A stretch of DNA of 64,000 nucleotides from Microbotryum violaceum (GCA_001244265.2 CDLV01000018.1:186001-250000); one strand, 5' to 3'; shown: positions 1 through 64,000, numbered from the stretch's first letter. The notes: generated from the letters alone by a model not told the origin. Made by a program: numbers and translations.

Positions 1-403
1 AGCCGTGTCGTGCCAGTAAGCTGACCATGGACTCACTCGCGGTACCCATGATCCGACTACTCTCCCTAATCAACTTGCCGTAGCTCTTTGTCAATTTCTT
101 CTCCTCCTCCTGCAATGCCTTGGCCTCCTCGAGCTCCTTGGTCGTCGCCGTCGTCATCGTCATCGTCATCGTCACCGTCATCGACGAGGGAGAGGTCTTG
201 CTACTCGATCCCACCTCCTCCTTGACCTTGGTGACACCTGACTTCTTTGCATTCAAAGTCGCTGAAGCTTTCGACGCGGTGAACGAAGAGTTGAGGGTGG
301 AGCCGGTCTTGGCCTTGGAGGAGGTTGCAGTGGACGTCGACAATGATCGACGTTTCGCGCCGGCCGAGGCAGATGAGGCTTTACTCGACTTGGAAGGCGC
401 CAT
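1..403 (-). CDS. 5' part of a spliced gene running off the window; Ser/Lys-rich N-terminus, possibly DNA polymerase delta subunit 4 (p12/Cdm1)-like
   Basis: ATG at 403 opens a frame MAPSKSSKASS...ELEEAKALQEEEKKLTKSYGKLIRESSRIMGTA ending at a GTGAGT donor at 36..31. The diagnostic C-terminal domain would lie outside the window. Confidence 0.35.
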   Translation of the reverse strand, partial: MAPSKSSKASSASAGAKRRSLSTSTATSSKAKTGSTLNSSFTASKASATLNAKKSGVTKVKEEVGSSSKTSPSSMTVTMTMTMTTATTKELEEAKALQEEEKKLTKSYGKLIRESSRIMGTASESMVSLLARHG

Positions 404-1859
404 GGTGGGCGTAGATCAAAGTGAAATGTAAGGGGCGCTGATGTGCCGGATTGTAATGGACCCCAATGATGAGCAAGCGGTTGAGGGGGCCGGTTGAGGG
501 GGGCAGGGGTGTGAAGCGAGCGAGCAAGCCCGGGCACAAGTTGAGTCAGTCAACCCGCTGCTCCATACTTCCATCTGAGACACTAGTATATTCCCAAAGT
601 TCTGTTTGGGAAAGAAAAAAATCACGTTGCGCAGGCCAAATCAAGTACTTTACAGGACCAAAAACACATGATTTCAAGTACACGTTTGCATACATCTCCC
701 AAGAGCTGTATCAGATTCATGCGGGAGTGGAGCGTGAGCTCAAGTTGACATGGCAACAGAAAGGAGGTCAGAACGGTACTATTCGGTGCGAGATGGGTTC
801 GCTCCGCGAGTCCCCTACAAATGGCGCATTGCATACTGGATTTGGTGGTATCCCTCCGGATTGGTAGCCTTAACCCTGGATTCCCCCGCGCAACATGTCG
901 TAGGTGAAGGATGCGCCGGACGGCGAGATTGACGATCGTTCACCGCCCAACCCCTTTTCAAGTTCGTCTGTCTGGATTGCGACATAAAAAGCGTCGACCT
1001 CGACTTGCCTGCCATCGCACCTCTCAAATGTCTGTCGGCCACAGACATATACTTAGAGCTTCCTATCCCACACCATTCGACTGTAGTGGTGTGTTTTCTC
1101 CATCGTTTCATGAGACGGAAGTACGACCGGCGTGAAGCTGAAGCTCAATGCCGTGACCTACGAAGTTCCTAACTTGGAAGTCGGGCCACTGTACTTGTGT
1201 TGGTGGCGATTGGCGCGCCACGGTGGTCATCGTCATCGTGGTCTCTATCTGACTCGACGTTGTGCCACTTGAGGATGCCTGTACGAAGCAAAAAACTCCC
1301 GACTTAAGAACCTGCTGGTGTGTAAGGTGACCCAACTTCCAAGTTCCGAGCTCAGTGGTGGCGCTGACACGCCATGACGCCCGCATTACACCAGTGCAAA
1401 GCTCTTCAGTGATCGAACCGAGGCAAATTGCTACACTACTTTGTGAGTTATTCATGATTCAAACTACTTTCCGAAACCAGCTTTACGTTCATGAGATCCT
1501 GACCAAGACTAGATTATAGTGTTTCTACCTCGATATTCAAGTGACAAGTTCGCATTCATGCAGAGCGCACGGCGATGTACCGTAAGGGCTTGGTGTAGTC
1601 AATCATTTGACAGGAGGCCAACCTGAACCACGTTCGACCAAAAGCAAAGCTCACGAAGAGCGACGGAGGTGATGAAGACAGATGCATTAGAAGACTAGGG
1701 GTGTCAGAAGGACGTGACGAGTATGACTACACACATGGGTCGGAAAAGGACTCGAAGAAGACAAGCTAAGGCGAAACGAAATGGAAACACATCATAGGCG
1801 TCGCACAGGACACAGGAAGACGTCAAAGGGCACTATTTCATGCTTGATCGTGGTCCGTA

Positions 1860-3276
1860 TCAGGACGAAGCCATGATCGACTCGTTCAATTCCGACAAAG
1901 GCGCCAACTCCTTTCGGTCGATCAGGTTGAACTGTACGCAGAATTCGTCATGGAGAAGAACGTCCAGTAAACATTCTAGGAAAGGCAACAAGGTCTCGAG
2001 CTGGACGTACCTCTGTGACAAACAACAAGAAATGCCGATAACTGGTGTTAATGTGAGCTTCGATACTGAGCGCGCATAACTGGGCGAAATGGTGGTTGTA
2101 GAGGTGGGCGTAGACGCGAAACAAGCGCCGGACGATCGACTTGACGGTCGCGACAAAGTTCTTGGGGAAAGCAACACCTAATACGGAGGGAGAGGTAAAA
2201 TTGAGCATGAATCTTGCTGAGGTACGCGCGTGTCTGATCGTCTCTGCTCAAGCTCACCGATCTTGCTCGGGAACACGGCCTCGTCGTCAAGTTGAGCCTG
2301 GGTCCAGTTCATCAGATGATCGACGTATTCTGGCGACCCATCGAAGCAAGCGCCGTCAGCTCTTGTCACCCGACGGTCCACAAATCCTTTCATGCCAGAG
2401 CCCTTCGAACGGACCAGGTGCTGACATCTTGGTCGGTTTCTTGAAGTTGACGCCGTCCTGCCAATGGTACTCGTAGCGCGGCCCTGCGCACATGACGGGG
2501 CATTCCTGAGGCGTGCAGAATTCTGTGACTGTCCCGTACTGCTCAGGTGTGTCCAAAAAGGGTGAGATCAGTCGAGAATCGACGATGCGTAGGTTGGGGG
2601 GTTGCTCCTTACGAGCATGTTGATCTGGTTGAAGAAATCAACGGCTGATAGTGGAGTGACTCGAGCGAATGTCAGATCCAGCAACAGACAATCGTAGGCA
2701 TGAATACAAACTGACTATTAATAGCCAACCATTCATTCAAGTCCTCCCCCTCGGGCAATACGACCGCCAACCTCAAGTTCCCGGAGCCGAGTCTGTTTGG
2801 AGTGGGCGGGGGCCGCGGCTTCAGTTGCAGGTTTCGATGAGCCAGGTTCCTTCTATCTCAAATGACTGACGTCGCTTCGGCGTATCTATTGTACAGGCAA
2901 TGGCGATGGTCAGCTTCACTATTCAAAGAAGCAACACCGCCCCCAGACCCGTTGGACCGCGGACGAGCGACCATGCTCGGAGACGACAGAACTGACTTCT
3001 TGAGCTGATACGACTTTGTATTCTCCTGCGTGTTCTGTGAAAGCATCGATCACCTTCCCGGTGGGTCTCATCCCTCTCGAGCTCGCTAGGAAGCCATCAC
3101 GGCCTTACTCGTCGGGGCTTGAACGTCGTCCGCGCTTTAGCCCTGTCAGTCCGAAGCAATCAATCGGACGACCGTGTCCATCAGCGATCAGCGCATCAGC
3201 TACCACGTCTTACCACGCCACGGCTGGAGCGCGCATCGTGAACTCACAAACCACCGACAGTCCCAAAGAAACTCAT
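1860..3276 (-). CDS. MOB1: Mob1/phocein-family kinase activator (multi-exon)
   Basis: Exons read MSFFG / TTFKPRR / [13 protein letters not shown] / YAEAT / [25 protein letters not shown] / [10 protein letters not shown] / [29 protein letters not shown] / EYVDHLMNW...FPSKIG / [24 protein letters not shown]...HINTSYRHF / [12 protein letters not shown], with GT-AG junctions. Confidence 0.95.
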
Positions 3277-3731
3277 AGCGTATAAATGCAGCTCGTGAGG
3301 GTCGTTATAGGGGGTAAGCAGAGATGTGATGAGGGCAGAAGGAACCCGCCGGGGCCGAGACAGCCGCCTCAAGTTGAATGACCCCCACGCGCTCCCACGC
3401 GTAAAACGACAGAGCGCGTGCGCGCGCATCCAGGCCAAACTCATGAGGTTTTCGATATTTCCGTCGTGGTTGCTTTACACAAGAAAAGGAAACGCTCGGC
3501 CCAAGATTTGCCCCTGTGACTACTAGGCACCATAGAATGGAAGAAAGAAGAATACACAGCACTAATTAAGAGAAAAGAGGTCGTCATCGAAGCTGGCGAG
3601 AGAGAAAATGAAGCAAACTAGCAAAGCCATGCTCAAAGAATATCCCGCCATCCTCGAGCTTGGGTAGTATGTGGTGGGGACACACGAAGTACGCGGTCGT
3701 CAATTTTTACATTTCTTGCACACCCACCTTT

Positions 3732-6700
3732 TTACAGCCCAGCTGTACCCCCTCCACCCGTACTCCCTCCAGTTCCGCCCTGCCCTGCTCCATGCTCCTG
3801 ATGTTGATGCCCCTGACCGCCACTCGCACTTCCCCCTTGCCCACCGGACGAAGACGAGGGTGGGTTCGCGAAATCGAAATGAGGGAACGAATGGCCGAAA
3901 GGATTCGGTGACCCAGGTCGAGAATGCATCGGTGTGATGCTCCAATGATCCCCCATTGTGCCCAACATCGTCCCTGTTCCCCCTGACAGGCCTTGGAGTG
4001 GTCCTCCGAAACCGGGCATGAGCTGTGGGAGGGAAGACGACGCACTGTTAGTTGGGTGTCCGAGAACAATGTGGCACTCGTCGAGAGACTTACCATATTG
4101 TCCCAGAACCCTCCGTTGCTCAGCATCGAGTCCATCGCCAACGAATCGAAATGCTCATTGTTCGTCGACGAGTGGTGCTCGGATCCCCCCGCCGCACCTT
4201 CGAGCCCTTCACCACCAGGCGAGTTGGCCCTCGATTTCAAGTAGGACTCCATCCCCACACCAGCACCACCGCTCATCGACGCCGCGCCATGGGCAGGCGA
4301 AGAAGGTCGCGTTGCTGCCCTCGAGCCAGGGGCCGTCCGTCCCGTGTTGAGCTTGTTGTCGATCAAAGCGCGCAGGAACGACGCATACAGAGCAGGGGTG
4401 TGCGTATCATCGATCGCGGCACGTTCGAATGTCTCGGCGACGTTGCGTACCAAACGGATCGCCGACTCCTCGTCAATGATGTGAGTGAAGGAAGGCGATA
4501 CGAGTTTGAGCAGGAATGTCGCTGCGTACGAGAGGTACACAAACGTTGAATCGATCGCGTAGCGCAGGATGCCGGTCGGCTCGAGCACATCGCGAGCGAT
4601 ACCGATCATGATAGACGCTGATTCAAAGACCATGACGGTGTAGCTCGGCAGATCGATCGTCGATTGGGGATTGTCGAGCGCGTGCTGGATCGCAAAGGAG
4701 AGGAGGAAGAGGCGGTAACTGGGAACATGAGAGCTGATTAGTAAGAGTGCGGTGTAGAGTGCGCAGCAGCAGCACGCACTAGGAGTGGTAAAAGTCGCGC
4801 ATGCTATGGCGAATCGAATCTGGCGTGTAGGCCGACTCAGGCAGGGTCGAGACCCCTTCGGTCCAATCCGAACGCCATTGATCGAGTTGGCCAAGGAAGG
4901 ACCTCATCAAGAGGGGATAATCGAGACTAGGGTTCAGTCCCGAAACTGATCTTGTGTCACTGTAAAGGGTGTCGAGCATGCGTCCGACAATCCTAATGGG
5001 GGGAAAGGGAAAGAGAAAACCTTGTCGATCAGTCACCAGGTCCATGGGTCTCGTATCTTTGCCTTTACCCACCTGTGCATCTCGACCATGGCCGACAAGC
5101 CGCTGTCCGAAGGCTGCGCCCCGGGTTGCAGAAACCACGTCCTCGCATTACGAATGAGGTAGTCTTCCTTGGGGATCGAAAATGGTTTCCCCATTTGCGT
5201 TGAGATGGACCGATCGGCGATGTAGGTGTACATCCACGCGCGCTCGCGGTTCATCAGTTCGCGTTGGTAGAGCGCTTTCGTCTCCTCGCTGACGTCGGCG
5301 GGGAGGTTCGTTAAGGTCTTGCGATGGAGGTTCAAGTCGGTCGCCATTCGAATCGCAATACCCGAGAATTGGTCTGAAGAACGCGCAAAGGACATTCGTC
5401 AGTACAAGCGGAGGAGGCTCGATGTGGTCTGCCTCATAAAAAGGAACTGACACGTCCGCTCCTCTTCGAAACGCTCCGCGGGCTGATTCCAGTTACATAA
5501 CAGCAGGAAACCTTGGCAGATTTCGGTACTCTGTTCAAAGAAAGGAGATAATAAGCGGCGGTATCCCTACCGACGCGACCGGAGGAAGAAGGGCTGACCT
5601 TGAAACCTTTTGTCGTCACATCGAACGCGACCCTCATCGCGACTCGATGACACTTGCGATAAAGATCATCTTTGCGCTTGGTATAATACCGTGCCGCGAC
5701 CGTACAGATGCACGTGAACAAGAACGGACTCCGACTGCCTGTTGCTGCAGGGGTATGGATATCGGCATCGAGGAAAGGGGCTGAGCGGTGGCAGTGCGTA
5801 AAGAAGATGGCGAAGAGCTCGACGACCTCCTCGACGGTGACAATCTTCTCCTCGAGGATTGCGGGAGGACCTCGCTGTTCGATCACGATGCGCCGTACGG
5901 GAAGGATGTTCATGGGACCAGGCATAAAGTACCTGTGAAAGTTGTAATTAGATCAGGTTCTAAGCCTCCGAGAGAATCTTGCACGGGGCAAACTGACTGA
6001 GGGTTGCCCATCCCAAGTTTTTCCCTCTTGGCCGGTGGCTCGTTCGCCGACTCTTCCTTTCCATAAGAAGGTTCCAACACATCCGCAACCGAGACGGCCG
6101 TGCGTTTGCGCGTGTTCTGCAACGAAGCTTCGGCGAGCAAACCGAGCGGGTTCAGGGTATTGTCCGGCAACGAATGCAGCCTCGGGCTCCCATCTCTCGT
6201 CTGACCATTCCGGTCGCCACGGATTCCACTCCATTCAATCGTCGTTCGCGGCTTATTCTCACCCCCGGGCCCAAAGTTGGGGCTGCCGGACGAGATGCTG
6301 CTATTGTGGAAGTTGTGCGGACTGGCACCGGTCGGGATGTCGCCCGAGCTCGCTCCTGCGGCACCGACGGATCCCGGGTCGCGTGGAGTCGCTCCCTGCC
6401 CCGATCCTCGGTTCATGGCGGACAGGTCCGAGGTCGACATTTGCATCAACCCAGACGAGGTGAGCATCGAAGGATTCGAAATAGACTTGAGCACGGTCTC
6501 GAGCGTCGCTTCCATTTTTTTGAGTGACTTGGCCTGCCAACGCAACAAGTTGCATCGAGCTATCATTAGTCTATCGCAAGATCAAACGAATAGTATCTCG
6601 CCACTGACCATCATGTCGGTCTTGCGGTTCGATCGTCGACCCCTCTGCGACTCTTCAAAGATGCACTGTGTAGTGATGTCGATCAGCTCCCGTTGCTAGG

Positions 6701-7343
6701 CACGAAACACTCTCCCCCACAAACTGACCTCGTGCTTTCCATTCTTGCACCTCTTGCAAGGCGGACCATCCTCGGCGCCGACGCAACGCATTTTCAACTT
6801 GCGACATACGGTACAAGCGCGACTCCCCCTCGTCGACTTCTTCTTCTCCAACGGCGTGTTGGCCCCATCGCCATCGCCATCGCCACCTCCTCCCGCACCT
6901 CCACCCCCATTCGCTCCATCTTCATCGTCGTCGTCCTCTTCATCCTCTTCGTCGTCCAGGTCGTCTTCGTCGGCCGCACTGGCGACAACTTGGATCGAGC
7001 TACTCCGGCCGCGACTGGTGCTAGCCGAACCCCCGGCCGCGACCACGGCAGCGACTCGGTTCGACGTGCCGAACGTCGTTGTAGGTGTAGCAACAGACGA
7101 GGACGAAGCTGGAGCCGCCTCGTTGCTATTGCTGTTGTTGTTGCTATTCCATCCGTTCGCAGCCGCATTTGAGGTCGCAACGGTAAGAGCGTTCCAGTCC
7201 ATGGCTCGGGGTGAATGGCCCCCGGGTACGACCGCCGCGGACGAATAATGGTGGTGGTGGTGATGACCCCCCGTGCCGCCGCCAGTCAGTTTGTGGTGCA
7301 AGACACCACTCGACACGAGACTACTCGTACTTCCTCCGGCCAT
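3732..7343 (-). CDS. Zn(II)2Cys6 fungal transcription factor, PriB-like (multi-exon)
   Basis: RGSRACTVCRKLKMRCVGAEDGPPCKRCKNGKHE zinc cluster (~6730-6820). Also NPLGLLAEASL and the fungal TF middle region SGIAIRMATDLNLHRK...RERAWMYTYIADRSISTQMGKP. Start codon is approximate. Confidence 0.88.
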
Positions 7344-7553
7344 CGTTGTCAGTGTCCTGCTCGAGGTCAACGCCGCGGGCTGCAACGGTTGATGAGACAA
7401 GGACAAGCACGACGACGACGACGACGACGACGATCGGTGCTGCTGCTGTTGCAAGTCGGGCGAAGACGTGGAGCGGCGCGCTGGTAGAGTCGAACTCGCG
7501 CCGGCTGACGGAGCAGCGCAAGAAGCGCCAGCCCACCCACCGCCCGGGTCGCC

Positions 7554-7609
7554 GCCCGGGTCGCCGCCCAAGCCGGCGGCGCTAGCCGAGCCCGTAGGCG
7601 GTTCCGCTC
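7554..7609 (+). repeat. GC-rich dispersed direct repeat, copy 1 (copy 2 at 14666..14718)
   Basis: GCCCGGGTCGCCGCCCAAG (19 bp) and GCGCTAGCCGAGCCCGTAGGCGGTTCCGCTC (31 bp) are identical in both copies. Confidence 0.9.
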
Positions 7610-7748
7610 TTCCTCTAATTGCTCAACCGAAGAAAGACTACTTGGTCCTAAGCTCAACTAAGCCCTCCCTCTGGGAGGGGCTTAGGACTTATCGGCGCGC
7701 CTGGCCCAGTTGCCCTCCGAAATTTCAGGGCCAATTTGGGGTGGTTCT

Positions 7749-10700
7749 CTGTAGCGTGGCAAGTACTTACAATTATCCAAAACGCAGAGATGTTATAGAT
7801 CTTCTACTAGAAAAAATGGCCTGTGCCGAACGACAAGAGGATACCCCATCTGTAGGCGAAGCTATAATGATCTGAAGTATGCAAACTTGGTCAATTTGGT
7901 CCCAAGTGGTCCGTGCGGCAGCACGCTGCTGCAGCCGCCGGCTTGCGCACTTCGGCGTGTGCGCATCGGTTTCTCTCCCGTCCCATCCCGCATCACTTGT
8001 CTTCTCGTTACTATGCTCTTCGCTTGTTCTCGGTGCAACACCGCGCTTATCTCAGAATGACGCGGAAGCGCAGACGCTATGACTCGACGACTCGCCAGGA
8101 TCGCCGCCGTCAAGCGGATCTATTCGCTCGGTTTCGGCTTCATAAGCTCTCACAATGTCAATACCTCTCGTGATATTTCAGCCCATCAACACAACACAGC
8201 GGTGTTTATAATCATAGGACAAAGCTCTTCAACAGTAATTGGACCCAGCTCAAGCATGTACTTGATCTCATCATACAACTCGCCCGCGAAGATGGCCCAG
8301 ACGCACGAGGCCGAATCAATAATTGGATTGCCAACCAGGTGGGTAACCCTCCAGCATATCAGATCAGGATACAAGACCGCGGCAAGGCCTCTTAAACACT
8401 TGCATCATACCTGTACAATCTGACTCAATCATTGTGAAAGAGATGAAACGAACCAGATCCGCCTTCGTCTCCAGCCACGACATGGCTCCTGAAGTCTTTG
8501 CATCTGATCAGATTGACGCACGCCTCGACGCAATAGTCGAAAGCAACTCTTTCATCAGTGGACGCATCCGCAACCTCCTGTCTCACTGTGGAGACCCACC
8601 ACCAGTCGAAGAATCAAACTGCGACAACCTCATCTCGGATTCTACGGACGTTGACATGGAGGACGCTCAAGAGGATAGCTCTGGTTCGGATGCAGAACGG
8701 GGGCGTTTCAAGGAGCATCATGTATCATTTGTGCGTAGTTATGGCCTGAGCTTAGCCCCTTGGTCAAAGTCACATTGATGAAGGCGTTTATTGACTTGCC
8801 GCAGTTTTGTCGCTCGATAATGGGTCAGATCGCCTTCGCGTGTAACCGATGAAACAATGCTATGCAGCATCGTAACGGTCTCATGGCTCTCGCACGTGGA
8901 GCGAACGATCGGTTGACGACGTTCCTGTACGACTGTGGCCTCACGACCTCTCGCCGTACAACTCGACGAGCAGCTTTGAGCCTGACAATGGCCAATTTGG
9001 CGTTGCTGAAGGAGATCGGGTCAACCCGCTACTTCCATGTCACTCTTGACAACATCGACGTTGCACATCACGTCAATGACGAACAACCTGATCGACGTTC
9101 CGAGCTGCTTCATGGGACTTTATGATTTGCGCACGTTCAGAATGGAGACGTGGCCAAAGCGTACGACCTTCAAGCATACATTGCGCATCAAGCGTTGTTA
9201 CCTCCGGTCGATGTAAACCTTTTCTTGCCCGCTGAAGCGTCTGAGGAGGCCTTCGCCACAGGGTTTTCCGCCCAGATGTATCGAGCGCTTGCCCGACTGG
9301 TTCCTCATCTCGGCCTCACGCTTCACGATCCTCGGTGCAGACCAGAGCCAATCGAACAACTGGAAGTCCGAAAACCCGACATTACTTTGCTTCAGATGAT
9401 GGACGAATCCGATACATCCACCGCAGATGTAGCAAAAGTCATCGACCGTCTGCGGATGCAACTCGGACTCTCGGAGAAAGAATACGCGGACTCTCTACGG
9501 ACACTCGAATGTGATGGCGGGACCTCAATGCTTGTCGAGTCACTTCGTAGGAACCGCTTTCCGTTTCGACGACTGTACGATGGACTAGGGACTACAATTA
9601 CAGTTCCAGGCGTGGCTCATTTGCAGTGATGCATTGGGGCAGCAATCTACCGACGATACTTTGGGGATCCGTTGGAAGGATCGAAATATCGAGGGTCGCT
9701 TTTCATCACCGCTAATCTACTTGGCCGCAAAGGACTGGACCCCCAAAAAATCAAGGACTACAACCAGATGGAAAGGCTGCTTCGAGACACCGCTCAACTG
9801 GAGCTGTTGAGCCGTCTTCTGTGAGTGATATGGTCCCAAACTATGCACATAAAGCCAAGGGCAAAATGATGTTATGCGCTGCTAACGGCTCGTTCTGTTA
9901 TGCATGCAGACAAGAACTTGGCCTCAAATCAATTGACGAGCTCAGACAAACCCACCTCACTGGACTCGATGTCGCGATCATGAGGGTCTTCGATCGATAC
10001 TTGCACTCTGACGTTGTGCAGCGAGCAAAGGTGAACATGGAAAAGGCTCCCGTGTTCTATTAATCGCTCCTTCGGCTGCGCGACTTGGTCGATTTCGAGG
10101 AAGGGTATTACGCCACTTTGCAAGGAGACATTGGTCGACTCATACATTGTTGAGAGCGCATGTCTCCCTTCCTCCAGGCCGCTGAAGGCGTTCCCACTAC
10201 CGAGCGCATCTGCTACAATTACTCCTTCCTATCAAGTCCTCGCCAAAGTGGTCGACCAAGAGGAGTCTGAGCTTCTTGCGTAACTCAATCGGGTCAACTC
10301 GATCTTCTTGAGTCAATTGTGATCTCCAGTGAGCAGCCCGAGAGCAAGGGGTAGGCAGCTCGGGGGTTGTGTTGGTTAATTGATGGTCCCTCGAGGTCGT
10401 TGGCTTTGCCCTCGAAGCTGATCGTAAAGGCGACTCTCTGAACTCAATCGATGGAGACCGACGAGGTGTGCCCTTGACAGGTGTTGGCGTTTGTACGGGC
10501 ATGGTGGATCATGAGGGCGGTAGCGACGTCGTGGACTGGCGTTGTGGACCGAAGGTGAGACCGGTGAGGCCCGGCTGGCTGATTCACGTCGGCGCGAAGA
10601 ACCGTCCCTCTGGGTCCGTGCGCGAGCCAGCTCCAAGACGAAAATAACGACTTCTCACCGCTGTAGCTCAATGAATAGGAGTTGCAAGAGTCTTCCCTTG

Positions 10701-10780
10701 GAGTATATGCTCGAAAAAATAGCATAAGAGTAACCCTTTTGCAACGATTGTATAGGTTGTTTTTATTTGCCATGCTACAG
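7749..10780 (+). mobile_element. Putative ~3.0 kb TIR DNA transposon carrying a DUF6589-like gene
   Basis: CTGTAGCGTGGCAAGTA (7749..7765) matches the reverse complement of 10764..10780, CTGTAGCATGGCAAATA, at 15/17, with weaker similarity further in. No exact TSD seen. Confidence 0.6.
8434..10500 (+). pseudogene. DUF6589-like putative transposase pseudogene
   Basis: Motifs NNAMQHRNGL...GLTTSRRT...TLDNIDV.HHV...LLHGT and QMMDESD...ECDGGT...PGVAHLQ are typical of DUF6589-type proteins of rust/smut-group fungi. In-frame stops at 8850, 9123, 9627, 10061 and 10151; intron ~9821..9909. Ends are approximate. Confidence 0.65.
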
Positions 10781-10810
10781 CAAGGTGGTACTTTTCTGGG
10801 CCAAATTTCG

Positions 10811-13497
10811 TTTTTTTTTTTTTTTTTTTTTTTTTTGACTGGGGCTCATAAATTGCTATCCTTCGGGTTGGCTGGGACCGCTACAAAAAGAGCTAAAGGA
10901 GGTTATAAAGCAACGACGGCAAGCAGTTGGGTGAAAGTCAAACCCCTGCGCGCAAAGAGCGCTGCGCAGTTCAAAGCCCGCCGAGCACCTAACGCGGACT
11001 CCAACGGACGGTGAGTACTGCTGCCGCTTCACGTCCCAAGAGCGGGAGCGAAGATACTCGAAAACCAGGCAAGAGCGCCTAGAGAAAGAAGGGGGAGAGT
11101 ATACAGAAAGTCACGACTGGGTAAACGGAGAACCAGGAATATTAAGACAGAGAGGAGGGGAACACACCCGAGGGGCCAAGGGAGGGGGTCGAAGCCGGAG
11201 GTAGAGGTCCCCAGGGACTAACAGGCCGCAGCCAAGCCCCAGCTACTCGTCACCCCGACAGCGCCTGATGTCCTCCCTTGGCTGAATCTCGAGTGCTGGC
11301 TGCTGAGCCGTCGGGGCCGAGTGAAAAGCGATCCAGTACAACGAAACGAGCCTCGCCTTGACGCGAGGATATTGACCGGAAACGAGCGACCTTCCTTCCC
11401 GAGCCATGCCGTAGATCTTGACCAACGCGAACGAACGAACCATTCAACGGAATCCAACACACGGCTTAGGAGTAAAAGGGGAAGTGGCTGAAGCGTAGTC
11501 AACAACCGAGCAACAGGAACGGGAAGAGGAAGGGAAGGGAAAAAGGGGGGAAAGGAGAGGGGAAAACTTCGCAAAGCCTCCAACGCAAAGACGATCGACC
11601 CGGCTTGCCGATCCATCCAAGAACGAAAACCGCGACTGCGCAAAGTAGAAAGGGAGGGAGAGGTGCGCAGCCTTCCACTGCGCAACAAGTTTCAAGACAG
11701 TCAGCTTCTGAAAGAGAAGTCGACCTCCGAAAAAGAAGGGAGGAAAGGAGGGGAGGAAAACTGGGAAGGAAGGACTTAACTCGGTCATCACACCTCCCAA
11801 TCTCGAGCCCCAGGCACAAAGCCCACTCGAGAGAGAAAATCTCGCTCGAACGCTCTGAGTGCACTGGGGAGCGAGGGAGGGGCCACGACCTTGTCCAGCT
11901 CGAACCGCTGATGAACGCGCCAGCGGAGCAGGTGCAGCCGCTGGAAGCCGATCGCGCAAGCCAGCCGAACCCACATCCATTTCGAGGTCGTTCTCCCACG
12001 ACCCCGCAAAAGGGGGAGCCCCATAGTCAGCTGCTCCGGAGTGAACGTCGACGGATCGACGTCGGTATCCTCGATGCCAAGCTTGTCGAACAGAATGCGA
12101 AGCACCCCGCCCCAGAAGCTGGTCGAGTACGCGCACTCGAAAAAGTAGTGCGACACTGTCTCGATGACGGCTGCATCGTTGCCGCAGAACAGACACGTCG
12201 GCGAAGAGGCATGACCCTGAGTATGCTGCCTCTTGCGCGTCGGCGTCACGTCGTATATGAGCCGCCAGTGGGTGTCCTGCTTCACAGCAGACGTGAACCG
12301 GTCATGAAGCCATCTCCAGAAGCGCTTCCTATCGCTTTGAGAAGTCCCATCACGGAAACGCTTGATACGATCCTCCCTCCCTGGGAACCGAACCACGTTC
12401 ACAAGCCGACGAAGCTTGCGAATAGTGAACGGTCGGGTGAGCCCAAAGAAGATGAAGCATCGAGGACGGGGAGCCTCCTTGAGAGGTATCCGAGCAGGTC
12501 GCAACGCGGTCTTGGGCAGCAAGGCTTTCGCCTTGAGCAACTGACCCACGCGCGACCACACGTGCTCGTGCTGTAGGGCGGGTTCCTTAGAGTGCTGCCA
12601 GAACCCGCGTCGATGACCAACCAGAGCCCAGCCCTTCCCTTCATCCCTCCAGTACAGGTCCACGATCTGCGCAAACTTCCCCACTGCGTCCGCATCGTCA
12701 TATGCGTGCTTGGCACCTTCAGCATAGAGTGAAGGGAGGGGGGGGGGCGAGGCGGAAGCGAGAGCAATTCGGAGAGCGTAAGGAGTTCGGACTTGATGGT
12801 TGGAACTGTGACGCTGGCCGCTGCAACGACTGCCCCCCAGCGCGTCGAGTCGCGATACAGCTTCTCGAGCCGAGCCGTGCTGCTGAAGAACCGCCACGGA
12901 CTGAAATCGCGGGTCGCAGCGACGAGGGACCTCCAGCTCTCGCGAGCTAGAGGCGCCCAGATCGCCTCGTTCGAGCCCGCCACAGCATCCCAAAATCGAA
13001 GCGCCACCGAATGAACGATTTCGCCGATCGAAATCAAGCCCAAGCCACCGTCCTCCCGAGCCTGGAACACGAAATCGCGAGCGACGGTATTTCGCCCTGC
13101 TCCTCCCCAGACAAGATCCGTAAGTGCTGTCTCCGCCGCCTTAATGAATCATTGAGGCGGTATGTCGAAGGACAGCACGTGGAGGACCATCGAGATGATG
13201 TGAGCGTTGGTATAGAAGACCTTCCCACTCGGCGAAAGTGTCCGGTCTCCAGCGGCGCGGGTCTTGGCTTTGATCCTGTCAAGAACATGGGTCCAAAACA
13301 GTTTCGAGTCACCGAAAGGCATCGCCGCACCACTTGAAGCTCTCCCCCTCCTGCACTGTTGGCAGCGCCTGCGCAGTCTCGTCCCGAAGCCAGTTCGGTC
13401 CGAGTGGTAGCACCAGCGTCTTGTCCGTGTTGGTCTTCCCGTTGGTTGCCTATAGGCAAATCAGCCAGAGCGCGGGGCGACAAAGTAGGGACCTCTT
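10811..13497 (-). mobile_element. 5'-truncated non-LTR retrotransposon (L1/Tx1-type), ORF2 C-terminal half plus long 3' UTR
   Basis: LSPSGKVFYTN, VFQAREDGGLGLI and the zf-RVT motif CLFCGNDAAVIETVSHYFFEC, with frameshifts and stops. A T26 tract at 10811..10836 may be the poly(A) tail; the 3' boundary is uncertain (10811-10915). Confidence 0.85.
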
Positions 13498-13499
13498 GT

Positions 13500-14400
13500 A
13501 AAGAGACAAAGAAATTGTTTAAGCATGTATATTTATGTTAACAAGCTATTGAGCGTTACATATGAGAACTAATGTCAATTTTTTCATCTTTTGTCTTTTT
13601 GGTCCTGCTTGGCTCTGCCAAGCTGGACAAAAAGGACCAGCTTCGCTGGGCGCTTGTACGGTTCTAGGAGGTACAATTCTTAATTGTGATGCTTCATACC
13701 CATGACAGATTGGGTTCCAAGATGGTGCTACGGTATTGTAGAATTACATGATACTATTTTTTTCTGTAGGAAACCGAAAGAGTATTCACTCGCTAAATAA
13801 TAACTAGTACTCAGTTTATTCTTTTTATAACTAGGAACAACAACTAGGCTAAACATACAGAATAATAATTATTCGCCCCCTTTTGTTTTTAGCTTTTCCT
13901 TTTCCTTTTTGTCGCGCCCCTCGCCCAGCGGGGCTGGGCGCTTGATTCCTGTTTTTTTTTTTTGCTCTTTTTTTTATAGTTTTTGTCCAGCTTGGCCTGC
14001 TTCATTTTTCAGATATAGCGGTGGTTCGATTCCTCCTAGTCCTATTTACCTGCTCTTCCCTTTTCCTTGCCTTTTTTATGTTTGCTTTTTTTTTTAGTTT
14101 TTTTAACTAAAAGGCATAAAAAGGCGCCCAGCCCCGCTTTTTTCTAAAAAGGGGCAAGTGAAAAAAGAAAAAAAAAACCTGAGGATAGATAAGTCAGGAC
14201 CCTAGTGTCTAAGTTATTTTTAGTAGCTCCATTAAATAGATCAGGCCAGAAGTTCTTTTCCCTACAGCCTGTTTCTGATTTTCTTTGTTAATCTTTGCCC
14301 TACAGTTTTTTTTTTGTCTCGCGCGCTTTGTCCTTTTTCTTTTTATTTTTGTCTTTTTTCCTTTTTTTTTATCTCTCTTTTTTGTCGCGCGGATAAGGCC
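13500..14400. other. AT/T-tract-rich degenerate sequence, probable decayed TE
   Basis: Sharp drop in GC with many poly-T runs interspersed with GC-rich GCGCCCCAGCCC-like motifs. No recognisable ORF. Confidence 0.4.
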
Positions 14401-14665
14401 CAAGCGCCCAAGCCCCTCCACGCCCGCGGCGCCCGCCTACTGATCCCAGACCGCCGCCGCTGATACGTGCATCGGCCGAGCAGGGGACGACCAGGGAGGT
14501 GCGAGGTCGGGGTACATCGATTTGTACCACATCCAGGACGTACATCCAAGATCTGGAGTGCCAAATTTTCCGATTTGTATCACTTTTGAGTCGCAGTTTA
14601 GGGTTCGGAGGGTCCGATTTGTACATTTTCGGGCACGCACATTGGGCTGAGCTTTCCCGTGTCCT

Positions 14666-14718
14666 GCCCGGGTCGCCGCCCAAGTCAGCGCTAGCCGAGC
14701 CCGTAGGCGGTTCCGCTC
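14666..14718 (+). repeat. GC-rich dispersed direct repeat, copy 2
   Basis: Matches 7554..7609 except for the central TCA versus CCGGCG. Confidence 0.9.
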
Positions 14719-16009
14719 CCTTCCGCGAGTCTGTCTCTTAGTCTCCGGCCGCTCTATTCTCGTCCCTGTTCATTGGACTGAGTCGTGGTCATCATCAGAT
14801 TCCACATGAGAACATTTTTGCGACACCTCGCGCCAGCCATCTGCCGCCATCCAGTGCCGCGCCTCGCGCGCACCTACTCCCAAACTCCACAAGTCCCTCT
14901 GGACCGCTGACCCTTTACATAGTTCCCACAATGCTTTTCTCAGTGGTTGCCGTGGATGGTGCGTCTCGTGCATGTTTGTGAGATGAAATAAGGTACCTGT
15001 GTGAGCTCGATTCAAGCAATTCAGACTGTCAAAAGCAAGAAAATGGAGACTTCTTTGTGCGTCACGAAAATGGTATTGCTTGCCCTCGCTCAAAACCCCC
15101 CGAATTGACTGCGCTGATATTTCGGCGAGCGGCCTTCTTTCCACTAGAGCCGCGCGAATGGGAGGGTTCCCCGAGATTCTCTTTCATGAGATGCAATATC
15201 GATCGAACATCAAAAAGAATCGCCCGTGATCTGGCGCTCGGTCGAGCTCGGCGAAAGGAGACGAATGAAGGCGGCCAAGGTGAGAACGACGGGGTGTAAA
15301 GAGTCAAGTATTTCGCCATGGTACAATTCGTGGGCAAGGGATGTTATTGGAGCCTACACAAGAAGGTGGAATAGATGCTGCAAGATTTGCCTGCGTTTCC
15401 ACCGCCGGACCTCGACGAAATTCAAAGTCCGAGCGGGGTACACTGGACCTCGACCCTTTTGCTGCCGGCATTCGAGGCTGGGGGCGTTGGGGGCGCCGGC
15501 TCGATTGGGACATCATCCACCTCGTTTCCGCTCTCGAACATCTGCCGCTGTTTCCATCATCCAAAACACGAACACAGACTCGACAAGAACCTTTGCCCAA
15601 TCTAAACGAGTACAACAAGTTCCATTGGGTATGTTGCATCTCATTCCATGTCCAGCGCGATCTCCGAGTCCGAGGCCATCACCCATCGTCGCACCAGCCT
15701 GGTGCCGTCACTGGCGCCGCTCCGGACGAGTGGGGTGGGGATCTTTTAATCAGCCCAGTGTGCTGATGCCCATTCTTTCTTGTTCACTGCTCCTTCCAGC
15801 GACATTCCTCATTACGTATCTCTCGTCGTCGTCTCCGGTCTTATTGCGTTACCATGGGAATCAACAACGGTCCGTCGTTCTTGCGCCAATCGATCGCAAG
15901 GAGCCACAGAGCCTGGTGGGCACGGCGACCAATCCAGCTCGACTCCTGCCGGCCATCGAGGGTGACGAACTAAAAGGTAGGCACTGGACTCTTGCTGCAC
16001 CGAGTGATT

Positions 16010-18233
16010 TCAATCGGAACGTCCAGGAAGCTTACCTTCTTATTTATTTGATAGACTTCATTAACAGCATAATTATATTAATACCCAGAAATCTTCGGAA
16101 AAGTCGGAGGGAATGCTGTTACGCACACTGGCAGAAGCCAGTAGTGTAAGACTCATTGACCCTGAACCAGGATCAACCATACCCACTAAAACCCCCTTTG
16201 GTGTCTTACAGAGACACTAGGCGACCCTTGGACTCCTGGATAGAGGCTCAAAGCCCCTCGAACTCCGTTTCGGTGATCGGTTCCAAAAGATCCGACGAGA
16301 ATCGACGACGGCGACACAGCTTCCAGATCGAGTGAAAGAAGAGGACTCGTAGTTCGACAAGTCGACGTTCCGAGCGAGACACGACCGGGCATACAAAGTC
16401 CACAAAGACTGGGTGGGGGGTCGGGGACAGAGCAGACCAGAGGCGCCGGGCAAATGGGCAGCCGACCGCGAGGTGAACCAGGCACTCGGGTGCTTCCGAG
16501 AGGCACATCACACAGGAGGTAGATCTATTGTTGGGATGTGGGCTGGTTGGGGAGGCGACTTGGCTTCCCGGATGGAGGGACCCCAGGGAGAGAAGGTGGC
16601 CGGTATCCTCGGCGTCCGAGTGAACCCGGCGAACCTTGCGCAAAGCCTTCCGCCAAGCGTTCCAGCGTTGCTCAGGCAGATCGAATACCTTCTGGTGTCC
16701 CTTGGGGAAGATAGGGGGGAGGATGAAGACTTGGTGGCGTTTGGACGCGTTCACAAACGAAGACGGGGTCATCACCTCGCCATCGGGCCCTCGAAAAAGC
16801 CTCGGGTTTACCGAGAGTTGTATTCCGTGGCCCGTTGGGAAATAGAGTACGTGCGTTGCCCATTGCTCGAGGTTCTGGCTCTTGGAGAGTTCCGGGGGAT
16901 TGAGCGTGGTCACCAACGCCCGGGCTTCGAAGTATCGGACCCAACGAGCAGGAAGAAGTTTTGTCGTTTTTCTCACCGCATGGTCCCACTTTGGGGGAGG
17001 ATGGCAAAAGTATGCCCACCAGATCCAAATCCAAGGGCAACGATGCTGGTTGGGGCCGGTCTGGACAAGGTGAAAGGGGTTGGTTCGTTTGGTGCCTGGA
17101 GGCGGATGCGGATGTCGAAGAGGTGGCGTGTGAAGCAGCCGTCCGGGGCCCGTAGCTGGAAGACCCACTTCGCGTGATCGATTGCTAGACGCCGAGGCAG
17201 ATCAATCAAACCGAAGCCACCGTGATCGAGAGGGGTGCAGAGGCGCGACCGGGAGACCTTCGGACGTCGCTGAGTACCATCCGAAGCTCGACCGTGAATG
17301 GCGAGCATGGCGGCCTCCTCGATCTCCTTGACAACGCTCTTGGGGGCGGGAAGGAATCGGCTGTAGTACAAGATCTTTGTGTAGCAGTAGATGTTGATGA
17401 TCGAACACTTGGCTGCATATGGGAGATCGTACATCGGAACTGAGCGTATCCGAGCGATGGTCGAGGCCTTGACATCTTCCCAGCCCGCATCCTCGGCGAT
17501 CTCTATTAGAACCTAAAGCCGAGGCACGAGATACGTTTAGTACGAGAGCCGAGGATGATAGTAAAGACAGTTGGAGAAAGAAGAGAAGCGCAGAGTAGGA
17601 GCGCGCGAGGCAAGCAATAGCCGCGCGAGGCGACTAATATCAACAACTAGTAACTAATCGTGATCGGTAATAGAAGTGGGATGAAACAGCAATATACACT
17701 TTGACAATCTCCACCCCGACCTGAATACCAAGGTAGCGAAACTGCGAATCGCTGAGACGCCAGGTCCCGAGATCTGGGGCGATCGACCGATCCCGAAAAG
17801 CTCCAAGGGGGTAGAGAAAAGATTTGACGTTGCTGAGCTTGCTGGCACTTTCCCGTTCGTAAAGCTCGATCGCCCGATTGAGGTGGTCGAGGTCCGAGAG
17901 GTTGTGGAGTGCGCAGCAAGCGTCGTCGGCAAAAAGGAGTTCGCGAACGTTTTGGAGGCCCGCAATATCGATGCCCTTGACTCTCAATCGAATCTGACAG
18001 GCAAAACCTTCGATCGCCAGGACGAAGAGAGACGGAGCCAAAGGATCACCTTGCCGAACGCCCGACAGGATGTCGAAAGTGGCAGAGAGCCAACCGTTGA
18101 GGAAGATCGAGGCAGATTGGTTGGTGTAGGTCGCTCGGTACCATTGGCGGGCTTTAGGGCCGAGGCCAACGGCGCAGAGGACTGCATCAAGGTACGGGTG
18201 GGAAAGACGATCGTAAGCCTTTTCAAAGTCCAT
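16010..18233 (-). mobile_element. 5'-truncated L1/Tx1-type LINE inserted in intron 1 of the PIN-Fanzor gene
   Basis: RT motifs DFEKAYD, GVRQGDPLAP, LFADD, RYLGI; LCTPLDHGGFGLID; zf-RVT CVMCLSEAPECLVHLAVGC. The 3' end is approximate. Confidence 0.9.
17504..17706 (-). mobile_element. Solo LTR (203 bp) inserted in the LINE RT coding region
   Basis: 5-bp TSD ATCTC at 17499..17503 and 17707..17711; termini TA(TG mutated)...CA. Removal restores the frame GVEI-AEDAGWEDVK. Confidence 0.85.
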
Positions 18234-21200
18234 CACTTTTGCGCCTCATTTGGTTGCTTTTGCCGCTGCTCTCAGCTCTGGTCATCGATGCGTCGACCGC
18301 CCTTTGAGACGTATGGACCGCGCGGGTTGGCATCAAGCAGCGCGGTCGTTCGTTCATCGACAGCGTAGTAAATATGTTGGAACCCCTCAAGAAAAAAGAT
18401 CCATCACTCCAGATCTTTGTCATTTTGGACAATTCAGAATGGCGACCGCAGCTCAAGAAGAGAACTATCGATGCCGGCGCCGACTCTTCCACGAGCACAC
18501 CCAACAACGTCAACGTCCGCTTCAACGCCTTTCGCTCGAATCCAATCTGTTTGTCGTCGGACCAAGCTCAAATGCGCCAATCATTTCTACCCAAACCTTC
18601 AACGCCGAGTGAAAATCGGGACGAGTTGCACATCTGGAAACTTGGGTCAGGAATCACATTTGTGATTACTCGAACCGAAGCCGACACTTTCGTTTTCGCA
18701 TCGGCTCGACGAGGCCACCTCGTCGATGTTACAATCGACGCCCACACCACGATACTCTGGTCCGGTGATACGGACTGGCTTTACGGCCTCCCCGCACGCT
18801 TCTGCCGATGGCGTATCTACGAGGAGCGAACACCCCGGAGCCTCGCCGAAGAGCTAGCCAATGTCTCGCTCGATGCCCTGGTCGTGGATGACGCGAACAT
18901 CACCCGCGCCGATGCTCCTAGGACGACAAGAAGTATTCTTATACTCGTCGACGTTTCGGAACTGAAGCAGTGGGGTAACGACAAGGAACCGGTCGTGGCG
19001 GGGATCGTTGCCGGTGGGGATTATTTGAACGGAGGGCTACCGGGCATCGGACTTCCACGAGCCTTCGAGAAGTACGGATTCTGCCTCTCGTTCCAATTCT
19101 GGCAAGCGGACATCACGAGCATCCACGAGGCCTTCGGAGACTACCTCAAGAACAGATCGTCAAGAACCAAGCGCGTCGAGGGGCTGGAACGTGCTCGGAA
19201 CGAGATGGGCAAGATCTACACGCTTGTGACGAACGATGTCGGCGATCGATTCGACCGACTCAAGGCACAGAAGGCATCTCCCACCACACGCAACATCCCC
19301 CTCCGTGGCTTCAGGACCCCTTGGGGCGCACCCCTTTCCAGAGCGACGACGTTTCCACCTCAAGCTCCGGTTACACCCCCGCAGAGGACTCGACCCTTGT
19401 TCTCCACCACCTCCGCAACCCCACCCGCCAGCTGGCTGCTTTCTCCACCCCCGATACCCCTAGCACCCACTCTCGCCGCCTTGACGACCGTCGTCACCGC
19501 TTCGGGTGTCATCGCCGGACCTGCCACTCTCGCTGCACCTCCACTTCCCTCCGCGCAGCCACCCTCCCTCGCAGCGGCCAAGCTCTTCCTCAAGCAGCCC
19601 CGCAAGAAGATGACTACGCTGCGTTCGCAAGCATGTCAGGCTTTGGGCGCGCGCCCTGACCTTCGCAAGGAGTACCTCAAGGTGGTCACGAAGGTGAGGC
19701 ACTGCCGGGAGAAGCTGGGCGCCCAAGTCGCTCGAGTACGAAATCCTCTGTACCGATCCGTCATGGGATACCATGCATGGAGGTACATCGACACCACGAG
19801 GATGGAGGCCGGTCCGTTGCTCAATCGAAGCAAGTTCAAGCCGGGAGGCGAGCGAAGACTGCAGCGACCCGCACCTCCTGTGTTGGATTCGTCGAGTGAT
19901 CGTGATCTCGATGTCGACGATCACGATCTCGGCTCGGAGGATCGGGCTTCGGGCATGGGCTGCGGCACCTCGGACGAGGCGGCACCTTGGACGAGGAGGA
20001 GGAGGAGGATGATGGCGAGGATGATGATGATGATGATGGGCAAGAGGACGAGTTCGGAGAGGATGAGTACGGGGAAGACGAGTACGGGGAGGATGAAATC
20101 GGGGAGAATGAGGTCGACGAGGGGAGCCAAAGCCAGATCCCGTCACTGCTCCTCATGACGACGAATTTCAGGACGGCAGCGAAGACGAGGACGAGGGCGA
20201 GGGAGGGAGTCGACAAGGTCAAGGCACGCCGGCGAACAAGGAGTATCATGCTCCTGTTCGACGCCGAGGGTTGCGGGAACTCGTCGTCCGTGTCGAGCGG
20301 CGAAAGCGCCGATTCGATGTCACCAGACTCGAACATGTGCCGGGCATAGGTGGCGAGAACGTAATCTCCTCGGTCTTTCCAGTTAAGGAGATGCGTCGCA
20401 TAGCGCTGGGCCACGTTTTGGTAGTATGCCGAGTCGAGCTTGTAGCGCAGGAGGAAGACTCCTTTCTCTCGAAGTTCCTTGACGGCTGAGGCCAGCAACC
20501 CTGAAGCCTACATCACAGCCGCAAAATAAGTGATTCCGAGTCGACGAGTCAGCTCCTCCATCTTGAAGTTGGCGGATCTCTCTCTCTGAACTCGAAGACT
20601 AGTCGACTCATCGCGTTGTACAGGAGAGAACCATCATCATTGGCCGCTCCCTCGAACTGTTCGACGTGCCGACCATACTCCGTCGGGGTCATCGTTGCGA
20701 GATCGACCGACACGTTTGCTGTGAGCTGCGCCTGCTTCTTCGAGACATGAGATAACAAGAGCGAATCATAGGGCTGGAGCGCATGGATAACGGCACGCAT
20801 CCTTGTTACCAGAGCCGAGTCGTTCGACGCGATTTCGTGCCAGTCGCGTTGAGTCCATCCATTGAGGTAGTCCAGCAAGACTGCATTCACGACTTTGAAC
20901 TCGAGCTCTCGCGCGAGCGTTTGTAGTCGCATAAGCGAGGAGAAAACGTCCTTGAACCGAGTATTGTTCTCGTCCGGTTGGTCGGGTGATAGGGGCAGAA
21001 GAATCTCGCGCACGCTCACCGCGCTCTCGGAGGTCCCTCCCTGGCGCTCCCATCGAGCGGACCTCGAGGCGTTGTTGGCCGCGATCGCCAAATATCAGTC
21101 TGATCCCGACCACGAACACCTCCGCGCGGTCATGCGAGCGTGCTTGCAAGAGGCATGTGGCGCACGGGACCAGCGAATGCGGTGGGCCTTTGGGCGCGAT

Positions 21201-24019
21201 CAAGCCACCGCCACTCGTCTGGTCGGCGCCAAGCTCTCCGATTTTGGGCCCGGCGGCAAGCTCAAAAACCCGATCGCGCTCCTTCCCGTCTACCACCATC
21301 TTCTCCTCGAATCCGGACATGGCAGGGGCATCGTACCGGTGAGTCCGACACTCGACAGCTGGCACTCTGTCACCCCAGCCAGTGTAGCGATCGAATGCTG
21401 ACCTTGACTGCGTTGGGGAATCTGTTTGATGTTCGGACAGACCGAGGGCAAACGCCCTTTTGTGAACTGTTCGCCGGGGTATCTCGGCGCGATCCTCACG
21501 TACCCCGTCTCGCTCGACTGGTTGAACAAGCTTCTTGCTGCGTCTGTCGTCAATGACGTATCGAAGCCCGCGGGTAACGCCGCAAGTCCGACTCACTTCC
21601 CCGTCCTTCGAGCGTTGCTAGGAAGAGGGTTCGACCAGATCTTCACCACCTCTAAGGACGGGAAGACGATGCACGTCAAACCGGAGTGGGCTCGTGACGC
21701 AGTGGCCGGCGTCAAGGCGCTGCAGCACCTCTGTTTCGGCCGATCCGTGGCTGGCTCGGACCCGTCGACCCCAACCGTCCCACCCGAGCTGTCCGAGGAG
21801 AGGCTTCTCGAGTCGGACGCGTTCGCTGCCTTTGGTGCTCGCCTCGTCGACATCCTCTTCGACACAGACAGGATTCTCGACAAGGACGAAATACCGGCGG
21901 GGTCGTTCACAGCGAATGGACACCGAGTTCGTCTATGAGTCTTGAACGTGTCGAGCGTGGCATCAACAGAGCGTGACAAGTCCTGGTACAACAATCCCGA
22001 CGTCTCGATCGGCTCCGCGCTCGACCGAACGGTGGCCAAAGCCCGGCTGTGGCTCCGCTTCCAAAAAAAAAGGCAAGAAGGACTCGCGAATTGCCAAACA
22101 CGACTACGAACACTACGTTAATGGCATCAAGAAGCCGTTCCGTTTATCGTATGCTCGACCGGGATCCGCCGAGAAGCCGAGCCGAATTGACGAGTTGGAA
22201 CGCAAACTCCGAGAACGCGCTGTGGCGGCAGCTCCCAACCCTTTCGATCCGAGCGCCAAGCTCTCATTGAGCGCGAAGCTGTACGATTCGAACGCGTGTC
22301 CTGGAAGCGATTCCGAGATGTACCCATCGTCGACGGTCGCATCTGCATCCCGTCGCTCCACAACCCCGAGGCACGTCGAGCGGTATTGGGAAGGCTCCAA
22401 GAGCACTCGAACAAGAATTTTGGCACCCAGATGAGTCGAGTTTGCTCCCATGTTCCGTGCGTCGGACGGAAGTCGGCAGGGTAGCATTTTGGCTGACGAA
22501 TTCGCCTTTGTCCGTCGTCGATTGGGATGTGTTTGATTCCGCAGCACGCCGTAGCCATGGAGGACCTCATTGCGGTGTTTGAACAACGTGGCGACCTCTT
22601 CCGTGACCTCTGGCGTGCTTTCGAGGATTCGATCGTCATTTCGATCGATCTCGGTCACCCTCGGCCGGTCACTGCTGTCGCTCGTGTTTTCACGCACGAC
22701 GAGACGGCGGCCTTCGAGACGTTCTGGTTCGGCAAAGAGGGGCTTGGAGCTATCGCAGCGGAAGGCAATCGCAAAGATGCCCGTCAACGCGCGAACAAGA
22801 CCCATCGTATCAACGAGGCCTTGCGTGCCAACAAGCTCGAGTGGTCCCCGCTTGCGGCAAAACTTGGGTTTCCCCTTCGACACACGCACGACGCGATTTC
22901 GGTTTCAAGTACGCAACAAGAGGCGAATCTCACGATTATGTACCAACAAGCCGAACAAATGGCCAAAGTGTTTGGTCTCGAGTGCATGGGTGAGTCTGCG
23001 CTGGTAAAGTTTCTCCTTGCAATCCAAGAAAATCGGCTCGGGTGCTCGAGCTGGGTGGAGTCTGCTGACACCTACGCTATACGACACCTGGCAGCCGCGG
23101 CTCGTCGACCCAACCACCTCGTTCCATCTCCACCGACCCATCCCGAGACAGCCACCTACAATCACCTACTCTCAAAGAGCTCGCGACCCGCCTTCCTCAT
23201 AGTCGGCAATGGGTTCACAAGCCCTGGTCCCAATCCGTCGAGCGTCTCCTACGCCCAGAGTTGCATCAAGATCATCTTTCGCTGCCTGCAGGCGCTTGGA
23301 CTGGAGAGCATGTACTTCTGTACCGTCAGCGAGTATTTGACGTCCAAGCTCTGCTGGCATTCGGACTGTAGGGACACGGACGAAACGCGGAACTGGTGAG
23401 TCTGCCATGATTGAGACCTCTTGATCACTTGCCGGGTCTTTTCTACCGCGTTCGGCCCTCAGCTCGGGTCACTGACACTCGCGCCGTGTTGTGATTGGCC
23501 TCCGCAGGGTCGGTCTTGGCCAAAAATCGAACGGGTGCCGGCCCCATAGGATCTTATGCTCGAACGCATTCAGGCAGTTTCCCGCTCCCATGATGTCTCG
23601 GTCGGCAGGCATGTGGACGCAGGTCCCACCGCCTAGGGCAATGCGGAAACAGGTGGATCCGGTCGGCTCCCGCCGCTGTGCAAGCATCGCAGGACCAGCA
23701 GTAAAGTCTTCAATGGGGAGTATATGATACAGTAATAATTAGCTTGTAATGTTTTGTGAAAGAGTAAGAGATAGAACCGCGCCAGTCGTGGCCTCCGGAG
23801 ACTCAAGTTTGTGGAGAATCTCGTGATTCCGCCACTCAATAGAAGACCTTCCTTCGACCAAGTCCACAAGAGAAACAAGTTGGGCGAGGCTCGATGCATT
23901 GCCTCGCTATCGCACCTCACTGGCGCTGGTGCCTCCCTTCCACCTCGGGCAGGCATAAAAAGTAGCACGCACACATAACCGCTCTAATCGCTCGTCACTC
24001 TCGGCTCACATATGGTCGG

Positions 24020-24169
24020 CCTTTGGGCCCAAGTCGGAGGCAACTCTGGTCCCACATCGGAGGCGACTTTGGGATCACATCGGGTGCGGACGTCGACTTT
24101 GGGATCACATCGATCATATCCGAGGTCTTTCTTGTACCACGTTCGTGGGGACTTTGGTACCAAATAGTG
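24020..24169 (+). repeat. Subterminal repeat cluster and putative transposon right end
   Basis: CGACTTTGGGATCACATCG is exact at 24064..24082 and 24094..24112, with degenerate copies nearby. Palindrome TTTGGTACCAAA at 24153..24164 is followed by TAGTG (reverse complement CACTA) at 24165..24169. Confidence 0.55.
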
Positions 24170-24427
24170 TAGACGCCTGTATTTCTTACAATGTGTGATG
24201 TATCACTCTGGGAACAGTAGTTTGCATGTACAGGTCTATAGTACTGCTGGCCGGTGAGACAAGTGTCAAGGTTGAGGAAGTTGCTGAGCCGTAGGCAGCA
24301 GGCGATAGCGAGGATGACGGGACGAGGTGCGGGATTGATGCAGTTGTTCGTGTAAGACCAGAACAGAGGCCGAGGGGGCTGGAGGTTACTGGGGGAGTTG
24401 ACTATCCTTAAAATGCTTAAAACTATA

Positions 24428-24785
24428 CTAGGTTCGGTGGCGCGAATACCGTAATCGTCGACCCGCTGAAATGTGACGTACTTTGCTGCAACAGCTGCGG
24501 TACTGTTCAGTAACGGAAATCGAGCGGTTCAAGTCGGGAGAGGACCGGCGGGACGACGATCAAATGTAAAGAGCCTTCATTTCAGGACGTTTCTGACACC
24601 GTCCACATTCGTTGCTGGGACAACGCGACGTACAACTGGCCGTGAGAAAAGACGGGCTTCTCCAGACATACTCCTACCTGCGCGAGTGACTGGCCTTGCG
24701 ACTTGTTGATCGTCATAGCCATTGCGAGCCGAATCGGAAACTGCGTCCGCCGGTGCAGAGTGAACGGAAGCTCAGCTGATGACCC
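24428..24785 (-). mobile_element. Helitron 3' fragment (PIF1-like helicase C-terminus)
   Basis: [51 protein letters not shown]. Imperfect hairpin CGGT...ACCG followed by CTAG|T at 24431..24428 on the minus strand. Confidence 0.75.
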
Positions 24786-25163
24786 TGTCTTCGGCGTTGC
24801 GTACTCGTTCCAAAACGGTGACAGTTGTTCTTGAGCCGTCATCCCTTTCTGATCCGCAGGGAGGTATTTCGAATCCAAGAGGTCATGAAACAACGCCGCC
24901 AGTTCAATGACGGCAAGATCGACCGGCTCCGAGTCGGCCGTCTCGGAACGCTGTTCTTTCTCTCCCTTAATTTGATGCGTGGTGTTGATAGATCGAGCAA
25001 TAACCAATGCGTTTCTGACGACCCTTTGAACGTGGTGATAGTCGTGCGAGGGGTCGTATTGCGAGTGATGGGATTGGGCGAGTTGGCGAGCGGCGAGGAG
25101 GAGACACTCGTGAGCCTGTGGGCCTGGGAAGGAGCCCTTTGCAAGTCGACAAGTCGATGCCAT
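24786..25163 (-). pseudogene. N-terminal half of an HD-domain phosphohydrolase, fused in frame to the Helitron helicase fragment
   Basis: [20 protein letters not shown] and [15 protein letters not shown]. The C-terminal DADRLD half is absent. Confidence 0.75.
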
Positions 25164-25647
25164 GTCGATGTGGAGTATCGAGCAGTATCGAGAGGTATGC
25201 AAGATGCGGTTGTTACCTGATTACCTCAATGGATTAGTCAGACTATCATGTACAGTAGTGAAATTATTAATTAATTCCAAGTTCTTGTTAAAATATATTA
25301 CATTCTTGACAGTACTGAATAGCATGTTAACTATTCTAAATAGCCAATTATGACTAATTGGCGACTTTTTTGTTACATTTATTCGCTCAGATTTCTGAGC
25401 GCTTATTAGCATTTTATCTCTAATCATCTTTGTTTTCCCGCTTTTATTCAAAGAATGAAGCGCCCAAGTTCCTTAGGCGAGTCGGGCTAAATCATCAAGA
25501 TAATTCCAGCAAAAGTAAGGTACTTTGCGAACGGAGTTGCCCGAATGTCAAACCGCGAGGTGCACGCCGAGCTGACGCGTCTCGACGCGCGCCCGCTCTC
25601 ACTTTTGTTTCCTGACTGTTCGCACCCATACCACCCGTCTCTTCCAA

Positions 25648-26526
25648 ATGGCCTCACCGGGCAGCAGTCGAAGGGAATCGACGACGTCATTGATGCGACA
25701 ACGGACGCCGTTCTTGGCTCAGTCGGATGAGGTGGCCGGGGATGAGGACACGAGGGAGATCATTCTGGATGATCAAGGTGAGTGATGCAGCGGGTGCGGT
25801 GTACTGGTTCGGGCGGAAAGGGGCTCGGGGATGGTGCTCCACATCGAGCCTGGGCAGAGCGGCGAAAGGTATCAAGGGTGGTCTCTCAGAGGTCTCCTAC
25901 TGCCTCTCGATGCAGAAGAGATCACTCCGAGCTCTATGTTGATGCTCTTTCATCTTTGCCACAGAACAAGAAGGTCTCGTACAGGACCTGTCAAAGTCGC
26001 TGGACCACTCGGCGCTGATCTGGTCCCGTCTCGTCGCGGCCTTGCTGGCCATATCTGCCAGGCGAGTTGGCATCAACTCCGACACTCATAGCTGCAGTTC
26101 GAAACTGAATTCTTCTTCCATCCCTTGCACAGCGTCCCATTGATTCTCCCCTGTCCTACGCGGTCCTTCCTGCTCGCCCTCCTCATCCGGCTCTGCACCA
26201 TCGCCCCCCTTGCATTCCTCTCCTTCCTCCTCCTAGGCACAGAACACAACCCGTCCACATCCTCGGACCTACTACCGCCATCCCCAACATACACCACCTC
26301 TGCGTCATCCTCACCCCCAACCCCCAAATTCCAACTCCCCCTCCTGCACACACTCCTCCTGCTTCCTCCGTTGTTCATCTCCCTCTTCACCTTGAGGACC
26401 GATTGGAGATGGTCTACACCACTTTTGATAATGGGCTTGGCGGTTGAAGTGTCGAGAACTATCAAGGCTCAGCAGGATGAGTTGATGGGGTTGCAGAAAC
26501 TCAAATATCGGTTCGATGGGGCCTGA
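25648..26526 (+). CDS. Uncharacterised fungal membrane protein (3 exons)
   Basis: MASPGSS...IILDDQ / EQEGLVQDL...LLAISA / hydrophobic segments ending LQKLKYRFDGA-stop. GT-AG intron, then a GC-AG intron at 26062. Confidence 0.65.
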
Positions 26527-26818
26527 TGCGTGCGAGCCTCAGTGCCGTGCCAGTGGGAAGAGTGGTAGGAGGGGAGATGGGAGAAGAAAGTGTGCATTTT
26601 GTTGTCTCACTACATCGAACCTGTTGAACTCGAACTCGATCTCGGTCGAGCTGCGACTCTGGCAGGCGCGCTCGGCGTCCATCACGGTGTTTCCCGGCGC
26701 ATCTGGGGAGGCGAGGGTCCGTGCGCGTTTCGCCGCGGCTGCGAAGCCAACTTTGAACCACTCGATCGCTCACTTCCGTACTCGGCCTCCTCGAGAGCCA
26801 CCTTTACCTCTACCCACA

Positions 26819-29167
26819 ATGCCTCTCCTACCACCCGACCAACAACCCCATAGACCCTCCCCCGTCCCCGCCACCGAAGCCCGCATCGATTCCGTCGCAG
26901 CCGACTCCTCCGAGCATGTGACTTCGATCGCCTTAACCGACGAAGGAACCCCTCTAGAGCCCCTGGACATCGTACTAGACCAAGACGAACCCGTCGAAGA
27001 ATCAGACGACTACAATGAAGAAGAGTACGATGACGACGATGAGGATTGGGATCTGGAGACCGAGTTGGACAGTGGGATCAATCAGGTAATGGATCAGGAT
27101 TGGGCTGATGCGAGTGGGGGTACGTCAACTTTGTCGTAGAAGCAAACGGTGTCGGGGAATTTTCTTTCTCTCCCACTGATGAACGAACATTTTCGACTGG
27201 ACAGATTTTACCAAGCGGTACAATCGGTTGAAGCAACATGTGGTCGCGAGCTCGGCATCGAACAAGGCTACAGGAGCGACTTCCTCTGCTGGTGGGAGTA
27301 GTATGACCTCCAACATCCTCCCCGCCATCAACAGGCCGAAGCGGGTGACCTCTTCCTCGGCCACCTCAAGTGGGACCCCCGGCGTGCATACCGATAAAGT
27401 TTCGGACCAACTCGCGACCCTCAATCATCGATTCGCTTCCAAACTCGATCTAGACCCAATCCTCAACCGTTCCGCGAACGTAGGCGTGACCCGAAAAGGA
27501 GGAAGTGAGAAAGTTTTGGTCAAGGATAAGAGCGACCGAGCTACGAACGAACAGGTATTGGATCCGAGGACGAGGTTGATCTTGTTCAAGATGTTGGGGA
27601 GGGGGTTAATTGAGCGGGTCGATGGGTGTGTCTCGACGGGCAAGGAGGCGAATGTTTATCATGCGGTTTCTCCGGCTGCGGGAATGAGGGAGGAGGGAAA
27701 GGATGGAGAGGTACAAAAGGAGGCAGAGGAGGAAAAGGGCGAAGGATCGGTTCGATTTGCCGAAGAGACTTCCGCCGCCGTCACCACGACGACGACGACG
27801 ACGACGACGACGCTGCCTCCCAACACCCCACGTCACTTGGCGCTTAAGATCTACAAAACCTCGATCCTCATCTTCAAAGATCGCGACCGTTACGTATCCG
27901 GCGAATTCCGTTTCAAATCCGGCTACGCGCGAAGCAACCCCCGCAAGATGGTTCGGCTCTGGGCAGAGAAGGAGATGAGGAATTTGAGGCGGATGAAGAA
28001 TGCGGGCCTGAATGTGCCGGAACCTATCGAGGTGAGGGAGAACGTGTTGGTGATGGAGTTCATGGGCGTTCAAGAGGGGGAGGATGAATGGCAGTGAGTT
28101 CGCGTAAAGCTCTGGTTTGGGTACAGAGGGTGACCGCGTCCGATCTGATGGCTCTTTTCACCAAACCCAGGGCATCCCCCCGTCTCAAAGATGCCGATAT
28201 CCCATTTTCGGCCCTCCCCGATCTTTACCTCGACACGCTCGTAATCCTTCGCATCCTCTTCCAAAAATGCAAACTCGTCCACGCCGATTTCTCCGAATAC
28301 AACGTCCTCTACCATCGTTCCCAATTGGTCATCATCGATGTCTCCCAATCCGTTGAACAAGATCATCCTTCGGCTTTTGATTTCCTTCGATCGGATTTGA
28401 AGAACGTGGAGGAGTTTTATGGACGAAAGGGGGTAGGAACGACTTTAGGTCTGAGGGGAAGTTTCGGGTTCGTGACGAGGAGTTTTGAGGGGGTCGGTGA
28501 GGAGACGGAGGAAGGGATGAGGGAAGAGGCGAGGAGGTTATTGAGCGTTCGGGAGGGTCAGTTGAAGAGGGAGGAAGAGGAGGAGAGTACGACGAGGGCG
28601 AATGATCCGACCTCGTTCGATGCGCTCAAGTTGAAAAAAACAAATCAACCAACCACCTCATCACCATTGGCCTCCACATCTACCTCCAATAGAGCATCGA
28701 GCCAGAAATCAAGTCAAGTCGACGAAGCCGTCTTCGCGCAATCCTTCATCCCTCGAGCACTGGATCAAGTGTACGATATCGAACGGGATGTGGCGAGGGT
28801 GTTGAGAGGCGAAGGGGATGATTTGATCTATGCGGATCTCACGGGGGTGGCGAGGATTAGGGAGAAGGAGAAGAAGAAGGCTGCGGACGCGGAGGGGGGT
28901 CAAGGGGTTGAGGGTCGGGAAGGTGGGGAAGGGGATGGGAGTGGGAGTGCCTCGGAGCATTCGAATACCGACGGGGACAGTGATGATGATGAGGACGAGG
29001 AGGAAGATGAAGGCACTTTTCGACCCAAGGGTAAGAAATTCGAGGACAAGGATGAGAAGAAGAAGCGAAGAGCCGAAGTCAAAGCTGCGAATCGGGACAA
29101 GAGGAGTCAGAAGATGAAAAAATCGGAGAAGGCGAGGAAGGTGAGGAAGACGTCGGGGAAGAAGTAA
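26819..29167 (+). CDS. RIO1: RIO1 atypical Ser/Thr kinase
   Basis: KDKSDRATNEQVLDPRTRLIL, STGKEANVYHA, FKDRDRYVSGEFRF, WAEKEMRNL, LVHADFSEYN, IIDVSQSVE, and a basic C-terminal tail. Confidence 0.96.
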
Positions 29168-29225
29168 GGGAGGGGGTTCGGAGCTTGTGAGGTTTGTTTG
29201 TTTCATTCGCAATGCATCTATTATA

Positions 29226-30747
29226 TTATTGGAATTTTGACTTGGCCATTGAGGAGGTCGTGGTTGTTGTCGTTGGCGCGGATGGCGAGGTATACGCCTT
29301 GATGAGACTAACGATGACCCAACAATTGATTCCCATAAAGACCACGCCGGCTGCCCAAACCCTCAAATAAGTCGGCCACCCCAAGATCTCCAACTGATAC
29401 GCTTGACTGAGCCAAAGGACTTGCGCCAGGATCCAACCTGTCGTTGGAGAGAGGAGGGCGGAACGCTTCGTTGTTGAGGTTGATTTTGTAGAGGGGGTGA
29501 TCGGTTTGCTGAGGTCCGGTAATACAAGTGGTAGGAACCAAATGTACCAGAGAAAGTACTGCGAGGTGCAAACTTTGTTGAAGGTCACAAAGACGAGGGT
29601 TTGGATCAACCAGATGAAAGGGAGGTCCGAGGGGGACGACTGATCAGGGGTCGGATCTTTTGAGGAAGAGAGGTAGAATCCCAAGGCGATGGAGGAACCT
29701 AGTTGAGGGATGAAAGCGACGAGAGGATGGCGGATGAGAGATAGCAGAGTTGACGATGTGGGGAGGGAGGTGGAGGTGGAGGAGAGGTAATAGGAATAGA
29801 AGTAAGGGGAAAAGTTGTGGCGATGGTCGAGGCGATGGAGGTGGTAGAGGAACGTATGGGATATGAAAGGTGCTCCCCAACTATGGATGTGAAGCTGGGG
29901 TTATTAAGCTATAACATAAGCAAAAACTGGCCAACACTTGCAACTCACATGAGGTACATGGCGAGGTTGAGCAGCAGGAACGTTGCGCCACTGGTGAGCG
30001 CCAAGAAAAACTGCTTCTTCCCGAACCACCCATTGTACCCACTCGAGCGATCATGCGAGGCGATATAGCCCAACAGACTCGAAGCGTAAACGAGGGGTAT
30101 ATCTTGAAGTGTACTGCGAGGCCCAACATGAGGGCCATCTTGAACCAATTCTTCTTCTCGGCCCAGAACAAGGTCGCAATGACCAACACGCCTAGGACCG
30201 CTTCGGACGATCCTCGTGTGGATATATTGGCGATAATGGGGTTGAAGAGCCAGACGTACGCGACGTACTGGGTCGCTTTAGAAGCAGGGATGTGACGTAG
30301 GACGAGGAGGGAGTGGAGGAGGTAACCGATGAGGAGGTCGGAGAGGACAAAGAAGAGTTTAGCGGCGACGGGGTGGACGAGGATGTTGAGTGAAGTCAAG
30401 AGGGCCAGCAAAGGTGTGTAACGATAGGTCTTGCGTGAATAGGGGTCACCGATCCATCCTGATAGGGCGGAGAACTGTGTAGGATCAACACCGTTCACCG
30501 ACGGTCCGGAGGCGAGTGTACACCCCGGTGTGGTGGTTGGCCGGACGAGACAACGGGACGCATCTGTAAATACGACATAGTCGATGTCGGTGTACTTGAT
30601 GGCCGAGGTCGCGTCTTGATAGGTACCCCACAAGAGCAAGAGCAGCCTCAACCCGAACGCAAGCCACAACGCGGTCCGCAGTCGCCTGGGTGGGGAGTGA
30701 GGAAGTAGGTACATCAGGAGAGTTGAGACCTTGATAGCTGTTGCCAT
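29226..30747 (-). CDS. GPI14: GPI mannosyltransferase I (PIG-M)
   Basis: YTDIDYVVFTDA, PYSRKTYRYTPLLA, ISTRGSSE, HFKIYP, FVTFNKVCTSQYFLWY. One apparent homopolymer frameshift near 30095. Confidence 0.93.
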
Positions 30748-31062
30748 CTTGTGCTCGGATGACTCACATGCGCGGTGAGCTGGCCAGGGATGAGATGACT
30801 TTCCAGAGTGTGGAGGGTGGGAGAGAGGAGAGAGGACAAGCACGTGATCAGATCAGGTCACGTGTTCGGTCCCTGCCGGCATTTTCTATAGAAATCGGGT
30901 CAATTAGCTAGCGCTGATCAGCGCGCGGTCTATTATAATCAACCCGGTCCGTCCGGCTCGGCTCGACTGCCAGCTGGACTGGACCTGGCTCCTTCCTGGC
31001 TCAGCTCGCCCCACCTCACTCCGCCCCTCACGGCAATACCGGTCACCTCCGACTCGAAGCGC

Positions 31063-34000
31063 ATGGCGGAGCCTACGGCTTCGACGTCCAAGCTGACGAT
31101 GGACTCGAGTGCGTCCGAATCGCACCGCGTCTCGGTGTCGTACTCGTGCTTGCCCAGTCTGTCCGACTACGAGCCCATCCGCGCGGATGTCCAACGCCAA
31201 TCCCCACTTCGCAACTTGCATTGGGTGCGCAAGACGGGGGCGAACCGATCAGTCCGTACGATCCAGTCGCTGCCCATTGTGTGGCGCCCGTTGGACTCGA
31301 ATAGCGATCTGCAGGCGCTCAGTCTGCTCGAACGGCCTTATTTGCATGTCCTCTTTGTCGCCTGCGAGGTCAGTTACACGGCAACCGCAAATGCGAACTG
31401 TATCAATCTGATAACAGGGCCCCCACTCGCCCCTTTACAGGACAATGAAACCTACAGAGCGACGCTAAGAGCTCAAATTCGGGAATGGCTGGACACGATT
31501 CAAGGGCCTCGACTGGGCCAGAACAACCAGGAGTGGCTCATCGTGCACGTCACCACCGCTCGCAGCTCCATGGCCAAGTTTTACCAGCGCAAGAGTGCCG
31601 TCGTCGATAAGATCAAGGCCGATTTCAACATGGGCAAGAAGGATAGGTCAGTGGCCACGAGCGTGTTCGGTCTTAATTCGGCAGACCCCCACACCGCTCA
31701 CCTATTCGAAATCCTTCTGACCGCCAGATGCATCCAAGTAGGCGCCTCGGCGGACGATCCAACAGCATGGGCAGAGTTCTCCAATAAGGTCAAAGAAGGT
31801 GTTCTCACGACCTTTGACATCAACGTGTCCCTCTGCGAGGAGAACGTACGCAAGGCCGACAGTCAACGCCAACTGGAAGGCTGGCAGTTCCAGCCCTTTT
31901 TCTTACAAAAAGTGCGCGACAGTGGCATCGGTGCCATCTAGCACTATGATAGGAAGAACTGATTGAACAAAGCCTCGTCCTCACAGGAAGTGCTAGCGGA
32001 CTCGTTCGAAGCGATCGGCCTGCTCGAAGATGCCCTTATTCAATATGACGAACTCGGAGCCGCCTTTTTCCAAGCGCTCAAAAGTGGGTTTGAGAGTTCT
32101 CGATCACCACGAGATTTCCCTTCCTTATCCGGTTTTCTGATCCCACGTAGCTCACGACTTGGCTTGGTTTGGTGCCGTCGGAGGCCTTACTTCCGGCGAC
32201 GATACCTTGCCACTCCTGTCGACGACCAACAAGCCGTACCGGAGCCTCATCCAAGCCAACAAGATCACTATGTTCGATTTCCGGATCTACATATTCGCCC
32301 GACAGGCTTCGTTGCTCTCTCGGTTGGGTAGGATCGCGGAGCTGGCTAAACGAGGAGCATTGTTCGTGTCAACGTTTGCGAGGACATTAAGGGAGCATCA
32401 AGTGAGTTACCCCTTTCATTCGCACAATGGCGTCACTCGAAAGTTGAACCGGCACCTCGCCTATAGAACACACTGGGAAGGTACTTCGTCGAAGCCTGGA
32501 CGTATTCGGCTTGTCTCAACATTGTCGACAATTGTCAAGTGTGGATAGAGGGGGAGGGCATTGATCGCAAGACGGCGGCGAGCTTTGTGGCCGTCAAGGC
32601 CGAGTTGCTTGAACTGGCTCGCAAACAGGTAAGACCGACGGCCGATCTCTTTATATGTGCCGCGGTGCCTAATTATCGGCATGGCACCTTTCCCAGCTCG
32701 ATAAAATCGGGATCGGAGCTGGCCATCTACCCCCATCCCATCCCTTCTCCATGTCTCTTAACGAACCCACCTTCTCCATTCCTTCAACCTTCAATTCGCC
32801 CGACCTCAACAACCTCAACACCCATCAACGCCCTCCCGTTTCCCGCCAAGACCTCCTCAATGCGATTGAGGACGGGGAAGCGTTCGACAAGTTGTTCATC
32901 GATTTGACGAACCGAAGCATTCAGGCCTATTCGCAGAGTGGGAGGAAGCGATGTTCGTTGAAGTTGCATGCTAGTCTGGCTGCGTTGGAGTAGTGAGTTT
33001 TCCCACAGACGTTAACTCCAGAAGCTCTCGTTTGTACGAATTCTGAGCTCTCGCATTTTGACAGCCATCGCGACCGAGCCGCGTCCGCGCAAAAACTCTT
33101 CTCCCACCTCCCAGCGCATTACATCGATCTCCGCTGGACCAGGATCGAAGCCTCCCTCTTATCCGAATGCACACGCCTTCAAGGCACGCTCGATATGGAC
33201 AAGGAGGAGCTTTTGTCGACGTTGGCCTTGGTTAGGGCTGGGTCGAGTTTGAGAGTCAGAAGTGGGATTTGAGAGGGGTGGAAAAGGAGGGGGAGGATGA
33301 AGAGAGTCTGGCCAAAAGGTTGATGAAGGATGTATATGAGTTGAGTAAGGGGTTGAGTAAAGGTAAGGACGTTTTATGACTCTTTGTCCTGTGGCCACCT
33401 TCCGAAGCGCTGAGTTTTGTGATATACGAACAGACTTCGCCGCGATTGCCTTCCCGACCTTTTCGATGCGACTCGCCAATGACCGAGGCACGATCGCCCA
33501 GGATGAAGATGGGGTGAATATTCGTCTGATTATCACCAATCTATTGCCTTGCGCACTCGACATCGACGAGGTGCGGTTGAAGTTCGCCAAACCGGATGGG
33601 GAACAAGTCTGGTTCACAGCGGGACAACATACGCTGGTTGCAGCGGGGCAGACAGAGGTCGAGTTGTTTTGTCCGGTCAGTAGGATCTCTCGATACTTCA
33701 GAAGAGCCCGAAGACCTGAGCTGACATGATGCGCCTGCGCTTGCCCTTCACCAAGACGGCTGTCGCTGGCCGACTACTCCTCGAGCTATCGCAGATCCGC
33801 TTCTCCCGTATCATCTTCCAATATTCGCACCGCCCCGTCTCATCGCGCAATCTCGCCCCCGATCCACGCAACATGCCCTTAAAAGCCGGTAAACAACCTG
33901 TCGCTTTCTTCCCGCGCGACTACCAAGCCCTTGACGTGACGTGTCGTGTACCCCACGAGATCCACCTCGACCAAGAACGAACGGCCTTGATCAGGATCTC

Positions 34001-35769
34001 GGTAGGGAGGAACCAAGTCACTCGTATCTCATTGAAGATCACGACGGGGTCCAAGAAGCTCACCTTCGCTTGTGATCGAAGTCGAGTCGTACTCGGACAA
34101 GCTCAACTTTCCTTCGCCTCGGGGATGGAAGATACCCTCATTCTCGATACGATCCAAAGTGGGGATAAAGTGATCGAAGTCGAATTTCCTCTCGTGGGAA
34201 GGATAAATGATCCTTCGTTGGATATTGGAGTTGTGGCGGAATATTTGACGGTCAAGAGACCGGCGACAAGGAGGTTGGTTAAGAGAACCTTACCGTTCAA
34301 GATCGCTTTACCTTTGGCGGTCAATGTGCAGGATTTTTTTAGGGAAGACAGGCGAGTTTTACGGCTTCGAATCCGGTAGTTGGGTGAGGTCGGAACTGAC
34401 TGGATGTTCTCGGATTTTATTAGGTTGTTGTCAAAGTTCTCGGTCACGACGGACGGCGTCAATGCTTTGCGCATCAAGTCGGCGCACCTTGAAGACGTCG
34501 AAGGCGTGACAGCCAAGCCGTGTAGAAGTGCCAAGGCCCCTGTACTGGTCCGTGCCACGGGAATATTTCTTAGTCATGCGAAACGGTGCTAAGACCTACC
34601 TTAAATATGACCCTTATGAACAGACCATTCTGCCTTTTCAGACGGCCAACTTCCTGTTCAACATCACGAAAGAGTCGAGCGAACCTAGCGAAGGTGAGCT
34701 CATAGTCTCCGGGCCCGTCTAGAAACGATAAATGGGCTGACCAAATTTTAATATGCCAATGTGAAGACCCTTTACGTTTGACTTTGACGTTTTGTACACT
34801 CGAAGAAGGTGAGCTAGCTCGGTGCCGCGTTTCTGCGAATGCGACCATGTGCTGACTCTTGCTCTTCCCTGTCTCGAAGATATCCGAACTCGGGTCGCAG
34901 CTGTGGTGGAGAATCTCATCTCTACCTCACCTTCCTTGTCGACGCTCGAGCCGTGGCTTCTCGATTCGATTGGGAGCGAGGTCGTCGCTCTTACCTCCGT
35001 CGAAGAATTCGCCATCGACCCTGATTTCCGATCGCTCGAATTCGACGAGGTCCTCTGGAACGCGCGGATTTCCTCTCTGGCCGTCACGAACGAGGAAGAG
35101 GTCATGTCCGCCGTTCGTCAAGTTTTTGGTCTACTCTCGAATGCGAACCCAGCCGGAGCAAGTTCCACAGTTGAACCTCCTTGGCGACAATTGACGATCC
35201 CCGTCGACCTCCCTTCCTTGAACGTCCTCAACTTGGTGCATTTCACCCCGACTACCTCAAGACCGAAATAGGTCAAGCCCTACCCGTGACACTCTCTATC
35301 CGCCCTACATTTCAATGGAGCAACCTCAAAACGATCCCCAAGACTTTGCACCTCATGTTCGACCTGACCATAAACCCATCCGATTGGTTCGTCGCGGGGA
35401 AGAAGAAGGGCGAAGTCGTGGCTGTTCCAGGAGAACCGACGACGATTAGACTTTGGCTCGTCCCTGTTCGTGCGGGGCCTTGTTCTTGCCTTCGGTGGTG
35501 ATCACCCCGATCAAGAACGGTGCAGGCTCGCCCGAGGTCGGAGGGGAAGAGGCGTTGGATCTGGAGTGGAGTTGTGAATCGCAGAACTTGAATGCTGCTA
35601 GGGTCAGTCACTCATACAGCCTCTCACCGAGTCAGGATGGAGCCCGACTCTGAACCAAACCCCCTCTCCTTTCTTGCTTTCGCAGGTGATCGAAGTGTTG
35701 CCTTTGTCGAGCTCGAGCACGTTCGAAATCGAGGATCTGGAACAACAAAGGGTTCCGATCGCCGTCTAG
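31063..35769 (+). CDS. TRS130: TRAPP II complex subunit Trs130/TRAPPC10 (multi-exon)
   Basis: SPLRNLHW, LLERPYLH, FFLQKE.LADSFE..GLLEDALIQYDEL, ITMFDFRIYIFARQ, LPLAVNVQDFF, WFVAGKKKG...LVPVRAGALFLPSV. Confidence 0.88.
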
Positions 35770-38057
35770 CAGGTCATTGGAAGGTATTCTCTCGTCGTAG
35801 CAACTTGTTGTAATCATCATCTTAGTGTACATTTGCTGGCTGTATGAGCTCCTCCCTCGAAGCAGCTGAGGTGCAGACAGCGCCCACAATCAGACGTAAC
35901 CATTCGAAAGGCCCCAAACGTTCACTGACTTTTTCCTTGTCGACGTCCAAGCTACGTACTTCTCTTACCTCCACTTGATTTTGACTTTTTAGAATGCAGG
36001 GATGTGTCTATCAGAATTCTGTCGGAAGGAACCTCGAAGATCCAGCTCAAGTGATGGAGAATGATCGATCGCCTCCACGCTCCGCGAGGCGTCGTCTTCA
36101 GAACCGAACAGGGTTTTCGGTAAATACTTGAAAGTGAAAAGCAAGAGAGTGATTGCTCATGTTTGTTCAGAGCTTTGATCGGTACGCCTTGGGGTTGGGT
36201 CCTTCATCCGCGTTGATCTGTGATGAAATGGCGAGTATCAGTCCTCGTTCCGAAAACTTGGACGAGACAAATCGGTGCAGCCGCTTACTCCTCCCTCGGC
36301 TGACCCATCACCACCGAACGAGGTTCCAGCATCGAGAAGGTTCTTGTTGTTCCCAGAATTTGGCTGCAGATGCGAGTCGCAAGATGGCTTGTGATCAGCA
36401 AAGCCCTACAACATGCAGCTCCGATTCCAAGCAGACTTGACGGCAAGCTCAGAAGCCGAATTCCACTCGAGACCCCCTCCGAGTCTGTCGCGTGCAGGGT
36501 AGATTCCGGACCCAAGATCGAGCACCCTTTACGCACCTTTCCAAAACCCTGACCTCTCTTATCGCTTCCGGGTGAACCACTTGTTGTCAGATCGGGTTGA
36601 CCGCCGGCCCTCTCGAGGACTTGAGCATCGTTTTTGGAACGCTCCTTTTCGTCCTTGCGTTGCTCCGATGGGATCGGCGCAATGGATTCGCGGTTGAATT
36701 CAGCGTTAGACTGGGGTTATGGGATTGAGATGATGCGTAAGTAGATGTGGATGGTATGCAGGCTAGTTGGGCTGATGATCAGTCGCGGGGGCGGAGTTTC
36801 ATGCCAAGAGTCTGTGCAACTCGCATTGGTGGAAGCACCCGTTCTCCGTGGATCGAGACCCCGATAATCTCGGATTATGAAAGCTCTCGCAAACGTTATC
36901 AGACTGCGTAGCAGCCTTAGTTGATGGCGCTTGCACGCCGTGTGAGCACTCACCTTATCAGGATCGGTAGCCATGTTGATTGAAGTGGAAGAGGGAGAAC
37001 ACAAGTCAAAGCCTCCCCGCTTCAAGGCGGCGAGAGAAGCTCAAATCGGCGGCGTTCAGATCGGAGCTCATGACCATTACGTCATCGGGAGCGGCAGTCT
37101 CGCTTCGCGAGCCTGCGCCCGTACGGGCCAAAGTGGGGCGCCGCATGAACCAGCACTGCAGCGGGCTCCGAACCCGCCCGGATCGACTCTCCTTGCAGCT
37201 GACAACCAGATACAGCCCCGCAGGCTATTCCTTAAATACCAGAATCTTTGAATGCATTGGTACTATGCTCAACATACAAAGTTCGCCGCGATTTACGGCG
37301 ATTGCTATTTCCGTGCCGAGTTCCAATGTCCGACTCGTTCGGCACTTCGCCTTTGAGCAGTGACACCACGCGCGGTCCCCGTATCGTAGGTCTATCAGCC
37401 TCAAGTGGATTGAAGGCGTGACTTCGGAATCTTCTTTGCACCTCCAGATTCTAAACCCGCTCCTCATATGCAAAGCAGCCTAGTGACTCGGAGACGTCGG
37501 TATCAAAGTTCTGGCCAGGAAATTGCGAACAACTTCGCCTCTACGATTCAATGCTCTGCTGCAGGATTGCGAACCCACGAGTAGGTTGGAAGTAGTTGAC
37601 CTGCATGACCTTTCCTTCGGACCGAGTGCAACAAGATGCTGTGCCAACCGGACCGCGCTTCGGCTCCCCTGAAGCTCACCACGTGCTACGATCATCAGAG
37701 GATCCGACACCTCACCGCTTCTGACATCGCGATTGATACTTGATGCTCGAGTGTCCCGAGATTTCACCGGATTCGTTGAAGGACCTAGCTTCAAGACTTG
37801 CATCCGGCAGCTTGCCTCACCCAAATCGTGTGCCTATTTCGATCAGAGCGTCCAAATCCTTCTCTCCTCCCACCTCGCAGCGTTTGATGCGTTGTGCCCC
37901 CGTATTGAGATGGATGTTACATTGCTACAGATGCAAAGACAGAAAGAAGAAGCGTATCCTCAAAGAGAAGAAAGGGGAATAGATAACCCATCCTCCGGGA
38001 AAACATCGTCATTAAATTGAAAAGCCCAAACAGGCACCAGCAGGCGTCGGCTCAGAT

Positions 38058-40070
<2,013 letters not shown>

Positions 40071-40592
40071 GTTGGCGATGCAGTCAAACAGGTGGAGAGG
40101 AGGTCCAAAGCGGGGGCAAGACGGAGAAAGGAGCGACTCGAAGCCGGCGCGCGAATGCGCCAGCGAAACTTGCGCCAGCCATTACTAAGCGACGTGAGGC
40201 CTTTTGACGCCGAACGCCACTGATTCACTGGCGCTTAGTATCGGAAAAAGCGTCGACCGGACAAGGGCAAGTGTTCAAGCATTGATCTCATGCAGTCCAG
40301 AACTTCATATCCTTCCTCAAGAAGCGCTTGAATACGAGCGACTGCCATCATACTGCGGCCCACCTCCGAGTATCCACAACGCCCGTCGGCGGCCGGGTCT
40401 TTGACCGCACACTGCAAACACTTGCAGTGCAAAGCAGCTCACCCATTCCCATTCAACAACGTAATCAGGGCAGCTACAACACCGTAAAAAAACACAGCCT
40501 CGTGCCCTCGTCACTCTAAGTCTACTCCTACACAGTATCGCACCGCTCCGACTCGGAACGCGACGGCATTCTGCATTCTGCATTCTGCACTC

Positions 40593-43500
40593 TCAGCTCC
40601 GACTCTGACTCCCACTTCCCCTTATTTTCATAGACCGCTTGTCAACCCTGGAGCTTGTAAAAGTATGAGCAGAGCTTGGAGACGTTTTGCTTTGTTTCTT
40701 GGGTATGAACGTCAAGACCACATTGTCAGAACCATCCGAACCTTCTTCTCCAAAGACCATCGTCTTCTCAGCCGAGCACGTCGTTGCATCGTGATCCAGG
40801 CGTTGCCGATGCTCAGCAGCTTCCAGTTTGGTCCATATCGCCGCAAAGAAGTTTTCTTCGCGTTCTTGGTCGCATAGCGCAATGGGCTCCGAGGGAGTAT
40901 CTCTAGCCTCGCAAATCATCGCATCGACCACGCGCAGTAATTCTCGTCCAATCGCCTCGGCGAGCGGAACGGGCCTACCAAGGCGCAAACATCTGCTTAG
41001 CCCCAGACCTTTCAGTCCACCATATTGGCTTCCAAACACGAATACTCACACAGCATTACCCACGAGCTTGTACATCTCATCGAAGCGTTCGTCTTCGTCG
41101 GCGGCCCTCCCAACGGCTTCCAGCTTGATGTGATCCGGGCACCCGAACAGGCGAGCGGTCTCGCGCACGGAGAGCTGACGATTGTCGACAGGGTGAATCC
41201 TAGGACCGTGCCAGTAACCGGCCTATCGATGCGCAGACATGTTTTGTGTCAGCAAGAGTGGTAGGCACACAGCTAAGCTTGCCCACGAAGCAGAATGTGA
41301 CTCAACGGGCTGCAATTGCGTCAACAGCGTCGAAATGACTTGGGTCCATTCCAACCTCGCCCAGAAATGCTCCGGATCGCGACTTCCCCTCTTGTCCTCG
41401 TCCTGCATCGCAGAGGGCAACTCCGGCCTCAAAGCGAACGATTGTTCGACCCCGTCCTCGAATTCAATCGTCACCTCCAAAGGGATGTCGCGATAGTTGT
41501 GCGATTTACCCGGAACCCGACCATTCTTCATCATCGATCGTTTGGCAATGTTGGCAAAATACGACGCGTGAATCTCGGGAACGGCTGGGACGACGTGCTC
41601 GCTCGTTTCGGGCGTCAGGGTTGTGTAGTGCAATTCGGTTGTCCGGACGCGCAAGGAACGCTGGAAGCTTGACTTGGGGTACTTGCTCGCGTAGAATGAC
41701 TTGGCTTTGTGATCCTGCTCCAACACGTCTTGACGTGAGCGGAACCCGATCGGCTGATATTGCTCCAAGCAAAATCCGCCTCACCCGCAGGGGTTAAATC
41801 GAAAGCGTCGGCAAAGCCAAACGAAGGAAGGTCGTTGATCGCTGCTTCGATCGTGACGGCGTGGTGTGGGCATGACCACCACGACGGAGACTTGAGAGAG
41901 CCGTATGGATCTTGGTTCCCTTCTCGTAAGGAGCTGCGAAGGTTTTGAGTCCGTTGTCCGTGAACGCATGGGTCGGTTGGGGTGCGGCGGGCAGGAACAG
42001 GCCACGACGCGCACACATTAGAATGACGCGCCGTCGACCTTGGGGTGTTCCGAATGCGGCGGCTTGGTGGACATCCAAACGGACCTGATAGCTACGCCAA
42101 GGTGAAACCATTGTTAATCAGGTATCACAACATCACGCGCAAGCTCGATAGTGCGAAACTTACCCAAGCTGGATCAGAGCGCTCATCAGCAACCTCAACA
42201 GTCCACCTTTCTCCACGGCCTCCTCTTCCAAAACCCGGGTAGGATGAACCGCTGTATGTCCGACACATTCTCAAACACCGCAAACAGCGGTCGATACTGT
42301 TCCACCGCCGAAAGCCATACGAAAGGCTCGAGGCACCGCACGTCATCCTGCGTCTTGCACTGGTTCTGCGAGCTGAAGCCTTGGCATGGAGGCCCGCTCT
42401 GAATGAGGTGGACTTCGCCACGCTTGAGCGGCGCAGGTCGCGTTGACTTGTTCTCATCTTGCACCGGTACGGATTGGCTGTAGTGCAGTGCTTCGACGTA
42501 ATCGCTCGTAGGACAGTTGTAGACTTTTTGACCATTGGCCTTGAGCGCAGCAGCGGCGTAAGGGTTCTGCTCGATCGCTGCCTTTGTCTTGACCGCCGAA
42601 CAACCCCTTTCAAGGCCAATCGACAAGAGATCCACGCCCGAATAGGCTGACAGAGCGCCGAGCGCGTATCTGACCGGTTCCCGAGCAATAGTCTCGGCCA
42701 CATATGCTTGCCGTTGGCGGTCGAGTTGGTACTGCCGATCACATTCAGGGCATCGCTCAATGTCGTCGATCTCGTTCGCTGTCAAAGTGCGCAGCACGTT
42801 CCTCTCGCCGAGTTCGATGTCGTTGCACGCAGATAAAACCCAGTTACGCGCCAGGGACCAATACGTGTCCTCGTCGACCTCAAGGAAGGACAGTCCTCGA
42901 CCGGCGTAGAAAACGTCTTGCCTTTGCTGCAAAGCTGCCAGAGCAATCGCATCATGTTCACCAGTATCAGTGACGAACGTATCGCCCGCTTGGTCCTTGA
43001 CTTCCTTCCAAGTTTCGAGCCGGAAGGTGCCTTCCAAGTTGGACCAATAGAAACCATCGTACACGATATCCGTTAGGACAAGGCGTCGTTCATCGAAATC
43101 GCGTTTCCCAAAGACGAGATTCTTGTCGGACACATCGTCGTAGCGCAGCAAGGCCCGAACCTTGAGGTAGGTCTCACTGTCGAACGGTGGGAGCCGCGTT
43201 GGTCGATCCCCAATTTTGACGTTGCCGACACCGATGAGCTGACCTAAGAGGTAAGGTTCACGCCTGTTTGTCTTGTTCGTCGACCCCTCCGACCTGAGCG
43301 GTATTAAGTAGCAATAGTCCCCAAGATGGTACGTATTCTGCCCCACCTTGAAAGCGGGTATCAGCGAATCTTCGATCCAGGCCGCGCGATCGGTCGACAA
43401 TTCGGTCTTGGGATCAAAGAAGGACGTCTCATACTCTTCGATCCGACGTTCGCAGCTCGAGCATCGCTCGATGTTGACTGTTTCGCAGCGTTCAAAAGCC

Positions 43501-46500
43501 TTGGGCCCCGAGAGGTACTCAACGGGATGCGAGTCGACGTAGTTGTTCGTGTGCCAATCCCAGTGAAGCGAGTAGTAGAGTCCCGTTGGGGTGGTACACC
43601 ACTGCAATGATCCAGCTCGACGATGTCGATTTTTCGAGCGATTGTGGTGGCCGAGATCGTACTGCAGTGATCATTGTAGTAAAGGGCACGCTTTGGAGCC
43701 AGCGAGCCCAGAGGGGTATCGCACAAGGGTGTGAGCCAAGAGACGTGGGCCTTGATGTCCGGTTCGGGGTCCGCATCATCGTTATCGGCGAAGAAGTAAA
43801 CGATTTTGGCGTACCACAGCTTGGCGGGTAGTGCTTTGGTCGCGAAGCAAGGGGGTGGCCCGTCGTCGTACCAATCCCCTTCTTGGTTATCACGTTGCGC
43901 CTCCCTCCTCGCTCGTTCGATCGCACTGGCATCCTCGGCCTTATTCTGACCGTCTGTTCGAGTCCCCGCGACGAGCACCGTATCGCCGACCTTGAACACA
44001 TCCGCATCCACCCTCATGCAATCGTACACGGTGATACGCGAACCCGCAATGCCGTCTCCCTCCATACCATTTGCTCGTTCCGGATGTTCTCTAAGCACCC
44101 CAGCACCCTCCAAAGTAATCTCGGGATCCGAATCATACTCCCACCAATCGAGAATCGCTTGTTCCAGCTCCTCCTGCAGTTCGACCGCCGCCGCAGAGTT
44201 CGCTTGCGCTCGTCGTCCCGGGATCACGGCCTTCTCATCGGTGCGCACGGATTTGGGTTCGAGAAAAGGCGCGACGAGACTGTACACGACGGGCGTGACG
44301 AAGGGGGTGTTGACGAGGTGGCGATGGAGCAAGCGGGCGATCCCAAGGTCCCTGGTGGGGTTCACGTAGGATGGCCATGGCTTCGGCAGCTGGTAGGTTG
44401 GTGGTAGTCTTTCCAGAGCTGCGAGTGCGAACATATCAGTCAGCTGTGGTGATCGGACAAACATGCGAGTCAAACCAAAATGACGTACCTGCCATGGTGG
44501 CCTTGACAAGTTTGGGATCGTGAAGCTTGGCCGTCAAGTCGGCAACGAGGTCACGGATCGGTCGATTGTTCTGCCCCAGAACATGGTTTTCTCGACCAAA
44601 GACAAACAGATTGATGAAGATGCTTGCTCGATCGAGATGACGCCCTTTCCGATACGACTCGTCCGGCGTCTCGAGGCGGTATGACCCGAGCTTTGTGACC
44701 AGGTAGAAACACGGTCGACCAGTGTTGCGCTCAAGGCGAGGGACGAGGCCGACGATGTCCGATGCCGCGATGACGACTTTACGAAGGCCGTCAAACTCGT
44801 GAGGGATACGATCGCCCCGCGTTTCCCATTCGAGATCGATCCTATCGAATTCCACCCAGCCGTCATCGGCCGAGTCCCTTCCCGACTCGGGCAAGGTCTC
44901 CACCTCGGGCAATACCCAGCCCTCGAATTCGAGTCGGTCGAACTGGCTCTTGTTAGAGCCGTCGAGCAGAAGCAAATCCGACATTGATCTGCTATGCACT
45001 CGTTTCGAGTAGAGCGCAAAATCGCGCATCGCGAACGCGCCTTTGGTCTTACTCGTCGTCGGTAACGGTATCTCGAACAGCTCGAAGAGGTGGTACTCAT
45101 GGAACTCGTTGATCGTCGGATCGGCTTGAGGCAGCAGAGCTTTTCGGTCTGGAGCAGATTGTGGTCTTCGACCCGGCACGGTCTTCTTTTTGCGGGCAAT
45201 CCCAAACAGCCGACGAGGCCTCGGATTGTCAATCGTCTTCCTTAATTGTGGGCGTACCAAAGTCCGAGATGCACCAGGGGCAGCCTGCTGCCGTACGACG
45301 AGTGACTTGTCACGAGCTGCGTCCTTGTCTTTTGCTCTTGTCCGGGTCACGCTCTTGCTTTCGACGTCGTATTCAAGGTCCACCAGTTTAGGAACTTGCT
45401 GCGGTGAGTTGACCTCGAGGATCGGTGATATCCGCGGCTCCGAAGCACCAGGCGTCGGCCCTTTCTCCGGCTCGACCCGCCGGCGCTTTTTCTTGCGCTT
45501 CCGAACCCTCTCGACCCTCGCCGTCTCCCGCTGATATCGAGCCAGTCGTTCCTCCAGAGTAGGTGGCGGCGTCGGCAACGCGTCGAACCGTTGCGGATCG
45601 TTGATGAACGCATCGCCGGAGTAGACATGTCCAAACTCGTTCAGTTCGATCGGGGCCGATGCTTCGTCCGGGTCTTGCCATTCGAGCTCGAGAAGCCGGT
45701 GACTTTCGGCGTCCGATTCGTCGTCTGAGTCTTCGATGGTCAGATCGATGGCTTTGGGTCCGACACGGTGTCTGATTTCGGTGACCTGTTTTTGGTTGGG
45801 CCATTTACGATCTTCAAAGTAGGCCAGTCTCTGTGGGGGGGGCGAAGGAAGCATCAGCTCAGCTCGGACGTGAAAATGAAAAGTGGCCCGCAAACCTTGA
45901 CATGCCTGGCGCGAGTCTGCGCAACCTACCTCGTAGTTGGATACGCCTTTCCACCACCTCCATCTGTTCTTGATCAGGTCCGACAGTCGCACCTTGATGG
46001 ACTCGAACAGGCGATACTGCGGATATTTGTGGTGCGCCTTGAGCCAGACCTGAGAAGCACGTTCAAAGGCGCGATACTCCTGATCGAGTTCTTCGTCGAT
46101 GTAGTAATTCTTATGATGACCTCTTCCCGGTTGGATGGCCGATGATGGACGACGACCACTGTCGAGCCCGAATTCAGAGACGCCGTCCGAGCCGGTGGCC
46201 GACTCGGGGGAGTGGGGGAACGGCCCGCCGCCGAAACGGATCTTGTCGAGGTCGAAGCGACGGGCGAAGGCGCGCCAAGGGAAGGCGACACGTCTCTTGT
46301 AGGAAGATGAGGCTGTCTTCTTGCGTCTGTAGGGGACAAAGTTTGGGATGGTGCCAGTGAAGGGAGCGGTGGTAGTGCCAGAGGTGGCTCAATCTCTTGC
46401 TCGTCGTGCTCATCGTCATCGCCATCAAGTTGAGGCTCCGAGGACGACGACCGCCGGGATACGTCTGCAAGCTCAGGTCCGTCCGAAAGCGCGTGAACCT

Positions 46501-46546
46501 CTTCTCCCAGCTCAGAGCTCGTCCCTTTCCTCCGTCGTCGTTTCAT
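40593..46546 (-). CDS. DNMT1-type DNA (cytosine-5) methyltransferase with RFTS-like and two BAH domains
   Basis: Motif IV SGPPCQGFS, VI FENV, VIII PQGRRRV, IX LSVRETAR, X YKLVGNAV/PVPLA. BAH segments FKVGDTVLV...WYAKIVYFF and YHLGDYCYL...YLLGQLIGV. Start codon is uncertain. Confidence 0.9.
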
Positions 46547-47022
46547 ACTCCCCGGCCGTTCAGGAAGGGGGGCGGCCCGTGTCGCAACGCGTCGATGGGT
46601 CCCCAAGTCAAAGGCGAGAGAGGTCGAGAGCGCGTATCTCGAGAGTCGGGTGGCTGTGGCCGTTGTCTCAGTTGGCTCAACCTTCGCCGAGTCGCCGGGG
46701 GTCCCGCCGTGCGGAATTGCAGTAGTGCAGTGTGAGCTAGTGGGAGCGGGCGAAATGTCGGCTACATTGAATGTAAGGGGGTGGATAATTCATAGAACTG
46801 TTTTTCGGCGACGATTCGAGCGTTTCGGGGCTCGGCGATTCCCGTGACTTTTGTCTTGGAAAGGTTTTACCTTGTGGCGGGTGCAGTGGAGAGGGCCAGC
46901 ACGAGGTCCGTGCGAGTTGAACCGTTGATCGCCACGGGCACGGCGTCCTTTCGCTCGAGGCACTTTTTGGGGTGCTGCTGCTTCGCCTCCAAACGGCTCG
47001 ACACGCTCCTGTAGCACACGAC

Positions 47023-49888
47023 ATGGCCAAGCGAGGTGCAGACAAGCAGTTGACAGACCAGTCAGTATCCGTCTCACCATACCTAGACTTGGACAGCGTC
47101 GCTGATGAACCAGAATCGCACCTCACCTCGTCCACGCGTTGCTCACAGGAACTGGGAGCGAGATGCCAGTGATGACGAGGACAACAACTCGACAGGGGTC
47201 AGTTGTGACTTGTCTCGTCGTTTCTGGCTCCACATAACTGATGACTTGCTTTCCGTGGCCTCACCCTCCCCCAAAAGTCTGGCGAAGCTAGCTTCAAGAC
47301 CGCCGCACCCGAGGCTCTTGCTGGGCGAAGGTATGCATCACCGTGCAAGGCAAGAAAGACTTCATACTCACCCAAGATCAATGCACCACAGGATCCGAGG
47401 TTTGCCACAACGGAAGGGGGCTGGGGACCCACACCAGCGGCGGCGACCTCCACTTCCTCGGCAGCTGCTCCGGTCAGTTGTAGCTCATCAGTTTGTCTCC
47501 CAGATGACACTTGCCCCAAACGACCTGTCCCACTCACCCACCACCATGGTTGACTTTTCCAGACACCATCACCTTTTGGCAGCTTCTCCGGCTTCGGCGC
47601 CGCTCCAGGGATTCCTACCTCGAACCCGTTTGCTGGCTTCGGCTCGACTCCCACCGCGCCCTCGACCGAGGAGACCCCGGCAAAACCGAATCCATTTGCT
47701 GCCACGACCTTTTCGTTCGGCTCCACAGCCCCATCTTCAGATACTACAGCCAACAAGCCCGCCCCGTCGGCGGCCCCGTCGACCGGCTTCTCTTTGGGCG
47801 GCTCCTCGTTCGGTGCGAGCTCAACCACGACGCCGTCGACCACAGCAGCTTTATTCGGCAGTGCATCCACCTCGGCATTCACATTTGGTTCGACTCCCAA
47901 ACAACCTGAACCAACGAAGCCTTCCACCAACGGGGGATCGGATACGACGACACCCGCTCTGACCTATTACCTCGGCCTGCGCGGTCTCAACATCTCGCTC
48001 CTCGAGGCGCTCACCAAAGAGATCGACGCCGATCCCTTCATGAACTTGGCCGGCCAGGGATTCGACGCAATGAAGCAAAAGTACGAGTCCCTTCGAACCA
48101 AGATCGAAGCCGACTATATCAAGGCAGGCGGCAAGGCCGACGCGAACGGCTTCAGCGCGGCTTCGACCTCTTCCACTTCGAGTTCGACTCCTGCTTTCTC
48201 CTTTTCTTCCAGTTCGAGTTCGACCCCTGCTTTCTCCTTTTCGACCGCACCCTCCGATCCGGCTCCAGCTTCTAGCCCTGCTGCAGCTCCGAGCTTCTCA
48301 TCCTTCACATCACCTCCGGTGCCCGCTGCCGTCGCTTCTACGCCAAAGATCGCGGAGGAAACATCAAAATCGACTGCTCCTGCCGTCTCGGCACTCGCCC
48401 CTCCTGCTCCCCCGCAACGTTCTCCTGGGGCGGCGATGTCGTCAAACCCACACCTGCGACTTCATCGCCGTCTGCGCCCGTTACAGGCGGATTCGTCTTC
48501 AAGCCCGACGCGGCCAAAAACGGTGACGTCGAAAAGAGTGGGTTCTCGTTCCCAAGCGGAACTGCACCTCCGGCTGCCGCTCCGTCCGTCACCTCGTCTG
48601 CCACAACCGCCTCGTCCTCTTCTTTAACAGCGGCCTCCAAACCGTCCCAGTACGGATCTGTAGTAAAGCGCGTTAGCCAACTCGCCAACGCACCGACGGC
48701 TCCGAGCCCACTGCGATTTGGCGAGAGTGTTTCACCACCGCTGTCACCCGTCAGGGACGAGGCGCAAGACTTGAACGAGGCGGAGAAGAAGACCGCGGAT
48801 GCGGAGGTACCGAAGAAGGATTACTCGACCGTCGCACCACCGGCACCCTTCTCTTTTGGAGGGTCGTTTGGTGCCATCGCAAAGAGCGGGACCGAAGTGG
48901 CCAAGGACAAGCCCGCGACAAGTACGTCGGCGGTCTCCTTCGGGAGCTCGTCCACTGCTCCAGCTTCAATCACAGCCACTACGGCCCCTTTATCTTCAGC
49001 TCCACCTCCCGCCTTCTCCTTCAACACACCCATCAAGTTCGGTTCATCGGCTTCCGTACTCTCCAAGCCTACTGCCTCGCCACCTCTAGCAACGACCTTT
49101 GGCGCCGGCTCTCCTCCCTCATTCGGTTTCGGGGCGGCTTTGGGCAAGCCGCTCTCTGCATCGACATCGACATCGAGCGCAGGGTTCAATTTCGGCGCTG
49201 GATCCACACCCGGGTTCTCATTCGGTGCTGGGGCACCTGCATTTGGAGCGACGAGTACGACAGGGTCATCGTCGTCGACACCCGCGTTCTCCTTTGGATC
49301 TACGGCTGCTTCGTCAGCGGCTCCTAGCGCCACAGCTTCCTTCTCTTTCGGTGCCTCCGCAACGAACACCCCCGTCCCTCCAGCATCTACAGAAGCTTTC
49401 ACCGACGATTCCATCCCCACGTCAGAACACGACGATGGTCTCGAGACGAAAGATCTCGGACCTGCCGAAGGGGAAGAGGATGAAATGACGTTGGCCGAAG
49501 CGCGCGGCAGAGCGTACGAGATCGGTAAAGCGGGGGAGAACAACCTTCTTGCTGTGGTCAATCTTTTCGTGAAGGAGAGGAAAGACGAGGCGGGTAAAGT
49601 GGTCAAGAGGTTGTTGGCGAGGAATGAGACGAGTAAAGCTGTCGTTTTGGTGAGTTTCTGATGCTTCTCCCTCGTCCTTAAAAACAAACAAATCGCTGAC
49701 GAACAAGTCTTCGTGTGCAGAACTTCCGCCTTCATTCCGGCTTTACCGTCAAGTTGGAAAAGATGTTCTTGACATTTCAAGGCTTCTCAGGCAGCGATCC
49801 CAAGATCTACAGAGTCCGCTTCAAGGGCGTGACGGAAGCGACCGCGTTCAAGGAGGCGTTGGAAGAGGCAGCGAAGGGTTTGAAGTGA
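47023..49888 (+). CDS. Nup2/Nup50-like FG nucleoporin with C-terminal Ran-binding domain
   Basis: N-terminal MAKRGADKQL; LRGLNISL; many FSFG repeats; EGEEDE...RLLARNE RanBD-like C-terminus. Confidence 0.85.
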
Positions 49889-51109
49889 GGACGGTCGAGT
49901 GGGGAATGTACATTGTAGCGATGAAAAGGAGGGGAGGTAGGAGGGGAGGTTCATGGTCCATTGGACGACATGATATGAGTCTTGTAGTTATGTGAACTCC
50001 CCCTGAAGCCGCGACTCTTGATGTGGCGTTCCTCACCCTGTGCCCGCCACGGCGCGGCCCGAAGGCGTCGTGACGCGCGCGCGCCGGACCAGTGCGACGA
50101 GTCTGTCCACTGATTTTTCAAGCACTCGGACTCCGGGACGCTTGCCTGAAAGACTAGTGAATGAAAGAACATCCACCACGAACAGCTACTAATAGGTTGT
50201 TACAAAATGACGCTAGTTTCTGTGGATCACATACTTGAGGGACTGGCACTATGCCGGTCCGATTAAGATTTGCCAGCTGGTGGCGCTCCTTGGGGATCCG
50301 ACCGATCACTGTTTTTCTATTCCCGAGCCTGAAGGGGGAGAAAGGGACTTCCGGACGCCGATCGATTGACCAGCGGTGAAAAGTCGTTCAAGCAGTGCCA
50401 CTTACCCAAGGAAACACGTCATAGGGTAAAGCAATCAAGGGCCTCGCAGGGTGGTGAGTAGGCTAGACCTCTGGCCTCTAGGCCGAGACTAGCCCGAGAA
50501 GCGTAAGAGCGCGCGCGCGCTCTCGCACGCTTGACGTGCGCATGTGAATTTGGGTGGCGACGGCCGAGTCGCGATGCGATGACGTATTAGTGCGCGATGA
50601 AATGACCCGTTCTCCCGATGTATGACCCAGCATCACTCTTCCGTCCCAGCTCTTTCTCCCTCCTTCTCTTCCCCCTACTTCTTACTTTTAACATTCAAAG
50701 TACTAGTGGAACTATTGCTGCACACACGCACACACCCGTACTAGGCTTAATCAACCCCTACTCCTGTTCTACACCTAGTAAGTCGAGTCTCCGCAGTCTG
50801 GGAATCGAGAAGACCGATTGTGCTCCTCGGAGGTGGTCTCGCACTTGCACTCGGGGCACGAATCTGCTCTACTGCACTCAGAGTACTCCATCCACTCCGG
50901 AGCCCAGTCACTTTTCTGTGACCCTAGCCTTGCTCTGGGTGCCTCTAGTCTTGGAACGGTTGGCTGATTTCTTCTTTTGACTTTGGTCCGACCTCCCTCC
51001 TTTTGCTCCTCCCTTACGCTCTTGTCTTCCCGCCGTTTCCGCCGCTGCGCTTCTTTACCTCCTTCCACTCTCCCACGATCCAACAGCCTCCGTGCATATT
51101 CCATCCATC

Positions 51110-54100
51110 ATGTCGCAAACCCCCGCTGCTTTCAAGCAGATCAGCACCAACCCCGCCGCGGGCTCCGTCACGGCGCCGACCGACGCCAACCTCAAGGCCA
51201 AGGATGTCGAGCGAAAGATGAACCTCTACGGCGTCATCGAGGCGTTCCGACAGGGCAAGATGCCCTCGAACCGACAGGTATGTGATCTCGTTTTTCTTCT
51301 TCCTCTTCTTTGAGAGTGTGTTTCGATCGCGCTGTACCATCAGCTAGTTGTAGTACATGGCCAGTTTTCGCTGCCGATGCCGGTGTTGAACCGTTGAACC
51401 GCGATTCTGCATCGAGGAGCTTTGCCGACCTTGACCGAGAAATGACTACATACGTGGCAACCGCTGACGCTGACGTTTTTTTTTTTGTTTTTGCCGCGCG
51501 CGCGCTCTCGCTTCGGACTCGCTTCCACTTCCGCCCCCTCCTCCTCGGCTTCGCCTTCGGTCAATCGCTCCTGCTCTTTTCCTTTCCGCCCCGAGCAGAT
51601 CTCCGAGACTCTCGACTATGTCATCGGCCACTCCCCATCGACGAGAAGAAGCTCTCGAAGGACGGCCGAGGACTCATCGAGGACTTCAGAGGTGAGCCCC
51701 TTTTTCCGTCTCGCCCGACCGAATTCTCGATCGATTTGCCTCGTCGAGATTCCCCTACATCGCGCTTTTTAGATGGGGTTTTTTTCCATCATATTGATAT
51801 CTGGCTGTGTCTCTTTGAACCTGCTCTCTTGATAGATTTGATCCGAACTGCCAAGCAGATGGTCGAGGAGCGAAATGCCGACGAGCTCCTGCAAAACTTC
51901 ATCTACCAGTACGTTGTTGCACCTCAGAATATAGCACTTCAGCAACTGATAAGTCCTTCGCCACCTTCGCAGCACCCGTGACGTCGACTATTCTAAGGGC
52001 GATTTGTCCAAGGTCAGCACCTCCGTCAACAAGGACGACACCCAGAAGGATGGCGAGCAAGCCATTGAACATCTCCGCACGCTCGCGAAGTTGCTCTTTA
52101 CCAACTCCGAGGCCCGCAAGCTCTTGAAAGATGTTGGCATCCTCGGCCGCGACGTCGCTGCCGACGCTGCCGCCAAGGCTTCGGAGGTCGCTCGACCCAG
52201 CGAGAGGGAGTTGCAGCAAATCGACGAGACCGCTCCTTCCAAGGAGTGGGTCGGCCCCAACGGCGAGAAGCGTGGCGTCCACCAATATGCCCCCGACACC
52301 GGTCTTGGCGAGACGCGTGATCAGCTCGTACAGGCCCGGAACGATGCCCAAACCAGGCGCGAGGAGTTCAAGAACGACGTTGCGAACCAGGCGCAGGGCC
52401 ACGCCCAAAATGTCGCTCATGCCGCCGACCGGGGACAACAAGCCGCCGGTGGCGAGGTTGCCCGTGATGAGGATCGAGCCCGTGCCGCCAAGGATGCTGG
52501 TCTCAACCAGGCCCAGGAGGAGGGCAACAAGGTCAAGGCCAAGGGCGACAAGCTCGGTAATAAGGTCGCCGAGTTCAGGGACAGGATCCCCCAGGAGCAC
52601 AAGGACAAGGCCAAAGAGCAGCTCGAGCAGGCCAAGGTATGTCTTGTTTCACTCTTGGCGTCAATCTTTGGTTACAGTAGCTGACCCGAGCGTTTTGTGG
52701 CCTTGATTGATAGAGCTATGCCAAGGACAAGTTCCCCGAGGAGCGTCGCGAGCGTTTCATCTACCGCTTGAAGAAGATTATCGTCGAGAACCAGAGCCAT
52801 CGCGACTACCAGGAGGCGATCGAGTTCTTCCTTGAGCGTGCCGAGTCCTACCACGGTGTCGCCAAGGACGCGACCTCTCAGTCCGGCGACAAGGCCATCA
52901 CGCTCCGCAACGGCGAGGCCTTCCAGCAGGCCGAGAAGGAGCTCCGCACCTTGCTTGAGCGCTTCGCTAACGGGCAGTCGATGCAGCCCATGTTCGATGC
53001 CGTCAATCAGCTCTACAAGGATGCTAAGGACGACGACGAGCTTGCTGCGTGGTTCAACAAGCTCGACAACTATGTCCGCCAGGTCCTTCAGGAGCCGGGC
53101 TACGTCATGGAGGAGCAGTGCGACAAGGAAGGCAACAGGCTTCTCGAGGAAAGCAAGAAGTTCTACGATCCCAAGACGGGCAGGTACGCCGGCCACAAGG
53201 ACGCGCTATTTGACTCGATCCAACAGTTCTTCACCTCCTATGCCGACGATCCGCTCAACGTCGAGCTCGGCAACGGCGTCAAAAAGCTGACGACCGACCT
53301 CCTGTACGACAGCGAGGGCAGCCTCAAGTACAAGGCGCACCTTTGGAACGACGTCCGCTCCATCATTCTCCCCGCCCTCGCCAAAAACGTCGGCTACATC
53401 CCCATTCCCCGCATCGAGTACACCGACCGTGAGCTCGACGTTGTCATCGAGAACCTTACCCTCGAGTCACAGAACCTCATCCCCAACATCATCGAGATCG
53501 AGGCCAAGAACTACTTCAAGCTCTCGCCGTACGACCAGATCCGTGACATTAGCAAGCACTCGTTCGTCCTGTCGTTTTCGCAGGTGCAGGCCGACTTGAA
53601 GGACGTTGCCTTCTACATCAAGAAGAAGCAGGGCTTCCCAAGCTCACCGACTCGGGTATCGCCGACGTCCAGATCTCCGGCAACGGGGTGTCTGGCAAGA
53701 TTCACATCGAGTCCACGGGCAAGGCCCACCACGCCTTCAGGGTCGTCGACTGCAAGATCAAGATTGACTCGATGAAGTTCGCTGTTCGCGAGTCCAAGCA
53801 CTCGTTCCTGATCAGTCTCATCAAGCCTTTGGCTTCGGGTTTGATCAAGAAGGGTATCGCCGCCGCCATCGAGGGTGCCATCCGCTCGGGCTTGCAGCAA
53901 CTCGACGCGCAGATCGCCGATATTGCCGAGCGCCTCGAGGCCGCCCAGGAGGCCGAAGGTGTTGACAACAAGTTCGATGCCGTCAAAGCCGCTTTGCGCG
54001 ACAAGAAGCGCGAGGCCGAGAAGGTCGCCGAGAAGCACTCTGACGCACAGTTCAACATCACCGCTCGCCGCGAGAGCAAGTTGATTAACGTCACCTTGCC

Positions 54101-54491
54101 CAACTCGATCGTCGAGATGCAGGGCGAGAAGGCCGACCGCGCACAGGAATCGAGAGAGGACGGGTGGAAGTCGTCCGCTTTCGACATCGTCCCTTCGAGC
54201 GGATCGAGTCTGCCTTCGAGAACGACTTCGTCCAAGCCGATTCAGACCAACGCCACCGCGCCTGTCCCTACGAGCGGATCGAGTCTGCCTTCGAGAACGA
54301 CTTCGTCCAAGCCGATTCAGACCAACGCCACCGCGCCTGTCCCTACGAGCGGATCGAGTCTGCTTTCGGGAACGACTTCGTCCAAGCCGATTCAGACCAA
54401 CACCACCGCGCCCAAGTTCAACGAACCCGCACCGGCCATTTCCGGAGGTGGACCCGGCATCGCACACCTCGCGCAGCCGACCCCTAAGTAG
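51110..54491 (+). CDS. Conserved fungal DUF4449/DUF5923-type protein (multi-exon)
   Basis: DVERKMNLYGVIEAFRQGKMPSN, KNVGYIPIPRIEYTD, VIENLTLESQNLIPN, QVQADLKDVAFY, GWKSSAF. Confidence 0.8.
54189..54412 (+). repeat. 75-bp coding tandem repeat, ~3 copies
   Basis: Units start at 54196, 54271 and 54346 and encode SGSSLPSRTTSSKPIQTNATAPVPT. Confidence 0.95.
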
Positions 54492-54867
54492 ATGATGACA
54501 CCCAAGTCATCCGGGTGCTCCTCCCCTGAGTAATCGTGTTTAAGCTGTTGCCCATATACCTTGATTTCAATGTGTGCTCTCCGATTACATGAAACTGCCC
54601 TCCGAGTCTTCTCTTTCTTTTGTGCGCTAGTCATGCTAAAAGTCCACTGTAATCATCGAATCTGTTTTCTTTCTCAACTGGTTTTGCCCATGGGACATTG
54701 CCCTTGAGAAGGTTTGTATTACGGCCGAGAGTGATGTACGGTGGGGTTGAGTTTCGCAGTCAAGTCCACCAGGTCACGGGCGCCAGGGGTGTCTAGATCG
54801 AGCATTGCGCTGGCTCTCGCTTCCCTCTCCACGACTCGGACCCTCTCATCTGACCGAGCCCTCCAAG

Positions 54868-56562
54868 ATGCGCTCAATCCCAACTCGACAACTCGAACGA
54901 GTTCACGCCACAAGTTACCGCAACGGCGCCCTCGAAACCATGACAATCAAAAAGATTCGACAACGCCTGGACGAGGATCACGGTTGGACTTGCGAGGACG
55001 AGGAATGGAAGGAACTCAAGGGGGATATCAAGGAGTGGTGGGCTCAGCAAGACGTGGTTAGTGTTTCGGAGGACTTGGTGTCTCATTGGTTTGGAGGTTG
55101 GGGTGTGTACTTATGACTTGAATCATGGGTGGATCCACACACCACACAGCCTACGACGAGTCCCGCAAGCTCGCCGGTCAAGAAGTCCATGCGGAAGAAG
55201 GGGACAACAGCCAAAGCGAAGGTTAACACAAGTGATGATGAAGAAGACGAGCAAGAAGTGGAGCCACCAACAAAGAAGTCGAAAACCAGGGCTTCGACCA
55301 AGTACGACCGAGCAGCGAACAAGAACCTCAATGTTAGTCCGAATGTCGTTCAAAGCAGCGCGACGCGACGCGTCATTTCTGCCTTGTGGTCACGAGCTGA
55401 AGACGGTCATTTTCCGTACAGACATTTGTGGGGGCCGTCTTTGGTGCTAAAGTTGCACTTGGTGATACGGATGATGAGGATGATGAGGTGGACGAGGACG
55501 AGGATGATATGGATGACTTTATTGAACCTGAGGAAGGGCTGCTCGGCCGACCCGACATCGGAGGCAGCGGTTCGGACGATGACGACAACACCGCATCCGA
55601 AAGTTCAACACGTCCTGCTCAGTCCAAGTCGGGCAAATCTGCATCTCGTAAAGCTAACTCGGAGGTTCAGTCGAAGAAGGCGTCCAAGAAGAGTTCAACA
55701 TCGACCAGTTTCAAGTCGGCCGAGATGATCGACGATTCGGACGATTCGAGTGCTCCGCCTCGGAAACAACGACGGGCTGTCGCTAGCGATGCAGAGGATG
55801 GCGAGGAAAAGCCTCGGAAGAAGAAGAAGAGGGCTTCGGAAAAGTTGAGTTCGAAGAGCAAGACTGGCTCCGCGAAAGAGAAAGGGATGACATTGAAGAA
55901 GTCTTTGGTTAGTGGGCCAGCGCCGAAGGAAGGTGATGCAGAGAAGGGGACGGACGAAGAAGAAGCGAGGATCAAGAAACTCAAGGTCAGTCTCGCTTCC
56001 AACTTCAAAAAGTCTGAGAAGCCCCACGACTGATTTGGGCAAGCGTCGAACATAGGGCTTGGTCGCTGCCTCAGGGACGGCTCGGCCTTTCAATGCCTCG
56101 ACTGGAGCGGAGCGGACATTATCGGTCAAGGCGAGGATGTATCTTTTGGAAGGGCTTTTGAGAGAGGCAGGGCTCAAGTGCGGCAGTGGGCTCCGTGGGA
56201 TGTTGCCGAGCTTGGCCCATGCGAAGAAAGTTGGCGAGAAGAGGGAGTTGATGAGGGAGATGGAGGTGAGTGCTTTGAAATGCTCTCTCGACCATTGCTA
56301 GTGCAGGTCGTTACATGATATATCCTATGTCCAACCTGATCCAACCTCCTTTCTTCGCCCGCTGTACAGGAACTCTCTGGCGCCCCCATCTTGACCGGGC
56401 TCCGAACGGGGAAAAAGCTGCCCGCTGGAGCTGCAGATGATGACGATGACGATACCAGGAGTGGTAGTGAAACTGAGGGCGAAGGCAAATCCATTGCTCC
56501 AAAACGCAAGTTCGGCGCTTTTCTCGGCGATCAGAGTAGCGATTCGGATTGAGGAGATGGGA
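54868..56562 (+). CDS. Acidic/basic nuclear protein, DEK-C/HIRIP3-like putative chromatin factor (multi-exon)
   Basis: N-terminal MTIKKIRQRLDEDHGW helical motif, D/E- and K-rich linker, C-terminal EARIKKLK...AKKVGEKRELMREME...FLGDQSSDSD-stop. Confidence 0.6.
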
Positions 56563-56934
56563 GGGAGGCACTTCTCGCTGGGTCAGGCGTGGACGGCCGG
56601 GACAGGGGTGCGACAACAGGCGCCGAGTCGTACTGTATTGTTGTTGCCATGATACATTGCGTTTTCTTTTGCGTTTGAACGCATGGAAAGGGCATGCTCG
56701 GTCGCAAAAGTCTAAAAAAAAGCTTTCAGTTGTGCACTTGTTACCTTCACTCCGGCCGCTTAACGCCGCTTCAAGGTGCTGCGAAGGATCGCGTTCTGTT
56801 CGAGTCGCGTGGCGCGGTTGGCAAGTGGTTGGCACCTAACAGTCGCTATCGACGGTCAGCGTGTAACCCCGGCGCCCTTCAACTGTAGCCCTTGCTGTTC
56901 TACTCGTTCTTTGTTTTCAGCCTTCGCAGCCTGT

Positions 56935-59161
56935 ATGGTGTCGTACCCGCCCCACAGTACCAGTACGACCACTCCGAGCACTCCGACCATCTCCATCACC
57001 TCGCCCGGCCAGAACACCGCCGCGTCTTTGGCCTCCACGTCTCGGTCCCAGACTCGCCACGACGCCAGCCCCGTCCGCACCCGGACCAAGGGCGACTACC
57101 AGGCCACTGGCACCGAGGAAGATCACGAAGGAGACGGCAACGAGCACGACCACGAGCACGACCACGCCGGTGCAGGCCAAGAAGACGACTTTGATCTCGA
57201 GATGAACCTCGCACGAGGCGCGCTCAACGGCCGGCACAACAACGGCCGACTCGGACACCCGGGCGCTTCATCCTCGCCAGGATCCCATCCGTTTCGCGCG
57301 CTCACACCCAAACGCATTGCCATCATCGCTGGATCGTTGCTGCTTCTCATCTTTTGGTTCGGCAAGGGGACAGGGACGGGGTCTTTCCCCGGCGTAGACG
57401 AGGCCGCGCACAACCACGCCTCGACCGACCTCATCACGACTCCTAACGGTGGTGACGACAACAAGGTCGACGACATTGAACCCAACCTTCCCCCTGAATC
57501 ACCTCAAAAGCGACCCTCGAAAGGCTCGAGTCGGTGCACCCCTCCACCAGGGAAGAAGGCGACCTCGTACGCGCTCATGATCGATGCCGGCTCGACCGGC
57601 TCGCGCATGCACGTCTACACGTTTTCGCTGTGCGATCCTTTGCCCCACGCTGTTCCCAAACTTGAGCATGAGGGCTTTTACACTACCAAACCAGGGCTGT
57701 CGTCGTACGCGGGTCGACCCCAGGACGCGGCTGAATCTCTGCGTGGGTTGATGGACCATGCCGTTGCGGAAGTACCCCCGTCCGAACGGAGCTGCACCCC
57801 CGTCGCGGTCAAAGCTACAGCTGGATTGCGGTTGTTGGGAGAGAGGGAAAGCAATGAGATCTTGCGGGAGGTTGAAAGGTGGATGAGGAAGGAGTTCCCC
57901 TTCTCGGTTGTTGATGATGGAGTCGTCATCATGGATGGGCGAGATGAAGGTCTGTTGCTGGCTCTGTCTGCTTTAACGTTCCGGGTGGCACGGGAAGCTG
58001 ATTTCTCTACAATGGTCCTTGCCAGGTGTTTATGCTTGGATCACGATCAACTCGGTGGGTGCCTCGACACTTATTTGCTCTTCTCGTCATACTCACTTTG
58101 CTCGTTCCAATCTCTCCCCAGCTGCTTGGCCTGATCGGGCCCAAGACGGTCAACCCCGCCGGCTCAGCGGCCATCATGGACCTGGGTGGTGCATCGACGC
58201 AGATCGTCTTTGAGCCGACATTCGGTCCCGCGTCAAAGCAAAAGCTCGCACCGGGGGACCACGTCTACGACCTCGACTTTGCCGGCCAGCCCCACACCTT
58301 GTACCAGCACTCGCATCTTGGCTACGGTCTGATGCAGGCCCGTCGCGCCGTGCACAACCTCGTCGCATTCTCCTACGTGTGGTTGTCGGCACCCACGGGA
58401 AGAGCGATTGAGTGGGACGATTTGACCGAGAAGACGAGGATCCCGAACCCTTGTATGTTCAAGGGCGAGACCAAGGTCGTCAAGCTCGATCCGCCGGGTC
58501 GGAAGGAGGTCCATGTCACGATGGTTGGGACAGGGGCTGGGTTCGAGGCATGTCGTCGCGTGGTCGATGTTATGATTGCTAAGGATGCGGCTTGCGTAGA
58601 ACCTCCTTGTGCTTTTGCTGGGGTGTACCAGCCCGCGCTTAGGGAGGTCTTTGCTGCCGGCAAGGTGTGGGCGTGAGTCTTCGTCTTCTCAGGGTCGTGT
58701 CTGTGTCGTGAGACAATTTCTGACGTTTTTGTGTAAATCTTTTTCAGACTGTCGTACTTTTACGATCGCATCGCCCCTCTTGGCCTCGCTTCCCCTTTCG
58801 CCATCTCGGACCTGCGCAAACTAACTTCGGACGTGTGCTCCGGTCGAGAATCCCCCACATGGTCACGTTTCAAGGGCAATCCCGAGGCCAAGTCGGAACT
58901 CGATGGTCGACCCGAGTACTGCCTCGATTTGACGTTCATGTACTCGCTCTTGTCGTTGGGGTACGAGCTCGAGGATGAACGGCAGGTTTGGATCGGGAAG
59001 AAGGTCGGCGAGATTGAATTGGGATGGTGAGTCGTGGGGAAAATATCGTGCAGATCTGTGATTTTGTCGAACTGACGATATCGTGTTCGATATTTCTGCT
59101 CAGGGCTTTGGGTGCGGCTTTGGCGATGGCCCAGGGGAGTCTCAAATGCCGTGCCGACTGA
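56935..59161 (+). CDS. GDA1: Golgi guanosine diphosphatase (GDA1/CD39 apyrase family)
   Basis: Single N-terminal TM segment. Apyrase conserved regions IDAGSTGSR, KATAGLRLL, IMDGRDEG, DLGGASTQ, GW/ALGA. Confidence 0.93.
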
Positions 59162-59996
59162 ACGGTCCACTACCAGCCAGGTGGTATGACGACTCTTACG
59201 TGTTATAAAGAGCCGTACAACGTGGGCCAAGGGCTTATGAACATATCTTGATGTTCGTGTCTTTTCTATATAACCGTTGCTGCAATCCATAGAAGTTGTC
59301 TTGTCGTCCGTCTCCCTTTGTCTGTGAACGGTGACAGGAATATGGGCGCGATTGAGGTTCGATCGTAAATTAAGTCACGTGAGCCGAACGAAGTCGCGTC
59401 GAGGGTGAGTGACGCCCCCCGATGCTTTAGAACCAATGGGACCAGATAGGTGAGGAATCTACATGGAAAGAAGCGTGGACTTTGGATTCGTGCATTGACC
59501 CCTTCCCAAGCGAGCTCCCAGGGCCCAGGGCCCAGCTCCGCCGGTACCCCTTTCTAGCTCATTTCGTCATTCGATCGAGATTCCGATACTCATAGGGTTT
59601 GGGATCAAAAAGTCATAGTTCAACGGTACAATTTAAAGATTTGTTTGCTGGCGAACCTCGTCAGGATGACGGTGTTCCGGCAACGACACAAAAATTCCGG
59701 GTATAGCCGTACCTGCACAGGCCCTCCGGAGGGAGTCGAGCCGGGTCGAGACCTCGTGCCTGGCTAGTTTACAACAGTTACGTGACCGACCCAGAGTACT
59801 AACGCTACTTCACCGTAGCATGGATCGACGCGTCCGCTGAGCCAGGCTGAGCCTCCTTTTCCGAAGCACATCAGCAAGCAGCGCGCAAGACCGCGCCGTC
59901 TGTCGCACCCTCAGTCACGCCTGACTAGCGCCGCGACACACGGTCGACGATCTTCTTGCACCCCGGAGCCCATCTCCCTACGACGACCCGGGGGGA

Positions 59997-62900
59997 ATGG
60001 CCCACGACGTGCGGAACTTGCCTTTATACTTGTCAAAAGCGACAACGCGCAGCCTCCACGACCGCGACGACGACGAGCACCGCGACCGCGACCGCGACCA
60101 GGCAGTCCGTGCTGGTTACGCCGAGGACGACGACAGTGCCGATACAGCTAACTACAGCCACGGACTTGCGCTTCGATCGTCGAGTCCACATCGACTGTCG
60201 TTCCCACAGAGCGTTCGCTCGTTCGCCACTGTAACTACTACGAATCATCACGGATCATTGTGCGCTCCTTCACCCCCACCTCCGCTGCCGATCAGTGGGC
60301 CTTCTCAATCGACGAACTTCGCCAGCAGCGGCGGCGCGAGCGACGCGGCCGGCGCGAACGACGGCGACGCCTACCACGCCCACCAGCACCCTTACGCCCA
60401 AACCCACGCCTACGCGTCGCTGCCACCTCCATCGGCATCCTTGACAGGCGCGGCGAAAGCGAGAGCGATCGGAGCTGCTGCAAGGGCAGAGAGCTCGAAG
60501 ATACGACCCGATCTACCCCGTTCAAGCTCGACTTCGACGATTCGAGCAGGTGTCGAGCAACACGGCGGCGCCTCCCGAGGTGAATCGACCTCGGCTTCGT
60601 CCTTCTCTCCGAGACAGGGGGCCAGCAGCAACGCTGAGCTTCCTCCACATACCACGATGGCGGGTTCGCACTCGACCACAGCGGCACCATCTTATTCGAA
60701 GGTCGATCCGAACCTGATATCAGCCTTGTCCTTGGCACCCAACCTTCATGACGAGGGCTCCCAAAGCTCCCTTCCGCCTTTCCCGCCGCGATCGCTTTCG
60801 GGCTCGCTGCGGCATTGTGCCGATCAACCCGGAACTATACACCCCAGCCAACAATCTCGATCGTGTCCGCCATCGAGCAGTTCTTCTCCTCTACAGTCCC
60901 ACGAAGCTGTCTTCGCTTCGCCTTCGCCGTCCCCACCCTTGACCTCCCTTTCGCCACCGACGCCACAACGTGCCGAGCGGTTTCGCCATGCCTCGTCTCC
61001 CCAAACCTCGCATGCAACGTCAGGCTCGTCGATCTCCTCGGCATCCTCGTTTCTCGCCAGTTCAACCAATACTTTCCAGTCGATCGGCGCCAAGCTGCAG
61101 TCGGCTAAGTTCAAGGATCGCTTCCACGCCGTCGGCGAGCAGGCCAAAGAATGGAGCGGCAAGGGTAAGGGCAAAATCGCCGACGCATGGGTACGCAAAG
61201 CCGCGAACGGGATCAACCAAATCACAACTGCTTCGAATATCAACTCTCGCTCGACGCCACCCCTCGTCGTGGACAATCGACCGGATTCGGCCCAAAGCGG
61301 TGGCTCGTTCCTCGAACCCATGGGCACATATCGATCCAACTCGGCGAGTGGGACGGACTTTAGAGCGCCATCGCCCAGTCATTCCTTGGACGGAAATAGT
61401 GACTCCTCATTGTTCTCTGGGATCAGGCTCCCTTGCTTGATCCTCGGTGTACGCGTGCCGAGACGTTCGGGCATGGCGTTTGGGATCAAGCTTGATCGTG
61501 CAGTGCAGCTCTCGTCGGTCACGTTGAGTGACGTGCATCGTAAGCGTGATGAGGATCCCATCACGGGGGACGAGGCCAAGAGTTGGTTACCGGCTGTCGC
61601 GTATCGGTGTTTGCAGTATCTCGAGGAGTGGGGCAAGAAAGAAGAGGGGATCTATCGGTGAGTTTTGAACGGTCGTCTAGGCATTCGGGTTCCGCAACTG
61701 AATTCTGGGATGATGCGCCTGCATCAGGATACCGGGGAGAAGCAACATGATCAACCAACTTCGAGCACTGTTTGACGCAGGTATGGACAAGGACCTGAGA
61801 GAGATTCATCCCGGTGATCTCGACCCCCATGGTCAGTTCGTGCAAGCCTATCGAACAATGTTCAATTTGAAATAGCTGATCCCGTTGGACAATTGGAGAT
61901 GCCGACAGCTGTTGCATCGTTGTTCAAACTCTGGCTTCGGGAGCGTGCGTTGTGCTTCTGGCTACGCCTTATTGCGACATGAGAACCATCTGACACGTAC
62001 TTCTGAAAATTCTGGCCCTCACAGTTCCCGAGTCCCTGATATCGTCACAATTGGAAGCGGCAGTTGACATGCTCACACAGGAAGCGATCGGCTACTCCGC
62101 ATCGTCGTCCAACTTTTTGTACCAGCAGCAAGCTCCACCTACCACGGGAGGGCTCATCGATGGTCGTGCGCCGAAACCTTACCTCGAGAAACTGCGCGAG
62201 CTGTTCGGCAACGGCATGCCCGCAGAACACTTTTACCTCTTACGAGGTTTGTCGTAGGTGTTACTGTAGGCCGTTTCGCCTCTTGTGTAGCGAAGCTGAC
62301 GCACTTCGGAATCGTACCCAGGTACCACTTGGCTCGCTTGTCGTCATACTCGTCGACAAACAAAATGACGCTCAGCAATCTGCGACTGATACTCTCCCCG
62401 ACGTTTCGACTCTCTCCCGTTTTTGTGCAAGTACTCGTCGAGGACCGCGAGATCATCTTTGGTCGCATGAATGAGGATGCCCGACTGCGCGACCAAGGCT
62501 TCGTTTCGCCGACGATTCAGTCGCCCATCCTCGGTCCGGCCCACTCGCCGACGTCACCTCCTCTCCTGTCCTCTCCTAAGATGGAGCATACCGGTACGTC
62601 GTGGCTATATTACCGAAGCTCTCGTCGAGCGTTGCTAATTCGGTCCCTTTCTCTGCACACAGAATCATCACAGCCCCACGCTCACAGGTCCTCTTCGCCT
62701 TCGTCGACCCCACCGACTTCCCCATTTTTTTCCGCTGAGCCCATTTTCGCTGCTCCCACTCCACCGACCCTGCCTTTCCGGACACCGATAGCAGAGCGAT
62801 TCGCTCAATATAGAGTCTTACCAATGCCCGAGGAAGCCTCGTCGGTGCCTTCGCCCAAAGCCGTGTCGTGCGACTTACCAAGCTTAACGCCGAACGGCTT

Positions 62901-63234
62901 CTCCTCCGGACCGGCGTTTAACTCTTCCAATCCCGCATTCCTCCCCAGTCGGAACGTCGTCAATGGCGGTGGCTTCTTCGGTGGTAGCAGAGATAAGGGG
63001 CATAGCGCCTCGCTCTCGAGTGGCGGCGCGTCGACGAGAAAGAACTCGACCGATTCGGGCCGATCGAACGGCTCGTCGATTGTCTCGAGATCCGATACGA
63101 GCGAGGGCAAGACGCAGGACTTTCAACTGAATCTTCCTCAGGGATTCGGCTTGGGCCTTTCTGTACCGTCGGTTTCCTCAGGAAAGGATGACGAGGATCC
63201 TTGGGGCTTGATGCGCTCGGTCGAAAAAACGTGA
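59997..63234 (+). CDS. Rho GTPase-activating protein (multi-exon)
   Basis: AFGIKL...LPAVAYRCLQYLEEWGKKEEGIYR/IPG, AVASLFKLWLRE, NKMTLSNLRLILSPT, with low-complexity flanks. Confidence 0.88.
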
Positions 63235-63545
63235 TTCCCACTATGCCTCAGTCCCTTCAAGCCTATCTCGCGCTCATGCATACTGTGGCGGAATACTTAA
63301 AGGACCCCACTTATTCCTCTTGACTTCATTGTTCCTTTATCCATCCGTAACATCAGTCTTCGCTCTCACTCGCATCTATTTGTTTGTTTGTCTTCCGCTC
63401 GTCTCGCCATCGTCCTTCGCTCGCATCACGTAGTCAACCCTCAATACCCCCTCCACCTTCTTTTTTTATGGATTCCAATAACAGTATAATTGCATTCTTA
63501 CCTAGAAACCTTTGGAAAAGTCGGACGGATACCCCTCTCAACTAT

Positions 63546-64000
63546 TGTCAGAAGTGGAGTCTGTGAGCCTAATAGTTCATTGCTAACAGTCTTGGTTATC
63601 CTTATTCTGCGCGCGCTCCTATCTCTGTCTTTGCGTCTTCTGTCCTTTTGGGTTCCTCCTCCACGCTATTCTCATCATCTCACTCGTGTATCCCGGAGCT
63701 GATTCGTGGAGTACCTCTTAGTCCCTGCCCGTCAAAGGTTATAAGCTCAGCGAGCGAATCCGACTTCCCTATCGGGTCAGGCAATCGCTTGTACCTTAAG
63801 GACACTCAAGGGTACAAGAGCCTGGTCACAATGTGCGTTCATCAACCCTCGAGCTGACAAGTTATGTATGCTGTCAACCAATCTATCGACTCCCTTACCG
63901 CGGACTATCCCACGCTCATCACCGCCAGGCTGCAACTTTGCGTTCGTCGCGGCCGTCGAACCAGACACCCCCGGCTCGAAGGTTAATATGTGACCAGCTC
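63546..64000 (+). mobile_element. Possible 5' LTR (63546..63734) and start of an LTR retrotransposon, copia-like
   Basis: TGTCAG...CGTCA followed by AAGGTTATAAGCTC, resembling the GGTTATGAGCCC-type PBS of fungal copia elements. Shares CGCGCGCTCCTA with the solo LTR at 17504..17706 (minus strand). Confidence 0.45.

What the first reader, a model, noticed from the sequence alone, without database searches (positions are those of the whole stretch)
15854..23806. Spliced gene fusing an XPG/FEN1-type PIN nuclease to a Fanzor (TnpB/Cas12-like RuvC) domain
Seen in sequence: exon 1 (ATG 15854, MGINNGPSFL...IEGDELK, donor GTAGGC at 15977) joins in phase (G+CT=Ala) to the acceptor at 18275, giving ELKALVIDAS. 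Then come ILDNSEWRPQLKKRT, TEADTF, SGDTDWL and GGDYLNGGLPGIG, matching the acidic active-site set and H3TH motif of XPG/FEN1 flap nucleases. After a Pro-rich and an acidic linker come GSFTANGHRVRL, RuvC-I SIDLG, FLIVGNG, RuvC-II VSEYLTSKLC..C, RLYCWSC and RuvC-III DRDIMGAGNCLNAF...GRHP. Established: D...E...CxxC...RD is the signature of TnpB/Fanzor RNA-guided DNA endonucleases. Inference: the ancestral ~1,800-aa protein coupled an RNA-guided cutter to a 5' flap/exonuclease, which could resect or process the cut, or serve in mobilising the element (no DDE transposase is evident inside it). I know of no characterised Fanzor with this architecture. This copy is a pseudogene.
Basis: partly seen in the sequence, partly recalled or inferred. 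Interest (0 to 1): 0.92.

Follow-up and report, generated by a model that had tools for sequence, protein, structure and literature searches.

The report
Dead FEN1-like plus Fanzor-like fusion gene
This stretch is a wrecked copy of a rare anther-smut fungus gene whose intact relative joins a flap-nuclease-like head to a tail resembling the RNA-guided DNA cutter Fanzor, a pairing I found in no paper I could search.

Summary
Window 15854-23704 is collinear with a 1718-aa Microbotryum saponariae gene model, P0001. The copy here is dead. It carries a 1-bp deletion in exon 1, a high-copy LINE in intron 1 (16043-18236) and TGA codons at 18305 and 21936. It also has frameshifts and two small inversions (20277-21016 and about 23530-23657).

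The N-terminus matches viral XPG/FEN1 proteins at 13 of 16 invariant columns, against at most 8 in 239 shuffles. It also has the H3TH motif.

The C-terminus carries the long TnpB/Fanzor motif, with the Fanzor-type glutamate six residues before the zinc finger. It matches 6 of 6 independent invariant columns of 23 viral Fanzor-like proteins. Its nearest language-model neighbours are TNB-domain clusters.

The support is remote homology only. Pfam, NCBIfam, PHROGs and PDB sequence searches found nothing, both AlphaFold models failed, and no guide RNA or element ends were found.

The family was seen only in Microbotryum, at a few copies per genome. One related copy gives a contig lacking two introns.

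Verdict: a new variant of a known kind. The architecture is likely real (about 0.72). The cut-and-resect function is inference.

The parts
15854..15976 (+). Exon 1 (MGINNG...ELK), N-terminus of the FEN1/XPG-like domain. A 1-bp deletion near 15897-15899 shifts the frame.
   Evidence: tblastn of P0001: aa 1-20 in frame 2 and aa 16-41 in frame 1; sequence read.
15977..18275 (+). Intron 1 (donor GTAGGC, acceptor AG). It would be 105 nt without the inserted LINE.
   Evidence: P0006 keeps a short intron at the same place.
16043..18236 (-). Non-LTR (LINE) retrotransposon fragment inserted in intron 1.
   Evidence: RVT_1 E 9.2e-15; zf-RVT only E 0.016, below its cut-off. Depth in DNA run X2 is 5,000-22,000 against 66-80 for single copy, with loose ends at 16043 and 18236.
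18276..19100 (+). FEN1/XPG-like 5' nuclease core, from LVIDAS to the H3TH motif GGDYLNGGLPGIG. Carries a nonsense TGA at 18305-18307.
19101..20276 (+). Pro-rich, basic and acidic low-complexity linker (P0001 aa about 320-715). Frame changes occur within the acidic repeats at about 19979-20130.
   Evidence: tblastn HSPs lie in frames 2, 1 and 3; P0001 sequence.
20277..21016 (-). Inverted segment 1, coding P0001 aa 717 to about 931. Contains a putative about 90-nt intron at 20508-20596.
   Evidence: Minus-strand HSPs. The un-inverted joint 20276|21016 is seen in contigs of X2, X15 and X20. Junction microhomology.
21017..23395 (+). Middle region plus RuvC-I (ISIDLG 22638-22655), the canonical RuvC-II strand without Glu (FLIVGNG 23193-23213), the alternative Glu (SEYLTSKLC 23328-23354) and the first zinc-finger pair (CWHSDC 23352-23369). 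Introns at 21339-21440, 22431-22544 and 22990-23094. Stop TGA at 21936; frameshifted stretch at about 22100-22250.
23396..23507 (+). Last intron (GTGAGT...CAG).
   Evidence: P0001, P0002 and P0009 read ...RNW|VGLGQ... across it.
23508..23535 (+). Short exon piece, (W)VGLGQKSNG.
23530..23657 (-). Inverted segment 2: the second zinc-finger pair (STCFRIALGGGTCVH) and RuvC-III (DRDIMGAGN...GRHPF).
   Evidence: The same inversion is in gene model P0005 of a sister species. The un-inverted joint 23529|23658 is seen in X20.
23658..23704 (+). C-terminal tail RSAPAAVQASQDQQ and stop TAA (23702-23704).

Best explanation
Window 15854-23704 is a decayed copy of a low-copy gene family seen only in Microbotryum. 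Its intact form is one intron-bearing protein of about 1700 aa with three parts.
1. An N-terminal FEN1/XPG-type 5' nuclease. It has a full metal-binding acidic set, a Lys/Arg pair aligned to two invariant FEN1 columns, and an H3TH DNA-binding motif.
2. A low-complexity linker of about 330 aa.
3. A large C-terminal part ending in a TnpB/Fanzor-type split RuvC nuclease with a zinc ribbon. It has the Fanzor-style active site: Gly at the canonical RuvC-II position and the catalytic Glu six residues before the first zinc-finger Cys.

Shown here: the collinearity, the lesions, the motif sets, the introns and the copy number.

Inferred mechanism for the intact protein: the Fanzor-like part uses an element-encoded guide RNA to cut double-stranded DNA. 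The tethered 5' nuclease then trims the 5' strand or the displaced flap at the cut. This would leave 3' tails that steer repair toward homologous recombination, that is, copying of the element back into the cut site, rather than end joining.

The copy in this window cannot work. It has a 1-bp deletion, a LINE insertion in intron 1, two TGA codons at positions where P0001 has Arg, frameshifts and two microhomology-flanked inversions.
For: Architecture
- P0001 (1718 aa) aligns along the whole locus in order: aa 1-41, 44-715, 716-942 (minus strand), 934-1651, 1652-1660, 1660-1703 (minus strand), 1703-1718.
- Every family member found is from Microbotryum: 1 long protein plus 9 shorter models.

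FEN1/XPG-like half
- 13 of 16 invariant columns of 13 viral XPG_I/XPG_N proteins are identical in P0001: D46, K102, R109, E176, D206, D208, D290 and others. The best of 239 shuffles reached 8.
- The hhalign alignment runs from Met1 to the H3TH motif.
- The only 2 PDB profile hits are archaeal FEN-1, at the H3TH motif, with E about 1.
- In the Atlas, 17 of 30 neighbour clusters carry XPG_I/XPG_N and the top ones carry Pox_G5, at scores 0.92-0.93.

Fanzor-like half
- The Bao-Jurka motif D-X(125,275)-[TS][TS]-X-X-[C4 finger]-X(5,50)-RD (passages of PMC3627910) is met, with relaxed finger spacing. That relaxed pattern hits 25 of 43 viral Fanzor-like ORFs, 1 of 1688 background ORFs and 18 of 100,000 composition-matched shuffles.
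- E1630 lies six residues before C1637, and D1679 lies five residues after C1673. This fits the alternative-glutamate rule (passages of PMC10711439).
- The canonical site reads VVGNG. PMC10530073 reports Pro or Gly at that site (passages).
- 6 of 6 invariant columns that were not used to select the comparison set are identical; 1 of 232 shuffles reached 6.
- hhalign gives E 2e-4 and probability 47%. The score is 35.0 against a shuffle mean of 13.4 (sd 2.5), with 0 of 119 shuffles reaching it.
- A viral-Fanzor HMM scores all 5 family members above all 500 shuffles.
- In the Atlas, the top neighbours of aa 1330-1718 are Cas12f1-like_TNB/DUF8286 clusters of giant viruses, green algae and Mucoromycota, at 0.95-0.96.

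Gene structure and expression
- Three introns have GTGAGT donors.
- One contig of run X20 skips 22428-22541 and 22989-23093 (GT..AG) together.

Decay
- Lesions are documented.
Against: - No Pfam family was found at E up to 10, including XPG_N, XPG_I, PF07282 and PF01385. NCBIfam and PHROGs also found nothing.
- phmmer of P0001 against PDB chains gave only low-complexity noise. The C-terminal profile gave 0 PDB hits.
- phmmer of the RuvC ORF against 1.8 billion representative proteins found only 1 protein, a family member.
- Both AlphaFold2 models failed (mean pLDDT 32.3 and 31.1), so no fold test was possible.
- hhalign probabilities are low: 1.3-1.7% for the N-terminus, and 2 of 126 shuffles reached its score.
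- The viral Fanzor comparison set was chosen with a motif taken from this protein, so part of the C-terminal match is circular.
- With the motif left out, sub-HMMs of the RuvC-I, middle and RuvC-III regions did not pull viral Fanzors above 1688 background ORFs. Among the top 12 hits they found 0, 0 and 1.
- Pairwise BLAST and phmmer to the viral proteins gave E above 0.3.
- RuvC-I reads DLG, not the DPG typical of Fanzors. The zinc-finger spacing is Cx4C...Cx9C, and the strict CxxC form of the motif fails.
- No guide-RNA signal was found: fold z-score -0.09 for 23658-23930 and 0 Rfam hits.
- No terminal repeats were found.
- That the two halves form one polypeptide rests on a predicted gene model and on stop-free collinearity. 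No transcript was seen spanning both halves.
Confidence: 0.72

Rival explanations
1. Only the N-terminal FEN1-like nuclease is real homology. The C-terminal 'RuvC' motifs are a coincidence in a lineage-specific orphan domain, so the protein is not a Fanzor relative.
For: - No Pfam, NCBIfam, PHROGs or PDB hit for the C-terminus.
- Motif-free sub-HMMs show no enrichment for Fanzors.
- Pairwise E values are above 0.3.
- The model failed.
- DLG instead of DPG, and atypical zinc-finger spacing.
Against: - The long motif occurs in only 18 of 100,000 composition-matched shuffles and 1 of 1688 background ORFs.
- 6 of 6 independent invariant columns match.
- The language-model neighbours are TNB-domain clusters from typical Fanzor hosts, at 0.95-0.96. 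By the tool's own figures, such a score arises about once in 100 for shuffled proteins.
- The hhalign score lies 8.6 sd above the shuffles.
Confidence: 0.13
2. The two nucleases are separate neighbouring genes of one element, and the single 1718-aa protein is an artefact of automatic gene prediction through a low-complexity spacer.
For: - The linker (aa about 390-715) is Pro-rich and poly-acidic, and it aligns in three different frames in the window.
- All other annotated models are fragments that hold only one half.
- No transcript was seen spanning both halves.
Against: - In the window, one stop-free frame of 616 codons (18308-20158) runs from the nuclease core through the Pro-rich part and into the acidic part. 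After the shift near 19980 it continues in a shifted frame.
- The HSPs over the linker carry no stop.
- Order and orientation are the same in the window, in P0001 and in the deletion derivative P0010.
- No start codon or promoter-like gap separates the halves.
Confidence: 0.1
3. The fusion is real but is a domesticated or decaying host gene rather than a mobile, RNA-guided system. It has no guide RNA, and the RuvC part serves only as a DNA-binding or structural module.
For: - Low copy number: depth 1x over the nuclease part and 2-4x over the rest.
- No terminal repeats.
- No structured RNA downstream.
- No transposase nearby. Ordinary genes begin about 3 kb downstream.
Against: - Several dispersed, mostly broken copies per genome on different chromosomes look like a mobile or formerly mobile family.
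- The catalytic D-E-D and the zinc ligands are kept in P0001, P0002 and P0009.
- The guide-RNA test was made on a rearranged dead copy only.
Confidence: 0.15

Closest known systems
Fanzor1 (eukaryotic TnpB homologues, e.g. the Spizellomyces punctatus protein first described by Bao and Jurka 2013)
   Same: - The long motif D...[TS][TS]xx-C4 finger...RD.
- Gly at the canonical RuvC-II site and the catalytic Glu six residues before the finger. Bao and Jurka note a conserved Gly and Glu in Fanzor1 (passages).
- An intron-bearing eukaryotic gene.
- Dispersed multicopy family.
- A large variable N-terminal half.
   Different: - About 1700 aa, against the 633 aa of SPu-1-1p.
- An N-terminal FEN1/XPG-like nuclease joined through a disordered linker of about 330 aa.
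- RuvC-I is DLG, not DPG.
- Finger spacing is Cx4C/Cx9C.
- No Pfam TNB hit.
- No guide RNA, element ends or partner transposase were found.
- 0 of the 23 viral Fanzor-like proteins examined carries an XPG domain.
Prokaryotic TnpB (IS200/IS605, IS607) and Cas12
   Same: A split RuvC with an inserted zinc ribbon (TNB). The aliphatic D-hydrophobic-G form of RuvC-I is the form usual in TnpB (passage of PMC10711439).
   Different: Most TnpBs have the canonical Glu about 50 residues before the finger, whereas here that site is Gly. This is a eukaryotic spliced gene and is much larger.
FEN1 / EXO1 / XPG / GEN1 (Rad2 family 5' nucleases) and poxvirus G5
   Same: The MGI start, the IDAS, LDN, EAD, DTD and GDY acidic motifs, Lys and Arg at the two invariant columns I recall as FEN1 K93 and R100, and the H3TH motif GGDYxxGGxxGIG, all in family order and spacing.
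   Different: - Below the Pfam thresholds for XPG_N and XPG_I.
- Asn instead of Gly after the second Asp.
- One extra residue before the conserved Cys-Ala.
- No PCNA-box region was examined.
- It is fused to another nuclease.
Engineered exonuclease-Cas fusions (recalled from memory, not from a call)
   Same: An RNA-guided cutter tethered to an end-processing nuclease in order to change the repair outcome.
   Different: Those are man-made. This would be a natural, single-gene version, and it uses a 5' flap/5'-3' nuclease.

Membership tests
TnpB/Fanzor superfamily | Long motif D-X(125,275)-[TS][TS]-X-X-[C4 zinc finger]-X(5,50)-RD (Bao and Jurka 2013) | tested here: met
   D1402...T1633 S1634 K L C1637x4C1642...C1663x9C1673...R1680 D1681. 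It is met only with finger spacing relaxed to C.{2,4}C / C.{2,9}C; the strict CxxC form is not matched. The relaxed pattern hits 18 of 100,000 shuffles, 1 of 1688 background ORFs and 25 of 43 viral Fanzor-like ORFs.
TnpB/Fanzor superfamily | Match to the curated profiles PF07282 (Cas12f1-like TNB) or PF01385 (OrfB_IS605) | tested here: not met
   No such family for the window ORFs at E up to 1 or for P0001 at E up to 10. In contrast, 23 of 23 viral comparison proteins hit PF07282.
TnpB/Fanzor superfamily | RNase H-like RuvC fold with an inserted zinc ribbon | tested here: inconclusive
   The AlphaFold2 model of aa 1101-1718 has mean pLDDT 31.1. It was not fit for a fold search, so none was run.
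TnpB/Fanzor superfamily | Profile similarity to confirmed members | tested here: inconclusive
   hhalign E 2e-4, probability 47%. 0 of 119 shuffles reached the score. 6 of 6 independent invariant columns match, against 1 of 232 shuffles. However, the comparison set was chosen by a shared motif, motif-free sub-HMMs show no enrichment, and pairwise E values are above 0.3.
TnpB/Fanzor superfamily | Guide (omega) RNA encoded at or behind the 3' end of the gene | tested here: inconclusive
   Fold z-score -0.09 for 23658-23930, and 0 Rfam matches in 13000-27000. Only this rearranged dead copy could be tested.
Fanzor (eukaryotic clade) | Alternative RuvC-II Glu six residues before the first finger Cys, with Pro or Gly at the canonical site | tested here: met
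   E1630-x6-C1637. The canonical site reads FLVVGNG, 47 residues upstream. The rule comes from passages of PMC10711439 and PMC10530073.
Fanzor (eukaryotic clade) | DPG at RuvC-I (near-exclusive in Fanzors) | tested here: not met
   It reads ISIDLG, or VDLG in P0002. DLG is the form typical of TnpB.
Fanzor (eukaryotic clade) | Lies inside a transposable element (ends, target-site duplication, partner transposase) | not testable with these tools
   No genome is held for the window. No DNA of other copies could be fetched, and the metagenome scan gave no answer. No repeats flank this copy.
FEN1/XPG (Rad2) 5' nucleases | Conserved acidic active-site residues plus the Lys/Arg pair, in family order | tested here: met
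   13 of 16 invariant columns of 13 viral XPG proteins are identical. The other three are P to R, E to D and A to T. The maximum over 239 shuffles was 8. VILDN aligns to VFDG.
FEN1/XPG (Rad2) 5' nucleases | H3TH DNA-binding motif after the last Asp | tested here: met
   GGDYLSGGLPGIG aligns to GTDYNPGGIKGIG of archaeal FEN-1 (1b43, 1a76). These are the only 2 PDB hits, at E 1.1-1.3.
FEN1/XPG (Rad2) 5' nucleases | Match to the curated profiles XPG_N (PF00752) and XPG_I (PF00867) | tested here: not met
   No hit for the window ORF at E up to 1 or for P0001 at E up to 10. hhalign probability is only 1.3-1.7%, and 2 of 126 shuffles reached the score.
FEN1/XPG (Rad2) 5' nucleases | PIN-like fold with a helical arch | tested here: inconclusive
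   The AlphaFold2 model has mean pLDDT 32.3.

The most novel reading that the evidence does not exclude
Some Microbotryum species still carry a working, naturally fused 'cut-and-resect' enzyme. It would be a Fanzor-type RNA-guided DNA endonuclease tethered to a FEN1/EXO1-like 5' nuclease. The second nuclease would process the break the first one makes and so bias repair toward homologous recombination, as a homing device for its own element. It would be the first natural RNA-guided nuclease with a built-in end-processing nuclease.
Probability: 0.25. Interest if true: 0.9.

Novelty: new variant of a known kind. Interest (0 to 1): 0.74.

Why it matters
Fanzors are the eukaryotic RNA-guided DNA cutters. 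In the passages I read, the extra parts described are N-terminal, REC, RuvC and NUC extensions, a helix-turn-helix domain and nuclear-import signals.

A natural version carrying its own 5' flap/5'-3' nuclease would show how a mobile element can control the repair of the break it makes in a eukaryotic nucleus. It would also offer a ready-made design for editors that favour recombination or defined deletions.

I found no paper that describes such a fusion:
- Fanzor + XPG: 0 papers.
- Fanzor + Basidiomycota: 0 papers.
- Fanzor + Microbotryum: 0 papers.
- Fanzor + FEN1: 3 papers, all reviews or engineering by their titles.
- Fanzor + PIN: 5 papers, none on this by their titles.
- TnpB + XPG: 2 papers held, 1 listed, unrelated by its title.

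Jiang et al. 2023 say that Fanzors 'often contain various domains' in a supplementary figure that I could not open. Prior mention there cannot be ruled out.

Tried and rejected
- Whole-genome search of the window's own assembly: no genome is held.
- Paralogues inside the window: none found.
- AlphaFold2 on both halves with shallow alignments (4 and 6 rows): mean pLDDT 32.3 and 31.1. No fold search was run, because low-confidence models give meaningless matches.
- A global alignment of all ten family proteins was unusable. Domain alignments A2 and A3 were used instead. P0005 was left out of A3 because its tail is the inverted, out-of-frame read-through.
- The H3TH-motif scan of viral contigs gave 38 loci, none FEN1-like, and was dropped.
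- Motif-free sub-HMMs and pairwise BLAST/phmmer gave no signal.
- Omega-RNA search: no fold signal and no Rfam hit.
- Terminal or flanking repeats: none. Only a T-rich array was found.
- RNA runs: no RNA holder is listed. X15, X16 and X20 are only guessed to be RNA.
- Metagenome scan for more homologues: the machine gave no answer three times.
- Rejected idea: that the minus-strand pieces belong to a second, opposite-strand gene. P0001, P0002 and P0009 read them in line with the rest, and un-inverted joints exist in other copies.
- Rejected idea: that the inversions are assembly errors. Inversion 2 recurs in a sister species' gene model, P0005.


Full report
**What is there**

The window is fungal DNA. 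The ORFs in 15.8-23.8 kb gave no Pfam family above threshold, except a reverse transcriptase on the minus strand at 17640-18245 (RVT_1, E 9.2e-15). No genome is held for the window, and the window holds no second copy.

A word-indexed search of 5.8 billion protein clusters, using the 616-codon ORF 18308-20158 as query, found one longer protein: P0001, 1718 aa. Its source names it as a Microbotryum saponariae gene model. It is 64% identical over the first 340 residues.

Searches with P0001 found only itself among proteins of similar length and nine shorter models, all from Microbotryum. One of these (P0003) is listed as the window's own protein. Two more (P0004, P0008) lie on the same 176,597-bp contig and read as pieces of this locus. 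They are named as M. lychnidis-dioicae p1A1 Lamole.

**Collinearity and lesions**

tblastn of P0001 on the window gives the following.

| P0001 residues | Window position | Strand or frame |
|---|---|---|
| 1-20 | 15854-15913 | frame 2 |
| 16-41 | 15898-15975 | frame 1 |
| 44-611 | 18281-19978 | + |
| 631-715 | 20038-20276 | + |
| 716-856 | 21019 to 20597 | minus |
| 852-942 | 20507 to 20235 | minus |
| 934-1651 | 20991-23396 | + |
| 1652-1666 | 23509-23553 | + |
| 1656-1703 | 23672 to 23529 | minus |
| 1703-1718 | 23654-23701 | + |

Reading the DNA confirms the ATG at 15854, the donor GTAGGC at 15977 and the acceptor AG at 18274-18275.

The lesions are:
- a 1-bp deletion in exon 1;
- a LINE fragment at 16043-18236 inside intron 1, whose depth in DNA run X2 is 5,000-22,000 against 66-80 for single-copy sequence;
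- TGA at 18305 and at 21936, where P0001 has Arg; position 21936 reads C in other copies (table 3);
- frame changes in the acidic repeats and at about 22100-22250;
- two inversions.

Inversion 1 is 20277-21016. Inversion 2 is about 23530-23657.

Contigs that join 20276 to 21016 on opposite strands occur in X2, X15 and X20. One that joins 23529 to 23658 occurs in X20. Un-inverted copies therefore exist. Inversion 2 also appears in the sister-species model P0005, so it is not an assembly error. Both inversions have 6-12 nt of junction microhomology.

**Introns**

Segments absent from P0001, or from P0008 and P0009, begin with GTGAGT and end with AG:
- 21339-21440
- 22990-23094
- 23396-23507

A fourth, 22431-22544, starts with ATGAGT in this copy.

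One 688-nt contig of X20 is about 96% identical to the window. It skips 22428-22541 and also 22989-23093 (GT..AG). DNA run X2 does not show these skips. This fits a spliced transcript of a related copy in that organism, but X20 is only guessed to be RNA.

P0001 keeps the 105-nt intron in frame, so the true protein is probably 35 residues shorter.

**N-terminal half**

Neither Pfam nor PDB sequence searches recognise it.

A profile of four family members hits only two PDB sequences. Both are archaeal FEN-1, at the H3TH motif, with E 1.1-1.3.

I fetched 13 viral proteins using a FEN1 motif recalled from memory, which is independent of this protein. All 13 match XPG_I and 12 match XPG_N.
- hhalign places P0001 aa 1-310 on their positions 1-261, but with a weak score: E 0.03, probability 1.7%. 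Two of 126 shuffles reached that score.
- At the 16 invariant columns of that set, P0001 is identical at 13: M1, D46, K102, R109, E176, A177, C182, A183, D206, D208, G288, D290 and Y291. It is conservative at one more (E to D). The best of 239 shuffles reached 8.

Language-model neighbours of aa 1-390 are Pox_G5 clusters at 0.93 and XPG_I/XPG_N clusters at 0.92 (the latter 17 of 30 hits).

I read this as a divergent but catalytically complete FEN1/XPG-type nuclease.

**C-terminal half**

phmmer of ORF 22497-23399 against 1.8 billion representative proteins found only a family member. No Pfam, NCBIfam, PHROGs or PDB hit was found.

Language-model neighbours of aa 1330-1718 score 0.95-0.96. They are clusters carrying Cas12f1-like_TNB and DUF8286, from giant viruses, green algae and Mucoromycota.

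Three published rules can be checked against the sequence.

1. Bao and Jurka's defining motif (passages of PMC3627910) is met by D1402...T1633-S1634-K-L-C1637...C1673-x6-R1680-D1681.
   - The zinc-finger spacing had to be relaxed, and the strict CxxC form fails.
   - The relaxed pattern matches 25 of 43 viral Fanzor-like ORFs, 1 of 1688 background ORFs and 18 of 100,000 shuffles.

2. The alternative-glutamate rule of PMC10711439 (passages) is met. E1630 lies six residues before C1637, and D1679 lies five residues after C1673.

3. The canonical RuvC-II site reads VVGNG. PMC10530073 (passages) says Fanzors have Pro or Gly there.

RuvC-I, however, reads DLG. That is the form PMC10711439 gives as typical of TnpBs (D, a hydrophobic residue, G), not the DPG it reports for Fanzors.

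For a comparison set I scanned viral contigs with EYxTSKxCxxCG. This gave 58 loci. I aligned 23 long ORFs from them, and all 23 hit PF07282.
- hhalign of the family against this set gives E 2e-4 and probability 47% over 65 columns.
- The single-sequence score is 35.0, against a shuffle mean of 13.4 with sd 2.5. None of 119 shuffles reached it.
- An HMM of the set scores all 5 family members (6.8-12.9 bits) above all 500 shuffles, whose maximum was 4.6 bits.
- At six invariant columns that the selecting motif did not fix (D, G, C, C, R, D), P0001 is identical at all six. One of 232 shuffles reached six.

Evidence against this reading:
- The comparison set was chosen with a motif that the protein shares.
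- Sub-HMMs of the family without that motif do not rank viral Fanzors above background.
- Pairwise E values exceed 0.3.

**Structure**

Both AlphaFold2 jobs failed (mean pLDDT 32.3 and 31.1). The alignments hold only close relatives. No fold comparison was made.

**One protein or two**

The halves are joined in P0001. In the window, one open frame runs from the nuclease core through the Pro-rich part into the acidic repeats. The aligned pieces over the linker carry no stop. P0010 is a deletion derivative that starts with the nuclease N-terminus and continues into the middle region.

No transcript spanning both halves was seen. None of the 23 viral Fanzor-like proteins carries an XPG domain.

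**Context and mobility**

In X2, depth is 1x over the nuclease part and 2-4x over the rest. The family is therefore low-copy and mostly broken.

No terminal repeats flank the gene. The 3' flank shows no fold signal (z -0.09) and no Rfam match. The flanks at 13500-15167 and 23925-24758 are other high-copy repeats. Ordinary genes (RIO1, PIG-M, TRAPPC10) start near 27 kb.

**Mechanism**

Shown: the domain motifs, the order of the parts, the introns and the decay.

Inferred: the intact protein is guided by an RNA from its own locus to cut DNA with the RuvC site. The tethered 5' nuclease then trims the 5' strand or flap at the break, favouring recombinational repair and so the element's copying or retention.

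**Novelty**

Paper searches found no described natural fusion of this kind. The one paper holding both Microbotryum and TnpB is unrelated (passages). Supplements were closed. A supplementary figure of PMC10530073 on extra Fanzor domains could bear on priority.

**Verdict**

This is a real pseudogene of a fused FEN1-like plus Fanzor-like gene, a new variant of a known kind. Function is untested.

Noticed in passing
window 20268-20279, 21010-21021, 23530-23535, 23655-23660: Both small inversions (740 bp and about 125 bp) have 6-12 nt at each junction that can be read on either strand. The right junction of the second inversion lies in the palindrome GGATCC. This suggests microhomology-mediated template switching or end joining. 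Two such events in one gene are unusual.
   Followed up: partly
window 16043-18236 (-) and 11444-13148: A high-copy non-LTR retrotransposon fragment (RVT_1; zf-RVT only below its cut-off) sits in intron 1. Its depth is 5,000-22,000 against about 70 for single-copy sequence. A second LINE-like ORF cluster with zf-RVT (E 7.6e-7) lies upstream.
   Followed up: partly
window 24582-25220 (-), 23925-24758: An ORF whose end matches a Pif1/Helitron-type helicase C-terminus (PF02689, E 3.5e-5). By eye, its front looks like an HD-domain protein. It overlaps a high-copy repeat directly downstream of the gene. Bao and Jurka report Fanzor1 genes carried by Helitrons, but no link was shown here.
   Followed up: no
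window 18305-18307 and 21936-21938: Both in-frame stops are TGA where the homologue has Arg. This fits C-to-T change of CGA codons. Position 21936 reads C in other copies and species (read-laying table 3).
   Followed up: partly
window 22431-22436 and minus strand near 20596: Two putative intron donors read ATGAGT in this copy, where the other introns have GTGAGT. The first of these introns is nevertheless skipped in a contig of run X20 from a related copy.
   Followed up: partly
window 13880-14390: A T-rich, degenerate 38-nt repeat array (7 copies, 61-100% identity) lies upstream of the gene, inside a high-copy region.
   Followed up: no
window 27183-31941: Ordinary housekeeping genes start about 3 kb downstream: RIO1 kinase (27183-29167, +), PIG-M-like mannosyltransferase (29881-30852, -) and TRAPPC10 N-terminal domain (30892-31941, +).
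   Followed up: no
L001-L058 (viral contigs): The motif EYxTSKxCxxCG retrieved 58 viral loci. About 43 carry long Fanzor-like ORFs (200-812 aa), many on giant-virus contigs. Fourteen loci carry the same 32-35-aa ORF (LEFVAKSFEYFTSKVCFTCGVNVFT) of unknown meaning.
   Followed up: no
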